Assembly: GCF_046119375.1 (NCBI RefSeq)
Contig: NW_027362771.1
Span: 459,358,001-459,422,000, forward strand
Length of the DNA stretch: 64,000 nt
Direction: 5' to 3'
Origin: Phyllobates terribilis
Taxonomy: Eukaryota
Shown here: positions 1 to 64,000 of the stretch, piece by piece
Numbering within the stretch: the first letter of the stretch is position 1
How the letters are laid out: each line of letters opens with the position of its first letter
The notes under the pieces: generated by a model
Databases searched by the model: none
What the model saw: only the letters and a program-made list of their open reading frames with translations
What the model was told of the DNA's origin: nothing
Program-made: the position numbers and the translations under genes

Positions 1-280
1 GCTGAAGCAGAGTAGTGAACAGTGCAACAACATTGCTCGGGCACCTCCATTTTGGAGGAGGTGCCTTATATATGGAGGGATCCTCCGGCCATTGGCCGGG
101 GACTCCTTAGGGCGACGCGCGCGGCCCCTTTAAGAGAGGGGGAGCGCGCGCGCCCTAAGCACAGTGACCGGGGGAGAGCGGGCGCTGCAAGCAGAGCGGA
201 AGGAAGCCGCCGGGCACGGAGCAGAGAGGTGAGGGGAACATCGTCCCTGCCTAGCAGGAGGCAGGGACGCCGACGCTACA
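1..280 (-). mobile_element. U3 end of an LTR (probably Tf1/sushi group), rest of element outside window; inserted in a Tc1 transposase
   Basis: Minus strand begins TGTAGCGTC (LTR-type TG end) exactly where Tc1 coding sequence resumes at 281. TATATA at 67-72. GC-rich U3 laid out like the LTRs at 54477-59126. Confidence 0.65.
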
Positions 281-1087
281 GTGTGGTAGGAAAAGGTGCA
301 CAAGCAACCGGGATAACCGAAGCCTTGAAAGGATTGTTAAGAAAAGGCCATTCAAAAATTTAAGGGAGATTCACAAGGAGTGGACTGCTGCTGGAGTCAT
401 TGCTTCAAGAGGCACCACACACAGACTTATCCAGAACATGGGCTACAAGTGTCGCATTCCTTGTATCAAGCCACTCATGACCAACAGACAACGCCAGAAG
501 CGTCTTACCTGGGCCAAGGAGAAAAAGACCTGGACTGATGCTCTTTGGTCCAAGGTGTTGTTTTCAGATTAAAGTAAATTTTGCATTTCATTTGATAATA
601 AAGGTCCCAGAGTCTGGAGGAAGAGTGGAGAGGCCACAATCCAAGCTGCTTGAGGTCTAGTGTGAAGTTTCCACAATCAGTGATGGTTTGGGGAGCCATG
701 TCATCTGCTTGTGTAGGTCCACTGTGTTTTATCAAGACCAAAGTCAGCGCAGTCGTCTACCAGGAAATTTTAGAGCACTTCATGCTTCCCAAGCTTTTTG
801 GAGATGGAAATTTTATTCTCCAGCACAACTTTGCACCTGTCCACACTGTCAAAAGTACCAATACCTGGTTTAAAAACAACAGTATCACTGTGCTTGATTG
901 TCCAGCAAACTCGCCTGAGCTTAACCCCATAGAGAGTCTATGGGGTATTGTCAAGAGGAAGATGAGAGACATCAGACCCAACAATGCAGAGGAGCTGAAG
1001 GCAGCTATCAAAGCAACCTGTGCCACCTCCATGCCACGCCGCATTGATGCAGTAATTGAAGCAGAAGGAGCCCCGACCAAGTATTGA
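281..1087 (+). pseudogene. Degenerate Tc1 transposase
   Basis: Frameshifts and stops upstream of 650. The second catalytic Asp motif (normally QDNAP) reads QHNFAP. Confidence 0.85.
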
Positions 1088-1357
1088 GTGCATTTACTGA
1101 ACATACATTTCAGTAGGCCACCATTTCAGATTTTAAAAACATTTTTCAAGCTGTTGTTATAAAGTATTCTAATTTACTGAGATAATGACTCGTGTTTTCA
1201 TTGGCTGTGGCCATAATCATCAACATTAACAGAAATAAACACTTGAAATAGATCACTGTTAGTAATGACTCTATATAATATATGAGTTTGACTTTTTGTA
1301 TTGAAGAACTGAAATAAATTAACTTTTTGATGATATTCTAATTTAGTTAAACACCTG
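281..1357 (+). mobile_element. Tc1-like DNA transposon, 5' part displaced by the LTR insertion
   Basis: Transposase remnant (CGRKRCTSNRD at 281; DDE domain VMVWGAMS...PANSPELNPIESLW...PTKY at 650-1087). Tc1-type right end ...CACCTG followed by TA at 1358-1359. Confidence 0.9.
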
Positions 1358-1584
1358 TATATGTATAAAAATTAATCAAATAAACTAGAAAAAATACTGT
1401 AGGTACTGTATATGGATATGTTGGATCAGTTTCAGTAAAACTGATCATAATGTATTTCACTGGATGAACATATAAGCACAGTAAATATATTATTTGAAAT
1501 CATCCTCGGAATGCCACTCTGTGCTCCCAATGGCTGCATGTAAATGGCACACCCATAAGTTAGTGTCACAAAATGTAAATTGAA

Positions 1585-1996
1585 AGGGGATCTGTCAGCA
1601 GCTTTTTGCTACCTCATCTGAGAGCAACATAATGTAGACAAAGAGACTCTGAATCCGGCAAGGTATCACTTAGTTTGCTGAGTTTGAGTGCAGGAGTTCT
1701 GACACAATCAGAGCTTTTAGATGCAGCAGATCTGAAAAAGCTAATCCCACTCACACCAGGCTCTCTATGTACATAGTTTACTGTCAGTGAGCTACTTATC
1801 ACAGGAGGGGTGGAGTCAGACTAGCAAGCGCAAGCTAGCTAGTCACATCTATGTTAATGTCCTGGTGATAAAATCTTCACTGTAAGCAAACAACAGCACA
1901 TAGCCTCATAAGTGACACATCATTGGATCCAGTGTTTTAACCCCTACATCATGCTGTCCTCAGATTACATAGCAAAAACCTGGTGACAGATTCCCT
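1585..1996. mobile_element. T2/Kolobok-type MITE
   Basis: Terminal inverted repeats AGGG(G/A)ATCTGTCA; TTAA at 1997-2000 and TGAA at 1581-1584. Confidence 0.75.
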
Positions 1997-2340
1997 TTAA
2001 GGTCTATTTAACTTTGTCATTTTTTTGCAAGAGCCTAAAACTTTTATATAAATGTCTCCCTGAAGAACTATAAAGGAATCAGGGCAGAATTGCAATTTGC
2101 AAGACTAAACCAACTGCACGAGCATTCTCCAGATCACACTAGTACTACAGATATACAGATACAGCTTGTTCTTGATACTGTATTATTTCTCAGTGAACCA
2201 TGTACCTAGAAGACCTGGAAGAGAGAGAAACTATGTATCCTGGATGCTAAAGGTTGATCACTGCTGAGGCTGCACGTTTTCTTTTCGCACAAGGGGCCCA
2301 TTGTCTGATAATTACAATTGTATTCTTTGTGCTTCAACAG

Positions 2341-2482
2341 TGGGAAGCTGACTTACCTGAGAACAGAATTGCTGCAGATGTGTATGCTGAGAGGTATTGG
2401 GAACTCAAGCCAATTTCCCCTAAATCCATCTGACTTCATTGCAGCGCTGGAGAAATACTTCCCTGGGACACCTGTCGGATCA
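2341..2482 (+). CDS. Candidate host-gene exon (unidentified)
   Basis: Acceptor ttctttgtgcttcaacag, donor CA|gtaagg. Open frame GKLTYLRTELLQMCMLRGIGNSSQFPLNPSDFIAALEKYFPGTPVGS, in non-repetitive sequence. Confidence 0.35.
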
Positions 2483-2896
2483 GTAAGGAATTTCCCCTGT
2501 GTATAAGTTTAATGATAAAAACATGGCATTCTGCCTCATGAAAAACAATGAGCCTGAGACCATGTGGAATGTCGTAATGGCTTCCAAAGCCTCTAGGAAA
2601 GAGATGTTTTGGGAATAGATGGGATTCTGTGAGTATAATGTTGCAATTAGAATTTGTAGCCACATTTTGATGTCCGTGTATCAACCTGATGAAAACGGAA
2701 CTTCAGTGCAGAGCAATTAATTTTAATTGTAGTCTCCACAGCTGTGTCAACTCCGGGTGGATTAACCCTTTAGATTCCAGACGAGGCTGTCTCACATTGT
2801 TTTCCCAACCTGAACTTCTCCTATTCATAATCCACACAATAGAACTTATTAAGACTGTCGTTATCCAATCTAAAGCACGCTGCATTGAATTTATTA

Positions 2897-3298
2897 GGCT
2901 ATGTTCACATGTCCAGTACTTTTTAGTTTGAACAGATCCAGCAGCAATCTGTTATCAAAAAAGTTGTGCAGAAACAACTTTTTTGTCCACCTAAAAAAAG
3001 ACTGATTTCAACATTTGTTTTTTTAAGATTGAAGTCTATGAAAACTGATTTGTTAAATAGCCATCAATAGTTCTTTCATTTGAAAAGGATCCGTTTTTTT
3101 TTTCTTACTAGATCACTTTCAATTGGAACAAAACTGATGGCTATTTAACTGATCGGTTTCCATAGACTTCAATGTTAAAAAAAACAGGTCACTTTTTTTT
3201 GCGGAGCAAAAAGTTGTATCTTAACTTGTTAACTTTTTCTTAACGTATTGCTGCTCGATCCATTCTACCTGGTGATTATTGGATATGTGAATGTAGCC
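2897..3298. mobile_element. Harbinger/PIF-like MITE
   Basis: TIR GGCTATGTTCACAT / ATGTGAATGTAGCC; TTA/TCA flanks. Confidence 0.7.
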
Positions 3299-4185
3299 TC
3301 AAGAGTCACATGTAACTTTATAAAGTCGGTGCTTCTCTAACCGTCTGTCCATGCATTAGAAAGTCATATCCACCACACCTATGGTTTGCACTATCATTAG
3401 TTCTAGTTTTAGTTTGTGGAGTAAATTATAGTAAATTTGTTAGAAAGGCTCCATCTCTGCTTTTAAGCTACATACACCAAAAATTGATGTGAGCCGTGGA
3501 AACAAAAAATGACAAATGTTTGTGTAATTGAGCCATGCACCAAAATTTGCTACTTTTTCAGCTCCAATTCTGACACACAGCCCGTAAGAAGTTCCTCCAA
3601 ATGAATGAATGAATGAATGAAGTAACTCAATTAATTTGTCTAAAATCAATGTTTATTAATATTTATATAATAAATAATATCAATGTACCTACATGGCTCT
3701 GATCATACCCTGCACTACACAATAAAAGCAAAGCAAGAGGACAGTCTGACTACCAAATTGGAATAAAAGTACCCCAGGTTAGTAATCTAGGGTCTAGATC
3801 ACAGTAAGAAAAAAAATACTGCAATATTATGTGAATAATCCATAAATGCTGTGATCAAAGGTACCAGAAAATAAAAAAAAGAAAAAATGATTGAAACGCA
3901 ACATGCAAGACTTCATGAAAATTAGTTCAGTTTATTTATCTTACGGCAAAATGTAGTCTTCTAGTGTCCACTATTCACCCTACAGTATTGAGCTAGTATC
4001 AAGTGTTTTTTTATGAAAACTTAGATGTCGCTTCTCATTTTCTTTTTCTTTTAGAATCAATGTGAAGGAAGATGAACACAATTGTCTAGGGGTTTAGCTT
4101 TGACTCCTTGTAGACCACATGCTCGGAGAAGTGAGAGCACTTTACCTTGATGGGAATGTTTTTTTAACCTTTTTGCAGTGTCTAA

Positions 4186-4563
4186 GGCTGCGTGCCCACG
4201 TTGCGGATTACAAGCGTTTTTGATGCGGATTTTCCGCAGCGTAAACGCTTGTAAAACGCTTGTTAATCCGCACCCCATGGTCCCCAATGAGAATCCGCAA
4301 GTTCTATGCCCATGCTGCGGATTTTTCCGCAGCGTTTATGCTGCTTTCAAAAATCCGCAGCATGTTCATTAATTTTGCAATTTCCGCATGCGGAATTGCC
4401 TTATTCAATGCATGAAAAAATGCAAGGCAATTCCGCATGTCGAAAACGCGTGAAAAACTCGCGATAAACGCGTGCGGAATTCCGCATGCGTTTTTCCGGA
4501 AGAGGACATGCAGAAATGAAGCAGAAATTTTCTGCTTGATTTCCGCAACGTGGGCACATAGCC
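4186..4563. mobile_element. Harbinger/PIF-like palindromic MITE
   Basis: TIR GGCTGCGTGCCCACG / CGTGGGCACATAGCC; TAA/TGA flanks; internally palindromic. Confidence 0.7.
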
Positions 4564-5896
4564 TGACTATGTTTAGTTTTCAAGTGATTACTCAAAGTGA
4601 TCACTGCTCTATGATGCACAGAATTTACTATACAGTGAAGCATGTGCCAGAATATCACACTTTCTAAAATATGGCCAGTTAAAGGGAACCTGTCACATTG
4701 AGCATTCAGTCCTATCTGTGGGTAGCATATTTTGGAACTGGAGCAGGTTGGCAAATAATATATAGGTTTGTGGAAAAAGATTCCTCATTCAGACATGCGT
4801 GAGTTACGTATGTGTTTTATGACTGTTTTTTACGGATTGAGCATGTGCCCATTATAATAAGGGTGCATGTTCTGCTCATGTGTCCATGTTTATTTTGTGG
4901 ATTCAGTGCTCCGCAAAAAATCAGGGAGACATGTCCATTTTTGATCCAAGCCCCAGCGCAAAATTAGCCATTATTCCCATTAGTCTATTAACCCATAAAA
5001 TTCATGCACAGCGCACAGATGGCTTTTGTGTGTAATCCACATGCTGTCCGTGAATAACATTGCAAAGGGTCGGAGTAACTTTGCAATCATTTTTTTTCCA
5101 TACAAGAAAATCACTGATCAATCACTGATGGTAAAACTGACGCACGGACTAAACACTGATGAAACTCCGATGAAAAATACTGACGACATTCGGACCGTTT
5201 AGTGTGTACAAGAAAAATCACTAATTTCTGAATGAGGCCTTATTATGTACTCTTATACAGGGAAAACTGTCATTCACTAGTAAGACCACCTGTAAAGGTC
5301 ACACGGGCTGAGGTGTTCTGTTGCGACCCTATGTAACCTAAGCACCAACGACATGGGTTCCTCTGAGTGTGTGTGGTGGTGTTCACTTCTGATGTTTCCT
5401 ACTCAGGCCGCATATCCTCAGATGACACAGGAACCCTGGAGGCAAGGCATTAGCAACAAGAATTCAGTCTATTTTATAGAAAATAAAGTAAACTTTACTG
5501 GTGGAACTTGTGCAACATATAGTATATAGAGGTAGCAGGTGCAAAGCTGGTTCTTCACATCTTCTGTATTATACAGAGGTGCAGACTTAATGGTCACATG
5601 TGGTGGCACATCACTTGCTAGTATTTTAAAATGAATCGGTCAGCTGATACATGCTGCCCATGGCTGTTAGATCTCACCCAGGTATTCTTGAATCTGAAAC
5701 AATGTGGCACTTAAAAGAAAAAAGATACTTTAAAAGTGTCACACGGGAGACTAATAGGACAGGCATGTCCCCAACAGCTTCTCTTTTCCCACTGCCCTGG
5801 ATCGACAGGTTTCTGCGTACATGAGCGTGTATTGAGAGACCTGTCACTCCATACAGCGGGCAGGGAGAAGCAACCAGGGACCCGCCTGTCCAACTA

Positions 5897-7578
5897 CAAC
5901 CCCTGGCAAAAATTATGGAATCACTGGGCTCGGAGGATGTTCATTCAGTTGTTTAATGTTGTTGAAAAAAAGCAGATCACAGACATGGCACAAAACTAAA
6001 GTCAATTCAAATGGCAACTTTATGGCTTTAAGAAACACTAAAAGAAAAGAAAAAAATGTGGTACTCAGTAAAGGTAACTTTTTTCAGACCAAGCAGAGGG
6101 AAAAATTATGGAATCACTCAATTTTGAGGAAAAAATTATGGAATCATGAAAAACAAACACACAAAAGAACACTCCAATACATCACTAGTATTTTGTTGCA
6201 CCACCTCTGGCTTTAATAACAGATTGCAGTCTCTGAGGCATGGACTTAATGAGTGACAAACAGTACTCTTCATCAATCTGCCTCTAATTTTCTCTGATTG
6301 CTGTTGCCAGATCAGCTTTGCAGGTTGGAGCCTTGTCATGGACCATTTTCTTCAACTTCCACCAAAGATTTTTAATTGGATTGAGATCCAGACTATTTGC
6401 AGGCCATCACATTGACCTTATGTGTCTTCTTTCAAGGAATGTTTTCACTGTTTTTGCTCTATGGCAGGTTGCATTATCATCTTGAAAAATGATGTCATCA
6501 TCCCCAAACATCCTTTCAATTTATGGGATAAGAAAACTGTCCAAAATATCAATCTAAACTTGGACATTTATTGAAGATGTAATGACAGTCATCTCCCCAG
6601 TGCCTTTACCTGACATGCAGCCCCATATCATCAATGACTGTGGTAATTTGCATGTTCTCTTCATGCAGTCATCTTTCTAAATCTCATTGGAACGGCACCA
6701 AACAAAATTTCCAGCATCATCACCTTGCCCAATGCAGATTTGCGATTCATCACTGAATATGACTTTCATCCAGTAATCCACAGTCCACGATTGCTATTCC
6801 TTAGCCCATTGTAACCTTGTTTTTTTCTGTTTCGGTGTTAATGATGGCTTTTGTTTAGCTTTTCTGCATGTAAATCACATTTCCTTTAGGCGGTTTCTTA
6901 CGGTTCGGTCACAGACATTGACATCAATTTTCTCCCATTCGTTCCTCATTTGTTTTGTTGTGCATTTCCTGTTTTGGAGACATATTGCTTTAAGTTTCCG
7001 GTCTTGACGCTTTGATGTCTTCCTTGGTCTACCAGTATGTTTGCCTTTAACAATCTTCCCATGTTGTTTGTATTTGGTCCAGATTTTAGACACAGCTGAC
7101 TGTGAACAACCAACATCTTTTGCAACATTGCGTGATGATTTACCTTCTTTTAAGAGTTTGATAATCCTCTCCTTTGTTTCAATTGACATCTCTCGTGTTG
7201 AAGCCATGATTCATGTCAGTCCACTTGGTGCAACAGCTCTCCAAGGTGTGATCACTCCTTTTTAGATGCAGACTAATGAGCAGATCTAATTTGATGCAGG
7301 TGTTAGTTTTGGAAATGAAAATTTTCAGGGTGATTCCATAATTTTTTCCTCAGAATTGAGTGATTCCATAATTTTTTCCCTCTGCTTGGTCTGAAAAAAA
7401 TTACCCTTACTCAGTACCTCATTTTTTTTCTTGATTTATTTAAGTGTTTCTTAAAGCCATAAAGTTGCCATTTGAAATGACTTCAGTTTTGTGCCATGTC
7501 TGTGATCTGCTTTTTTTCAACAACATTAAACAACTGAATGAACATCCTCCGTGATTCCAGAATTTTTGCCAGGGGTTG
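5897..7578 (-). mobile_element. Full-length Tc1-like transposon with long IR/DR-type TIRs
   Basis: TA TSD at 5895-96 and 7579-80. TIRs start CAACCCCTGGCAAAAAT. ~250-bp inverted arms with repeated TATGGAATCA motifs. 1682 bp. Confidence 0.93.
6185..7207 (-). pseudogene. Tc1 transposase pseudogene
   Basis: Paired-like N-terminus (MASTREMSIETKERII...GRPRKT), then IFSDES, FQDDNA, WPANSLDLNPI and GGATKY motifs, interrupted by in-frame stops. Confidence 0.9.
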
Positions 7579-8389
7579 TAGTCTGCAGCAATGGTCGGTC
7601 TCCAACAGCTTTTAAAGTATGTTTTTCTCAGAAGTGCGCAGCATTTCAAAGTCAAACATACCCGGCTGAGATCATACCACCAGTGCCTGATATATGCTGC
7701 CCATGGATTGGGCAGCATGTATCAGCTGTCAGATTCCTTTTAAAGTGGATGCAGCATGTGGGATATTTTTTTTTGTACAACACTGGACAACCCTTTTAAA
7801 GGGTTTGTCTGGGTTTGGAACAAAAGTCCACAGTCACTCTTGGTGACTGCAGACTGCTGAATCGTTTCAGTGTGCAGTATGCACACTGTCAGGATTTCCC
7901 AGTATTCCCAATGCGAGCGAGCCTTCATTTGACCATATGTATGTGATTTGCATACATGCCAACTAGACTCATCTGACCTGTCTTAATTCACTTCTATTGA
8001 TCAAAGATTAGTCTAGTTGGCACTTGACCATAAAGTATGCAAATCACAATCATGCAGGTACGGGACCAACTGCTCACACTGGGAATACCAAGGAATCGTA
8101 ACAGCATACGCACTGCACGCTGTCAGTCTTCGATCACTGCCATCTTCTGTCTCAAGTTAACATGGTGAACATCAATATAACTATTATTATTATTATTTAT
8201 TATTATTACGCCATTTATTCCATGGCGCTTTACATGTGAAAAAAGGGTTATGCATAGCAAAAAACACTTACAATAGTCTTGAACAAAACAAGTCAGTGAC
8301 TGGTACAGTCATAACTTCATAAGAATGGGTGACTTAAAATTCTTCAGATGGTATTTAGTCTGATCCATGAAAATCCAGTCACTATAGAG

Positions 8390-8550
8390 CAGTGGTTCTC
8401 AACTCTAGTCTCAAGACCCACCAACAGGTCATGTTTTCAGGATTTCCTTAGTATTACAAAGGTGATGGAATTATTACCTGTGCAATACTAAAGAATTCCT
8501 GAAAACATGATCTGTTGGTGGGTCTTGAGGACTGGACTTGAGAACCACTG
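8390..8550. mobile_element. hAT-type MITE (161 bp, near-perfect palindrome)
   Basis: TIR CAGTGGTTCTCAA / TTGAGAACCACTG; 8-bp TSD CTATAGAG / CTATATAG. Confidence 0.85.
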
Positions 8551-9292
8551 CTATATAGCACCGCATTGGAGCTCAGCTCATTTATTGGTATGTCTTAGGG
8601 CTCATTCAGATGACTGTAGATTCGGTCTGAGTGCAATCTGTCAAAACATTGGATCGCACTCGGACCAATGAGGCCGTGCACGTTTTCGATTTTTCTTTCC
8701 TCTGACAACTCGCATGCACGATTTGCCACCAATTAGCTGATTGAACTTGAACATCCAAGTCTGTGGGTCTGTGAAAAAAAATCGGACATCCGAGTGTTGT
8801 CCAATTTTCACAGACTGTCACATTGGAGAAGATGGAGAAACTTTTTTTCTTCACATCTGAGAACAACGGATCCCACTCTGTACTACAAAAAAAAAAAAAT
8901 TGTTCCTTTTTTGTAGTACATTTCAGGGAATATGGCCCCCTCCAGGGCTCAGCACCCTTATCCACCCATCTTTCTCATACAGCGTTTTAATTGCGAGCTA
9001 TGCCTGGTTTCTTTTTCACTGCCCATTCAGATGACGCCTTGTTTTGCACATAGAGAGGTAGGATATATAGTGGTTAGGGACCATCCATATTAACGTGATT
9101 CGATGGCTTTTAAGATTTTTGATCAAAAAACACTATGTACCTTACGTTTTTAACGTTCACAGCAATATTGAAGTTCATGTATTCATTAGTCACAATGTGC
9201 TGATGTATCGTGTATGCAGATTTCTGATCAGAGAGTGATTAGCATAATTAGACCGTTTTTCTCACATGGTTAACATACAGACCTTTGCTTTA

Positions 9293-10054
9293 GGGCGGTT
9301 TCACACGTCTGTATATTTCCGCTACTGGAGATATCCGTGTCCCATGTGTTCGTGTGTGTCACACGTGTGGCAACCGTGTGCCGCATCAGGATCACAGGTA
9401 CCAGCACCTGGGAATCAGGGATACAGCTGCTAGTACAGCAAAATGTCCCACGCTGAACACACACACTGTTGACGCCGGTGCGGGTCCCTTCACTGAGCGA
9501 AGCTCACTGAGTGACAGGACGCTGCTCCTGAGCTCAGCGCAGCTTCGGGGCCCTCTCATTCTTCCCGGCTCCTCGGTGTCAGCGGTCAGAGGATTACAGC
9601 GGGGGACATCACCGGACAGGTGAATATAAGGATTTTATTATTTTATTCTTATTTTTACACAGGGACACTGCTGGAGCAGACACTACTACTCCCAACATTA
9701 TCTCTTGCTGATCGCAGCGCTGGCAGGGAACCATGATGAGGGCAGCGTTCAGCACCTGGCGCTTGGGAACTGCGCGAACTGTACACTGATTCCCAGGCGC
9801 CGGTATGTGTCACACTGATGACACATGGATGTCATCAGAGTGTGTTCAGCGTGGGATATTTTGCTGACCGTGCATCCGGAAAAAAACGGACATGCCAGCG
9901 TGTGGAGCACACGGACACTCGGTTCGTGGAAACACACTGACATGTGCGCAGACCTATAGATTTGAATGATTCTGCGTGTGTCAGTGTCTCCAGTACGTGT
10001 GGAAACTGTCACCACTAGTACAGGAGATACTGACGTGTGAATGTGAAAGAGCCC
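9293..10054. mobile_element. Harbinger/PIF-like MITE
   Basis: Ends GGGCGGTTTCACACGTC / GACGTGTGAATGTGAAAGAGCCC; TTA on both sides. Confidence 0.65.
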
Positions 10055-10189
10055 TTAGTGTGTCTTTCAGTGTTTGGAATAGTATCCAGCAGAATTGTGA
10101 ATGCAGCTCTAGGCTACATTACATAATATGACCAAGATTAGTACAAGATAAAGCTTTGTACTTGCAGAGCGCAGCATTTTTATATAAGA

Positions 10190-10601
10190 AGTTAAGATAA
10201 GATAAGATATACTTTATTTATCCCGGAGGAAATTGCGGTATCACAGCAGCAGAACACAGATCTCGAACATGACACATATGATAACATAACATTTGGAATG
10301 CTTTAGACATTGCTTTTCAGACATTTGTTAAACACCCCCATAGCTGTTGGAACAAACGATCTCCTGTATTTTTCCTTTTTACACCTTAGTTGTATTAGGC
10401 GATTGCTGAATGTGCTCTTCTGTTTCGCAAACAGTTCATAAAGCGGGTGTGTGTTGTTGCCCATTATAGCTCTGCACTTCTTCTTAATCCTATCCTCTAC
10501 CACCTCTTCAAAAGTCCCAAGCTGTAGGCCCACCGTCGCGCTAGCCTTCTTTATAAGTTTGCTGAAGGCTAGCGCGACGGTGGGCCTACAGCTTGGGACT
10601 T
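10190..10601 (-). mobile_element. 5'-truncated Rex1/Babar-like LINE 3' fragment with terminal fold-back
   Basis: ORF end KLIKKASATVG...HPLYELF..STFSNRLIQLRCKKEKYRRSFVPTAM resembles a Rex1/Babar RT C-terminus. (ATCTT)n tail. Family assignment from memory. Confidence 0.7.
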
Positions 10602-10624
10602 ATTGGTCATAATGGGCTGTCCAG

Positions 10625-10700
10625 TCTGACTCCTTACATCCAAATGCCCAGAACTGTACAAACATCATCTCACAAACCGTGCTGCCTTTTTTCCCTCAAG
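10625..10700 (+). CDS. Candidate host-gene exon
   Basis: cag|SDSLHPNAQNCTNIISQTVLPFFPQ|gttgtt. Phase 0 to 1, compatible with candidates 2341-2482 and 11141-11237. Splice sites are weak. Confidence 0.25.
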
Positions 10701-11140
10701 GTTGTTCTGTAGTATAATCCCTTAAAAGAATAAAAAGGACCATATGATCTAGATGCATTGCTTCCAGAAAAAATGGTGCCCGAGGTATTTACAGTTTAAT
10801 TTCAAGAAGAAAAGTTCCACATCTGTTTCATATAATAATCACAGACATCCCCAGATAGTATAATTCCTATATAAAGCTGCGGGCAGCGCTCCTCTTACTA
10901 TGCCAAGTTAATTGTGCCCAGCGGTGGCTTAAAGTGTAATGTATGCAGCATATAGCAGGAAAACAAGATTTACAGCTCATAAACCGACACCATCCAACAC
11001 TCCTAAACTATGATACAGAATAAGAGATCTGTACAATACTTTTGGGAGGTCTGAAGGGTTAATGATATTTATGATCTGTTGTACTTTATTATAAAAACAC
11101 ATTTGGGAATTAATGATTTTTTTTTCTCTTACCGTTGTAG

Positions 11141-11237
11141 AATTTAGATTCCTGACACATGGTTTACTAAAGAATTTCGGATTATTTGTTGCAGAAAGTA
11201 CAACCGTCCCTGACCGCTGTGCAAACTTTTCCATCAA
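11141..11237 (+). CDS. Candidate host-gene exon
   Basis: Strong acceptor tttttttttctcttaccgttgtag. Open frame (E)FRFLTHGLLKNFGLFVAESTTVPDRCANFSI. Weak donor gtatat. Confidence 0.3.
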
Positions 11238-11897
11238 GTATATGCTCTGAATATAAAACAGGGCAGTGAATCTCTGAGGAAGTGTCTTCGAGAGTGCAGC
11301 ATCCTGCACAAGCATTCAAAGCTATATCATCACTGTATATAAATGGCTACTTAATATATTCCAAACATCTCGAGGTTCAGGGGCACAGTCTAAATATCCA
11401 TGTAAGATGATGCACTATTTATAGGAAGTCTATCATTTTTTTTTTTGTCTACGGCGTGTTTAGTATCTGCATCATTGTCAATCCCGACATCTGATTCTGC
11501 AATCTGTGCAACACATCTTTTTAGAAGGACCAGCATTTTATTCTAAGGCCATGGCCCCTCTGTCAGTATTTGGTCAGTATTCGGTCAGTATTTTTTCTCA
11601 GAAGTGGGAGCCAAAACCAGGTGAGGAACAATCAGAGGAAAAGTATAATAGAAACAAGTCACCAATTCTGCATTTATCACCCACTCCTGGTTTTGTCTCC
11701 CACTCCTGAGAAAAAATACTGACCAAATACTGATAGTGGGGCCGTGGCCTTTAGGTGAAAAATGGACAGCACTATGACCAATATCCTTCAATTGGGCTGT
11801 TCAGATGATCGTTTTTTTTATCACTGACAAAATCCGCATGTGAAAAATATTCCATGCACTTCCATATGTCGAGTCAGACTCGCCCATTCAACTTTAT

Positions 11898-12080
11898 GGC
11901 CACGTTCACACGTTCAGTATTTTACATCAGTATTTGTAAGACAAAACCAGGAGTGGGTGATAAATACAGAAATGGTGACGTGTCTCTATTATACTTTTCC
12001 TCTGATTGTTCCACTCCTGGTTTTGGCTTATAAATACTGAGGTAAAATACTGACCAAATACTGAAAGTGTGAACGTGGCC
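11898..12080. mobile_element. Short palindromic MITE; further copies near 11545-11750 and 15620-15812
   Basis: TIR GGCCACGTTCACAC / GTGTGAACGTGGCC. Shared internal AAAACCAGGAGTGGGTGATAAAT motif in the three copies. Confidence 0.7.
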
Positions 12081-13195
12081 ATAGGTGTGCAGAAAATTTT
12101 TTATTCCATATGGATCATCCACATAACATCCGAGTTTTACAGGTACATTGCAATTCTGTAACATAGGAAACTGTAAATGTCCTGTAAATGATTAATTTCT
12201 GCTGCTGTAAAAAATAATGGACTGTATATAGACAGCTCACGGATGACAAGTAAGAAAAAAATCATGAGTTTTCTGAATAAGGCTATGATCACACTAGGCG
12301 GTTTTTGCGGCCCTGTTTTAATGCAAATTTTCAGCTGTGTTTTACAGTACCAGCAAAGGCTATGAGATTTCAGAAATCTCATGCACACACATTGGTTTTT
12401 TGTCATCAGTATTTTGTGGTTTGCATGTTTTTTTGCACAATAGAGCATGTCACTTCTTTCAGCGTTTTTTCAGCATTTTTTCTGTGTTTTTCACCCATTG
12501 AAAGTAATGGGAGGTGAAAAAACCCTGCAAAAATGTAGGTATCAAGTTTTGCAGTGTTTTTTGTGCCAAAACCTCATGAAGTTGAACAGGTAATTTAGTT
12601 GAATGTCCCGTAAGGTTTATGGACCAAGAGCATTGTAAAGCCAAAAGATGCTGAAGGACGCATCCCCGACAACTCAGCTGGGCTCTTCTAGTGTTGTGCG
12701 GCAGTTTTTCTTACCTGAGATTACTATCAAGTGTACACAGGCTTCAGAGCTGATATCTCCATGTAATCCTTTGTACCCAATACAAACCGCCATAACGTGC
12801 CCTGTAAGAACATCGAGTACTAAGGATTACATGGAGATCTCAGCTCTGAATCCTGGAAATTATTAACTAAAATCCAGACTACAGTATAAAATAGATAATA
12901 CAAAAGATTATAGCAATATGATATTCAAAGGTTAATACTGATTTTTACCACTACTATAGCATTATTGTCAAAATTAATTAATCATTATATTATAAAATTA
13001 TTAATGATTAAAATTACAACTAAATTTCCACTTTGAAAGTCATGTACAAATATGTACAAAATTGGTTAACGTTATCGTTATACTTCATGTTACGGCTGGG
13101 AAAGCGAATAATACTATTAAAGGGAAAAAAGTTACCATAGTAATTGGCCGTAAAGGAAGTTTTTTCATAAGATTTTAGAAATGTTTTTGTGACAG

Positions 13196-13274
13196 ATCCA
13201 GCATTGTTACTTTGGTTAAGTAGAGGCATTATTATTCCAGTGCCACCAACACTTCCAATGGACAAGGAAATAAG
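13196..13274 (+). CDS. Candidate host-gene exon
   Basis: Acceptor tttttgtgacag, donor AAG|gtgggt. Open frame PALLLWLSRGIIIPVPPTLPMDKEI (phase 1 to 2). Confidence 0.3.
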
Positions 13275-13607
13275 GTGGGTGATGGGGCCAGTACTGATTA
13301 TAAAGAACTAGAGTCTGGAGTGCTGTTAGGGTAGATTCACGCGACCGTGTTAAAAAAATCAGTAACAGAATTATCTGCGAAAGTGGGACGATTTTTTTCT
13401 TACATGTCATCTGCGTGCAATCGTTTTTTTTTTCTTTTTACAGCATATATTAATCACAAGACCATTTACAGTTTCCTATGTTACAGAATTGCAATAGATC
13501 TGTAGTAATTGGATGCTCTACTGCATACATGTCCACCTCTGGCCCGCAGGGTGATTACTGTATATTTGGCCCACGACACCAGAATCAGCACCCCTGTGTC
13601 CGTAAGT

Positions 13608-13750
13608 GGGGACATTATTCTGTATGGAGGACTATGTGAGGCCCATTATTCTGTATGGAGAACTATGTGGGGCCCTTTATTCTCTATAGAGGCTATGTGG
13701 GGCCCATTATTTTGTATGAAGGACTATGTAGGACCCATTATTCTGTATAC
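13608..13750. repeat. 30-31-bp minisatellite, ~4.5 copies
   Basis: Unit approximately CCCATTATTCTGTATGGAGGACTATGTGGGG. Confidence 0.8.
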
Positions 13751-14166
13751 AGGTTGGCCTGCAACTTTGTCCAAGTTTTTCCTTTTTTAGCCCTCTGTGT
13801 GTTTGAGTTTGACATCCCTGCTCTGCTGTGTCTCTGTGTGGCATCCAATTTATTTCTGGCACCCATAGACTCGAATAAGTCTCATACGATTTTTGGAGGA
13901 AAATCATGCATGCTGCAATTTTTTTCTCATGCAGATTCAGTTACTGAAAGAAATCAGCCATCTGCACCACCTCATTGAATAACATTGGTCTGAGTGCAAT
14001 TTTTGATCAATAGCATTTGGTCCAAAAATACTATCGTGTGCAAGAGCCCATACCATCATGGGACTTTAGGGAAAAGTTACTAAGTGCTATGTAATGGTAT
14101 TGCGATGGAAAAAAAGCATGATTTTTTTCACACAGAAATCTTTCTGACATACTGGCCAATGGACAT

Positions 14167-14825
14167 TACATTCATATAGTTCCCCATGGCTGGGTGTCCA
14201 TTAGCCGGGTCTCAGTCCTTCTCAGCCCTTATTCACATTACGTCACTTGACATATGGTAAGATTTTAATACTAAAGGTTAGGACCGTCCCGAATAGGGTC
14301 ACCTTGACAAGACGGGATGGCTTTTACGTTTTTTTGATCAAAATTATGTTAACTAAGTATCCTATATCATTTTCATGCACTGTTGCTATTTATTTATTTA
14401 TTTAGTGCAGAGTATTTGCTTATTTTGTTTTTATCCAAGATTTTGTCTGTTTAGTGGCCAATGTGAACATGCGCCTACATGCTGCATACACACCAACCTA
14501 TATTCCAGTTCATCTCTTTAGGTTTTTGTTTCAGGTTTTTTGTGCTTTGTATAAATAAGGGTGTGGCCTCCCTTTTCCTTGAGCTGGACAGTACATTCAT
14601 ATAGTTCCCCATGACTGGGTGTCTACTAGCCGGGTCTCAGTCCTTCTCAGCTCTTATTCACACATACATTATTAGACACATGCTAAGGTTTTAATATTAG
14701 ACGTTAGGACTGTCCCGAATAAGGTCACCTTGATGTAGTGAGATGGCTTTTACATTTTTTTTATCAAAATTATGTTAACTAAACACCCTATATTATTATC
14801 CTGCACTATTCCTATTTATTTACTG
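14167..14825. repeat. Diverged ~235-bp direct repeat, two copies 425 bp apart
   Basis: TACATTCATATAGTTCCCCATG...CCGGGTCTCAGTCCTTCTCAG...TCAAAATTATGTTAACTAA at 14167 and 14592. Confidence 0.8.
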
Positions 14826-15982
14826 CATGATATTTGCTTATTTTGTTTTTATCTTAGGTTACATCTCTGTATTTAGCCTGACTTATGAAGTACCGGTCTT
14901 CGGCCAGGTTCAGACAAGCATATTAAAAGTCATCTGGTTTCATTCAGAAATAAAACAGACATTCACATCCATAATCTCATCTGTCTATCATCCAGATGCC
15001 ATCCGTATCATCTTGATGTCTGTTTTTTACATCCGTATAATATCTGTATGGCCTCCGATTTTTATCTATCAATAAATAAAATTTACAAGATCAAACACAG
15101 TTTCTCATGTTAAGAGTTGCAACATATCTGCAAAAATTGGATGCAATATGGAAATACTTGACTAGGCAAGTCTCATCCGAAATAGAAAATACGGAAGAAG
15201 TCCATGGGAAATCCGTATTTATATATCAACATTTTAAAATTTACAAGACCAAAGACAGTTTCCTAGATTAATAATGGTAAATGTATCAGTAAAAATTGGA
15301 TGCAATTCGGATGAATTTTAAGGGGTCCAATTTTTTGTGAGCAGCCATAGACATGACTAGGCGAGCCTCACCTGATATAGAGAAGAGAATAGTGCATGCT
15401 GCAATTTTTGTCACACATACACTTGGTCCATGTGAAAAACCGTCATCTGAACAGCCCTATAGAAAAACATTGGTCCATGTGCTATTCAAATCTAACACCG
15501 AGAGCAAGCGTATATATAACACGCTCATGTGATTGAGCCCTTAGTAAAGTGCTGTGTTTTCCTGCCATTAATTAAGTCAATGTGGTCAATTGGTTAAATC
15601 AATATTTTATCAGATTTAGGCCAAGTTCACACATTCAGTATTTGGTCAATATTTTACCTTAGTATTTATAAGCCAAAGCCAGGAATAGAACAATCAGAGG
15701 AAAAGTATAATAGAAACACGTCACCACTTCTGTATTTATCACCCACTCCTGGTTTTGGCTTACAAATACTAATGTAAAAAATTGACCAAATACTGAATGT
15801 ATGAACATGGCCTTAGGGTTTTTTTTTTGCAGCTGTAACATTGGTGGCCTGTCATTAGAGTGGACCAACATACCTAATCGGCAGGGGAAGTTAGACCGCA
15901 ACCTATTAGCTGGAAAAAGTTGTCACCCCATTGTTTATCCAGACAAATATGTGCCTTAGATTTTCACTGTTCCTGGTCTTAA

Positions 15983-16606
15983 GGCCCCGTCACACTTAGC
16001 GACGCTGCAACGATCCCGACAACGATACGACCTGTCAGGGATCGTTGCTGTGTCGCTATGTGGTCGCTGGTGAGCTGTCAAACAGGCAGGCTAACCAGCG
16101 ATCAGGGGAGCAGAGACATTGTGGAAAGAATCTTTCCACGATGTCCTGCTCCTGGTTACCAGCCTGCTGAAGCAGGAGCAGGCTGGTAACCATGATAAAC
16201 AGCAGGTTACTAGGGGCACACGCGCACCTAGTAACCCGCTGTTTATCATGGTTACGAGCCTGCTACGGTGAGCGGGAGGTTACCGCTCACCGTAGCAGAG
16301 TGGTAACAATGATAAACAGCGAGTTACTAAGTGCGTGTGTGCCCCCAGTAACCCGCTGTTTATCATGGTTACTAGCCTGATCGCTGGTCCCGCTGGTCAC
16401 ACACAGCGATGTGTGCTGACCAGCGGGAGGGCAACGACCAAAAAAAGGTCCAGGACATTCTGCAGCGATCAGTGACCTCACAGCAGGGGCCTGATCGTTG
16501 CAAAGTGTCACACATAGCGACATCGCTGGTGAAGTCGCTGTTGCGTCACCAAAACCGTGACACAGCAGCGATCTCGCTAGCGATCTCGCTATGTGAGACG
16601 GAGGCT
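15983..16606. mobile_element. Harbinger/PIF-like MITE
   Basis: TIR GGCCCCGTCACAC / GTGAGACGGAGGCT; TAA on both sides; palindromic interior. Confidence 0.7.
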
Positions 16607-17666
16607 TAAGGCCTACTCAGTACAGAGTTATATTACCTGGCACGCAGCATCTATGTTAATGCACCTGGAGAAGAACTTAAATGTATAAGGTGCTCTCTTA
16701 TAATAAGTGATGGTGTGAGAAGTGGGACCCCCAACTGATAAAGTGTTGATAACCTGGTCTTAAGGCTGACAAACCATGTAAAAATGCATGAAAAGCAGGA
16801 ATTTTGGTGCGTTTTCCACACTAGTTTTTGTAATGCATTTCTGCTTCTGTTGATTTTGCAACCAAATGTGGAACTTTCTTTTTGTTTTAGGCAGAAACAC
16901 ATGTTGCATTTTTTCACACTAATAAAAGTAAAACAAAGCAAAACAGTTCAAATGGCACTTTGAGCACTATAGGTATGTTTCCCTATTGAAATCAACATGC
17001 ATTTGAAGACGTTTTATGTAGATTTTGAAGCAGAATCTGATCCAAAATCCATGGAATAAAACCTCTGTTGGAACATACCCTAAAAGGTCATACAGCAGAT
17101 CTGGCGGCCCAATTTTACACTAGCCGTCTGTCAATTAGCTATTTGTTTGCCGGTTGGCTGTCATTTAATATTGAAAAAAGAGTCAAAGGAATACCAGCTC
17201 ACCTTTTGCAGAGGCTTACTTTGATTCATGGCACAGACAACACTTCCTTGTAAATGTTAACAGTAGAAACAAATGTGAATATTCCAGCCAACTGACAAAA
17301 ACTTCTTCACTGTTTTTTTATCAGCATTTTTTAAAATTCAGAAAACACAAACCATATAGAAAGTGTTGCAGAAAGAAATCACTGAATTTACCAACATGCC
17401 TGTGAGTGGCCACCGATAGAGCCGCTCACAGGCATTATTAGCAACAGAAAGTATTTACCATAAGTCTTAGGGGCCCGGGGGGATACATTGGGGGGGGGGG
17501 GGATAAAGTAGTGGACAACTTCTTTAACAACATGAATGATACTGGAAACCATGTCAACTGACATGTCTAATTCATGAGCTATAACACTAACTTTAAAACG
17601 CCGTTCTTCCAAAATCATGGTCTCCACCTTATGGCACATTTGCTCTGAAGATGCTTCCACAGGTCG

Positions 17667-18667
17667 TGACGCGCCCCTGGGCCTGTGTCGCGCTGCTTTG
17701 CGCACGCGGGAGCTTACCCGGAGCCGGATCTTTTGAGGGTTGTAGTCTCGTGGCGGTGACCCGGTCCGTGCCCAGGGAGTCAAACTGAGCGGCGATGTAT
17801 CAGCGGTAGATGTTGGACGACTACGCCACCCGTTGAGTACAGCTAAGAAGCTGCTGCTGCAGGGCAGACCGCTGAGGCCGGTGGTAGGATTGTGCAGCGT
17901 GATAGTATAACCCCCAACGGGAGGGGTATGGCCTCAGGGCAGCCGACGTGGATGATGGGGGTAGCAGGAACCACTCGGAGACGGTACGGTGTAGTTCAGG
18001 GTCTTTACTGGTGACAAAGATAGACCCTCCCGGAGTACTGGCTAGCGATTGGGGCCTGGTCAGTCCTTGAGCAGATGGGATCTCCCCTGGCCAGGCGGAG
18101 TTGTAGGCCTCCCAAACTAACTGTACTCTTCTGGCTACCTTGCTAGAGGCTGGTATAAGTAGCCCACGTCCCTCAGTGTACCGTGTGGTGCTCACCCGTA
18201 TGGCCGGTGACTCGAGGCCTTCTAGTAGCTTCCGCTCCACGACGGCGGTGCTGGTCCCATGCGTGTGACCGTGCCTTCGGGTTTCTTGGCCAGAGGACCT
18301 GGAATCCCCTGCCTGACGGATTCTGCTGCTGGGTAGGAGTTAGTCCCCACAGCCTCGGACTCCGGGTCCGGTAAGAAATCTTCTCAGTCAGGGCGAGCTC
18401 TGCAGCTGCCAGCCCCTGACTCCTTGTAACACTGCTCCCACAGAGCTCCTGATGTTCTGTTCCTATATTTGCTTCTTTTCTCTGTCTCTACTTCTTCTCT
18501 ACTCACTAACCCTGCCTCAGCCCCAGTTTTATATAGGGGAAGTTCTTCCCCTCCCAGGACTGTGCAGGAGGTGTGGCATGCATAGGATTCCTGACCAAGA
18601 GACCTCCCACCTGCTCTCAGACGTAATATCTCTATCACTGTGGCAACCAGACCCCTGGGGTGTCACA
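17667..18667 (-). repeat. 3' LTR
   Basis: Direct repeat of 24519-25519 (offset 6852); TG...CA termini. Confidence 0.95.
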
Positions 18668-18677
18668 TTCCCCCCTA
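18668..18677 (-). other. Polypurine tract
   Basis: TAGGGGGGAA immediately upstream of the 3' LTR start TGTGAC on the minus strand. Confidence 0.85.
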
Positions 18678-19022
18678 GTGAAATTTAGTACTCCGGGACT
18701 AAACATATTTTAGAAAAACATAACAAGATATAACAATAACAATACAATAAAGAAACACATAAAGGTGGTCACGGCATGTCCGTTACCGGGTGCAGTCTTT
18801 GAAGAAAGCAAGGTGTCCATTTCACCAAAACAGGGAGACGTAACCAGGTAGGGGTCTGTCCTGCCCCGAGTCCTTAACAGTCTTTAGTCCGTCCTGGGTT
18901 ACACTCCAACTATGTACACAGGATTCCCGGTAAATCCACCAAGGACTCCTAAAAATAACTAGAAACACATAATTATTTACAAGTAACAGACAGGTGACCA
19001 CAAATAAAACAATTTAAACACT

Positions 19023-20264
19023 TCAAATCCTCCAACGTGCGGGTAACTGGCCTCTAGTGGCCCTAGTGGACCTACGGAGCTGACTGTCTGGCCCTGAACT
19101 ACAGGGTGTAGGAGCTGTCAAGGGTAAACTGGGCAGCTGTTTACGGGCTCTTTGGCTCACTAGGGATATGGCAGGCTCACTGCAAGCAGAGGGTTGATCC
19201 TCCTGATCTGCTGGTGTGGGGTCTTCTGCCTCCTGGACCGGCTGTTCTTCCAGCTCTACCTGTTGCTCCGTAGGTGCTTGAGATGCTGGTTGGAGGAAGG
19301 TGAGTACGGGTACCACAACTGCACCATTGACTTGAGTCCAAGACCGAGGGAAGTCTCCGAGCACAGTACTAACCATATCTTCCCTTTCCTCTACGGGTCG
19401 ATGGTCTTCTTGTTCCTCTTCAGGGTTCCGTAGCTGTTCAGGACACTTCTTCAGGTGATCCCGGGATACAATGGCTGTGGTCTCCCCTCCGTCTTTACTG
19501 ATGGTACAGACCTTCGGGTTCTCGTGGCTTGAGGGCAGTACGGTGTACGGGTCCTTCTCCCACTGGTCGTCCAACTTGTGGAGCCGTCTTTTCCTCTTCA
19601 AGACCTGCTCTCCGGGCACCAGGGGAACAGCGGGAGCATACTGGTTGTAAGTTTTCTCTTGTCTCTCCCTAGCCTGACAGAGAATTCGCTACACGCTCTC
19701 CTGTACTTTCCGGTACTGCTGCTGCCTCTCTGTGTCCCAGTCTGCTTCTGGTGAAGTGTCCTCGGGTGTCAGGACTCCCATTTCCAGGTCAACAGGTAAC
19801 TTACCAGGTCTCGCCCTCATTAGGTAAGCCGGGGTACAGTTGGTGGAACCTACCGGGATGTGGTTGTATAGGTCCACCAGATCGGGCAGCTTCTCAGGCC
19901 ACAGACTGCGTTCTTCCAGGGGCAACGTTTTCAGAAGATCCATTACCACCTGGTTCATTTTCTCACAAAGTCCATTAGTTTGCGGATGATAGGGTGTCGT
20001 CCTTATCTTCCGGCAGCCATACAGATTGCAGAATTCCTGGAAGACCTCCGCTTCAAAGGCAGGACCCTGGTCCGTCAGCACTTGGTCCGGGTACCCGTGT
20101 GGATGGCAGAAGTGCTGCTGGAAGGCTCTAGCTGCTGTTTGAGCCGTTAAGTCCTTGACGGGGACGACAACCAAGAACCGGGAGTAATGATCCACGATGG
20201 TTAACGCGTAGACGTAGCCACTTCTGCTTGGGGTCAGTTTTACATGATCCAAGGCTACCAGTTC
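19023..20264 (-). pseudogene. Integrase core and C-terminal tail, out of frame with pol and carrying one nonsense codon
   Basis: ELVALDH...VDHYSR...LTDQG...HPQTNGLCEKMN (DDE core). In-frame TAG at 19689-91; frame then continues to 19023. Confidence 0.9.
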
Positions 20265-23242
20265 TTCTGGCTGGCACGGTCCTTCCTTCTTAGGTTGCAC
20301 GGGCCACAGTCTCTGCACCACCTCTCGATAGTTCCCCTCATGCCTACCCAGTGGAACCGCCCGCGCAGCAGGAACTCCAACTTCTTCCATCCGAAGTGTC
20401 CAGCCCCGTCGTGGTATGCCTCCATCACCATGGCTGCGTCTCTTCGTGGCACCACTACTTGCCAGATTAGTTCATGCGTCCGGGAGTTAACCATTCTGCG
20501 GCACAACTTCCCCTTGTAAAGGAACAGTCGACTCTTCTCAGCCCACAGTTGTTTGGCTTCCTCCGGAGCGTCTGGGTCAAGGCGAGCCTCTGGCCGAGTC
20601 AGCATCTCCTTCACCAGTCGGACGGCAGGGTCACTGTCTTGCGTTTCCTCCCAGTTGTAGTGAGGCAAGGGGTTAAACGTAGCGGCTTGCTTACTCCTTA
20701 CCCGATGGGAATACTGGATAGTCCCATGACGGTGGAACGCGGGGAGTTCGACTTCTTCCAGTCCCTCTGGATCTTCTCCTACGTCCGGTAGGTTTGGCAT
20801 CCTGGACAGGGCGTACGCGTTGGTATTGGAGCGTCCTGCCCGGTATTTGATTCTGAACTCGTAGTTGGACAGACGGGCCATCCATCTCTGCTTTAGGGCA
20901 CCGAGTCTTGCCGTGTCCAGGTGTGTCAACGGGTTGTTATCCGTGTACACGACGAACCGGGAAGAAGCGAGGTAGTGCTTAAAGCGTTCCGTGACTGCCC
21001 ACACCACTGCCAGGAACTCTAGCTTAAATGAGCTGTAATTCTCAGGGTTTCTTTCGGTGGGTCGCAGTTTTCGGCTGGCGTAAGCGATTACTCGCTCTTT
21101 CCCCTGCTGGATCTGGGACAGCACGGCTCCTAGCCCGATGTTACTTGCGTCGGTGTAGAGGATAAAGGGCTGGCTGTAATCCGGGTACGCCAGGATTTCA
21201 TCCCCCGTGAGGGCCATCTTCAGCTGGCGGAAGGACTCTTCTTCCAACTTCTCCCATCTGAAGGGCGGCTTCTGGTTCTTGGCCTTCCGGGACTGGCCTA
21301 TCAGGAGGTCCTGCATAGGAGCTGCCTTTTTGGTGAAACCGGGGATGAACCTGCGGTAATAGCCTACCAACCCGAGGAACTGCCGCACTTCCTTTACACT
21401 GGAGGGACTTGGCCATTCCTTAATTGCGGTGATCTTATCAGGGTCGGGAGCCACTCCGTCAGCGCTCACCACGTGTCCCAGGTACTGCACCTTTGGTTTC
21501 AGGAGGTGACACTTGGAGGGTTTCACCTTTAGGCCGTAGCTTGCCAGAGCTTCGAACACTTCCGCCAGGTGTTTCAGGTGGTCCTCATAAGTCTTAGAAT
21601 ATACGATGACATCGTCCAGGTACAACAGGACCGTCTCGAAGTTTCTGTGGCCCAGACAGCACTCCATTAATCGTTGGAAGGTTCCCGGTGCGTTGCAGAG
21701 TCCGAACGGCATACTGGTAAACTCGCTAAGTCCCATCGGGGTGGTGAATGCGGTCTTCTCCCGGTCCGCCTCTGCTACAGGAACCTGCCAGTACCCACTA
21801 GTGAGATCCAAGGTAGAGAAGAAGTTAGCAGATCTTAAAGCAGCCAAAGACTCCTCTATCCTTGGTAAGGGGTACGCATCCTTGTGTGTGATACGGTTGA
21901 TTTTCCGGTAATCTACACACATCCTCATGGTATTGTCTTTCTTTTTGACTAAGACTAGTGGAGCTGCCCAGGGGCTACAGCTATCCCTGATCACCCCAGC
22001 CTCCTTCATGTCTCTAAGCATCCCCTTGGCGTGTTGGTAGTGTGCAGGGGGTACGGGTCGATACCTCTCTTTTATGGGAGGATGGTCTCCCGTGGGGATG
22101 TGGTGTTCTACCCCCTTGACTCGCCCGAAGTCTAACGGGTGTTTACTAAACACTCTCTCGTACTCTTGAACCACCCGATAGACTCCCTGTTTCTGGTGTG
22201 AGGGAGTGGAGTCAGTACCCAAATGTAGTTGCTGACACCAGTCCTCCATTGTTTTCTTAGAGCCGTTACCTTCCTCCGGGTGAGATGGAGGCAAGGGTTC
22301 CACAGATTGTATAGCATTTTGGTTAATGGTATATAATTTGGCTAGCGTGGCATACCGGGGCAGGTACACTTCCCTCTTCCCGATATTGATTATGCGAACG
22401 GGCACCCTCCCATGGCGTACATTAACCACCCCCCGTGCTGTCAAGATGGTGGGCCTACTGTCTGAGTAAACTGGTTCTACCATTGCCTGGTAATCTCTAC
22501 CTCTCAGACCAATAGCTGCCCGGCACCAAATCATCATTTCACTTTTTGGGGGCATGGCAATAGGGAAAGGGTCACACATTCTCACGCTACCAATCTCACC
22601 GCCGGAGAGTTCCACCTGTTGCCGTCGCATCAGTGCCCGGATCTCTTTTTGGAGCACTCGCTGCTCGCCGGAGCTGGCGTTCTTGGCAACCTGCTGTAAA
22701 AGGAAAATCACCTCTGCAAGACAATTTTCGATTACATTAGTTCCTAGAGTTATCTTTGGGTGACTCTCGTGTTTGTCAATGTCTACAATGATCAGTCCCT
22801 GTGCTGCCAGTTCGACTCTACCGATTTTAATGGTCACCTCTTTAAATCCAATCTGTGGCACGGGCTGACCATTGCTGGCGATGATACTCAAGTCGTCGTC
22901 AGGGTAGCGGGTGATATCCGAGTCATTCCAGTACTGCTTGAAGAGCACGTACGGGATGGTGGTGACCTGTGACCCGGTGTCCAGTAGGGCACTCATAGGA
23001 ATGCCATCCAGTACCACGGGTAAGACTGGACGTCCTCCCACATATTTGTCGCGCCAGTTCGATGGGCCTGGTGATCTTTTTCCTGGGGGTTGGCCCTCTA
23101 CCCCAGGTTGTGCCAGTTTAAAGGACAGTACCTTGCCATATGTCCGGGTTGATTGCAGCGGCGGCAGATGGGTCGTCCGTCCTCGTTGTATCGGTCGCTG
23201 GGTCTTCCTCTGGCCGGTGGGGTCCTCCTTGGTCGACGCCAC
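20255..23242 (-). CDS. pol: Pol: protease, reverse transcriptase, RNase H, integrase HHCC domain
   Basis: ALLDTGS, MPFGLCNAP, YLDD, YTDAS, YTDNNPL, H-x4-H...C-x2-C. Confidence 0.95.
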   Translation of the reverse strand: MASTKEDPTGQRKTQRPIQRGRTTHLPPLQSTRTYGKVLSFKLAQPGVEGQPPGKRSPGPSNWRDKYVGGRPVLPVVLDGIPMSALLDTGSQVTTIPYVLFKQYWNDSDITRYPDDDLSIIASNGQPVPQIGFKEVTIKIGRVELAAQGLIIVDIDKHESHPKITLGTNVIENCLAEVIFLLQQVAKNASSGEQRVLQKEIRALMRRQQVELSGGEIGSVRMCDPFPIAMPPKSEMMIWCRAAIGLRGRDYQAMVEPVYSDSRPTILTARGVVNVRHGRVPVRIINIGKREVYLPRYATLAKLYTINQNAIQSVEPLPPSHPEEGNGSKKTMEDWCQQLHLGTDSTPSHQKQGVYRVVQEYERVFSKHPLDFGRVKGVEHHIPTGDHPPIKERYRPVPPAHYQHAKGMLRDMKEAGVIRDSCSPWAAPLVLVKKKDNTMRMCVDYRKINRITHKDAYPLPRIEESLAALRSANFFSTLDLTSGYWQVPVAEADREKTAFTTPMGLSEFTSMPFGLCNAPGTFQRLMECCLGHRNFETVLLYLDDVIVYSKTYEDHLKHLAEVFEALASYGLKVKPSKCHLLKPKVQYLGHVVSADGVAPDPDKITAIKEWPSPSSVKEVRQFLGLVGYYRRFIPGFTKKAAPMQDLLIGQSRKAKNQKPPFRWEKLEEESFRQLKMALTGDEILAYPDYSQPFILYTDASNIGLGAVLSQIQQGKERVIAYASRKLRPTERNPENYSSFKLEFLAVVWAVTERFKHYLASSRFVVYTDNNPLTHLDTARLGALKQRWMARLSNYEFRIKYRAGRSNTNAYALSRMPNLPDVGEDPEGLEEVELPAFHRHGTIQYSHRVRSKQAATFNPLPHYNWEETQDSDPAVRLVKEMLTRPEARLDPDAPEEAKQLWAEKSRLFLYKGKLCRRMVNSRTHELIWQVVVPRRDAAMVMEAYHDGAGHFGWKKLEFLLRGRFHWVGMRGTIERWCRDCGPCNLRRKDRASQKNW

Positions 23243-24078
23243 GGGATGTCCTCCGGTCCGGATGCCAGCTGGATCTTCCCTGGAGTGGAAACCTGTAAAG
23301 ACTGCACAGTTCGGGTTAGCGCAGCAACGCTTTTAGCTAGCTCTTGGACCTGATGGTGCAGGTCTGGAGCCGGGTCATTGTTCAAAGCCTGCGCATCAGC
23401 TCCCACAGGCCCTGCCGACAAGGGTGCCGCCTCCTGGTGGTAAGTGGTAGTGGGGCGTCTGTGGGTCACAACGCCACCTGGTGCCGGTTCTCGGAGCACC
23501 CGGATGGCTCTGTCCTTGAACTGTGCAAATCCCAGATGAGGGTCCTGTAAGGCCATTGCCCGCAACTGGGTTCGGTGGGCATTACAATATAAACCCTCTA
23601 TAAATTGTTCAGTCAACAGCCTGTCCTCGTCTCCCACGCCGTCAGGGTCGGTCTGCTTAATGGCTCTCAGGGCCTCTTGTAGGTTCAGGGCATAGTCCCT
23701 TATACTCTCGTGTGCTCGCTGCTTGCACCCGTAGAATCTAAGCTTGATCTCGGCTGAGGTGCGGGTATCAAAGGTGTCCCTCAGCCGGGTTAGTATCCCT
23801 GCGACAGTCCTCCCCCCAGGTGGCCAGGACTTTACCTCCCTTCGGGCTGCCCCAGTTAATTGGGCCACCAGGATGCTCACTTTTTGCTCTTCTGTGAGGC
23901 GGTACACCTGGAAGAGGCTATCCAGCTTTTCTCTAAAGTCATGCAGGGTATGTGACTCCCCTGAGTACTGGGGTAGCCAGGCCGCTCCCGGGATATAGGG
24001 CATGGTGAAAGGCATGACTGCAGCAGCGGTGGCGCTGGCGGGGGTTGAGGCAGTGAAGCTCTCCTCCGTATCCGACAT
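23098..24078 (-). CDS. gag: Gag (326 aa) with CCHC zinc knuckle
   Basis: CRRCNQPGHMARYC (CX2CX4HX4C); lies between the PBS and pol. Confidence 0.93.
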   Translation of the reverse strand: MSDTEESFTASTPASATAAAVMPFTMPYIPGAAWLPQYSGESHTLHDFREKLDSLFQVYRLTEEQKVSILVAQLTGAARREVKSWPPGGRTVAGILTRLRDTFDTRTSAEIKLRFYGCKQRAHESIRDYALNLQEALRAIKQTDPDGVGDEDRLLTEQFIEGLYCNAHRTQLRAMALQDPHLGFAQFKDRAIRVLREPAPGGVVTHRRPTTTYHQEAAPLSAGPVGADAQALNNDPAPDLHHQVQELAKSVAALTRTVQSLQVSTPGKIQLASGPEDIPWRRPRRTPPARGRPSDRYNEDGRPICRRCNQPGHMARYCPLNWHNLG

Positions 24079-24495
24079 CCTCCTCCCCCCTAGTGGACCG
24101 TGGCCTACCTTGCGATGATCCTCTTCCGTAGGCCGCGGCTCCGCAGTAGATCGTCAGGGTTGAGGACCTTCTGTCGCGCTCCTGTGACGTCGGCGTCTGC
24201 TGGGCTCCTTCCAGGACCTTACGCGACGTCCGGACGTGAGGCGGGGCTTCAGTTCTCGCGCGCTTTCGGAGTCCACGCCCCTCTTCTTCCCGCGCGACGT
24301 CTTCAAGATGGCGTCCAACGGCGGGAAAACTCCACGGAAGGCGGGAAGAAGGCTGAAAATGGCGCCGGATGGCGGGAATCTTCACCGATGGCGGGAAGAA
24401 GGCTGAAGATGGCGCCGGATGGCGGGAATCTTCACCACAGGTAAGTTTGAACAGTCTTTTTCAGGCACGCAGTACCCGGTGGTTGCGGGCACGAT

Positions 24496-24513
24496 ATTCT
24501 GCCGACTACGCCA
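24496..24513 (-). other. Primer-binding site, tRNA-Ser
   Basis: TGGCGTAGTCGGCAGAAT, 5 nt from the LTR; complementary (1 mismatch) to the vertebrate tRNA-Ser(AGA/TGA) 3' end ...ATCCTGCCGACTACG-CCA (recalled). Confidence 0.85.
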
Positions 24514-24518
24514 AAAGT

Positions 24519-25519
24519 TGACGCGCCCCTGGGCCTGTGTCGCGCTGCGTTGCGCACGCGGGAGCTTACCCGGAGCCGGATCTGTTGAGGGTTGTAGTCT
24601 CGTGGCGGTGACCCGGTCCGTGCCCAGGGAGTCAAACTGAGCGGCGATGTATCAGCGGTAGATGTTGGACGACTACGCCACCCGTTGAGTACAGCTAAGA
24701 AGCTGCTGCTGCAGGGCAGACCGCTGAGGCCGGTGGTAGGATTGTGCAGCGTGATAGTATAACCCCCAACGGGAGGGGTATGGCCTCAGGGCAGCCGACG
24801 TGGATGATGGGGGTAGCAGGAACCACTCGGAGACGGTACGGTGTAGTTCAGGGTCTTTACTGGTGACAAAGATAGACCCTCCCGGAGTACTGGCTAGCGA
24901 TTGGGGCCTGGTCAGTCCTTGAGCAGATGGGATCTCCCCTGGCCAGGCGGAGTTGTAGGCCTCCCAAACTAACTGTACTCTTCTGGCTACCTTGCTAGAG
25001 GCTGGTATAAGTAGCCCACGTCCCTCAGTGTACCGTGTGGTGCTCACCCGTATGGCCGGTGACTCGAGGCCTTCTAGTAGCTTCCGCTCCACGACGGCGG
25101 TGCTGGTCCCATGCGTGTGACCGTGCCTTCGGGTTTCTTGGCCAGAGGACCTGGAATCCCCTGCCTGACGGATTCTGCTGCTGGGTAGGAGTTAGTCCCC
25201 ACAGCCTCGGACTCCGGGTCCGGTAAGAAATCTTCTCAGTCAGGGCGAGCTCTGCAGCTGCCAGCCCCTGACTCCTTGTAACACTGCTCCCACAGAGCTC
25301 CTGATGTTCTGTTCCTATATTTGCTTCTTTTCTCTGTCTCTACTTCTTCTCTACTCACTAACCCTGCCTCAGCCCCAGTTTTATATAGGGGAAGTTCTTC
25401 CCCTCCCAGGACTGTGCAGGAGGTGTGGCATGCATAGGATTCCTGACCAAGAGACCTCCCACCTGCTCTCAGACATAATATCTCTATCACTGTGGCAACC
25501 AGACCCCTGGGGTGTCACA
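24519..25519 (-). repeat. 5' LTR
   Basis: Direct repeat of 17667-18667; TATA-like TATATAAAA on the minus strand near 25379-25387. Confidence 0.95.
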
Positions 25520-26084
25520 GTCGCACTGCAGGGGTCATCTTCAATTCCTTACCCCATTTAAACTGCTTGGCCCAAACCTTTACTTGGCAGTAGGAAGGTG
25601 CATCATCACCATATACAGCAATCATTCTTTCATGGGTTTCTCTACACTTCTTTTCTTCCTTTGTAAGGAATTTAATCATGGAACAAAGCTCCAAATCCCT
25701 CACTTTCTTTGTAAAGCCGCACTGTACTGCACTTGCCATCCTGTCACTTCCAGTGCGCTCATCAGACTGAACTTCTACTATGTTGTTGCATATCCCGACA
25801 TGTCTCAACATGCACAGAAAAGCTCAGCTCCCTAAAGCTATGTTCACACGAGGCGTTTTTTCAGCGTTTTTTATGCAAATTTTCAGCTGCGCTTTACAAT
25901 ACCAGCAAAGTCTATGAGATTTCAGAAATCTCATGCACACACATTGTTTTTTTTGTCATCAGTTATTTGAGCTTTGCACGCAGGTATCAGGTTTTGCAGC
26001 GTTTTTTGTGCCAAAACTTGATGAAGTTGAATAGGCAATTTTTTTTTTTGGCACTAAACTTTATCAGCATGCATAAAGAGACAA

Positions 26085-29000
26085 ATGGACAGTGAAGTCG
26101 ATCGCAGCATTACGGTGGCAGGGGGGAGGTGATCGGTATACTTACCTCTCCTGCCGGCGTCCAGCGATGTCTGCGGTGGCTTCCGGATGTTGCTATGATG
26201 ACCCGATGTCGTCATGACAACATCCGGGTCACCAGGAGGCAGGACGTTAGTTTGGTCATGCGCAGTGCGCGACCAAAGTAATGTCTCCCCTGTGTGCAGC
26301 ACTGACAGGCTGCATGACAAAGGGAGCTGCTGCTCTCTATGCCATGCAGCCGATCAGGCTGCAAAAAGTGAAAGTCCCATAGTGGGACAATGTGTAAAAG
26401 TAAAAAAAAAAGTAGAAAAGTGAAAAAAAAAATTGCAAAAATATAAAAAAAAAAAGAAAAAAATAATCCCTAAAAAATAAAAATATATTGAACCCATAAT
26501 ATTTATTTATTATGAAAAAAAACAACAAAACAATAAAAGTACACATATTTGGTATCTCCGCGTCTGGAACGACCTGACCTATAAAACTGTCCCACTAGTT
26601 AACCCCTTTAGTGAACACGGTAAAAAAAAAAAAAAAAAATGAAGCAAAAAACAATGCTTTATCATCATACCGCCAAACAAAAAATGTAATAACACGCGAT
26701 CAAAAACATGAATGTAAATAAAATTGGTACCGCTAAAAACGTCATCTTGTCCCGCAAAAAAAAAGCCACCACACAGCTCCATTGTCCGAAAAAAAAAAAG
26801 TTATAGGTCTCAGAATAAAGCGATACAAAAAAATTATTTTTTCTAGAAAATCGTTTTTATTGTGTAAAAGCGGCAAAGCATAAAAAAACTATATAAATTC
26901 GGTACCGCTGTTAATGCACTTACCCAAAGAATAACGCTGCATTATCAATTTTACCACACGCGGAACGGCATAAAAAAAAACGCAAAAAAACAATTCCTTA
27001 ATTGTTGGTTTTTGTTTATTCTGCCTCCCAAAAATCAGAATAGAAAGCAATCAAAAAATGTCATGTGCCCGAAAATGGTACCAATAAAAACGTCAACTTG
27101 TCCCGCAAAAAACAAGCCATCACATGACTCTGTCGGCCAAAATATGGAAAAATTATAGCTTTCAAAATATGGTGATGCAAACACTAGTCTTTGCAAAAAA
27201 AACGTCTTTTAGTGTGTGACAGCTGTCAGTCATAAAAACCCGATATGAATCTGGTATTGCTGTAATCACACCGACCCGAAAAATAAAGTAGTCTAATCAC
27301 TTATACCGCACAAGGAATGGTGTAAAAAAATAAACTAATGACCTAATGTTTTCAAATTCTGTTGTACCTTTGGGTTCAAAATGTACACTATACCCCTTGA
27401 TAAAATTCTTGAGGTGTCTAGTTTCCAAAATGGGGTCACTTGTGGGGGGTTTCCACGATTTCGGCACATCAGGGGCTCCCGAAATGCAACATGGTGTCCG
27501 CTCTTGATTCCAGGCTTTTTTGTGTTCAAAAAGTCACACAGTGCTCCTTCCCTTCTGAACCCTGACGTGCGCCCAAACAGTGTATTTTCCACACATATGG
27601 GGTACTGGCGTACTCAGGAGAAATTGCACAACAGTTTTTGGGGTCCATTTTCTCCTCTTACCCTTGTGAAACTAAAAAAATTGGGGCAAAAAGATCATTT
27701 TTGTGGAAAAAGTTAGATTTTTTTATTTTCACGGCTTCATGTTCTAAACTTCTGTGAAGCACCTGGGGGTTAAGGGTGCTCACCACACATCCGCTAATTA
27801 TTCAAGCAAATTTTACATTCAAAAAGTCAAATGGCGCTCCTTCCCTTCCGAACCCTGCTGTGCGCCCAAACAGTGGTTTTCCCCCACATATGGGGTATCA
27901 GCTTACTCAGGAGAGATTGCACAACAAGTTTCATGGTGCAATTTCTCCTGTTACGCTTCTGAAAATGCAAAACTGGGGGCTGAAAAACATTTTTGTGGGA
28001 AAAATGTGAAAATTTTATTTTCACGGCTCCATGTTATAAACTTCTGTAAAGCACCTGGGAGCTCAAGATGCTCACTACACATCTAGATAAGTTCCCTGAG
28101 GGGTCTATTTTCCAAAATGGTGTCACTTGTGGGGGATTTCCACTGTTTAGGCACATCAGGGGCTCTCCAAACGCAACATGGTATCTGCTAATCAATCAAG
28201 CAAATTTTACATTCAAAAAGTCAAATGGCGCTCCTTCCCTTCCGAACCCTGCCGTGCGCCCAAACAGTGGTTTTCCCCCACATATGGGGTATCGGCTTAC
28301 TCAGGAGAGATTGCACAACAAGTTGCATGGTGCAATTTCTCCTGTTACCCTTATGAAAATGCAAAACTGGGGGCTGAAAAACATTTTTGTGGGAAAAATG
28401 TGAAAATTTTATTTTCACGGCTCCATGTTATAAACTTCTGTGAAGCACCTGGGGTTTCAAGATGCTCACCACACATCTAGATAAGTTCCCTGAGGGGTCT
28501 AGTTTCCAAAATGGTGTCACTTGTGGGGGGTTTCCACTGTTTAGGTACATCAGGGGCTCTCCAAACGCAACATGGCGTCCGCTAATTATTCAAGCAAATT
28601 TTACATTCAAAAAGTCAAATGGCGCTCCTTCCCTTCTGAGCCCTGCTGTGCGCCCAAACAGTGTTTTTTCCCCACGTATGGGGTATCTGCGTACTCAGGG
28701 GGAATTGCACAACAAATTTTGTGGTCCATTTTTTCTTGTTACCCCTGCAAAAATAAAAAAATTGGGGCCTAAAGTAACATTTTTGTGAAAAAAGTAAAAT
28801 GTTCATTTTTTTCTTCCCCATTCCAAAAACTCCTGTGTAGCACGTGAAGGGTTAATAAACTTCTTGAATGTGGTTTTGAGCACCTTGAGGGGTGCAGTTT
28901 TTAGAATGGTGTCACTTTTGGGTATTTTCTGTCATAAAGGCCCCTCAAAGTCACTTCAAATGTGATGTGGTCCCTAAAAAAATGGTTTTGTAAATTTTGT

Positions 29001-29410
29001 TGGAAAAATGAGAAATCGCTGAACCACTTTTAACCCTTATAGCGCACAAATAAAAAAAATTTTTGGTTCCAAAATTGTGCTGATGTAAAGTAGACATGTG
29101 GGAAATGTTATTTATTAACTATTTTGTGTGATATATGTCTCTGATTTAACGGAATAAAAATTCAAATCTTGAAAATTGTGAAATTTTCAAACTTTTCGCC
29201 AAATTTCCAATTTGTTCACAAATAAACGCAAGTGATATCAAAGAAATTTTACCACTGTCATGAAGTACAATATGTCACGAAAAAACAGTCTCAGAATCAG
29301 CGGGATCTGTTGAAGCGTTCCAGAGTAATTACCTCATAAAGTGACAGTGGTCAGAATTGTAAAAATTGGCCCGGTCATTAACGTGCAAACCACCCTCGGG
29401 GGTAAAGGGG
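26085..29410. mobile_element. Non-autonomous piggyBac-like element with internal ~290-400-bp tandem repeats
   Basis: Right end ...GGTAAAGGGG|CTAA (degenerate TTAA). The last ~550 bp and the 394-bp repeat unit are shared with the element at 40930-45552. Left end not resolved. Confidence 0.7.
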
Positions 29411-30624
29411 CTAAACACTCCTTGTATAGATGCTATCATGATTAAAGGGAGTTTATCAGCAGAGAATAACTGTTGAAACCAAGTACAGGTGCTCAGTGCT
29501 TTATGGTGTGTCAAAAATTGAAGTGCACCCTCCCATCTACTTGTTTTCCTGCTATTTCTGCACTTCTCTGTCAATCAAAGAAAAAAGGAGGGTGGGGTGG
29601 AGATAGAGATGAACCAAGTAGGTGGGAAGGTGCACTTACATGTTAGGCCATGCAATGGGTCACAGTCACTGAGCATCAGTACTTGGTTTGAACAGTCATT
29701 CTGTACTGTCCCTTTAAGGACAAATATAGGTCCAAAGCATGTTGGGTAATGCAGATATTTATTTCTTGATTATGTTTTATGAATTTAAAAAATGCTGCTA
29801 AAGCAAAACAGTGAAGACGTTTTTTGTCTCTATTGGCTGGTCCATTCACATTTGTTTCTACCGGCCATTTATACAGGCAGGCTGTGCTCCAGAAGAGCAG
29901 ACAACTATTAGTTAAAGATCGCTCAGTGCACATAGGCTGCCATTGCTCTCAGCAGCACAGGTCCTGTTCACACAGAGAATGATGATCTGTCGGGAGAACC
30001 AAGAGATCATTTCACCTGACGTTTAGCTTGTTCGTCGTGTGATCAGCAGCCTGTTTAGACTGAATGAATGTTGTGAAACGAGCGCTCCTTGGAATCCTTC
30101 TTCATGATAATCGTGCAGTATAAATGCAGCGTAACCGTTAGGCAACCTAATTAACTTTACATTAGTTTGCAAGTCTCAAGTAGGTTTATTTGACTTTGTA
30201 TCACTAGGGATATTAGTTCAACTTTTTTTTAGAGCCTCAACTGAAATAACTGTCGGTTATGACAGCTATATATGGGGAGTGTAGCTCCACTATCGGATGA
30301 CATATCCCAAAACAGCCTGAAGTTAGAAGGAGTGGATTACCAGGCTGTGGGGCTCTGCATTTCCTTCTAGACCTGGAGTTTTATTGTGCACATTACAGTC
30401 TGCTCCGTTTCATACCAAAAGCTTCGCGGCTGTCTTTTTTTCTTACAGAAATCAGGTGTGCTGAATTAAACTTGTTTATAAAACGCCTGCTGGAAGCACA
30501 GCGCAGCGCCGGCGTGCCAACATTCCATGCGCTGCCAGTTCATGCTGATTCTGTGTGTCAGCCGCAGCTGTGCGCCTTCTCCTAGGTATAATAGTGCAGG
30601 CAAATTCCACATATTAACCCCTAG

Positions 30625-30844
30625 AAATAGAGGTTCTCCAGTTGTTCTCTTATATGATATTATTACATATTCTGTTTAACCTTTCCTTGGAATATCTGTT
30701 TCTGGAAAAACTCAAGAGAGAACCAATATTACCATTGTTCAGTGACCATTACCCACTTAGACTAGTAAATGGCAGCTCTGATTATGCAGTTATTCTTCCC
30801 CTTCTATATTATAAACTAGTCAGATTTAGCTTTCTGGACCGAAG
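30625..30844 (+). CDS. Candidate host-gene exon
   Basis: 72 open codons in AT-rich unique DNA (IEVLQLFSYMILL...PLLYYKLVRFSFLDR). Consensus donor GAAG|gtaagt; moderate acceptor aacccctag. Confidence 0.35.
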
Positions 30845-32075
30845 GTAAGTCAAGTGAAAACTTCTGTGGAAGCTGAAGAGGAAACAGATATAGTTTAGAA
30901 ATGGCAGAAGAATAGACAATGAGAAACCCAAGAACATTAGATACATATGATCATTATAGTGGATAGCTGGGTAAGTGATAACTTGATTTCACCGAACAAC
31001 CCCTTTAAGTAGGAGAATTTATGGTCGTCCAGGATGCTGCTGTCTTGACTACTTCTCATATTTTAGCACAGTTCTATCATGATTTTGCTGTCTCTTTCTA
31101 CGGATCATAAGGGATCAGCTCCCTACTGTGCTGACAGTCACTGTAACTGAGAAGTCTGTCCCCATCAGCCTTGCAGAGACTTTTTTTGGTGCGCTCCTCT
31201 TTTTTCACACTAACGGCTCCCTCACACAAGCACATGTGGCCATATTGTCAGTATGGGTTCGTTCACACCACCTTATAAATCGGAAGAGTACTATCCAATG
31301 ATTTATCGAATAGCACTCGGACCAATGTTATTCAATGGGGCAGTGCTGATGCCCGATTTTTTTCACTGACAAAATCTGTCTGCGAAAAAAATAACAGCAT
31401 GCTGCAATTTCACTTTGACACCAGATGCCACTTACCCATTCAAGTCTATGAGTGTGTGGAAAACATCAGATTGCACTCGGATGACATCTGAGTGCAGTCC
31501 AATTTCTGTGGCTTCTCAGAATGGAAAAGATGGAAAAATGTTGTTCTCCATCTTCTCCTCACAGGGTGCTCAGATTCTCTCATCTGAGAAAATCTGATAA
31601 CTTTATGCTGACACTCGGATCAAACTCTGATCAGATTTTCTTCTAGTGTCATTAGCATAATTGGCCCGATTCTCTCAGATGAGAGAATATATGGTCATGT
31701 GCAAGAGCACTGCTACCCAGTCCATTGATTTATCCTTCTCCTTCTTCAGACTGCCTTGTATGTGCGCTTATCTCCCTATCTAAAATGATGTACAGTATAG
31801 CCTTATCAGGAGACTTAAATGCTTTGTTCTGCCTTGAAAACTCTGCTTTGTTGTTCCTCTCTCCTGCTATCTCTAACACTAAAAAAGGGGAAGGGAGAAA
31901 GCAGACAGAACTGACACATCCAGTGCTGTTGGAGCTATGTTAGATACATCAGGACAGCCAGCTATGTGAAATAGCTGCACAGAGCCCTTCACAATAACAA
32001 TTTGCTTTAAAGCTTGATTTATCAGCACTGGCACATCGGATTACTGCAAAACATCGTTTTTGGTTGCTGTACTAG

Positions 32076-35000
32076 TGACGCACCCCCTGGGCCATGTTCA
32101 AGGGATACCCGGAGCCGGATCTGGATGGGGGTAGTAGTCCTTGTGGCGGTGACCCGGTCCGTGCCCAGGGAGTCAAACTAAGTGGCGAGTCTATTAGCAG
32201 TAGATGTTGGATGACTACGCCACCCGTTGAATGCAGCTTTGGAGCTGCCGCTGCAGGGCAGACCGCTGAGGCCGGTGGAAGGATGGTGCAGCGGGGATGG
32301 TATAACCCCCAACGGGAGGGGTATGGCCTCAGGGCAGCCGACGTGGATGATGGGGGTAGCAGGAACCACTCAGAGACGATGCGTGTAGTTCAGGGTCTTT
32401 ACTGGTGACAAAGATAGACCCTCCCGGAGTACTTGCTAGCGATCGGGGCCTGGTCAGTCCTTGAGCAGATGGGATCTCCCCTGGCCAGGCGGAGTTGTAG
32501 GCCTTCCCAGCTAACTGTACTCTTCTGGCTACCTTGCTAGAGGCGGGTAAAAGTAGCCCACGTCCCTGAGTGTACCGTGTGGTGCTCACCCGTATGGCCG
32601 GTGACTCGGGGCCTTCTAGTAGCTTCCGCTCCACGACGGCGGTGCTGGTCCCATGCGTGTGACCGTGCCTTCGGGTTTCTTGGCCAGAGGACCTGAAATC
32701 CCCTGCCTGACGGATTCTGCTGCTGGGTAGGACTTAGTCCCCACAGCCTCGGACTCCGGGTCCGGTAAGAAATCTTCTCAGTCAGGGCGAGCTCTGCAGC
32801 TGCCAGCCCCTGACTCCTTGTAACACTGCTCCCACAGAGCTCCTGTTGTTTCTTCCCATAGCTGCTTCTCTTCTCTGTCTCTACTCCTGGCATGGCCCAG
32901 GAGCTGGGCCCAGCCGGAGCCACAGCTCCCTGTCAGCCCTCCTGGCTGAACTCTCCCTCTGAACTCTCTAACCCTGCCTCAGCCCCAGGTTTATATAGGG
33001 GAAGTTCTTCCCCTCCCAGGACTGGGCAGGAGGTGTGGCATGCATAGGATTCCTGACCAAGAGACCTCCCACCTGCTCTCAGACATAACATTGCCGTTAC
33101 TGTGGAAACCAGACCCCTGGGGTGCCACATTCCCCCCTAGTGAAATTTAGTACTCCGGGACTAAACATATTTTTAGAAAAACATAACAAGGTATAAACAA
33201 TAATAATACAATAAGAAAAACACATAAAGATGGTTACGGCGTGTCCGCAACCGGGTGCAGTTTTTGAAGAAAAGCAAGGTGTCCATTTCACCAAAACAGG
33301 GAGACGTAACCAGGTAGGGGTCTGTCCTGCCCCGAGTCCTTAACAGTCTTTAGTCCGTCCTGGGTTACGCTCCAACTATGTACAAAGGATTCCCGGCAAA
33401 TCCACCAAAGACTCCCATAAATTACTAGAAACACATAATTATTTACAGGATATGGCCGCTCTCAGTCCTCGGCCAGTGGGGATAAGGAATGGCTGCTCAC
33501 AGTCCTCAGCCTGGTTTAAGATAGGGGCACATGGGGAACAATTCACTAATCCCAACGGGGACCATATTTTAATTAGCAGCAGTCCTTGTACCCTTACGGG
33601 TAACTATTTACAGCTCTTTATTCACGCTACTTCCCTTCAGTAGCTATGTCCTCTTTGTGCTCCCTCCTGAGGGTAGTCCTCAGACCCATCCGGGTCCTCT
33701 TGGCTTTCCTCGTATTGGTAGTACTGCAGCTCCTCCTCGGTTAGCTGGGTTAGTATCTCTGCGACAGTTCTCCTCCCAGGTGGCCAGGACTTTACCTCCC
33801 TTTGGGCTGCCCCGGTTAATTGGGCCACCAGGATGCTCACTTTTTGCTCCTCTGTGAGGGGGTACACCTGGAAGAGGCTATCCAGCTTTTCTCTAAAGTC
33901 ATGCAGGGTATGTGACTCCCCTGAGTACTGGGGTAGCCAGGCTGCCCCCGGGATATAGGGCATGGTGAAAGGCATGACCGCAACAGCGGTGGCGCTGGCG
34001 GGGGTTGAAGCGGTGAAGCTCTCCTCCGTATCCGACATCCTTCTCCCCCCTAGTGGACCGTGGCCTACCTTGCGATGATCCTCTTCCGTAGGCCGCGGCT
34101 CCGCAGTGGATCGTCAGGGTTGAGGACCTTCCGTCGCGCTCCTGTGACGTCGGCGTCTGCTGGGCTCCTTCCAGGACCTTACGCAACGTCCGGACGTGAG
34201 GCGGGGCTTCAGTTCTCGCGCGCTTTCGGAGTCCACGCCCCTCTTCTTCCCGCGCGGCGTCCTCAAGATGGCGTCCAATGGCGGGAAAACTCCACGTATG
34301 GCGGGAAGAAGGCTGAAGATGGCGCCGGATGGCGGGAAAACTCCACCGATGGCGGGAAGGAAGCGGAAGATGGCGCCGGATGGCAGGAATCTTCACCACA
34401 GGTAAGTTTGAACAGTCTTTTTCAGGCACGCAGTACCCGGTGGTTGCGGGCACGAAATCCTGCCGACTACGCCAAAGTTGACGCACCCCCTGGGCCATGT
34501 TCAAGGGATACCCGGAGCCGGATCTGGATGGGGGTAGTAGTCCTTGTGGCGGTGACCCGGTCCGTGCCCAGGGAGTCAAACTAAGTGGCGAGTCTATTAG
34601 CAGTAGATGTTGGATGACTACGCCACCCGTTGAATGCAGCTTTGGAGCTGCCGCTGCAGGGCAGACCGCTGAGGCCGGTGGAAGGATGGTGCAGCGGGGA
34701 TGGTATAACCCCCAACGGGAGGGGTATGGCCTCAGGGCAGCCGACGTGGATGATGGGGGTAGCAGGAACCACTCAGAGACGATGCGTGTAGTTCAGGGTC
34801 TTTACTGGTGACAAAGATAGACCCTCCCGGAGTACTTGCTAGCGATCAGGGCCTGGTCAGTCCTTGAGCAGATGGGATCTCCCCTGGCCAGGCGGAGTTG
34901 TAGGCCTTCCCAGCTAACTGTACTCTTCTGGCTACCTTGCTAGAGGCTGGTAAAAGTAGCCCACGTCCCTGAGTGTACCGTGTGGTGCTCACCCGTATGG

Positions 35001-35532
35001 CCGGTGACTTGGGGCCTTCTAGTAGCTTCCGCTCCACGACGGCGGTGCTGGTCCCATGCGTGTGACCGTGCCTTCGGGTTTCTTGGCCAGAGGACCTGAA
35101 ATCCCCTGCCTGACGGATTCTGCTGCTGGGTAGGAGTTAGTCCCCACAGCCTCGGACTCCGGGTCCGGTAAGAAATCTTCTCAGTCAGGGCGAGCTCTGC
35201 AGCTGCCAGCCCCTGACTCCTTGTAACACTGCTCCCACAGAGCTCCTGTTGTTTCTTCCCATAGCTGCTTCTCTTCTCTGTCTCTACTCCTGGCATGGCC
35301 CAGGAGCTGGGCCCAGCCGGAGCCACAGCTCCCTGTCAGCCCTCCTGGCTGCACTCTCCCTCTGAACTCTCTAACCCTGCCTCAGCCCCAGGTTTATATA
35401 GGGGAAGTTCTTCCCCTCCCAGGACTGGGCAGGAGGTGTGGCATGCATATGATTCCTGACCAAGAGACCTCCCACCTGCTCTCAGACATAACATTGCCGT
35501 TACTGTGGAAACCAGACCCCTGGGGTACCACA
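32076..35532 (-). mobile_element. Non-autonomous internally deleted relative of the 17667-25519 Gypsy family (3457 bp)
   Basis: 1054-bp LTRs at 32076-33129 and 34479-35532 (~7 mismatches seen), TSD CTAG, tRNA-Ser PBS 34456-34474 (19-nt match), PPT, 1349-bp interior without pol. Confidence 0.95.
33637..34038 (-). CDS. Chimeric mini-ORF: first ~98 aa of Gag fused to a 35-aa acidic tail
   Basis: Near-identical to Gag of 23098-24078 up to EILTQL, then TEEELQYYQYEESQEDPDGSEDYPQEGAQRGHSY*. Confidence 0.7.
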   Translation of the reverse strand: MSDTEESFTASTPASATAVAVMPFTMPYIPGAAWLPQYSGESHTLHDFREKLDSLFQVYPLTEEQKVSILVAQLTGAAQREVKSWPPGRRTVAEILTQLTEEELQYYQYEESQEDPDGSEDYPQEGAQRGHSY

Positions 35533-38448
35533 CTAGGACCTGTACAGCCATACGAATTGTTGAAAAGAAATCAACCAGACTGATTCACTTTAACCTTTGT
35601 ATTCACTGCAGGATTTCTGAAACTATTTGTCCCTGGAACATAAGAAAAACTGTTGGCAAACAACGAGGGCAAATTGAACCATATAGCAGCATACCATATA
35701 CAGTTTTCCATTGAAAAGCTAAGCAAACAATGCTATGTTACGGCTAAAGTCTTATGCTGTCATTTAATTATTTTTTGTTTTTGTTGGAATTAGGTGGATT
35801 CTAGCCAATAGCTGACTGTAACTAATCATCTTACAAGCCATGCATATTAGTAAATTGATTGAGAGCACTAAAACCGTTGGTAACTGTTAAGATTTTGGAA
35901 ATATTCATCTAGACGGAGACTTGCTGATCAGAAATAGGTATTTCCATCTAAATCACTCCACCCAGAAGTACCGACTCACTGCTCAACGACATGGAATGGA
36001 ATAACCAGCTCTTTTGTCTGCAAAACTAGGCTTTGTCTCTTGGACGGATATTTATTTTCTGATTCCAGTCAATTGCTTTGAGTCACACATCCCTTGTACA
36101 GTGGAGTCACGCTGGTTGGACGCCAAATGGTATCTGACATTGAGCTCCAAGTAATGTGTTGAGTTAAAAGAGCAGTCACTGAGCAAATACTGCTCAGATC
36201 AGCAGGGCCTTTCTGTGTTGGGTATTTTTTCATACAAGGGACGATATAGGGAGTGTTAGTTGTTGATATAGCTGTCTAGGCCAGATGCATTGTACCTTTG
36301 ATTTTCCTGCTGACCACAATGGTATTCATTATGGCCACCTGCATAGCAAATTAAATATATTGTTTCCTAGATGGTAATTTCGACAAAAAGACCACAGTTA
36401 GTTTTCATTTCTTTTTCAATTAAGGGAACATTCAGACAAGCATAGCTATATATTCAATGAAGAATAAAAAAGTTAAATATACCAGAGGAAGTGATGAAGC
36501 AATTACACAAGTAAAATTCCTCCGGGCATACGTTCAATTAATTCTTTGTTAGATGTTAGACTGAGCTGTAACCATCTGCACACACTACACGTGGAAATCT
36601 AAAGAACTGCCTTTTTCTCATCTCTGTGATTGTTAAATAGAAATCCATTGTCTTGAAATTCTGTATATCATATCTATCCATTTATAAAATAATATCTGAC
36701 AAAATACCCAATACTCACTCTTAGAGCTCATGCACATGGCCAAGTGTAAAACATTGGATCGCACTCGGACCAATGTTATGCTATGGGGCCGTGCACGTGT
36801 CCAATCTGCGGAAAAAAATTGCAGCATGCCCGAGTTTGATCGGATATTCTGACTACACTCCTCCATGCAAGTAAATCAGTGCGTGGAAAACATCAGACTG
36901 CATTCGGATGGCATCTGAGTGCAGTCTGATTTCCATGGACTGACACAATTCAGAAGATGCAGAATTTTTTTTTTCTCCATGTTCACTCATCAGAAAGAAT
37001 TGGCTCACTCTCTGATCAAACTCGAATGAGAGTTTGATTAGAGTGTGATTTGTATAATCTTACCGATTCTCTTGGATGAGAGAATCTATGGTCATCTATA
37101 CCGGCCCTTATAGCCAATACTTCTCCAGTACCACCGACGCTGCAGTGCCCACCTGTATGTTTTTTACTTCTGGGCAACTGATCCAGATAACCACTGGCCT
37201 AATTGGTAATACTGTGTCATCTAAGCATATGATTACTGAGGTCAGTGATCACATGCCGTTAAAGCACATGACAGCTTTGGCCAATCATTAGCCTCAGCGT
37301 TGATAACTCTAAGGTCACTGATTGGCCACAGCTTTCTTGTGAGTAGATGGCAGTGGTCTGAAAGCAAGCAGAGAATGGTAAGAGCTGGAGTGGCGGGTAA
37401 GGTTTGGCTGTGTTATTGTATTAGCACATTCCCTGCCTTCTGAAAATAATGCTATGCAACCTCTTTTACTTCTGAAATAAATACCGTCATCATTTTTTTT
37501 TGGTTGGAAATAATTTTTAATGATACTATGATATCAGATTAAAACAAATACAATACATCAACATATTGCAATAATCCAATCTCACATAGTGTCCTTCTTA
37601 TATAGGCCTCCCATACATGAATCTATAGGGAGCCTGCTTCCCATATAAAGGCAGTAAGAAAAATAAGGTCCGTATACAATGTATGTTCCCTATGAAAATC
37701 ACAATTGTCCTCACAGTAATATTTTCTGACTACTTACTATTGCCAAAGAGAACTTGATGTGAGAGGTGAAAACACAGAGGGGATTCTTTAAAGGAATATT
37801 TATGCAGAAAATGACATCTTGATTTAATCAGGTTTTTGCTAGAATAACATGTTTTGTTATATGACTACATAAAAACATCTTGAAGCATTCTTCTTTTCTA
37901 CTTCTCACAATGGCCACTAGAGCAGTCAGATACACTGATATTTTCTGTTTTTAGATGGTTAATGAAAACTAAACTATATTGCTGGAGGCCTAGATAAGGC
38001 ATGACAGAACTCTATACGCTCGGTATCCCCTGCCACTCCCTAAATAATAAAAATATATAGCAACAAGAGTTTTCTAAACATTAGTTTCGGCATACTAAAT
38101 CTAATTAACTAAAACTAAATACATGAGATGTTACTTTAAAATGTTATATACAACCAGAGGCAAAGGTTGGATAGTATGTTTGCTGGGACTGCCTGCTGGT
38201 AGAGGTGAAGAGAGAGCTGAATCATGCACAGCCTGGACACAGAGTGGTTGATGCAATGCAACAGTATAACAAAGAGTGAAAATAAGAAAAGACCCTTTAA
38301 TGTAGTATTTTTATTTCACACACTTATATATATACTTATATAAGATGTACCTATCTTGTTAGAACTTGTCATAGTTTATGATGTTTGGGGGCATAATTTA
38401 TGTCTTGGGTGATACTACTGTAATGATTCCACCCCTCAGTAATTCTTA

Positions 38449-39386
38449 GGCTATGTGCCCACATAGCGTTTTTGCGGCATTTTTATGGCTGCGAAAACGC
38501 TGCGATAATGCTTGTAAAACAGTCTGCCATGCAAAGCAATGTGAATTCGGATGTGCTGTGCACATGATGCACAAATTCGCATTGCGTTGCAAAACGCAGC
38601 ATGACCATTTCTACCATGATTACGCTGCAAATTCGCGCCCATTGAGGAACATTGAAACGCAGAAAACCCGCAGGTATATGTGGATTTTCTGCGTTTCAAT
38701 TAAAGTCAATGGCCGCGAATTTGCAGCGTAATCGCAGTGCGTGTGGTACCCGGGATGAAGAGGAGACTACAACTCCTCTTCATCCCGGCTACCACAAGGT
38801 GAAAAAAAGAAATAAAAAAGTTAAAAATAAACAAAACCTGTATATTCACCTCTCCGGCGGCCCCCGGTGTACTGTCAGGACCTGAGGTGACGTCATTTAG
38901 TCACCTGATGGTCACGTGACCACTAACGTCGGCGGTCAGGTGATGGTCGCGTGACCATCAGCTGACTAAATGACGTTACCGCAGGTCCTGACAGTACACT
39001 GCGGGACGCCGAAGAGAGAGGATTGCCGGATCGCCACTGGGAGCAGACTGGAGGAGACTGGAGAGGTGAGTATACAAGTTTTTTTTTTATTTTTAACGTT
39101 TTAATTCTTTTTTTTTTACTATAGATGCTGCATTTAAAGCATCAGTTATTCACACATTATAAATCCATGCCGGTTGCATGGATTTATATTGTGTGACCAA
39201 CTTGTCAAGCACTTTTCCAAGTGATGCTCAAAATCGCTTGGAAAACTGCTTGAAAAAACGCATGCAAAAACGCTGAAAAAACGCTTCTCTCTGGCAGAAA
39301 AAACACATGTAAATCTGCATGCGTTTTTTTCTGCCAGAGAGAGGCAAAAACGCTCTGCATCAAATCTGCTAAGTGGGCACATAGCC
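38449..39386. mobile_element. Harbinger/PIF-like MITE
   Basis: TIR GGCTATGTGCCCAC / GTGGGCACATAGCC; TTA TSD on both sides. Confidence 0.8.
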
Positions 39387-39409
39387 TTAGGATGCAGTGA
39401 TTAATAGCC

Positions 39410-40003
39410 CGGTCGTCCACTCTGGTGCAGGGACGTGCTGAGCTGTCTGTGCAGTGATTCACAGCTCAATCATCCAGTCTGATGCAGGGGTGTGCTGAGC
39501 TGTCTGTGCAGTGATTCACAGCTCAGTTGTCCAGTCTGGTGCAGGGGCATGCTGAGCTGTCTGTGCAGTGATTCACAGCTCAATCATCCAGTCTGATGCA
39601 GGGGTGTGCTGAGTTGTCTGTGCAGTGATTCACAGCTCAATCATCCAGTCTGGTGCAGGGACGTGCTGAGCTGTTTGTGCAGTGATTCACAGCTGAATCG
39701 TCCAGTCTGGTGCAGGGACGTGCTGAGCTGTTTGTGCAGTGATTCACAGCTGAATCGTCCAGTCTGGTGCAGGGACGTGCTGAGCTGTTTGTGCAGTGAT
39801 TCACAGCTCAATCATCCAGTCTGATGCAGGGGTATGCTGAGCTATCTGTGCAGTGATTCACAGCTCAATCATCCAGTCTGATGCAGGGGCATGCTGAGCT
39901 GTCTGTGCAGTGATTCACAGCTTAGTTGTCCAGTCTGGTGCAGGGGCATGCTGAGCTGTCTGTTCAGTGATTCACAGCTGAATCGTCCAGTCTGGTGCAG
40001 GGG
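39410..40003. repeat. 57-bp minisatellite, ~10 copies
   Basis: Unit approximately CCAGTCTGGTGCAGGGACGTGCTGAGCTGTCTGTGCAGTGATTCACAGCTCAATCAT. Confidence 0.95.
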
Positions 40004-41502
40004 CCACTGCTACCACTCAGGTTGTATCTTATAGCCTACCTTCATATGCATTTTTGGTATTCCTTACCTGAATATTGCTTCAGACTATTATTATATCTGT
40101 TAAATACTAAAATATATGTGCACTATTAAAATGGCACTCTTTTGCATAAAGCACTTTATAATGAATTTGCACTGTGGCACTTTATAAATAATTTGTGATT
40201 TCTGAAAAAGAATTCTCTTCATAGATATAAGCTTACAGTATATGATATTTGATATGCGTTTGTTTCCCATTTGGGATGTAATTTATTGCTCTACAAATAC
40301 AAGAATATAACGCTTATGGCCATAATGGGCATCCTTACTGTCTGAATGAGCTAATGCATATGTATATATATTACCATAGGACTCTGTCCTAGCTACTGTA
40401 AAAGCATACATATTTTTGAGCATCCTGAGTTGTGTAGTTATCTTTGCAGATGTTTTCCCCCATTTTTAGTGTTTTTATTACTATATGTGTTTTTGTATCA
40501 ATAAATATTTTTTTGGAATATATTAAGTGAGCTTAAGCCTCTCTTTCTTCATGAGGTTTCTTTGATGTATCTTGGAAGTGCCCCTGTACCTTGTTAAGTT
40601 GTTTCTTTTGGTTTATCTTATACTCACTGGCAGTTTCTGGTGGCGCACGTACAGCATGCTTTGTCACCCAGCTAAGATGGCAGGGGGTGTCACGGGGCAA
40701 TCATAGGCCAACATTGGCCAGTGATGATAGCTGGACAGAGGACAGAGCAGGCTTGGTGGCCACTTGGGGCTCTGAGAATCCTATTTAACCTATGTATATT
40801 GTTCACCTTGTCCCAGCGGTTTCATTTATATACTACCATCGTACCATTGGACTGGTATATTGGTGTTCTGATCTGGCACGTCCTTTAATCATTCTTTTGG
40901 ATTAACCCTGGATGCTCACTTTGGTTTAACCGGTTCCCGACCACCCACTGTACATAAACGTCGGTGCTGCCTGGGCTCTGTGCAGCGCCGATGTTTAAAA
41001 ACGGTGGGTGGTCCCGCAGCCCTCAGGACCCCCAGGGTCCTGCTAGCGCTGCGGTACCGGTTCAGAGCGATAGCTCTGACATGTGGCATCATGGGGACCT
41101 GATTGGATCAGGTCCCCATGATGTTAACCTGTTCCTATCTTCTAGATGCCGCGATCCATAGCGATCGCGGCATTTAAAAGATAGTGACAGCCGGTGGTCA
41201 GCGATCGGGACCCCCCACATACCTGCCAGTGGCGGGGATCCCGGTGCTGTGACCTCTGACATCATCGAGACCTGATTGGCTCAGGTCTCGATGATGTCAG
41301 CGTCACACCAGCCAATCAGAGAGATCACCAGGGAAGTTTGTTTTAGCAACAAACTTTCCCGGGCGATCTGCCTGATAAATACATTGTTTCTCCTCCGATC
41401 TCAGTGAGAGAGCAGAGGAGAAACACTGTGACAAGAGCTGTCAGCCTTGCCACAGTAAAAGTGAAAAAAATAAAATAAAAAAGAAAGTAAGAGTTAGGGT
41501 TA

Positions 41503-41842
41503 GTCAGTCCTGTCAGATCAGTCAGTCAGTCCTGTCAGATCTGTCAGTCAGTCCTGTCAGATCTGTCAGTCAGTCAGTCCTGTCAGATCTGTCAGTCAGT
41601 CCCGTCAGTCAGTCAGTCCTGTCAGATCAGTTCAGTCAGTCAGTCCTGTCAGATCAGTCAGTCCTGTCAGATCAGTCAGTCCTGTCAGTCAGTCAGTCCT
41701 GTCAGATCAGTCCAGTCAGTCGTGTCAGATCAGTCAGTCAGTCCTGTCAGATCAGTCCGGTCAGTCCAGTCCAGTCCGGTCAGTCCAGTCCGGTCCCGTC
41801 CTTTCAGTCCGGTCCGTTCAGTCCGGTCCGTTCAGTCCAGTC
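41503..41842. repeat. (GTCA)n-based compound microsatellite upstream of the transposase
   Basis: GTCAGTCCTGTCAGATC-type repeats ending just before the ATG at 41861. Confidence 0.9.
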
Positions 41843-41860
41843 AAAAAATATAAAAATAAA

Positions 41861-43666
41861 ATGGCCCGTCAGACTTATACCGCAGAAGAGGTGTATGCCC
41901 TGCTATGTTCTGACACTGATGACAGTGCAATCTCAGATGGAGATATGGATTTTGAGGGCTTTAGTAGCGGCGACACTGAGAGCTCAGAAATGAGCAGTGA
42001 TTCTGTTCCATCCTCAAGCCCAAGGACCAGTACAGCAATAGGGGCAAATAGCGCTACTGGAGAATCGTCTCCAAATCAGGGAACACTGCCCAGTACAAGC
42101 GCTGTCCCTGCTACTAGTGAATTGGCGCACGCCAGTGTACAAGGGGCATTGCCACATGATCTAGCATTTCCCAGATGGGAGGCTTCGGATTCGGCTGCTC
42201 CATTCAGCCCTCATTTCAATGACACTCCTGGTATAAATGTGGAGGTGGAAGATTTTGGACCAATTCATTTTTTTAATTTGTTTTTTTACAGGCAGCTTGC
42301 TAGAGCATATTGTCGTGCAAACAAATTTATATGCATCCCAATTCATAAGCCAGAATCCCCGATCTTACTATGCTAGGGCAAATTTATGGACACCAACTAA
42401 TGTCCCAGAAATAAAAAAATTTTTAGGACTTACATTTGCCATGGGGCTTGTTAAAAAACCGAGCATTCGATCCTAATGGTCCAACCACCCTGTTCAAGCC
42501 ACCCCTATGTTTTCAGTCGTTCTGCCTAGGACCCGTTATGAAATGCTCATGCGGTTTTGGCATTTTAACGACAATAGTCAATGCCTGCCCAGAAATGCCC
42601 CAGAACATGACAGGTTATATAAAATTAGACCCATCATGAAAAATTCTTAAGCCTCTACACCCCAACACAAAATATTTCTATAGATGAGTCCCTTGTAAAA
42701 TTCAAAGGAAGACTGCACCTCAAACAATTTATCCCATCTAAAAGGGCAAGGTTTGGAATAAAGCTCTATAAAATGTGTGAAAGTTCAACCTTATACACAT
42801 CCGCTTTTTGCATATATGAGGGGAAAGATAGCCAACTAAACCCACCAGGATGCCCTACTTATCTGGGGACATCTGGAAAAATTGTTTGGGAGCTGATAAG
42901 TCCATTTTTTCAAAAAGGCTACAATCTATATGTGGACAATTATTACACCAGCATACCCCTATTTAAAAGTCTGGTTGAACACAACATCGGGGCTTGTGGG
43001 ACCATCCGTAAAAACCGTCAGGGGTTTCCACAACCATTGGTCAACCAATAGTTTCAAAAGGGGCAGTCAGGTGCTGTACGCAACGGAGAGCTGCTTGCCC
43101 TGAAATATAGGGATAAGAGGGATATTTTTGTCCTCAGCTCGATCCACACAGATGCCACAAGGGCCACTGTAGAACTAGGATCCACCACTCCGAAGCAAAA
43201 ACCTGTGTCAGTCATTGACTACAACAAACACATGGGGGGTGTGAACCTTGCAGACCAGGTTCTACAGCCATACCAGGTATCAAGAAAGTCCTATACCTGG
43301 TATAAAAAGTTGGTTATTTATTTGTTTCAGGTGGCCACATGCAATTCTTTTGTGTTGTACAAAAAAGCAGGAAATTCAGATCCTTTTCTTGATTATCAAG
43401 AAAAGGTAATTGAAAATTTTGTCTTTCAAAGTGTTAGCCCCGCTCATCCATTAGAATCTGAGGATGTGAAAAGACTCACTGAGCGACATTTTATTGCACT
43501 TATTCCAGCAACGAAAACAAGAAGGAACCCCCAGAAAAGATGTCGTGTATATACTAAGAGAGGAATGAGGCGTGATACCCGCTACTATTGCCCACAATGC
43601 CCATCATTGCCAGCCTTATGCGTCACTGACTGCTTTAAAATCTTCCACACAGAACCACGTTTTTAA
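41861..43666 (+). pseudogene. PGBD4-like piggyBac transposase pseudogene
   Basis: Acidic N-terminus; SIDESL, YVDNYYTS and YNKHMGGVNLAD motifs; C-terminal cysteine-rich domain (YYCPQCPSLPALCVTDCFKIFH). Frameshifts and stops present. Confidence 0.9.
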
Positions 43667-43870
43667 ACTGTAAAAATGTATCCCAATTTGTCATTCAAAC
43701 ATTTGGTTCATTTAGTGAATGACACCAGGGGGGGGTTCTCCAGAATCTAAACCTTCCATTGCGTGCTTGTTTCTGGAAATCATCCATTGAGTTAAAATGG
43801 TCACTAAACCCATAGATGAATTCCCAGAGGGGTGTCATTTCCAAAATGGGGTCACTTCAGGGGGGATTCT

Positions 43871-44086
43871 AATAGAATCATAGAATCATAGAATGGTAGA
43901 GTTGGAAGGGACCTCCTGGGTCATCTGGTCCAATCCCCTGCTCAAAGCAGGATTCACTAGATCATCTCAGACAGATGTCTGTCCAGCCTCTGTTTGAAGA
44001 CGTCCATTGAAGGGGAACTCACCACCTCTCGTGGCAGCCTGTTCCACTCATTAATCACCCTAACTGTCAAAAAGTTTTTTCTAATA
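43871..44086 (-). mobile_element. 5'-truncated CR1 LINE 3' end (second CR1 subfamily)
   Basis: RKNFLTVRVINEWNRLPREVVSSPSMDVFKQRLD ORF2 C-terminus; (ATTCTATG)n tail. Confidence 0.9.
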
Positions 44087-45856
44087 GATTCTTTAGCTCT
44101 GGTACTCTGAAAAGTGCCAGAACAGCATAATCCCCCCTGAAGTGACCCCATTATGGAAATGACACCTCTGTGGGAATTCATCTATGGGTTTAGTGACCAT
44201 TTACCTATCTACTTATTTTCCCACCACTAGATTAATTTATACAGAGGAGTAGATTGTAAAATTCGGTCACTTGTTGTGGGTTTTCTCTGTTTAGGCACCT
44301 CAGGGGCTCTCCAAATGCAACATGGCGTCCGCTGTCGATTCCAGTCAAATTTCCATTCCAAAAGTCAAATGGCGCTCCTTACCTTCCGAGCCATGCCGTG
44401 CGCCCAAACAGTGGTTTTGCACCACATATGGGGTATCAGCGTGCTCAGGAGAAATTGCACAACACATTTTGGGGTCCATTTTTTTTGGCTGCCCTTGTGA
44501 AAATTAAAAATTTGAGGCTAAAGTAGCAGTTTTGTGTTAAAAATGTGTTTTTTTATTTTCACACTTCAACATTATAAAATTCTGTGAAGCCCCTGGGGGT
44601 TCAAGGTGCTCACCACACATCTAGATAAGTTCCTTGAGGGGTCTAGTTTCCAAAATGGGGTGACTTGTTGGGGGTTTCCTCTGTTTAGGCACCTCAGGGG
44701 CTCTCCAAATGCAACATGGCGTCCGCTATCGATTCCAGTCAAATTTCCATTCCAAAAGTCAAATGGCGCTCCTTACCTTCCAAGCCATGCCGTGCGCCCA
44801 AACAGTGGCTTTGCACCACATATGGGGTATCAGCGTGCTCAGGAGAAATTGCACAACACATTTTGGGGTCCATTTTTTCTGGCTGCCCTTGTGAAAATTA
44901 AAAATTTGAGGTTAAAGTAGCAGTTTTGTGAAAAAAAGTTAAATGTTCATTGTTTTCTTCCACATTCCAAAAATTCCTGTGAAGCACCTGAAGGGTTAAT
45001 AAACTTCTTGAATGTGGTTTTGAGCACCTTGAGGGGTGCAGTTTTTAGAATGGCATCACTTTTGGGTATTTTCTGTCATAAAGGCTCCTCAAAGTCACTT
45101 CAAATAAGATGTGGTCCCTAAAAAAATGTTTTTGTAAATTTTGTTGTAAAAATGAGAAATCGCTGGTCAACTTTTAACCCTTATAGCTTCCTAACAAAAA
45201 AAATGTTGGTTCCAAAATTGTGCTGATGTGAAGTAGACATGTGGGAAATGTTATTTATTAACTATTTTGTGTGACATATCTCTCTGATTAAAGGGCATGA
45301 AAATTCAAAGTTTGAAAATTGCAAAATTTTCAAAATTTTCGCCAAATTTCCGATTTTTTCACAAATAAACGCAAGTGATATCGAAGAAATTTTACCACTA
45401 TCATGAAGTACAATATGTCACAAAAAAACAGTCTCAGAATCAAGGGGATCCGTTGAAGCGTTCCAGAGTAATTACCTCATAAAATGACAGTGGTCAGGAT
45501 TGAAAAAATTGGCCGGGTCACGAAGGCAAAAACAGGCTCTGGCGCAAAGTGGTTAACCCAGAACTAGGAAAGAGAAAGTGTCCCAGCCACCATTACCTAT
45601 TCCTCTGCTGTTCGCTGCTCGGATAACAGCTCTGCCATGATACGTGACTCAGAACTACTTGATTCTTTGGGCATCTGTTCTGCCTGAAATTTTGGATTCT
45701 GACCCAGTTATACTATAGCTGTCTGCATATTTGGATATCATTTTTTTTTCCCTTCATCGGACAGCAGTTGCTCCACAGATTCAATCCGGGAGTCCTTGCA
45801 GCAAAAAACAGATCCTTGTATAAGTGATAAAGGGTGAAAGCCATGGAGCTTTTTAA

Positions 45857-47760
45857 CCCTAGAACGCATACCTGGGGCCTCGCATGCCTGCTAGGTTACT
45901 TGTTTTCTATTTTCTGCAAGATTACTTTAGTTAGAATTTTGAAACTCTAGGTATTCCTCAGGTATATAGTTGTTAGTAATTTCTAGTTGTTCATATATTT
46001 TTATGCTGTAGGCATTTCGGTAAAACAACTCTTTTTTGGGACTACCCCATATTCACATACCTGGGGCCTTTTAGGCCTGTACTTGGTTTACATGTGATTC
46101 TCAGTCTTTTTGTCTGTACTGTTACTTAGAAGGAAACCATATCTCTTCAGGAAGAAAAAAAACATGGAAAAATATAACAAAAGAGGAACTATATGGTTAT
46201 ATTGCCCTTACTCTTCTAGCAGGATGTACAAAATTGTACGCTGTTCCAATCAGAGAATTATTTCTGAACCCTTTTTCAGATCCACACTACAAAGCCACAA
46301 TGTCAGTCAATAGATTTGAGAATATTTGGAGAAGCCTTCGTTTTGATGATAAGAGAACTCGTCCTGTGAGGTTGGAAACAGATAAATTAGCCCCTATTAG
46401 CTACATCTGGAATCTTTTCATCAAAAGCTGTACAAAGCTTTACCATTCTAATGACAATGTGACAGTGGATGAGCAACTTCTTGCCTTTAGGGGACGTTGC
46501 AAATTCATTCAGTATATGCCCAGTAAACCTGCCAAGTATGGCATAAAATTTTTCTGGATGTGTGATTCTACAAGCTATTATGGCATGAATGGCCTGATTT
46601 ACTGTGGCAAAGAAGCTGATGCTCCAGTCCAGAAAGACCTATCTTCTGACAAAAAACTTGCAGTACCAATTTTCAATTCTGGAAAAATATAACAATGGAC
46701 AACTGCTTTACCAATCTGGAACTGGGCAAATTTTTGCTTCAGAAAAAACTGACACTTGTTGGTACTATGAGGCCAAACCGCCGCAAAATTCCTCCAATCA
46801 TGAAGCACAATCCCAAGCGACCACTTTATGAGAGTGTCTTTGGTTTCTGCAATCAATCGACAATGGTATCTTATAAAGCAAAGAAAGAAAATCCGTGATA
46901 TTACTGAGTACAATGCATCATGATGGAAGTATTGACACCGATGACAGGAAACAGAAACTTGAAATCATATTGCATTATAATAAAAAAAAAGGAGGTGTGG
47001 ACAAGATGGATGAAATGATTGGAGAGTATTTGTGCAAGAGGCAGACAAAACGTTAGCCTGTAGTCATTTTTTATAATATCCTTGATGTGTCAGCCCTCAA
47101 TAGCTATATTGTTTATAGTGAAACTAATTCAGAATTCCATGCCAACAGGAAGGACAAGAGACGTCTATTCTTGACGGAACTTTGCTATGAACTTTTGATG
47201 CCTACCATGATGGAGCGAAGCAACGTGAAATGCTTGCCAAGGCAAATTACGGAAGCTATGATCCGATGTGGTATACATTTTCAGGAACATCCAGAGCCGA
47301 GAGAAAAAAAAGAAAGCGCTCTTATATTTGTCCAGCAAAGAAGGAAAGGAAATCTGAGGGATTCTGTACTACTTGTGGACAAAATGTCTGCAAGGAACAT
47401 TCTTCCGAAAAAATAATATGTGAAAATTGTTGGGGTAATCAGTAAAGTTGAAAAGGAAAGTTTTTGAAAAGAAACATTCCTGCACCATGTTTACTACAAC
47501 TTTTATATAATAAACTTTTAGACAAAAAAATCGTTATATATATATATAAAGAATTATATAGAATGCATATATTGGGCGTTTTAAGCCGGTGTAATTATTT
47601 TTTTTGTTTTATGCACATAATTATAATGTTTTGAAATATTCACATCTCAAATAAACTTTGAAAAGTATTTCTATTTGAGTTACTCCATGTTATTTGCACA
47701 CAGGCCTAAAAGGCCCCAGGTATGTGAAAGTGTAGATTTCTATGGTTGCGCATTCTAGGG
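45857..47760 (+). mobile_element. Canonical-type piggyBac transposon (1904 bp), decayed
   Basis: TTAA on both sides. TIR CCCTAGAA(C/T)GC. Internal repeat CATACCTGGGGCCT at both ends with asymmetric spacers, plus a third copy at ~46055. Confidence 0.92.
46234..47445 (+). pseudogene. piggyBac transposase pseudogene
   Basis: VTVDEQLLAFRGRC...KPAKYGIK; DNCFT...VGTMRPNR; YNKKKGGVDKMD; C-terminal CTTCGQNVCKEH. Several frameshifts. Confidence 0.9.
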
Positions 47761-49275
47761 TTAAACCTGCTGTGCTAGTGGAGTGGCTAGCACCAAACCA
47801 GACGCTTTAGATCAGTTTGCGCTGATGGATTGTTACAGGAATAGGTTGCAGCCAGGCATCTCTGTTAGAAACTAAAAAATGGGCATGTTGAAATCCAACA
47901 TACTTGATCCCTCTTTTCCTTGACGTTTTGTAGTTTGGGAAAAATCTGGTGTTCCCCATATACATTGGGTGGACTGCTGATCCTACTATTATTGGCAAGT
48001 TTACTTAATGTATCAGGCTTGAGATATTTGTAGATTAATTCAGAACATTCATACATTTTGTGAAAAAGTAATACTGAGTATGATTGAAATATTCAGTAAT
48101 TACTTGAAATGTAATTCAGTTATTCAGAACATTGTTACTTGGAGACGCATACTTTTGATTGTTTTGATAACAACTTACTTACTAGTCCTAATATACATAA
48201 TCTTTAGCAATGAAATGTATCATTTTTGGCTTTGGTTCTAGATGTTATGATGGTGTTGGCAGGCTGAAAAGCAGCCTAGATTGCTCTGACAAGTTTTGAA
48301 CTGAGACTTGACTCTCGTTGATATATTATATATAATTTTGTGGAAACTATAGTAAATCTTGGCTTCAGGTATAACACGCTAGATGTACATTACTATGTAT
48401 TATTCTATTTGTAGCGTGCTATTTTATTCTTGACATTGACTGTTGCGCCAGCTTTGTGCTAATAACCAATTTCCTGGATGAATGCACAGTAATTTCATAT
48501 CACTGAAGTGCTGGTCACTTAAAAAAGCTTCTTGGTGCATTGCAATGTACAGTACTGTCCATCTCTGAGACATCATTCAGAGTCAACATCATTTATTATT
48601 TTCCAGTTACCTGCTTATATAGTTTGCTGCTATATTTTTAAATACATTAACGGCTACCTGGCAGCTAATTAATATCAGGGCAGTATGTAGGAGACGCTGA
48701 TTCTATCAATTCAGCAATGAATATTTTATCCTCAAGTACCACAGCATTTAAAAAAAGCCGGGGACTTTGCCAATCGGGGGACTATTCCAAGAGTTGTCCA
48801 CTTTGCTCCCCTTAAGTGACATGTCTCTCCCTATACATATATATAAGGAGAGACCTGTCACTTAAGGGGAGTAGGGCGGGGAGAAGCCACCGGGGACCAA
48901 TCTCTTTTGGACTAATCACATGAGCAACATAGTCTCTGACTGGCTTTTACCCCTTCACCACCTTGGGTTTTTTCATTTTTGCTTTTTCGTACTTTGCTCC
49001 CCTTCTTCCCGGAGCCATAACTTTCTTATTTTTCTGTCAAAATGGCCATGTCAAGGCTTGTTTTTGTGGGACGAGTTGTACTTTTGAATGACACCATTGA
49101 TTTTATCATATAGTGTACTGGAAAACGGGAAAATCCAAGGGTTAAAAGAGTAACCATCATTTTCATTTTTTTCCATAAATCAATAGTACACATGAAAATA
49201 AGAAATATATAATATATCTTTTTAGAGAAAGATGCCCACATAATACCCACATGAAAGGACATCATGAACTATTGG

Positions 49276-49314
49276 GCCTCCAGAGGAGCCCACAGAGGCA
49301 AAACGCATTGAGGC
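49276..49314 (+). other. Degenerate minimal type I hammerhead motif (Penelope-like element type)
   Basis: GCCTC-CAGAGGA-GCCC-ACAG-AGGC-AAAAC-GC-ATT-GAGGC. Helix I and II are intact; 3 substitutions separate it from CUGANGA / GAAA / GUH. Confidence 0.45.
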
Positions 49315-49730
49315 ATTAGAGGCATCTCTGTGACTTATGGCACATCTCACTGGATGAGTATAACAATCTCCTATTTATTTCCTATATTGTTTTACTGCTA
49401 TGTACTGTTAATCATCGATTTCCTAAATCATGTTGGATAGTAAGTGTTACAAGTTATCTAGCTATTTGAGCATGCTGCACTTTATCTGAATAATTAAATG
49501 TATATACCCGGATTTGGAAGGATAAAATACACTGGATACAGTGATATCCAGTAGCAGTATTTTAAGTGCCTGTTCGTATATCCATTTATCATTGTCTCAT
49601 CAAAGAGATTTCTAGGCATTATGCACTTTATCAAGCACTTTGCACTTTATATATCTATGTTGTAAATAAGTGTCAATTGTTGGAGATCTGAATCTGGTCC
49701 AGTGGGGTGAGACCTTTGTTATCATTGTTT

Positions 49731-50236
49731 GAAGCTTGAAGAGGACAATTTGCATATTCCAGGTGCCTTCTGGGAAAAGCGAAGAGTCTCCTTCAGCTAC
49801 AAGTTCGTTGGGTACAGCCGGGACCAGCTGCTTGGATAGCATCGCCAAACCAGGGATTGAAGCTTGAAGAGGACAATTTGCATATTCCAGGTGCCTTCTG
49901 GGAAAAGCGAAGAGTCTCCTTCAGCTACAAGATCGTTGGGTACAGCCGGGACCAGCTGCTTGGAAAGCATCGCCAAACCAGGGATTGAAGCTTGAAGAGG
50001 ACAATTTGCATATTCCAGGTGCCTTCTGGGAAAAGCGAAGAGTCTCCTTCAGCTACAAGATCGTTGGGTACAGCCGTGACCAGCTGCTTGGAAAGCATCG
50101 CCAAACCAGGGATTGAAGCTTGAAGAGGACAATTTGCATATTCCAGGTGCCTTCTGGGAAAAGCGAAGAGTCTCCTTCAGCTACAAGATCGTTGGGTACA
50201 GCCGTGACCAGCTGCTTGGAAAGCATCGCCAAACCG
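49731..50236 (+). repeat. Four tandem 128-bp monomers at the CR1 5' end
   Basis: Units start at 49731, 49859, 49987 and 50115; each contains ATTTGCAT and TTCTGGGAA. Confidence 0.95.
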
Positions 50237-50319
50237 CGCGCCAAATTTGTTTAATTTGTTTATCCTAGGGTATCACAAGAAAGAAGACAGACATCAAGTC
50301 AGCAGGGACAAGGAGCAGC

Positions 50320-51279
50320 ATGGCAGATGTGACAACCTACATGGTGAGCTGCAACATGTGCTACATGTTCACAGATCGACCAGAAGCTGAAACCAACTTC
50401 ACCTGCCAGAAGTGTAGACTACTGGCTCTTTTAGAAGAAAAGGTGCGGGGACTGGAAGAAAGAATTGCGACATTAAAACTCATCAAGGAAAATGAAGACT
50501 TCCTGGACAGAACAGAAGCGTCACTACTGGTCACGGAAAGTCAAGGAAGCATCAGAGAACCTCCAGAGGCAGACAAGTGGAGGCAAGTGACCAAAAGAAG
50601 CAAGAAGACCATGGAGACACCACCAACCACACAACTGAGAAACAGATTCCAAGGACTTGTGGAGGACGAAGATGGCACACCTAAGGATGAGGAACTACCA
50701 GCAAGCAAAAAAGAAAAGAGCACCCAAAAACACCCAGAAGCGACAAGAAAAAGGACAGCCAAGAAGGGAAGAAGAGTGGTGGTGGTGGGAGACTCACTAC
50801 TGAGAGGAACAGAAGCAGCTATCTGCAGACCGGACATAACCGCAAGAGAAGTATGCTGCCTCCCAGGGGCGAAGATCAAGGATGTTACCGATAGGATACC
50901 GAAGCTCATCAGTTCCAAGGATGTCCACCCATTTCTTCTGATACATGTTGGCACCAATGACACGGCAAAGAAGGACCTACCGACAATCTGCAAGGACTTT
51001 GAAGCATTGGGGAAGAAAGTAAAAGAACTGGATGCACAGGTAGTTTTTTCTTCTATCCTTCCAGTAGACGGGCATGGCGTCAGGAGATGGAACAGGATCC
51101 TTGATGTGAACAACTGGCTGAGACGATGGTGCAGACAACAAGGATTTGGATTCCTGGACCACGGTGTGAATTACCTCTATGACGGACTCCTTGCCAGAGA
51201 CGGACTACACCTCAACAAACCCGGGAAACACACATTCGTCAGGAGACTCGCAACACTCATCAGGAGGGCGTTAAACTAG
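50320..51279 (+). CDS. CR1 ORF1p: CX2C...CX2C zinc motif, coiled coil, SGNH/GDSL esterase domain
   Basis: CNMC...CQKC; LEEKVRGLEERIATL; VVGDSLLRG; HVGTND; DGLHL. Confidence 0.93.
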   Translation: MADVTTYMVSCNMCYMFTDRPEAETNFTCQKCRLLALLEEKVRGLEERIATLKLIKENEDFLDRTEASLLVTESQGSIREPPEADKWRQVTKRSKKTMETPPTTQLRNRFQGLVEDEDGTPKDEELPASKKEKSTQKHPEATRKRTAKKGRRVVVVGDSLLRGTEAAICRPDITAREVCCLPGAKIKDVTDRIPKLISSKDVHPFLLIHVGTNDTAKKDLPTICKDFEALGKKVKELDAQVVFSSILPVDGHGVRRWNRILDVNNWLRRWCRQQGFGFLDHGVNYLYDGLLARDGLHLNKPGKHTFVRRLATLIRRALN

Positions 51280-51290
51280 AAGAAGAGGGG

Positions 51291-54236
51291 ATGGGAAGAA
51301 AAACGCCGGACACGAACATGCAACCAGAGAACATACTAATGAAAAATATGAAGTGCGACAAAGAAGGTCCAAGACAAGATGCTTGGAAGGGAGGTAAGAA
51401 AATTTCTAATACAATCCACAGGGAGATGATTGGAACAAAACAAAATCGTGTAAACTGCATGCTAGCAAATGCCAGGAGCCTGACAAACAAGATGGATGAA
51501 CTGGAAGCAGAAATATCTACAGGTAACTATGACATAGTGGGAATAACCGAGACATGGTTAGATGAAAGCTATGACTGGGCAGTTAACTTACAGGGTTACA
51601 GTCTGTTTAGAAGGGATCGAAGAAGTCTGAAAGGGGGTGGAGTCTGTCTATATGTAAAGACGTGTCTAAAGCCTACAATACGGGAGGATGTATGGGAGGG
51701 AAATGAGAAGGTTGAGTCCTTATGGGTGGAGATACATGGGGCAAAAAACAATAATAAAATTATCATAGGAGTCTGTTATAAACCACCAAATATAGCAGAA
51801 GCCACGGAAAGTCTATTAATGAGACAAATAGACGAAGTAGCAAAAAATAACGAGGTGATTATTATGGGGGACTTCAACTACCCCGATAAAGACTGGGAAA
51901 CCGAAAGCTGTAGATCTCAGAAAGGAAACAGGTTTCTGTCAATTATCAAAGACAATTATTTATCACAACTTGTGCAGGAACCAACTAGAGGGACGGCCCT
52001 TTTAGACTTAATATTAACTAACAGGCCAGACAGAATAACTGAGGTGCAGGACGGGGGGCACCTGGGAAATAGTGACCACAACATTATACAATTCCACATG
52101 TGCTTCAGTAGGGTGCCCAGCAGGGGAGTCACAAAAACACTGAACTTCTGGAGGGCAAAGTTTGATCAGCTAAGAGATGCCCTTCACCTTATAGACTGGG
52201 ATAGTATCTTCAGTAATAGCAGCATGGATAGAAATTGGGAAATTTTCAAAACAGTCCTACATAGTCACTGTAGAAGGTACATACCTTATGGGAATAAAAG
52301 GGCTAGGAATAGGAGGAAGCCAATGTGGCTAAATAAGGAAGTCAAGAGGGCAATGAAAAACAAAAAAAGGGCTTTCGGTAAACTTAAACAAGAAGGCAGC
52401 GAGGAAGCGCTAATATCTTATAGGGAAAAAAACAAAATCTGTAAGAAACAAATAAGAATAGCAAAAGAGGAGACAGAGAGACTAATTGCCAAGGAAAGTA
52501 AAACGAATCCCAAACTGTTCTTTAACTATATAAACAGTAAAAGGATTAAAACTGATGGAGTTGGCCCATTGAAAAATAACCTGGGTAAAATCATAGAGGC
52601 CGATGAGGGTAAAGCAAACCTACTCAATAGCTTCTTCTCCACTGTTTTCACAAAAGAAAACAATTTATCGGAGGAAATGCAAAGTGATAAAGTAAACCCT
52701 CCGCTAAATATCACCCACCTAACCCAGGAGGAAGTTCAGAAACGCCTAAATAATATCAAAATAGACAAGTCACCAGGCCCAGATGACATACACCCCCGGG
52801 TACTAAAAGAATTAAGTAATGTGATAGACAGGCCGCTGTATCTTATATTCAAGCACTCTTTATGGACAGGGACTGTCCCACTAGACTGGCGCCAAGCAAA
52901 TGTGGTACCAATATTCAAAAAGGGGTCTAAAAGTGACCCTGGGAACTATAGACCAGTCAGCTTAACATCTGTTGTGGGTAAATTGTTTGAAGGATTTCTT
53001 AGAGATGCTATTGTAGAATATCTTAATGATAATAACTGTCTAACTCCATATCAACATGGATTCATGAGGGATGGCTCCTGCCAAACAAACCTGATCGCCT
53101 TCTACGAGGAGGTGAGCTCACAGCTGGACCGGGGAGAGTCAGTGGATGTTGTATACCTTGACTTCTCCAAAGCGTTTGATACTGTGCCACACAAAAGGTT
53201 GGTATATAAAATGAGAATGCTTGGTCTGGGGGATAATGTGTGCAAGTGGGTAAATAGCTGGCTGAGTGATAGAAAGCAGAGGGTGGTTATCAATGGAGTA
53301 AGCTCAGGGTGTGTCAGGGTTACTAGCGGGGTGCCTCAAGGGTCTGTCTTGGGCCCTATATTATTTAATATATTTATTAATGATCTAGTGGAAGGGTTGC
53401 ATAGTAAAATAGCAATATTTGCAGATGATACTAAACTTTGTAAAGTAGTTAATACAGATGAGGATAGGGCACAGCTACAGGAGGATTTAGATAAATTGGG
53501 GAGTTGGGCCAAAAAATGGCAAATGGGGTTCAATGCCGATAAATGTAAGGTCATGCACATGGGAAAGAAAAACAGCAGTCACCCATACATATTAAATGGG
53601 AAACCGTTGGGGAAATCTGACATGGAGAAGGACCTGGGCGTCTTGGTTAATAACCAATTAAATTGGAGTGCCCAGTGTCAGGCAGCAGCTGCGAAGGCAA
53701 ATAGAGTCATGGCATGCATCAGAAGAGGAATAGGGGCATATGATGAGAACATTGTTCTTCCTCTGTATAAAGCGCTGGTAAGGCCGCACTTAGAATATTG
53801 TGCACAGTTCTGGGCTCCGGTGCTCAGGAAAGACATATTGGAGCTAGAGAGGGTACAAAGGAGGGCGACTAAGGTAATAAAGGGAATGGAGGGACTAGAC
53901 TACCCAGAGAGGTTGGCAAAATTAGGCCTATTTACATTGGAAAAGAGAAGGCTTAGGGGAGACCTCATAAACATGTATAAATACATCAGGGGGCAGTACA
54001 GAGATCTCTCCCATGACCTGTTTATACCAAGGATGGTGACAAAGACGAGGGGGCACACTATGCGTCTGGAGGAAAGGAGGTTCCTGCACCAGCATAGAAG
54101 GGGATTCTTTACGGTCAGAGCCGTGAGACTCTGGAACTCTCTGGGAGAGGAAGTGGTGATGTCCAACTCACTTAATGAGTTCAAGAGAGGCCTGGACACC
54201 TTTCTTGAGAACAATAAAATTACATCTTATGCTTAG
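51291..54236 (+). CDS. CR1 ORF2p: APE endonuclease plus reverse transcriptase (981 aa)
   Basis: NARSL, GITETW, MGDFNYP, LDLILTN, SDH; FDTVPH, PQGSVLGP, FADD. Confidence 0.97.
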   Translation: MGRKTPDTNMQPENILMKNMKCDKEGPRQDAWKGGKKISNTIHREMIGTKQNRVNCMLANARSLTNKMDELEAEISTGNYDIVGITETWLDESYDWAVNLQGYSLFRRDRRSLKGGGVCLYVKTCLKPTIREDVWEGNEKVESLWVEIHGAKNNNKIIIGVCYKPPNIAEATESLLMRQIDEVAKNNEVIIMGDFNYPDKDWETESCRSQKGNRFLSIIKDNYLSQLVQEPTRGTALLDLILTNRPDRITEVQDGGHLGNSDHNIIQFHMCFSRVPSRGVTKTLNFWRAKFDQLRDALHLIDWDSIFSNSSMDRNWEIFKTVLHSHCRRYIPYGNKRARNRRKPMWLNKEVKRAMKNKKRAFGKLKQEGSEEALISYREKNKICKKQIRIAKEETERLIAKESKTNPKLFFNYINSKRIKTDGVGPLKNNLGKIIEADEGKANLLNSFFSTVFTKENNLSEEMQSDKVNPPLNITHLTQEEVQKRLNNIKIDKSPGPDDIHPRVLKELSNVIDRPLYLIFKHSLWTGTVPLDWRQANVVPIFKKGSKSDPGNYRPVSLTSVVGKLFEGFLRDAIVEYLNDNNCLTPYQHGFMRDGSCQTNLIAFYEEVSSQLDRGESVDVVYLDFSKAFDTVPHKRLVYKMRMLGLGDNVCKWVNSWLSDRKQRVVINGVSSGCVRVTSGVPQGSVLGPILFNIFINDLVEGLHSKIAIFADDTKLCKVVNTDEDRAQLQEDLDKLGSWAKKWQMGFNADKCKVMHMGKKNSSHPYILNGKPLGKSDMEKDLGVLVNNQLNWSAQCQAAAAKANRVMACIRRGIGAYDENIVLPLYKALVRPHLEYCAQFWAPVLRKDILELERVQRRATKVIKGMEGLDYPERLAKLGLFTLEKRRLRGDLINMYKYIRGQYRDLSHDLFIPRMVTKTRGHTMRLEERRFLHQHRRGFFTVRAVRLWNSLGEEVVMSNSLNEFKRGLDTFLENNKITSYA

Positions 54237-54801
54237 TTAATTAATCCAGGGATTTAATCTGACTGCCAGATTGGTGTCGGGTAGTGAATTTTTCCTCAAT
54301 GATGTAAATTGGCCTATACCGCATGGTATAGGAATAGCGGAATAGCTGCAGTGCACAAGAAATAGGCTGAACTGGATGGACGCTTGTCTTTTTTCGGCCT
54401 TATAAACTATGTAACTATGTAACTAGTCACAGGTGACAATATTGTTTTATCATTATGGCATTTTTCTGCTTGTTATTGTTATGCACACGCCCGGGCTAAG
54501 CGGCGTGTGCGTGTGATTGGTAGTGATTCCACTGGACCGTGCCGGAGAGTGAATGCCTGGAGGGGCGTGACTAAGTATTCACCCGATCCGACCAGGGTCG
54601 CACGACGGCATACGACGCCAGTGCACCAAGGAGGAACCGAGCAGAGGGACCAGGTGCTACTCCAGGACAGACCCCGGACACGGCTGTTGACCCACACAGG
54701 GGAATACAGGAACAGGCTGGTAGGCTGGCACACAGACTGGTGGGTATAGGCAGGCACGACTGGTATGCAGGCAGGCGGGTATGCAGGCAGGGGGGTAAAG
54801 A

Positions 54802-55041
54802 CAAGCACAGCTAGAGTGCAGACAGGGAGGCACTAGCAGGTAGGAACACAGGCGGGATAGGACCCAGTACACACCGGGACTCAGGAACAATACAGGCAGA
54901 GGGTTACAGGCAAGCACAGCTAGAGTGCAGACAGGGAGGCACTAGCAGGTAGGAACACAGGCGGGATAGGACCCAGTACACACCGGGACTCAGGAACAAT
55001 ACAGGCAGAGGGTTACAGGCAAGCACAGCTAGAGTGCAGAC
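54802..55041. repeat. 109-bp tandem repeat (2 copies plus partial) inside the LTR; also a 49-bp x3 repeat at 55445-55580; both mirrored in the other LTR
   Basis: Units start at 54802, 54911 and 55020; TCAGTTCAGACACGGG units at 55445, 55494 and 55543. Confidence 0.9.
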
Positions 55042-55667
55042 AAGGCTGAGCAGGGAGGACAGGGCTCTGTTCACACGGAACAGACAGGAAGGGAAAGACA
55101 GAGCCAGATACTCACACAGTACTTGCAGAGACAACAAGCAGGAGTTAGGTACGAGTTCAGACTCTGCAGAAAAAGGAAGGGAACGGACATAGAGGCAAAA
55201 CAGGTAAAGGACAGGAGAGAGTTCAGACTGGAACTGAGTGTACGGAGGAGACCGACACTGCAGAGGGATACAGGAGCGGGTCTGGGAATACGGCCCCCAG
55301 AGAGGCGGAACGAACAGGCAAGGAGCGTGTTCAGACAGGACAGACCAGACACAGGAGCGGGTCTAGGAAATCGGCCACTAGAAGGCGAGAGGAACAGGCT
55401 AGGAGCGTGTTCAGACAGGACAGACAAGAGAACACAGAAAGGAGTCAGTTCAGACACGGGAGCTGATACCGCAAAGCAGGAGACATACAGGACTCAGTTC
55501 AGACACGGGAGCTGATACCGCAAAGCAGGAGACATACAGGACTCAGTTCAGACACGGGAACTGATACAAAAAGCAGGAGACAAGAGACGGGACCTGGCAC
55601 CTTCAGAGTGCAAGCACACACTGAAGGAAACACTATGCTCAGGCCGGGATAGAAGGGAGCTGCTGAG

Positions 55668-57572
55668 CTATATACCAAGTGACAGACAGCAATAGGCTGA
55701 GGACGCACAAGGGGTGTGACCCACAGCAGGTACAAAAGGCAGGAAGTGATCGGGCGCCGCCCTTAAGCAGCAGAAACAGACACAAACAGACAGCATGGAG
55801 GGAAGCCAGAGAGACATTCTGGACAGGAGATCAAGTGCGCCCTCTTGCACAGTGGGAGATGGACCACCATGCAAGGACGCCGCCAGGTATGTTACAGTAC
55901 CTCCCCCCTTACGCCCCCTCTTCTTCAGGCCTGCCAGAATCTTCCGCAGGGAATTCGAGGACCAGTCGTTCACTGGGTTGGAGGGGGACAGAGACTTAAG
56001 GGTAATCTCTGCTTCGAGGTACATCTTGTCAAGCTCACAGGAAGAAATAGACGGGTTATCAGGTACATAATGAGAAAAAGTCACTGTCTCTTTGTTATCT
56101 GGTGGTATCCCGGAGGATTCAGGAAACAACTGGAGGTCCTCCGCCGGGTCAGAAGAGTGCAGAGGCTCAGAGAAAACAACTGCTTCAGAGTACACTAGGT
56201 CGGACTCACTGGAGGAAGCGGGCGAGGTATCGGGTACCGAGTATAGGAAAGTCTCTGTCCATTCACCACCAGGTGGCACCCCGAAGGGTTCTGGAGACAG
56301 CTGGCGGTCCTCCGCCTGGTCGGAGGGGTGTAGAGACTCAGGAGTAACCTCTGCTTCAGAGTACACTAGGTCGGACTCACTGGACGAAGCAAGCGAGGTA
56401 TCAGATCCAGGATATAGGAAAGTCTCTGTCCATTCACCACCAGGTGGCACCCCGAAGGATTCTGAACACAACTGGAGGTCCTCCGCCTGGTCGGAGGGGT
56501 GTAGAGACTCAGGAGTAACCTCTGCTTCGGAGTACACTAGGTTGGACTCACTGGACGAAGCGAGCGAGGTATCAGGTACAGAGTATAGGAGAGACTCTGT
56601 CCTTTCGCTACCAGGTAGCACCCCGAAGGGTTCAGGAGACAACTGGAGATCCTCCGCCTGGTCGGAGGGGTGTAGAGACTCGGAGGTAACTACCACTTTG
56701 GGGTACCCATTGTCAGGCTCACAGGACGAAGCGGACAAAGTATTGAGTACCGGGTGTAGAGAAGTCTCTCTCCATTTGTCATCGAGTGGTATCCCAGAGG
56801 GTTCAGGAGGCAACAGGGGATCCTCCGCCAGGTAGTAGAGGTGCACAGACTCTGAGGTAACCACAGCTTTGGAGCATCCTTGGACATGCACACCGGTTAA
56901 AGAGAAAGAAGCATCTGATGCCGGGTGCAGGAAGTTCTCCTGTGTGGAGTCTGGATGGGCAGAAGTCTCTTCGGCCAGGAGAACTGGTGCACTACCCACG
57001 CACATTACCCATTGGGGTTTCTCCGGGATACAGGGAGATGAAGCTTCAGTAGGGACTTCAAGGTTGGGGTCAGGAGGTCTCAGGGAGGACAGACCCTGGC
57101 GTGACGGCTTGCCTCTAAGTCTAGCACGTCTGGACTGCCTCTTGAGGTTGAGAGAAGTATTCCGGAAAGCGTAGTCACCCTGTGAGGATTCTGGGTGGGC
57201 AGTAGTCTCATTGGGCTGGAGGACTATTGCGCTACCCACACACATTACCCGTCGGGGCTGCTCCGGGATATTGGGAAGTGAAGCTTCAGCAGGGGCTTCC
57301 GGGTTAGGATCATCAAAGACCATTAGAAAGGCCACCAGGAAGGCCATTAGGTCCAGGAGGATCGGATCCTGTGTTTCATATAGGGGGTTGATCCATTCCA
57401 AGGCATCACCCGCCAGGTAAGACATAATAAAGGCCACTTTAGCCCAATCGGAAGGAAAATAGAGAGGGTAGGCCTTAAAGTGTAGCATGCATTGCTCCAC
57501 AAATGCACGACACTGTCTTGGATCCCCATAGTAACGTGGCGGATCCGCAGGAACGAGAGCTGATAGATCCAT
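55668..57572 (-). CDS. 634-aa Gag-capsid (PEG10/RTL/LDOC1-like) plus acidic tandem-repeat protein
   Basis: PPRYYGDPRQCRAFVEQC...FPSDWAKVAFIMSYLAGDALEW...F...FDDP (sushi-ichi/Mart capsid N-domain). Five 57-aa repeats. Tail KKRGRKGGGTVT crosses the PPT; stop lies in the 3' LTR. Confidence 0.85.
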   Translation of the reverse strand: MDLSALVPADPPRYYGDPRQCRAFVEQCMLHFKAYPLYFPSDWAKVAFIMSYLAGDALEWINPLYETQDPILLDLMAFLVAFLMVFDDPNPEAPAEASLPNIPEQPRRVMCVGSAIVLQPNETTAHPESSQGDYAFRNTSLNLKRQSRRARLRGKPSRQGLSSLRPPDPNLEVPTEASSPCIPEKPQWVMCVGSAPVLLAEETSAHPDSTQENFLHPASDASFSLTGVHVQGCSKAVVTSESVHLYYLAEDPLLPPEPSGIPLDDKWRETSLHPVLNTLSASSCEPDNGYPKVVVTSESLHPSDQAEDLQLSPEPFGVLPGSERTESLLYSVPDTSLASSSESNLVYSEAEVTPESLHPSDQAEDLQLCSESFGVPPGGEWTETFLYPGSDTSLASSSESDLVYSEAEVTPESLHPSDQAEDRQLSPEPFGVPPGGEWTETFLYSVPDTSPASSSESDLVYSEAVVFSEPLHSSDPAEDLQLFPESSGIPPDNKETVTFSHYVPDNPSISSCELDKMYLEAEITLKSLSPSNPVNDWSSNSLRKILAGLKKRGRKGGGTVTYLAASLHGGPSPTVQEGALDLLSRMSLWLPSMLSVCVCFCCLRAAPDHFLPFVPAVGHTPCASSAYCCLSLGI

Positions 57573-57700
57573 CTGGACGGTGCTTAATTCGCCTGGAACT
57601 CAGCTAAGGGAAAAAAAAAAAATTATTTATTTATTTTAATGCATGTATTCGCTGGAAAACTTCTCAGAGGGCGAAGGCCGTGGGGCTCAACGGGAACCAT

Positions 57701-57711
57701 GGCCTGAGCAT
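57701..57711 (-). other. Self-priming PBS (no tRNA complementarity recognised)
   Basis: ATGCTCAGGCC, 2 nt after the 5' LTR, is the exact reverse complement of GGCCTGAGCAT at 58875-58865. Confidence 0.8.
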
Positions 57712-58864
57712 GCTGTTATGCACACGCCCGGACTGACTGGCGTGTGCGGTTGTAGTGGTTCCACTGGACCATGAACCGGAGAGTGCCTGGAGGGGCGTAA
57801 CTAAGTATCTGGCCGATCCGACCAAGATGGCACGACGGCATACGACGCCAGTGCACCAGGGAGAAACCGGGCAGAGGGACCAGGTGCTACTCCAGGTCAA
57901 ACTCCGGACACGGGGGTTGACCCACACAGGGGAATACAGGAACAGGCTGGTAGGCTGGCACACAGACTGGTGGGTATAGGCAGGCACGACTGGTATGCAG
58001 GCAGGCGGGTATGCAGGCAGGGGGGTAAAGACAAGCACAGCTAGAGTGCAGACAGGGAGGCACTAGCAGGTAGGAACACAGGCGGGATAGGACCCAGTAC
58101 ACACCGGGACTCAGGAACAATACAGGCAGAGGGTTACAGGCAAGCACAGCTAGAGTGCAGACAGGGAGGCACTAGCAGGTAGGAACACAGGCGGGATAGG
58201 ACCCAGTACACACCGGGACTCAGGAACAATACAGGCAGAGGGTTACAGGCAAGCACAGCTAGAGTGCAGACAAGGCTGAGCAGGGAGGACAGGGCTCTGT
58301 TCACACGGAACAGACAGGAAGGGAAAGACAGAGCCAGATACTCACACAGTACTTGCAGAGACAACAAGCAGGAGTTAGGTACGAGTTCAGACTCTGCAGA
58401 AAAAGGAAGGGAACGGACATAGAGGCAAAACAGGTAAAGGACAGGAGAGAGTTCAGACTGGAACTGAGTGTACGGAGGAGACCGACACTGCAGAGGGATA
58501 CAGGAGCGGGTCTGGGAATACGGCCCCCAGAGAGGCGGAACGAACAGGCAAGGAGCGTGTTCAGACAGGACAGACCAGACACAGGAGCGGGTCTAGGAAA
58601 TCGGCCACTAGAAGGCGAGAGGAACAGGCTAGGAGCGTGTTCAGACAGGACAGACAAGAGAACACAGAAAGGAGTCAGTTCAGACACGGGAGCTGATACC
58701 GCAAAGCAGGAGACATACAGGACTCAGTTCAGACACGGGAGCTGATACCGCAAAGCAGGAGACATACAGGACTCAGTTCAGACACGGGAACTGATACAAA
58801 AAGCAGGAGACAAGAGACGGGACCTGGCACCTTCAGAGTGCAAGCACACACTGAAGGAAACACT

Positions 58865-58904
58865 ATGCTCAGGCCGTGATAGAAGGGAGCTGCTGAGCTA
58901 TATA
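58865..58904 (-). promoter_or_regulatory. LTR promoter: TATA box and predicted start site
   Basis: TATATA at 58904-58899; the self-primer sequence begins 29 nt downstream at 58875. Confidence 0.7.
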
Positions 58905-59524
58905 CCAAGTGACAGACAGCAATAGGCTGAGGACGCACAAGGGGTGTGACCCACAGCAGGTACAAAAGGCAGGAAGTGATCGGGCGCCGCCCTTAAGCAG
59001 CAGAAACAGACACAAACAGACAGCATGGAGGGAAGCCAGAGAGACATTCTGGACAGGAGATCAAGTGCGCCCTCTTGCACAGTGGGAGATGGACCACCAT
59101 GCAAGGACGCCGCCAGGTATGTTACAGTTATAACACCTACACTTTCCCTTGAACGTTGAGATATACCTATGTATTAGTTGAGAGGCGTCTTGATAGATTC
59201 ATCTTATTTAGGGATAGAAAGGGACTTTAGGGCTAGCCGCCGAGGAGCGGGGGAGCCACTATGTTCCCCCTAGGGTGCCAACCTCCGCTTCTAGGAACGG
59301 TAAGTTTAGTTACAGTCTAGGATATCAGTGAGGCCTATATATGACAATCAGGTTTGGTTTTATCATTTTTTTTTCTGTGTGTTGTTTGTTTTTGTGCTTC
59401 ACTTTTTTCGGTCAAGGTGGTCTTGACATTTTAGTAAATCAATAAAAGGTTTTATTTAAGGTCTTTATATGATTTATGTAGCTATTGTGACCTTTGATAC
59501 ATTATATTTTCCAAATATAAAGAA

Positions 59525-59805
59525 TAGTGTTGAGCGAGTATGTTCTGTCCGAGTATGCTCAGGCCGAGCTCCGAGTATTTATAGCTGCTCGGTGATATGG
59601 TTGAATCGCTCCCGTGTGCATGATTTGCAGCTGTTTGACAGTTTTATTACATGTGAGGAATGTGTAAGAAATAGACATTCCTCACATGTTGCAAATCATG
59701 CACACGAGAGCGATTCAACCATATCACCGAGCAGCTATAAATACTCGGAGCTCGGCCCGAGCATACTCGGCGAAAGGGTTAATAGAACATACTTGCTCAA
59801 CACTA
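59525..59805. mobile_element. hAT-type MITE
   Basis: TIR TAGTGTTGAGC / GCTCAACACTA; perfect 8-bp TSD ATAAAGAA. Confidence 0.9.
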
Positions 59806-62199
59806 ATAAAGAAGCAATGGGTTAATAACAATCTGTGAAAATATTATCCTTTTTTGGTGCAGTTACAGGTTTATTTACCCTGTACAGGGTTACAGGCAGT
59901 GTTACAGTATAGAGATAGAACACAATTCTGTTTGACATGAATAAGGCATAACCTACCGAAACATGTAGGCCAGTTCAGTGGTTGCTGTATTTTTTACACC
60001 TTTTTTTTAACCAAAATGGAATAAACATTAATGAATAACTGTCATTTTTTTCATAAATCAATAGTAAACATGAAAATAAGAAACTTTGTTATGTATATTA
60101 TTAGAGAAATCTCCCTCTTTGTCCTCCTTGACTGATTTTTAATTCTCAAAATTCTCAGTTTATGGGTGAAATCTGGCTTCAGTGAATACAGTTTTTCTCA
60201 TTATGAAGATAGAATATGACAGTTGATGCTAAAGTTATGAGAACTGTAACTGTCGTTTCAGGAGAACAAGCAGCTAAATATCTGTGTCTGCCTCTAGCTC
60301 CGACCTTCTCCACAGAATTTTAATTTTTAAAAGCACAAACTGTCATGTCCTATCTCTGTAATGGGAAAGTCTGTATTCATTAAATACAGATTTTTACAGA
60401 TATTACACAAGTTTATCTGATAAGATATATTACAAAGTTGGTTATTTTCACGTGCAAAAATATTGATTATGGAATAAAAATTAAAACGATAGTTACTCTT
60501 TAAGTCTTATAGGATTGTCTCTGCATTGCAGGACTCTTTCTAAGTTTGGGGTTGAAAAGGCTGCGGATCAAGGCAGATGTCTGTGCAAGCGGTCAGTAGT
60601 ACGCAAGACAATAGCGGTGACCTGACTTTTGGCAAATGTATTATAAATCACAATGGACAAGCCAGAGATGTGTGTGGAGGTTAACAGTAATTGCACATTA
60701 TAGAATATGATGATACAAGAAGATATCTGGCTGTGTAGAGTCAGCACTGGCATCCCAACTGCAGCAGTACACTATAGCTATAGAAGACATTAGAGAGGCA
60801 GAAGATGTGTGGTTTTCTATCAACAGCTGCAGTGCAATCAGCCACACAGTATAGAATATCCTTTGAAACATATTTTGTTGACTTGCTGCTTTCTAGTACA
60901 TGAAGAATTAAATAAATACTGCCAAAAACTGCTAAACCTGTCTAAATATGTGTGTTGTGTAATGTAGGTGCAATAAAATACTCATTGATTGTCATAGTCT
61001 TTGGTTTCCAGCCGTGCTAGTTCTCTTCTCACTCACATGAATGAAATTCCAACTTGCCGAATTACACTAGAATTTATGTGTGAGCACTTTTGCAATATAA
61101 GTCTATGGAGTTTCAAAATGAGACTCCATAGGTTTGCATTGTAAAAGCAACTTACAGCTCACACATTAATCGCAGTCAGGTCCGTGAGTCAGAATTTCAG
61201 TCACGTAAGTGAGAAGATTAACAGAGAGGTGCTGGTGCAGCGCACAGTTTATGATTTGATTTATGCAGATTGGCCAAAAAATATAAAAAAAATGGATAGC
61301 GCATTTCAAACACTGCTGAAGAATCACATAGCGGGCTAATGGCATCAGGCGTGGCCAGGCAGGCTTTCCATAATGCCCTGTAGCTATCACATCACATAGT
61401 CTAGCACAGCCAATTGGGGGGACTATCACAGCCTTTATAAAAGATGGGGGCCGGCCAAGCAGCGCCATTTTATACTTTTACAGTGTAGCTCATTTCATAT
61501 AGTGTAATGCAGCGGCTTGCGGCATTACAGTAATGGTCCAGGATGTGTTTTGGCAGACCATGTACCTCCCCCAGGTGACTGGTCACATGACTGTGACATC
61601 GCACAGGTCCTGTGCACACAGAAGGTATGATCACATGACTGTGACATCAGCACAGATCCTGTGTGTGCACTAGAGGATAGATAAACCCTGATAGTTTGGA
61701 GCCAGGGTGTGAAAGGCGTGAGGCCTGTTCACTGTGTGGGACACCGTTAGAGTGTGAGGCCTAGTGAGGCCTAGTGAAGCCTGGTGAAGCCTGAAAGGCA
61801 GAGGCTGGATCCTTATGTGTAAGCGATGCCAGTAGCCTTTGAAGGTACGAGGGCTGGAGACCCCAATCTGGGAAGCCGTAAAGCCACAGCTGTGGCAGAA
61901 CAAACCTGAAGCAGATAAAACCTGGCAAAGGTAAAAACACTGATTGATGTGGATATTTATATTGTTACCTTGCTGAAGGCTGTATCTGGAGCCAAGTGGA
62001 CATATCTGCCACTGGAAAGGCTCTTGGACATTATATGTGTAATATGTTGGCGAGCCACTGAGATGGACTCGGTTATAAGCAGTTATGAAGAGTAATAAAC
62101 TGCTGGATTGTGAAATACTGGAAAACATGGCTGGTGTGCTTTAATTGACCCGGTGACGCGAGTGTCCCCCCAGTATGATGACTAGCGCTGCCTTACATG

Positions 62200-62218
62200 T
62201 GGTTGGAGAATGCGGGCA
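62200..62218 (+). other. Primer-binding site, tRNA-Ala(AGC)
   Basis: TGGTTGGAGAATGCGGGCA versus expected TGGTGGAGAATGCGGGCA (complement of recalled ...TGCCCGCATTCTCCA-CCA); one extra T. Confidence 0.8.
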
Positions 62219-62517
62219 ACTGCAGCCTGGTTGCTAGGGGCAACTACAGCCTGGTTGCTAGGGGTAACGGCACAGGACGACGAGTGTGGATACAAGCATC
62301 TTGCTGTGGCTCAGCGGGGTCACGAAGATTAAAGCATCTTGCTGTAACTCGGCGGGGTTACGAAAATTGTCTTTGCACTCAAACTTGGTTTGCTGTAACT
62401 CGGCGGGGTTACGAAAATTGTCCTCGCACTCAAACCTGGTTTGCTGTCACTCGGCGGGGCCACGAAAATTTTCCGGGGAGAACGGTGTGAAGGGTCTAGT
62501 GTGAATAGTGTACCGCG

Positions 62518-63217
62518 ATGGCTGTGAACGGAGCAGCAAAAGAACATGAAGCTATTGAGCGATTAAAGTGCCAGTTAAAACCGCAGCAGGTATTTGAGAA
62601 ACGTCTACAGGACATGGTGCAGGAACAGCAGGAGCTGTGGTCACCGTATGGAATGGCAGCAGTGAACCATTCTGTGAACTCTCCGGGGGCGCCAGTATTG
62701 TCCCAGAGTGCCCGGGTCCTAAGACTATTGCTGATTTTTTTTGTAAAAATTCCCCTACTGGTGTGGTTGTTCAAAGGGGGCGGAGTCTAAAAAAGGGGCG
62801 GATTTCCACAAGAGCGTGGAGTATAGAAAACCAAAATTTGTTACTGGTTGTGGGTTGGTACCGCCTAAAAATGACAATTTGACCGTTGATAACGGGATAG
62901 CTCCAGTAGAAGGGGTTGACGTGAAGGTGGGAGGTGACTTGTTGGTCCACGAAACCATGGGGAGTGACACAGACCCCGTAGCTGACAGTGACACTACCAA
63001 AGTAGAACGAGAGTTCAGTCAGGAGGAGCTAGATGAGGAGAGAAAGTCCCCCTCTCGTCATCGACGGCGCAAGGGCCACAAAAAGGTTGCTCCTGTAGTC
63101 TTTGCTTCAAGTGAAAATAAAGAAAATGTAGTACTGTGTGCCTTTGTTTCAAGTGTGGATCCTCCTTTAGAGGCAGAAGAGGAGGTGATGTGGCCAGTAG
63201 CAACCTCCGGTACAGTA
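62518..63217 (+). pseudogene. Element-derived ORF N-terminal region (gag position), frameshifted
   Basis: ATG at 62518 after the leader. Three overlapping frames (62518, 62637, 62816) are linked by probable frameshifts in homopolymer runs. No motif recognised. Confidence 0.5.
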
Positions 63218-63949
63218 CTGAGACAGAAGGATCAGGATCTGACAGCCCTGAAAGAGGAGGTGGCCAGTCATGACCAAGAGCTGGAGCCTATCAGGCAGCA
63301 GTGTCAGAGTGATGTGCAGCAACTATGGGAAAACCTGGAGAACGTGTCCTCAGACCAGCGGCGCCTGGAGTCTGAACGGCAGAAAATATACCAGGTTGTG
63401 AGGAACTTACAGCGAGACCTGGAGGGAAGCAACGAGGAAATTAACCAATGGAAGGAAATGTTCCAGGAAATTAAAGAGGACCGCCGCAAAACCAAGGAGG
63501 AGGTTTTGCAGTTGAAGCTTGAGAAGGAGGCGTTGCAGGATGAAGTTTCTGGATGTGAGCAAAATCTAGAATGACTGCGCGAACAGTTCAACCGGGAGCT
63601 GTGTGAATCCAAGAAGAAATATGGTGAACGCAGTGGGGAACTGCAACAAATTAAGAGAGACTATGAGGATCTCCTCAGTGTTAAAGAAAAACTAGAGGAT
63701 GATAAGGCGGATGCAGAGCACATGTGCCAAGTGGTTGAGACCACTCTGCAGGACAACCGTGATGAAAATGATGATCTCCACAGAAAGACCCTAGGTCTGG
63801 AAGCTCAGGTGAAGGAGCTGCAGACGTTCTGTGATAATCACCAGAGGGCAGAGTTGTGCCTTAAGGAAAGAATCAGCAAGATGGAAGCTGAGCGGAAACA
63901 GATGGAGGAGTCTATCGGAGAAGCCACAGACCACGGCCAGGAGTTGGCC
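63218..63949 (+). pseudogene. cgn: Processed (intronless) cingulin coiled-coil rod fragment within the LTR element; one in-frame TGA at 63572-74
   Basis: [102 protein letters not shown]. These are colinear with vertebrate cingulin as recalled ([66 protein letters not shown]). Confidence 0.85.
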
Positions 63950-64000
63950 ACTGGAGATGGGAGGTATGAAACAGATACCTCCTCGAATAATACGAGCTCG

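Follow-up and report, generated by a model that had tools for sequence, protein, structure and literature searches.

The minus strand of the 64-kb stretch of DNA analysed here, which we call the window, carries a complete LTR element of 4650 bp (59126–54477), the interior of which is filled by a frame of 634 aa. The element is enclosed by a 5-bp target-site duplication, GTTAT, found on its left at 54472–54476 and on its right at 59127–59131. Both LTRs have TG...CA ends, and the 5' LTR (57714–59126, minus strand, 1413 bp), which contains internal tandem repeats of 49, 80, 109 and 16 bp in its R/U5 part, is 97.5% identical to the 3' LTR (54477–55896, minus strand, 1420 bp). The two LTRs differ in 34 columns, of which 33 are found in the last 210 bp at the U5 end and only one in the other ~1196 bp; judged by this single difference outside the U5 end, the insertion is young. 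The clustered differences occupy 54477–54685 in one copy and 57714–57915 in the other, and the two U5 ends may represent different variants that were brought together by a template switch between co-packaged RNAs or by conversion.

A TATA-like box, which we take for a putative promoter element, lies on the minus strand of the 5' LTR at 58898–58904 and has its copy in the 3' LTR at 55674–55668. About 23 nt below it, the predicted 5' end of the RNA would provide a self-primer of 11 nt (58865–58875, minus strand). The exact complement of 58875–58865 is present at 57701–57711, 2 nt below the 5' LTR on the same strand, where it forms a primer-binding site of the self-priming type, and in folding of the stretch 58880–57660 the two sites paired with each other over a distance of 1.16 kb, in the minimum-energy as well as the centroid fold. 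The Tf1/sushi group, known from fungi and vertebrates, is described as having self-priming among its features (PMC6317226) and, with the RNA start placed as above, the 11-nt complement would give the element this feature. A polypurine tract adjoins the 3' LTR (55897–55926, minus strand). No canonical poly(A) hexamer occurs on the minus strand of the 5' LTR, neither an Rfam match nor a tRNA gene was found, and neither RNase H nor integrase was detected in the element by the ORF list and Pfam. The element is almost certainly a non-autonomous LTR retrotransposon of the Tf1/sushi type. The LTRs, target duplication, primer site and polypurine tract thus bear out an earlier note on this DNA in its description of the frame as the sole long ORF of a mobile element.

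The window is rich in other repeats, and this repeat landscape gives the impression of a vertebrate host, probably a frog. A CR1-type LINE (50320–54236, plus strand), which ends ~240 bp from the LTR element, has both frames open, ORF1 with a GDSL-esterase match and ORF2 encoding endonuclease-RT. A gypsy element at 17667–25522 (minus strand) has 1004-bp LTRs that are 99.6% identical, a PNMA-type Gag with a zinc knuckle, and a pol that is open through RT/RNase H and carries a stop in the integrase part; its Gag type and its unrelated LTRs rule it out as a helper of the element described above. A second non-autonomous LTR element, at 32076–35532 (minus strand, LTRs 99.3% identical), is a deletion derivative of the same gypsy family, with a short gag start running into an acidic end after ~130 codons. 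Transposase remnants of piggyBac type (DDE_Tnp_1_7) and Tc1 type (DDE_3) are found at 41500–46700 and 602–1087, respectively. Tandem arrays occur with periods of 57 bp (39393–40004, 10.7 copies without gaps), 394 bp (27346–29377 and 44227–45520) and 128 bp (49729–50235). A 205-aa frame at 62957–63574 (plus strand) has coiled-coil matches only; it may be where the gag of a further element starts, truncated by the window end. Neither the 64-kb window nor the protein libraries nor the metagenome and viral contigs searched yielded a helper element.

The frame and the protein it encodes

The 1905-nt open frame reported in the earlier note is real. It spans 57572–55668 on the minus strand and comprises 634 codons, with an in-frame stop 9 codons above its ATG; each of the five other frames over 55668–57572 contains 13–45 stops. 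The predicted protein of 634 aa has a mass of ~69 kDa and a pI of 4.4. Its only Pfam family is DUF4939, a Gag capsid segment matched at aa 11–86 (57315–57542, minus strand) with an E-value of 4.4e-7 and 30.2 bits against a cut-off of 29, and no Pfam family was matched in aa 91–634. The capsid domain of ~90 aa proposed earlier was therefore recovered in the profile search, in a shorter form of only ~76 residues. The Atlas clusters nearest to aa 1–100 are likewise DUF4939 / Retrotrans_gag (score 0.94), and a search of PDB sequences gave three matches at E ~0.5, among them Ty3 Gag, residues 34–100 of which align weakly with the capsid segment (E 0.5). The DUF4939 family includes proteins of the LDOC1/RTL8 type. 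The length of the match, the weak alignment to Ty3 Gag 34–100 and this family membership together suggest that the 76-residue segment is probably the capsid N-lobe only. A single-sequence structure model of the capsid part contains three helices at low confidence (pLDDT 44.5); with this model Foldseek gave no match at E 0.001, and the best VIA-align score (Z 5.4) was to unrelated helical proteins. The last helix of the N-lobe segment is unusually hydrophobic, with a 19-residue mean of 1.87 at aa 68–89. A motif scan of the whole protein found no zinc knuckle (CCHC), protease (D[ST]G) or RT (YxDD) motif, in agreement with what had been stated before.

Downstream of the capsid segment the protein is built largely of repeats. 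A doublet, with copies at 57179–57312 and 56939–57072 (minus strand), is 80% identical over 134 nt at a spacing of 240 nt (80 codons), so that the two copies of the motif seen earlier are confirmed. The main part is an array of five acidic Ser/Glu/Pro-rich units of 171 nt or 57 aa each (55971–56825, minus strand; aa 250–534), pairwise 64–89% identical and with no gap between neighbours. The five full units had been recognised previously, and to them must be added a degenerate partial sixth unit upstream, which extends up to ~56940, the 171-nt periodicity spanning ~aa 211–537 or ~5.7 units in all. The net charge over aa 241–530 is −47. No significant DNA match to the element interior was found elsewhere in the 64-kb window, hence the acidic array is not derived from the LTR.

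The polypurine tract is itself translated, reading KKRGRKGGG in frame. The basic motif KKRGRKGGGTVT, which the earlier note took for a protein end typical of sushi pol, arises where the polypurine tract and the opening bases of the LTR are translated. It does not end the protein, since 75 more codons and the stop follow inside U3 of the 3' LTR (55668–55896, minus strand; open by chance with P ~0.17). Because the polypurine tract dictates this sequence, any likeness to a sushi pol terminus carries no weight as evidence. The stop codon is indeed supplied by the 3' LTR, being the TAG of TATATAG at 55674–55668.

Searches for relatives of the protein were blank. Protein searches found none for aa 90–560 (7998 candidates scored, and none in Atlas either), for aa 1–130 (126 candidates scored), for aa 1–95 against longer proteins (101 candidates scored) or for aa 91–559 against 1.84 billion representatives, and metagenome and viral contigs contained none. 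The capsid part, too, has no relative in these libraries, so they seem to be poor in such proteins, and the blanks are not evidence of novelty.

Family variants and probable selection on the frame

The interior of the element, or part of it, is present in 20 of the 22 listed sequencing runs, which come from five studies and bear three organism labels. Four runs (X1, X11, X14 and X20) were mapped on 55897–60400, X1 being taken as DNA and X11 as RNA, in both cases by guess only. Run X1 placed 77,920 contigs on these 4504 bases, with a median depth of 26,000 for the frame, 52,000 for the LTR (a ratio of 2.0 between LTR and frame) and 6 in the five low flank bins. Depth is not copy number, and these values are read only to the effect that the family is highly repeated, mostly with two LTRs per interior. 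The same ratio amounts to 22, 56 and 67 in X11, X14 and X20, which are thus not plain genomic samples of this element family.

The variants listed for these runs comprise 12 indels (10 more exist), 15 of 62 joints and 40 substitutions (208 more exist). None of the 12 listed indels falls inside the frame, which makes up 52% of the mapped element stretch; two are just above the ATG and ten in the LTR. Five of the six listed joints within the frame skip a multiple of three nucleotides, against none of seven in the LTR (Fisher P 0.005, with two of the six sharing one end). A 147-nt in-frame skip, 56799–56945, is seen in X11 and X20 and represents a length variant without the degenerate partial unit. 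Gaps of unknown length interrupt the frame in eight of 32 listed pieces, four of these eight, all of low depth, belonging to X1, where such contigs may be single decayed copies.

The tail amino-acid sequence is almost free, and selection very probably acts on the frame and not on the tail sequence. The five units differ by at least 110 changes, spread over the codon positions as 38/36/36 with no stop and no gap; divergence without a stop or frameshift had been observed in the earlier note. The dN/dS among them ranges from 0.38 to 1.07 (10 pairs) and is 0.84 for the doublet, so that the value near 1 named in that note as speaking against selection was largely reached, and zero-fold sites of the five units change at 0.79 of the four-fold rate. 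The family differences tell the same story: the 25 listed in the frame are divided into 8 silent, 17 replacement and 0 stop changes, as compared with a neutral 30/67/3% (P 0.47). The lack of stops among these 25 is uninformative, with 0.7 expected. For the N-lobe segment three family variants are listed, two of them silent, from which no selection on it is apparent.

The open state of the frame is a different matter. With 2.3–3.0% of changes making a stop, 96–120 changes would leave none with a probability of 0.03–0.11. As an indel control we used nine chosen non-coding paralogous pairs in the window, with 26 frameshifting indels per 458 substitutions. At this rate the probability of no frameshifting gap in 110 changes is 0.002, and jointly with the lack of stops 1e-4, or ~3e-3 (by hand arithmetic) if only two satellite pairs (7 per 252) serve as the control. 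The control is uneven, given that the non-coding 57-bp array of the window has accumulated 49 substitutions and no gap, which demonstrates that arrays can diverge without indels. Outside the array, the 183 codons were open in 0.1% of 4000 Markov simulations, a figure that is overstated because part of this stretch is a duplicate. Taken together, the frame is very probably under selection. The earlier proposal of selection thus stands as regards the frame, which is open beyond chance and tends to be kept by the family variants, and fails as regards the repeat protein's sequence. Since this young copy has units that differ by up to 36%, its frame must have remained open in a long succession of transposing ancestors, which would point to selection on the element's own spread.

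The leader of 1304 nt above the frame contains eight upstream ATGs, with uORFs of 2–41 codons, and sites that may allow splicing. The only GT[AG]AG of the 1.3-kb leader is a candidate donor at 58337–58348 (minus strand; intron start 58345), and its hexamer also occurs at 58356 in X1, X14 and X20, in loose ends of diverged LTR relatives that cannot otherwise be aligned. The candidate acceptor, 12 T followed by CCCTTAG at 57604–57622 (minus strand), is 31 nt above the ATG and is the most T-rich of the three acceptor-like sites that passed the scan. Splicing from 58345 to 57604 would remove the primer site and five of the eight upstream ATGs and would yield a trans-acting protein; no such joint is among the 15 of 62 listed, though reads break at the T-run. 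In a contig of X11, 55972 is connected in frame with 56612, so that 639 nt (56611–55973) with GT..AG ends on the minus strand are omitted; this joint, known from a single contig and with a weak donor, would remove most of the acidic array.

Possible roles of the frame

We tentatively favour, at a strength that falls a little short of even, the reading that the frame serves its own RNA by an N-lobe tether to a helper Gag combined with translation through a spacer. The element would borrow Gag and Pol from an autonomous relative. Its RNA would start below the TATA box of the 5' LTR, and the first 11 nt would pair with the site below the LTR to give tRNA-free priming; the plus strand would be primed by the polypurine tract, and the 5-bp duplication would be made by the helper integrase. 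In the transposing lineage one frame has been kept open from just below the primer site to the end of U3, the tail drifting almost neutrally, as the statistics show. The capsid N-lobe of the nascent protein may then dock, N-lobe to N-lobe, on the helper Gag and so draw the element RNA to assembling particles, and the acidic array would act as a disordered spacer, the letters of which are nearly irrelevant and which may keep the ribosome running to near the 3' end of the RNA, so that decay is avoided.

Having no C-lobe match and no zinc knuckle, the protein cannot build a shell alone, and without the zinc knuckle any tethering of the RNA would have to be co-translational. The single steps have precedents. 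The fusion protein of the mouse IAP 1-delta-1 element is reported to aid transposition in cis, with Gag and Pol supplied in trans (PMC6466679, PMC7411935), RTL8 is reported to bind the N-lobe of PEG10 and to enter its particles (PMC11684626), and in Ty1 hydrophobic parts of the nascent Gag are described as routing the translating RNA to assembly sites (PMC4974528). The hydrophobic last helix of the N-lobe segment may be set beside this Ty1 routing as a lead only. The same Ty1 source describes mini-Ty1 elements without functional genes that are still mobile with a helper (PMC4974528), so that mobility does not generally require an open frame. Co-assembly with helper particles, as suggested in the earlier note, is plausible by analogy to RTL8, and the restriction factor offered there as another option would fit poorly with a frame kept in a helper-dependent lineage.

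An explanation at the RNA level only is possible but doubtful. According to it the frame remains open to escape nonsense-mediated decay, which would be invited by a premature stop with over 1.5 kb of RNA left untranslated behind it, and the protein with its N-lobe is a by-product. This would agree with neutral amino-acid change in the absence of stops, with the extension of the frame to ~23 nt before the inferred R boundary and with the tolerance of in-frame length variants such as the 147-nt skip. It is less easily reconciled with the N-lobe, which still scores above the DUF4939 cut-off though the units below it differ by up to 36%, a hint of constraint; moreover, the openness of the U3 part can be due to chance at the probability given above, and the 5' LTR minus strand lacks the canonical hexamer that would place the poly(A) site.

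It is unlikely, though worth stating, that a vertebrate sushi-type parasite has evolved an RTL8/LDOC1-like half-capsid with a disordered tail for its own spread, made from a spliced RNA with the acceptor just above the ATG. If this were true, mobile elements would acquire the N-lobe truncation and a ready splice acceptor prior to any domestication, and hosts would capture a pre-made capsid modulator. Of similarly low likelihood is a trans modulator, in which RNA spliced from 58345 to 57604 yields a half-capsid with an acidic tail that tunes or disturbs helper particles, or performs a service to the host. A protein translated from such an RNA, which lacks the primer site, would act in trans and weaken the argument for action in cis. 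The candidate donor is kept in the diverged LTR relatives and the acceptor above the ATG is strong, RTL8 provides a precedent (PMC11684626), mammalian half-capsid genes are reported to bear variable disordered extensions (PMC11011659) and, for the host-serving form, the mobile gag-only Bhikhari is reported to be needed in zebrafish development (PMC12067270). Against these points stand the missing joint and the lack of sequence constraint on the tail; besides, an inhibitor of the helper would be disfavoured in a helper-dependent lineage, and a trans product of a many-copy family would be only weakly selected per copy. That no selection acts at all, the frame being a deleted gag remnant in which a unit open by chance was duplicated and amplified from few source copies, is improbable: one 57-codon unit is open by chance in 8–13% of cases, dN/dS is neutral, the window was chosen for its open frame and a gap-free non-coding array exists in it, but the joint probability for the array (1e-4 to 3e-3), the value of 0.001, albeit overstated, for the codons outside it and the in-frame bias of the family variants all argue against this.

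Comparison with known systems

Gag-only LTR elements are already known, and the combination of a mobile half-capsid with a neutrally drifting acidic array appears to be the new part. Our search of the literature, which was made without repeat databases or most subscription papers, brought up no mobile N-lobe-only element that carries an acidic array, and such an element may already be present in the repeat databases. The proposed tether to a helper Gag would place the element closest in principle to IAP 1-delta-1, as far as the published descriptions of the latter go. Both would need Gag and Pol in trans and keep one open frame; the mouse element, however, has a retrovirus-derived gag-pol fusion, whereas here a Ty3/gypsy half-capsid is joined to a repeat array and the action in cis would follow by inference.

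The TR-GAG elements of plants are described as non-autonomous LTR elements that have gag as their single ORF and show signs of activity (PMC4350172). Our element may work in a similar way, but it falls outside the group: TR-GAGs are reported from plants, are shorter than 4 kb and encode a Gag precursor, whereas this element is from an animal, is 4.65 kb long and retains only ~76 recognisable Gag residues, with no C-lobe or zinc-knuckle match. Frogs, too, have LTR elements without pol, namely 1a11, xretpos and lambda-olt 2-1 of Xenopus (PMC4585706). The Gag-like protein of 1a11 is given as 71 kDa as against 69 kDa here, a comparison made by description only; tens of ORF copies are reported there, and the descriptions at hand mention neither a self-priming site nor an acidic array. 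Young, mobile, gag-only elements are represented by zebrafish Bhikhari-1/-2 and chicken ENS-1/ERNI (PMC12067270; PMC11512509). ERNI is described as having a disordered C-terminal region, like the tail here (PMC12067270), but Bhikhari and ENS-1 are retroviral, with full Gag or capsid folds, and are reported with demonstrated expression and a developmental role, whereas our element is known from its sequence.

With sushi-ichi and Amn-san, Tf1/sushi V-clade chromoviruses by published account, the element shares the self-priming site, the DUF4939-type Gag and the TG...CA LTRs; pol is absent from it, so there is no RT phylogeny to compare. Among the LTR types of a frog genome, the sushi-related Amn-san is reported to be the most abundant (PMC4131045), which makes helpers plausible.

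The RTL8 and LDOC1 genes of the RTL/SIRH group are described as having the same N-lobe-only capsid with variable disordered extensions (PMC11684626, PMC11011659). They are fixed host genes conserved across mammals, in contrast to what we describe here, a mobile element that is intact, is present in many copies and has a tail that drifts neutrally. The element is not a domesticated RTL/SIRH/Mart gene, given its near-identical LTRs, target duplication, many copies and near-neutral tail, nor is it well described as the snapshot of a pre-domestication state that the earlier note had offered as a possibility, being a recent insertion that belongs to a many-copy family and retains both LTRs as well as the target duplication. 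It provides a natural many-copy case for the question why elements without pol keep an open frame, be it for a tether in cis, for RNA stability or for a modulator in trans, and its copies are numerous enough to weigh retention of the frame against constraint on the sequence branch by branch. The truncation of the mammalian half-capsids has been placed by the authors concerned soon after the birth of these genes (PMC11011659), and the element described here bears on whether the N-lobe-only capsids of domesticated mammalian genes can originate in elements that are still mobile.

Follow-up and report, generated by a model that had tools for sequence, protein, structure and literature searches.

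The window (the whole 64,000-nt stretch of Phyllobates terribilis DNA that was analysed) carries on its minus strand an LTR element whose parts are listed in Table 1. The R-U5 portion of the 5' LTR is packed with 49-, 80-, 109- and 16-nt repeats and is 12% A. No canonical poly(A) signal was found in the window LTR, and poly(A)-like hexamers (two AATAAA, ATTAAA and AATACA) occur only in the leader past the PBS, at 57631-57649 on the minus strand. Between the LTRs of this element there is no RT, RNase H or integrase. Over ~1200 nt the two LTRs show 1 base difference, and in its last 210 nt the 3' LTR belongs to another U5 subtype; the 35 differing alignment columns all fall in these last 210 nt (57714-57915 vs 54477-54690), and the TSD is intact. 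The end of the 5' LTR is exactly U5 subtype A (as in L265 and L266) and that of the 3' LTR exactly subtype B (as in L281 and L260), which suggests co-packaging of two subtypes or conversion in the history of this copy. Such asymmetry would mislead LTR dating. As a trait of the family it was rejected, being seen in 0/35 other copies.

Table 1. Features of the element and their coordinates in the window
Feature	Position	Strand	Remarks
Whole element	59126-54477	minus	4650 nt; TSD ATAAC on both sides
5' LTR, TG...CA	57714..59126	minus	1413 nt
Internal region	57713-55897	minus	
3' LTR	54477..55896	minus	1420 nt
Left TSD ATAAC	59127..59131	.	right copy at 54472-54476
TATA box TATATAG	58898..58904	minus	30 nt upstream of the conserved primer; equal spacing in other families
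Predicted 10-nt self-primer at predicted RNA 5' end	58865..58874	minus	58875 is an 11th pair in the window copy
TGTT, predicted to pair with LTR-end AACA	58859..58862	minus	pair probability 0.6-0.8; flanks predicted cleavage site
Single GTGAGT in R-U5	58340..58345	minus	candidate splice donor
U5 arm GGAACCA of predicted U5-leader stem	57756..57762	minus	weak alone (shuffle p 0.13)
9-bp U5 hairpin, U5-IR-like, just before LTR end	57720..57747	minus	pair probability 0.84 in window, 0.99 in L002
PBS, complementary to self-primer	57702..57711	minus	2 nt (GC) past LTR end CA at 57714
Ancestral gag ATG, immediately 3' of PBS	57623..57700	minus	now a 25-codon uORF
A/T run of variable length, two AATAAA, T-run plus AG	57604..57640	minus	candidate splice acceptor
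634-aa ORF	55668..57572	minus	stop inside 3' LTR
Polypurine tract, then TAC and 3' LTR	55900..55910	minus	~80% like helper end over 51 nt

At 58875-58865 (minus) the sequence GGCCTGAGCAT has its exact complement, ATGCTCAGGCC, at 57711-57701, past a 2-nt GC spacer. The first-pass annotation had described two perfectly complementary 11-mers, the second starting 2 nt after the 5' LTR and the first 29 nt downstream of a TATA box, in an element lacking a TGG-type tRNA PBS; all of this holds, since TATATAG starts at 58904 and no TGG follows the LTR. The 11-nt primer starting at 58875 that was read from it stands for the window copy, where the 11-mer is exact, but not for the family, whose duplex is 10 bp with a predicted start at 58874. 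Among 43 readable primers (from 68 loci examined, some of them overlapping), 33 have T at the base equivalent to 58875 and 9 have C, with G in the window copy alone. The contigs of 4 public runs have T at this position in almost all of their depth, and a small number of further copies, among them L264, L350 and L361, also have G. An 11-nt primer was therefore rejected, as both the copy alignment and the public contigs show the 11th pair to be a minority variant, and the conserved duplex is 10 bp, joining 58874-58865 with 57711-57702. The predicted start at 58874 lies 30 nt after TATA, with a pyrimidine immediately before it and GC from it on.

The window element belongs to a large family, here called the satellite family. 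Its LTR-PBS junction occurs exactly in at least 8,850 places in the genome (control 0), and the 150 best Gag matches in the genome are 99-100% identical; the genome searches scored the best 150 candidates only. With ~9,000 copies of 4-5 kb, the family makes up tens of megabases of the 10.6-Gb genome. Forty copies were fetched and 35 parsed, the other 5 having an undetected LTR boundary (3) or a missed PBS pattern (2). The parsed copies have LTRs of 1356-1727 nt with 0-7 substitutions between the LTRs of a pair, and all 35 are flanked by 5-bp TSDs, 34 of them perfect. RT, RNase H and integrase are absent from 35/35, and one copy keeps a chromodomain remnant, so the earlier description of an element that has lost its pol, RT and integrase included, applies to the window element and to every parsed copy. 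Because recent, TSD-flanked insertion took place without pol, the enzymes would have been borrowed. Older relatives retain remnants of the protease region and of the chromodomain, which argues for stepwise decay from a gag-pol element. Among named Gag proteins, the nearest come from frogs. Chromovirus Pol (PR-RT-RH-IN plus a C-terminal chromodomain) is absent in the element and present in the helper family described below; the element is a chromovirus derivative and not an autonomous member. In the subfamilies L253, L355, L359, L360, L363 and L364, the interval between TATA and primer differs (U3 swaps), with primer and spacing constant. Tandem copies 3.4-4.4 kb apart, some with a common LTR (L006/L007, L008/L009, L351, L354 and L355), recall the integrase-independent insertion at existing PBS sites that is described for Tf1 in the available text of PMC11042837.

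Querying the genome with the element's DNA or its Gag brought up, among the best 150 candidates scored, nothing but the satellite family, and autonomous families from 40 DUF4939- or chromodomain-seeded stretches were rejected as helpers, having no LTR similarity. A search for the pattern of PBS plus start codon identified a lineage whose Gag is 52-59% identical and whose U5 is similar, the 'MEPG' family (L230-L249), which we treat as the candidate helper. Its fuller copies are 6.2-6.7 kb long with repeat-filled LTRs of 1.0-1.2 kb, a Gag of 321-352 aa (349 aa in the compared copy) and, overlapping with it, a Pol frame that can reach 1205 codons and includes RT, RNase H, integrase, a Tf2-type SH3 and a chromodomain. 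The best PDB match is Ty3 for this Pol and PEG10 for this Gag. Between helper and satellite, likeness is ~80% in a 103-nt portion of U5 (for some members) and equally high at the polypurine-tract end (Table 1). By blastn, the U3 and LTR termini of the helper show no likeness to those of the satellite, and Gag dS between the two is saturated; a closer helper may thus have been missed. The proposed search for an autonomous partner with similar LTR ends succeeded in part: a gag-pol relative exists whose U5, PBS surroundings, Gag and PPT end are homologous, but its U3 and LTR termini are not alike. MEPG appears to be the closest gag-pol family among the best 150 scored, and is not a proven parent.

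The helper's 10-mer differs from that of the satellite, and its loops measure 530-985 nt. The repeat-filled R-U5 loop of ~1.15 kb pointed out at first reading is present in the window but is not specific to the satellite, as long loops are common to the autonomous relative. We rejected it as a satellite novelty, and since helper loops reach ~1 kb it is better seen as an inherited trait of the lineage. As for processing in trans, any RNA that shares a particle with RT should undergo it, and it is not surprising in itself.

Compensatory changes between primer and PBS were the main check proposed for self-priming, and they are found within the satellite family and between families. The variant PBS ATGCACAGGC occurs at 74 places in the genome. 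Thirty of these loci were taken and 22 had a readable primer, which matched the variant in 12, was canonical in 9 and was another sequence in 1, leaving 10/22 copies discordant between primer and PBS. Among canonical-PBS copies the variant primer was seen in 2/32 (Fisher p 1e-4 against the variant-PBS copies, the copies not being independent). In L356, L359 and L360, which are older members, GCCTGAGCAA is matched by TTGCTCAGGC. Five autonomous chromovirus groups have their PBS at LTR+3..+12 and their primer ~30 nt after a TATA-like box, and the autonomous groups have matched 10-mers of their own in equal register (GCCCGAGCAA, GCCTGAGTAT, GCTAGAGTAT, GCTTGTGTAT and GCTTCTGAAT), with single-base misses in L106 and in the 5' LTR of L151. 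In the helper family, 50 loci gave the PBS from 46 and the primer from 41; primer and PBS agree at 31/41 readable loci, 3 of which show one more paired change, and disagree at 10/41. Covariation within the satellite family and across the autonomous groups supports the view that a Tf1/sushi-like self-priming has probably been retained.

Folding of the leader is consistent with this. The primer:PBS helix has a probability of 0.94-1.00 in the whole window leader and is the majority pairing in 8/9 leaders folded (the weakest of these, L150, at 0.34-0.64), while the L155 leader folds without it (p 0.00). A 5' duplex and the U5 hairpin beside the PBS are predicted with pair probabilities of 0.6-0.99. 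A third predicted stem joins U5 to the sequence that follows the PBS, taking in the gag ATG in 12/13 leaders; in the window the ancestral gag ATG sits within this stem (57699-57693). The stem is a 7-bp pseudoknot, each instance weak when taken alone (shuffle p 0.03-0.67 over 13 leaders), and in the helper its two central pairs are swapped relative to the satellite. A parallel to it has reportedly been noted in Tf1. Retroviruses, which use tRNA primers, have a U5-IR and U5-leader or U5:AUG stems. The satellite would resemble them in its hairpin before the PBS and its U5 arm over the gag AUG, and differs in that retroviruses are tRNA-primed and that its own stem is a prediction. For the Tf1/sushi group, a 'pretzel' of three duplexes around the PBS is described (10.1101/2022.12.06.519325, in the text available), and the predicted flanking duplexes of the satellite leader may correspond to this description, with the third stem the weak one.

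A more direct trace of a partner may be kept in the PBS itself. The helper's PBS TTGCTCGGGC is found in 2/44 satellite-context copies with a non-A first PBS base, L269 and L350. These are separate insertions, with TSDs CTGGC and ATTGG and different Gag subtypes. Each has the canonical primer in both LTRs and retains the satellite's GC spacer and downstream TT, and in both copies the limits of the foreign tract are set by the spacer base 1 nt ahead of the PBS and by the bases 6 nt beyond it. The change A>G alone at PBS position 7 occurs 0 times in the genome (there is one T variant only), so that two independent point mutations are very unlikely. The reciprocal case, a helper copy with the satellite's full PBS, is absent among 51 pattern matches and 46 helper PBS. 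The Tf1 primer is reportedly not removed. In addition, the PBS sequence of Tf1 is copied onto the ends of its cDNA (PMC11042837, as far as its accessible text goes), and a new PBS can therefore derive from whichever primer was used. The simplest reading of the two copies, and on their sequences a rather probable one, is priming by the helper's released 10-mer.

Self-priming would be just as real if the foreign tract had come from a short patch of recombination or gene conversion, of 15 nt or less, with helper RNA or DNA as donor. Recombination of co-packaged RNAs is evidently common, given the discordant primer/PBS pairs and the two U5 subtypes of the window copy, and Tf1 cDNA is described as recombining at PBS homology (PMC11042837, available text). 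However, there is almost no flanking homology for the double switch that this would take, and the tract recurs in two sub-lineages with identical limits; we regard such a patch as unlikely, though still to be reckoned with, and prefer priming by the helper's 10-mer. As a separate observation on this site, the 44 copies show more transversions (23 T, 16 C) than transitions (5 G) at PBS position 1, a pattern that differs from neutral decay; an error-prone primer junction may account for it, or these copies may have been primed by other 10-mers.

The satellite could also rely on a different autonomous family. One example is the 1499-aa family, with a 10-mer one base off that of the satellite. That family is young and has many open ORFs, and its PBS ATACTCAGGC is carried by 2 satellite copies. 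Yet this PBS is also just one transition from the satellite's own, the LTRs show no similarity to the satellite by blastn, and the Gag is of another sub-lineage. When satellite copies were searched for the PBS types of the other groups, the 8 matches were all single-base variants, and the PBS of the three more distant groups is absent among them. A separate pattern search of the genome gave 8 family variants and 1 unrelated match. We consider such a dependence improbable and keep MEPG as the candidate.

That a tRNA fragment or another host small RNA recognises the PBS, with the match in R a by-product, seems very improbable. Half-tRNA priming is known in other LTR groups (PMC6317226, in its accessible portion). 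But the PBS does not begin with TGG, and at least 8 different PBS 10-mers in the genome each match their own R at equal spacing, which disfavours a host primer because such a primer would keep the PBS constant. Chance complementarity in a decayed element can be dismissed: the same 11-mer is present in a nearby MITE and a 10-mer complement arises somewhere in the LTR at a rate of 1% (20/2000 Markov-resampled LTRs), but within TATA+25..35 the expectation is ~5e-5 (analytic), and the fixed register, the covariation and the thousands of young copies all stand against chance and refute it.

The 634-aa ORF consists, in order, of a capsid N-lobe (DUF4939, aa 20-95), 57-aa acidic repeats and a chromodomain-tail remnant, KGGGTV. 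Satellite and helper Gag are 51% identical over 94 aa, and the homology stops near aa 190-203, about where the helper segment begins (aa 187-269) that matches the PEG10 structure 7LGA and that we infer to be the C-lobe. No zinc knuckle was found in the satellite ORF, the N-lobe alone had no significant PDB match, and no longer proteins containing aa 1-95 were found in a search that was weak by its own measure. This ORF, which falls into 8 length classes, is open in 35/35 copies. The frame that starts at the ancestral ATG is, by contrast, scattered (17/10/8), with an early stop in 34/35; in the older copies L352 and L353 the ancestral ATG is open into Gag. Together with an N-lobe dN/dS of ~0.23-0.6 (window vs 8 other members), this is why the truncated N-lobe protein appears to be under selection. 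GTGAGT occurs once in 35/35 5' LTRs and is absent from the 3 helper LTRs checked, and its presence in R-U5, along with the T-run and AG before the second ATG, suggests a spliced mRNA; the joint from 58345 to 57604 was not found in the assembled contigs of 5 public runs. In L355, an older member, the capsid N-lobe is apparently duplicated within the ORF.

We thus read the element as one copy of a high-copy, pol-less satellite of Tf1/sushi-type chromoviruses, in which the first 10 bases of the RNA likely serve as the primer of reverse transcription and RT, RNase H and integrase are likely supplied by a relative that is still intact. We give this reading a probability of about 0.87. In the proposed cycle, transcription would start at 58874, and the 10-mer at the RNA 5' end would pair with the PBS across the 1.15-kb, A-poor R-U5 loop, assisted by the U5 hairpin and the flanking duplexes. 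The satellite RNA would enter particles made by a gag-pol family (MEPG being the likeliest), and the RNase H of that family would cut after base 10, as in Tf1. The primer would then be copied into the new PBS, so that a primer mutation would fix its own partner change, which would explain both why the two covary so tightly and why one-sided intermediates exist. On rare occasions, satellite RNA would be primed by the released 10-mer of the helper, and the resulting copy would end up with the helper's PBS. Beyond this, we tentatively suggest that self-primers are not strictly cis-acting: the cut 10-mer might be exchangeable within the particle, so that the PBS would record the priming RNA and would let the helper be named from the genome sequence by itself, and the selected RTL8-like N-lobe might enter or bias helper capsids, as a mobile counterpart of RTL8/PEG10.

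Self-priming as a mechanism is already known from the Tf1/sushi group, where it is established or proposed for members that include vertebrate elements (PMC6317226, PMC4600332, PMC7175516 and PMC5341516). In the text of these reports that was available, it is shown experimentally mainly in fission yeast, and the vertebrate cases are given as inferred. What is new here are the two satellite insertions with a helper PBS. Like Tf1 and Tf2 of S. pombe and sushi-ichi, the satellite has no tRNA PBS and has a PBS complementary to the predicted 5' end, and its relatives carry a chromodomain and a Tf2-type SH3. It differs in its primer of 10 nt, compared to the 11 nt described for Tf1 (PMC7175516, available text), and in having no pol, a 1.0-1.5-kb loop, a Gag cut to the capsid N-lobe and thousands of copies.

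Gag-only elements have been described in plants as TR-GAG (PMC4350172). Going by the accessible part of that report, the satellite is similar to them in its LTRs, PPT, 5-bp TSD, single gag-derived ORF, multiple copies and mobilisation in trans; in TR-GAG1, for its part, the PBS is of the tRNA-Leu type, the Gag precursor includes a zinc knuckle, and a partner was not found. The satellite is set apart by its vertebrate host, its putative self-priming, its N-lobe-only Gag and its candidate helper, and at 4650 nt with the N-lobe only it falls outside the TR-GAG definition, which calls for <4 kb and a complete Gag precursor. In bivalves, TRIMs that lack a canonical PBS are described (PMC6934838, available text). 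The SIRH/RTL family is said in the accessible text of PMC11011659 to retain only the N-lobe, and one such sushi-derived protein, RTL8 (Mart/SIRH), enters and antagonises PEG10 particles according to that of PMC11684626. RTL8 is described there as a domesticated host gene of 113 aa, whereas the satellite's N-lobe is fused to ~540 aa of repeats on a mobile element, and we take the likeness as a lead only, by analogy. Among the openly available papers searched, there was no report of a vertebrate gag-only self-priming family and none of self-primers acting in trans.

This genome offers dense natural covariation for self-priming, half-way changes included. If the foreign PBS was indeed left by a helper's primer, 'self' primers can act in trans, and there would be a general sequence test linking non-autonomous self-priming elements to their helpers. 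In addition, the capsid N-lobe of the satellite, apparently under selection, would be a natural parallel to domesticated RTL8-type genes.

Other elements lie in the same window, which contains no tRNA gene. A MITE with 81-nt inverted arms at 59549-59770 holds the primer's 11-mer in one arm (59565-59555, its only occurrence outside the element) and a 13-nt match to a helper PBS variant in the other, both probably by chance. A second Gypsy element at 17388-25191 (minus), with a PNMA-like zinc-knuckle Gag and a 1025-aa pol frame, is unrelated and was rejected as a helper; a truncated copy lies at 32329-35335 (minus). Open frames of 336 and 1017 aa at 50269-54236 (plus), 240 bp from the satellite element, presumably belong to a CR1-like LINE, and the transposase remnants at 602-1087, 41504-43666 and 46075-46692 are, from their motifs, what we take to be Tc1/mariner-like and piggyBac-like.

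Follow-up and report, generated by a model that had tools for sequence, protein, structure and literature searches.

Spliced cingulin and FXR1 mRNA fragments share one reading frame in a high-copy LTR retrotransposon family of the frog Phyllobates terribilis

In the passages of Tan et al. 2016 (PMC5131818) drawn on here, long terminal repeat (LTR) elements are described as copying co-packaged mRNA via template switching, with products that can re-transpose. According to the same passages, LTR-mediated retrocopies hold pieces from within an mRNA, with an LTR element on both sides and without poly(A) or a target-site duplication (TSD) of their own; they sometimes combine several parental genes, are sometimes re-transposed as non-autonomous elements and are often in frame when young. 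Their copy number is one or a few, and most of the older ones (14 of 21) have lost the frame. The maize element Bs1 has a hybrid frame from several host genes with switch points common to all copies, as in the frog element described below, and is present in 1–5 copies, transduced frames being found in one or a few copies (excerpts of PMC5131818 and PMC7264820). Crocodilian endogenous retroviruses (ERVs) with KIT-ligand or nectin3, according to the part of PMC4299795 that concerns them, are vertebrate LTR elements carrying host mRNA under purifying selection; they number 6–9 copies and carry one nearly complete host protein each, in a frame of its own.

We analysed a stretch of 64,000 nt (the window; G000:C11:459358001-459422000) of the 10.6-Gb genome, in which an earlier note, made from the letters alone, had reported an LTR element with a captured piece of cingulin (CGN) mRNA. 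The element runs past the window end, and positions there are given for a locus, L021, that extends the window (L021 position p corresponds to window position p+61000). The whole element (L021:503-5311, 4,809 bp) is flanked by ATAG on each side and has the paired LTRs with TG...CA ends that define an LTR retrotransposon (Table 1); dispersed copies were found as matches on many chromosomes in a genome search. Its internal region (3.4 kb) comprises a leader and a single ~1,000-codon frame. Among the 13 parsed copies of the same subfamily (B, see below), 11 had an exact 4-bp TSD and all 13 had the polypurine tract. A tRNA-Ala(AGC) gene of the genome has a 3' end matching the primer-binding site (PBS), in agreement with the LTR and tRNA-Ala PBS that had been read upstream of the capture. 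From the PBS and the 4-bp TSD we suspect, as an assumption of ours, that the element belongs to a Gmr1-like lineage of Ty3/Gypsy.

Table 1. Features of the window copy and of its continuation in the extended locus
Feature	Position	Strand	Remark
Target-site duplication ATAG, 4 bp	61499..61502	+	Second copy 3' of the 3' LTR, outside the window
5' LTR, 695 bp, TGT...ACA	61503..62197	+	96.5% identity to the 3' LTR
Primer-binding site, complementary to tRNA-Ala(AGC)	62200..62218	+	One additional T in the window copy
N-terminal ~240 codons of the family's one reading frame	62518..63215	+	Frame break near 62715 in the window copy
Rod fragment of spliced cingulin mRNA from six exons (host aa 571-950)	63216..63951	+	Four exact junctions; TGA at 63572
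Start of linker (~190 codons in all)	63952..64000	+	Leads in frame to the FXR1 capture
Spliced FXR1 capture, KH0-(KH1 deleted)-KH2	L021:3498-4143	+	Followed by tail, polypurine tract and 3' LTR
3' LTR, 695 bp	L021:4617-5311	+	Beyond the window end

The window copy is one decayed member of a high-copy, pol-less LTR retrotransposon family. Its frame opens with the ATG at 62518 and is interrupted by the break near 62715, the TGA and more breaks past the window. What had been proposed as the start, 62816, is a GTG lying within a frame that is open from stop to stop (62747-63574). Extending the window, which had been suggested for finding the 3' LTR and pol, yielded the former only: the element contains no pol, reverse transcriptase (RT) or integrase, and a Pfam search of the 998-aa frame of a young copy (P0003) returned only KH_9 (E 1e-25) and, weakly, FXMRP1_C_core. 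The description of the product as a chimera in the position of Gag is not supported either, as no Gag (SCAN, CCHC) homology was found for the N-terminal 240 aa, nor any match to 30 SCAN loci. This part matched only itself at E<=1 among proteins of 548–1,747 aa, had 0 matches in 1.84 billion representative sequences and had no usable match in the Atlas. Atlas matches of the linker were all <=0.85 and were generic coiled coils, which gave no origin for it. No autonomous partner with matching LTR ends was present among 30 of the 150 listed SCAN loci or the other extracted loci, and no pre-cingulin parent element was found among the loci searched.

The primer sites varied. Fourteen of 20 young copies (subfamily C) had a site departing from tRNA-Ala at internal positions, and seven of 13 B copies carried an extra T; such sites (L092-L108, L021-L040) are odd because each round of copying would normally restore the site from the tRNA. 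The tRNA-Ala motif had 323 genome matches, and tRNA genes for Ala, Met and Asn were seen in a tandem array that repeats every 1.32 kb on G000:C3 from 6.54 Mb (L142-L146). Six of the 20 C copies (L090, L091, L096, L098, L100, L104) lie in (AT)n with ATAT-type flanks, which hints at a target preference.

The window also holds other elements. An unrelated, young Gypsy-type element lies on the minus strand at 17667-25522, with 1,004-bp LTRs that are 99.6% alike and frames for CCHC (23101-24153) and RT/integrase (20258-23332); the same family occurs in L049. A short Gypsy derivative (32076-35532) has 1,054-bp LTRs that are 99.3% alike. At 54477-59128, direct repeats of ~1,424 bp, 3.2 kb from each other and 97.5% alike, together with internal tandem repeats, are probably a further LTR element without long frames.

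The cingulin segment aligned to the host cgn gene (on G000:C6) with 89% identity over 736 nt. It crosses exon junctions exactly at 63352, 63501, 63679 and 63886, skipping introns of 88 to 6,347 nt, and none of 53 copy stretches showed any intron sequence; the capture of a spliced, mid-mRNA segment postulated in the earlier note was thereby confirmed. Both ends of the captured piece lie mid-exon, and a run of A10 was present in none of the 40 A and C copies at this place. The reading of positions 63218-63949 as 244 codons with one TGA was likewise borne out. Cingulin was the first match of the read-through query, and among the best 120 protein matches listed the named ones were all cingulin or cingulin-like, the rest being unnamed; none bore the name CGNL1 or myosin, in line with the earlier preference for CGN over both. 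Two of the three in-frame deletions, 12 nt (GALK) and 219 nt (the LKLEKE jump), had been recognised from the letters, and the third, of 171 nt, had been missed; the breakpoints of all three fall within exons. The residues after DHGQELA are unrelated to cingulin at first, as stated, but ~550 nt on the same reading frame enters the FXR1 capture.

The captured segment begins in an exon that is absent from isoform X2; we therefore infer that the template was the longer cgn mRNA. Older copies cross up to six cgn exon junctions and keep the entire 1,186 nt, so the large deletions arose after capture; across the subfamilies the segment went from 1,186 to 706 nt, with 40% of its length gone. At most it spans aa 555-950, lacking the head with its ZO-1 motif and having an incomplete rod and tail, with further deletions in B and C. 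Five A-type proteins grouped with host cingulin as its sister in a protein tree (support 96/92), with Dendrobates and Ranitomeya falling outside this group, and the capture therefore postdates the split from these genera. The dS between the segment and host cgn was 0.13–0.18. The coding exons of host cgn span only 18 kb (L043-L044), several introns being near 100 bp, in a genome of 10.6 Gb.

We estimated the copy number of the family with a 25-nt degenerate pattern for the 3' cgn junction. It had 1,071 exact matches in the genome, and a control pattern had 0; 1,071 is a floor on copies, and the first-look candidates (3,485, 3,033 and 2,846) are not copy numbers. The multicopy family with a common junction that had been anticipated is thus real, and the capture has no TSD or poly(A) of its own. 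RNA-mediated capture within the family is, in our judgement, close to certain.

The copies form three nested subfamilies, of which C is the youngest, each sampled here from the best-scoring matches. Subfamily A (20 loci) has up to 1,186 nt of cgn at 93–95% identity to the host with up to six junctions, and its LTR pairs have a median identity of 94.3% (nine of 20 measurable). Subfamily B, the window type (19 loci, 13 parsed), has 736 nt of cgn and LTR pairs with a median of 96.9%; C (20 loci) has the three deletions of B and lacks a further 30 nt, with a median of 99.5% (range 97–100%), these identities being ungapped for B and from blastn for A and C. All three have in common the N-terminus, the linker, the fxr1 piece, the LTR family and the cgn junctions. 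Frame-wide identity was 88.5% (A–B), 88.4% (B–C) and 83.8% (A–C), and the LTRs of A and B are ~78–80% alike. The fused frame, whose openness had been proposed as a check, was open in none of the 13 B copies, whereas 18 of 20 C copies kept the ~1,000-codon frame open, with an ATG frame of at least 985 aa. Among 46 C places that a genome search scored, 36 were without a stop; these counts, being taken from the best matches to a query with an open frame, give too high a share of intact copies.

Long arrays with an A-type copy roughly every 100 kb were seen on G000:C9, C122, C306, C348, C463, C614, C637 and C815, and some copies were therefore multiplied by segmental amplification, not transposition. 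Six annotated proteins carry the element junctions, five of them named 'cingulin-like' (P0002, P0004-P0007), as the earlier note had foreseen, and one 'uncharacterized' (P0003). P0002 (L069) and P0003 (L089), the latter a young copy annotated as a 998-aa gene, sit between LTRs; P0004-P0007 were judged on their sequence alone. The copies thus produce false cingulin paralogues, and they can swamp cgn and fxr1 read mapping and target capture.

Contigs under three other organism labels covered 30, 30 and 29 of 30 element bins, and the 5' cgn junction was bridged by one X12 contig. In runs X9, X11 and X12, contig depth reached 2.6e5 at the cgn start (L021:2070-2570) and stayed below 1e3 over fxr1. 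The peak looks like target enrichment for cgn that would have co-captured element copies. Coverage in run X13, presumed to be RNA, was considered as expression evidence and set aside, because DNA traces of >1,000 copies would cover the element.

The second captured piece, which lies outside the window and was for that reason missed by the earlier note, aligned to the host fxr1 gene on G000:C3. It crosses six fxr1 exon junctions, and KH1 is deleted in frame. Nucleotide identity to the host was 69% for KH0 and 58% for KH2, with dN 0.27–0.45 and a dS of 1.6–1.8 that is near saturation. Given the far lower dS of the cgn segment, fxr1 was captured long before cgn. In the FXR1 tree, from which two fish rows were left out, the element formed a long branch that the tree did not place, and the piece may have come from a diverged or foreign donor, though KH0 identity was greatest to amphibian rows (61–67% vs 57–59% for amniotes). 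With the tandem Tudor domains, KH1 and an intact RGG region absent or deleted, the piece is an FXR1 fragment and not a family member.

The GxxG loop of KH2 (GRNG/GRSG) was kept in all 20 C copies, 11 of 13 B copies and 10 of 18 A copies (four A copies unreadable). Sequence matches in the PDB were the KH0 and the KH1-KH2 chains of FMRP. A structure model of the module contained two KH-type domains and a long joining helix (pLDDT 80.5, pTM 0.45); its alignment included host FXR1 rows, and the model leans toward that fold. FXR1 KH2, and not KH1, binds kissing-complex RNA in the portion of PMC2722981 that bears on this point. The element KH2 is only 45% identical to the host domain, which is nearly invariant in tetrapods, and host specificity has therefore probably not been kept.

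Selection was assessed with singleton changes in A and B copies as the neutral yardstick, each nonsynonymous or synonymous (N/S) change being assigned to one branch. All 11 indels common to at least four copies were in frame, compared to 31 of 90 private ones (39 copies; p = 2.7e-5), a test that overstates somewhat because some deletions have in-register repeats at their ends and could not have shifted the frame. Stops made up 2 of 348 fixed A–C differences vs 61 of 1,542 singletons (p = 0.0004), 2 of 224 fixed B–C differences (p = 0.02) and 1 of 142 A–B differences (p = 0.06), comparisons that share branches; shifted frames had no stop deficit. The frame has very probably been kept open by selection on the transposing lineages.

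Amino-acid constraint is limited to the KH module. The lineage N/S of fxr1 was 18/20 against a neutral 222/82 (p = 0.002), and that of KH2 with the helix 8/15 against 100/39 (p = 0.001); KH0 gave 5/5 (p = 0.16). Replacement changes per 100 nt numbered 3.1 in fxr1 and ~10 elsewhere, and silent changes 3.5 and 3.4–4.0, respectively. The N-terminus (65/25), cgn (66/22), linker (46/21) and tail (16/10) did not differ from neutral; fxr1 and cgn differed from each other (p = 0.004). The fxr1 signal comes mostly from the C branch (10/15), with small counts and several regions tested, and constraint in A vs B alone did not reach significance, with p = 0.37 for fxr1 (9/6) and p = 0.38 for the whole frame (96/45). 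A net pairwise NG86 omega of 0.58 was dropped as evidence of constraint, within-subfamily neutral pairs having given 0.60–0.66. On the cingulin part there is no constraint: its N/S is not below the neutral 224/99, and the segment shrinks, which gives no support to the proposal of a function centred on cingulin, such as a dominant-negative one. Nothing in the analysis supports the suggested effect on tight junctions.

These patterns suggest that the FXR1 module probably has a role at the protein level. It is unlikely, by comparison, that selection acts on the frame only, with an open frame letting the RNA evade nonsense-mediated or translation-linked decay, the protein being junk and the captures filler. 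Captured coding mRNA would be ready, stop-free filler, and the whole frame is kept while N-terminus, cgn and linker evolve at neutral N/S; left unexplained are the threefold drop in fxr1 replacement changes with silent changes unchanged, and the low dN of fxr1 relative to its dS to the host. Escape of the RNA from decay would explain the open frame but not the KH constraint; both are most simply covered by a translated, KH2-bearing protein that would hold its own RNA.

The frame joins two pieces of spliced host mRNA, the FXR1 KH0-KH2 one old and the cingulin rod one recent, and we lean towards the reading that the FXR1 part binds the element's own RNA and so helps a helper element to copy it. 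The fxr1 and then the cgn mRNA would likely have been captured by RT template switching. The element RNA would be translated into the chimeric protein, and co-translational binding of that RNA by KH2 may stabilise it, localise it or package it into the particles of a helper; a putative autonomous helper element would supply the copying machinery. The kept frame points to a benefit in cis, because selection can act on a non-autonomous element only by way of how well that element itself is copied. The cingulin rod, tolerated because it landed in frame, would serve as an in-frame coiled-coil spacer or oligomer whose sequence and length are of little importance. Judged from sequence, the chances that the role of the FXR1 module is RNA handling in cis are about even. 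That the retrotransposon shed its own genes and rebuilt a cis-acting RNA-packaging protein from host exons (the FXR1 KH module and coiled coils, most recently that of cingulin) while still mobile is a tentative proposal, to which we give somewhat less than even weight; if true, the assembly steps of such a protein are kept as datable subfamilies within one genome.

Two readings would place the benefit elsewhere. The chimera might act as a counter-silencing decoy, derepressing the element by disturbing the complexes of host FXR1/FMRP that take part in germ-line small-RNA silencing. The fly protein dFmr1 works with Aubergine and Piwi in transposon silencing (per a section of the review PMC5454977), and the element has KH0 and KH2 without Tudor domains and KH1, as a truncated competitor would. 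This support is from fly only, however, and the element has strongly diverged from host FXR1; moreover, a trans-acting suppressor would aid broken copies equally, so that stops and frameshifts should have spread on transposing lineages, which they did not. We consider such a decoy improbable. Even less probable is a domesticated master gene, in which one host-useful, LTR-driven chimera under organismal selection (e.g., at junctions via the cingulin rod) sheds copies. Selection at a master locus would yield the same lineage signal, and P0003 is indeed annotated as a gene, but that copy is one among many that are 96–100% alike with young LTR pairs, LTR turnover between A and B speaks against a master gene, and the unconstrained, shrinking cingulin part argues against one acting via cingulin. 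An L1-type processed cgn pseudogene inserted later into one LTR copy has a negligible probability: the piece is intronless like any retrocopy, but it starts and ends in coding exons without poly(A) and has the same junctions in all three subfamilies, and the single-copy version is refuted by the 1,071 junction matches.

LINE-1 ORF1p and Gag are cis-acting RNA-packaging proteins. On the preferred reading, the chimera, with its own RNA as the likely ligand, would resemble them in placing an RNA-binding fold after a coiled coil within the sole frame of a retroelement, with a benefit in cis; this likeness is an analogy of architecture only, with no homology. We found no earlier description of a cingulin- or FXR1-bearing retrotransposon in the literature searched by title and abstract, and an entry in a repeat library (Repbase/Dfam) is possible. 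The main text of the poison-frog genome papers PMC12208295 and PMC6278860 contains neither 'cingulin' nor 'FXR1'.

Captures of genes by LTR elements are known but are usually low-copy and decaying; here, a captured domain appears to have long been used by the element. Unlike LTR-mediated retrocopies, the frog element has passed through three subfamilies in succession, holds captures that differ greatly in age and has kept its frame open, with one constrained module. Compared to Bs1, the family is vertebrate, high-copy and recently mobile, and in contrast to the crocodilian ERVs, a single frame made by fusing two truncated pieces replaces all recognisable element genes. The later of the two captures was taken up without disturbing the frame, and each assembly step is recorded in >1,000 copies, which makes testable how transposons gain protein modules and whether a cis-acting protein is an advantage for non-autonomous elements. 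What is new relative to known captures is the copy number, the serial capture, the loss of recognisable element genes and the lineage-level selection on one module.
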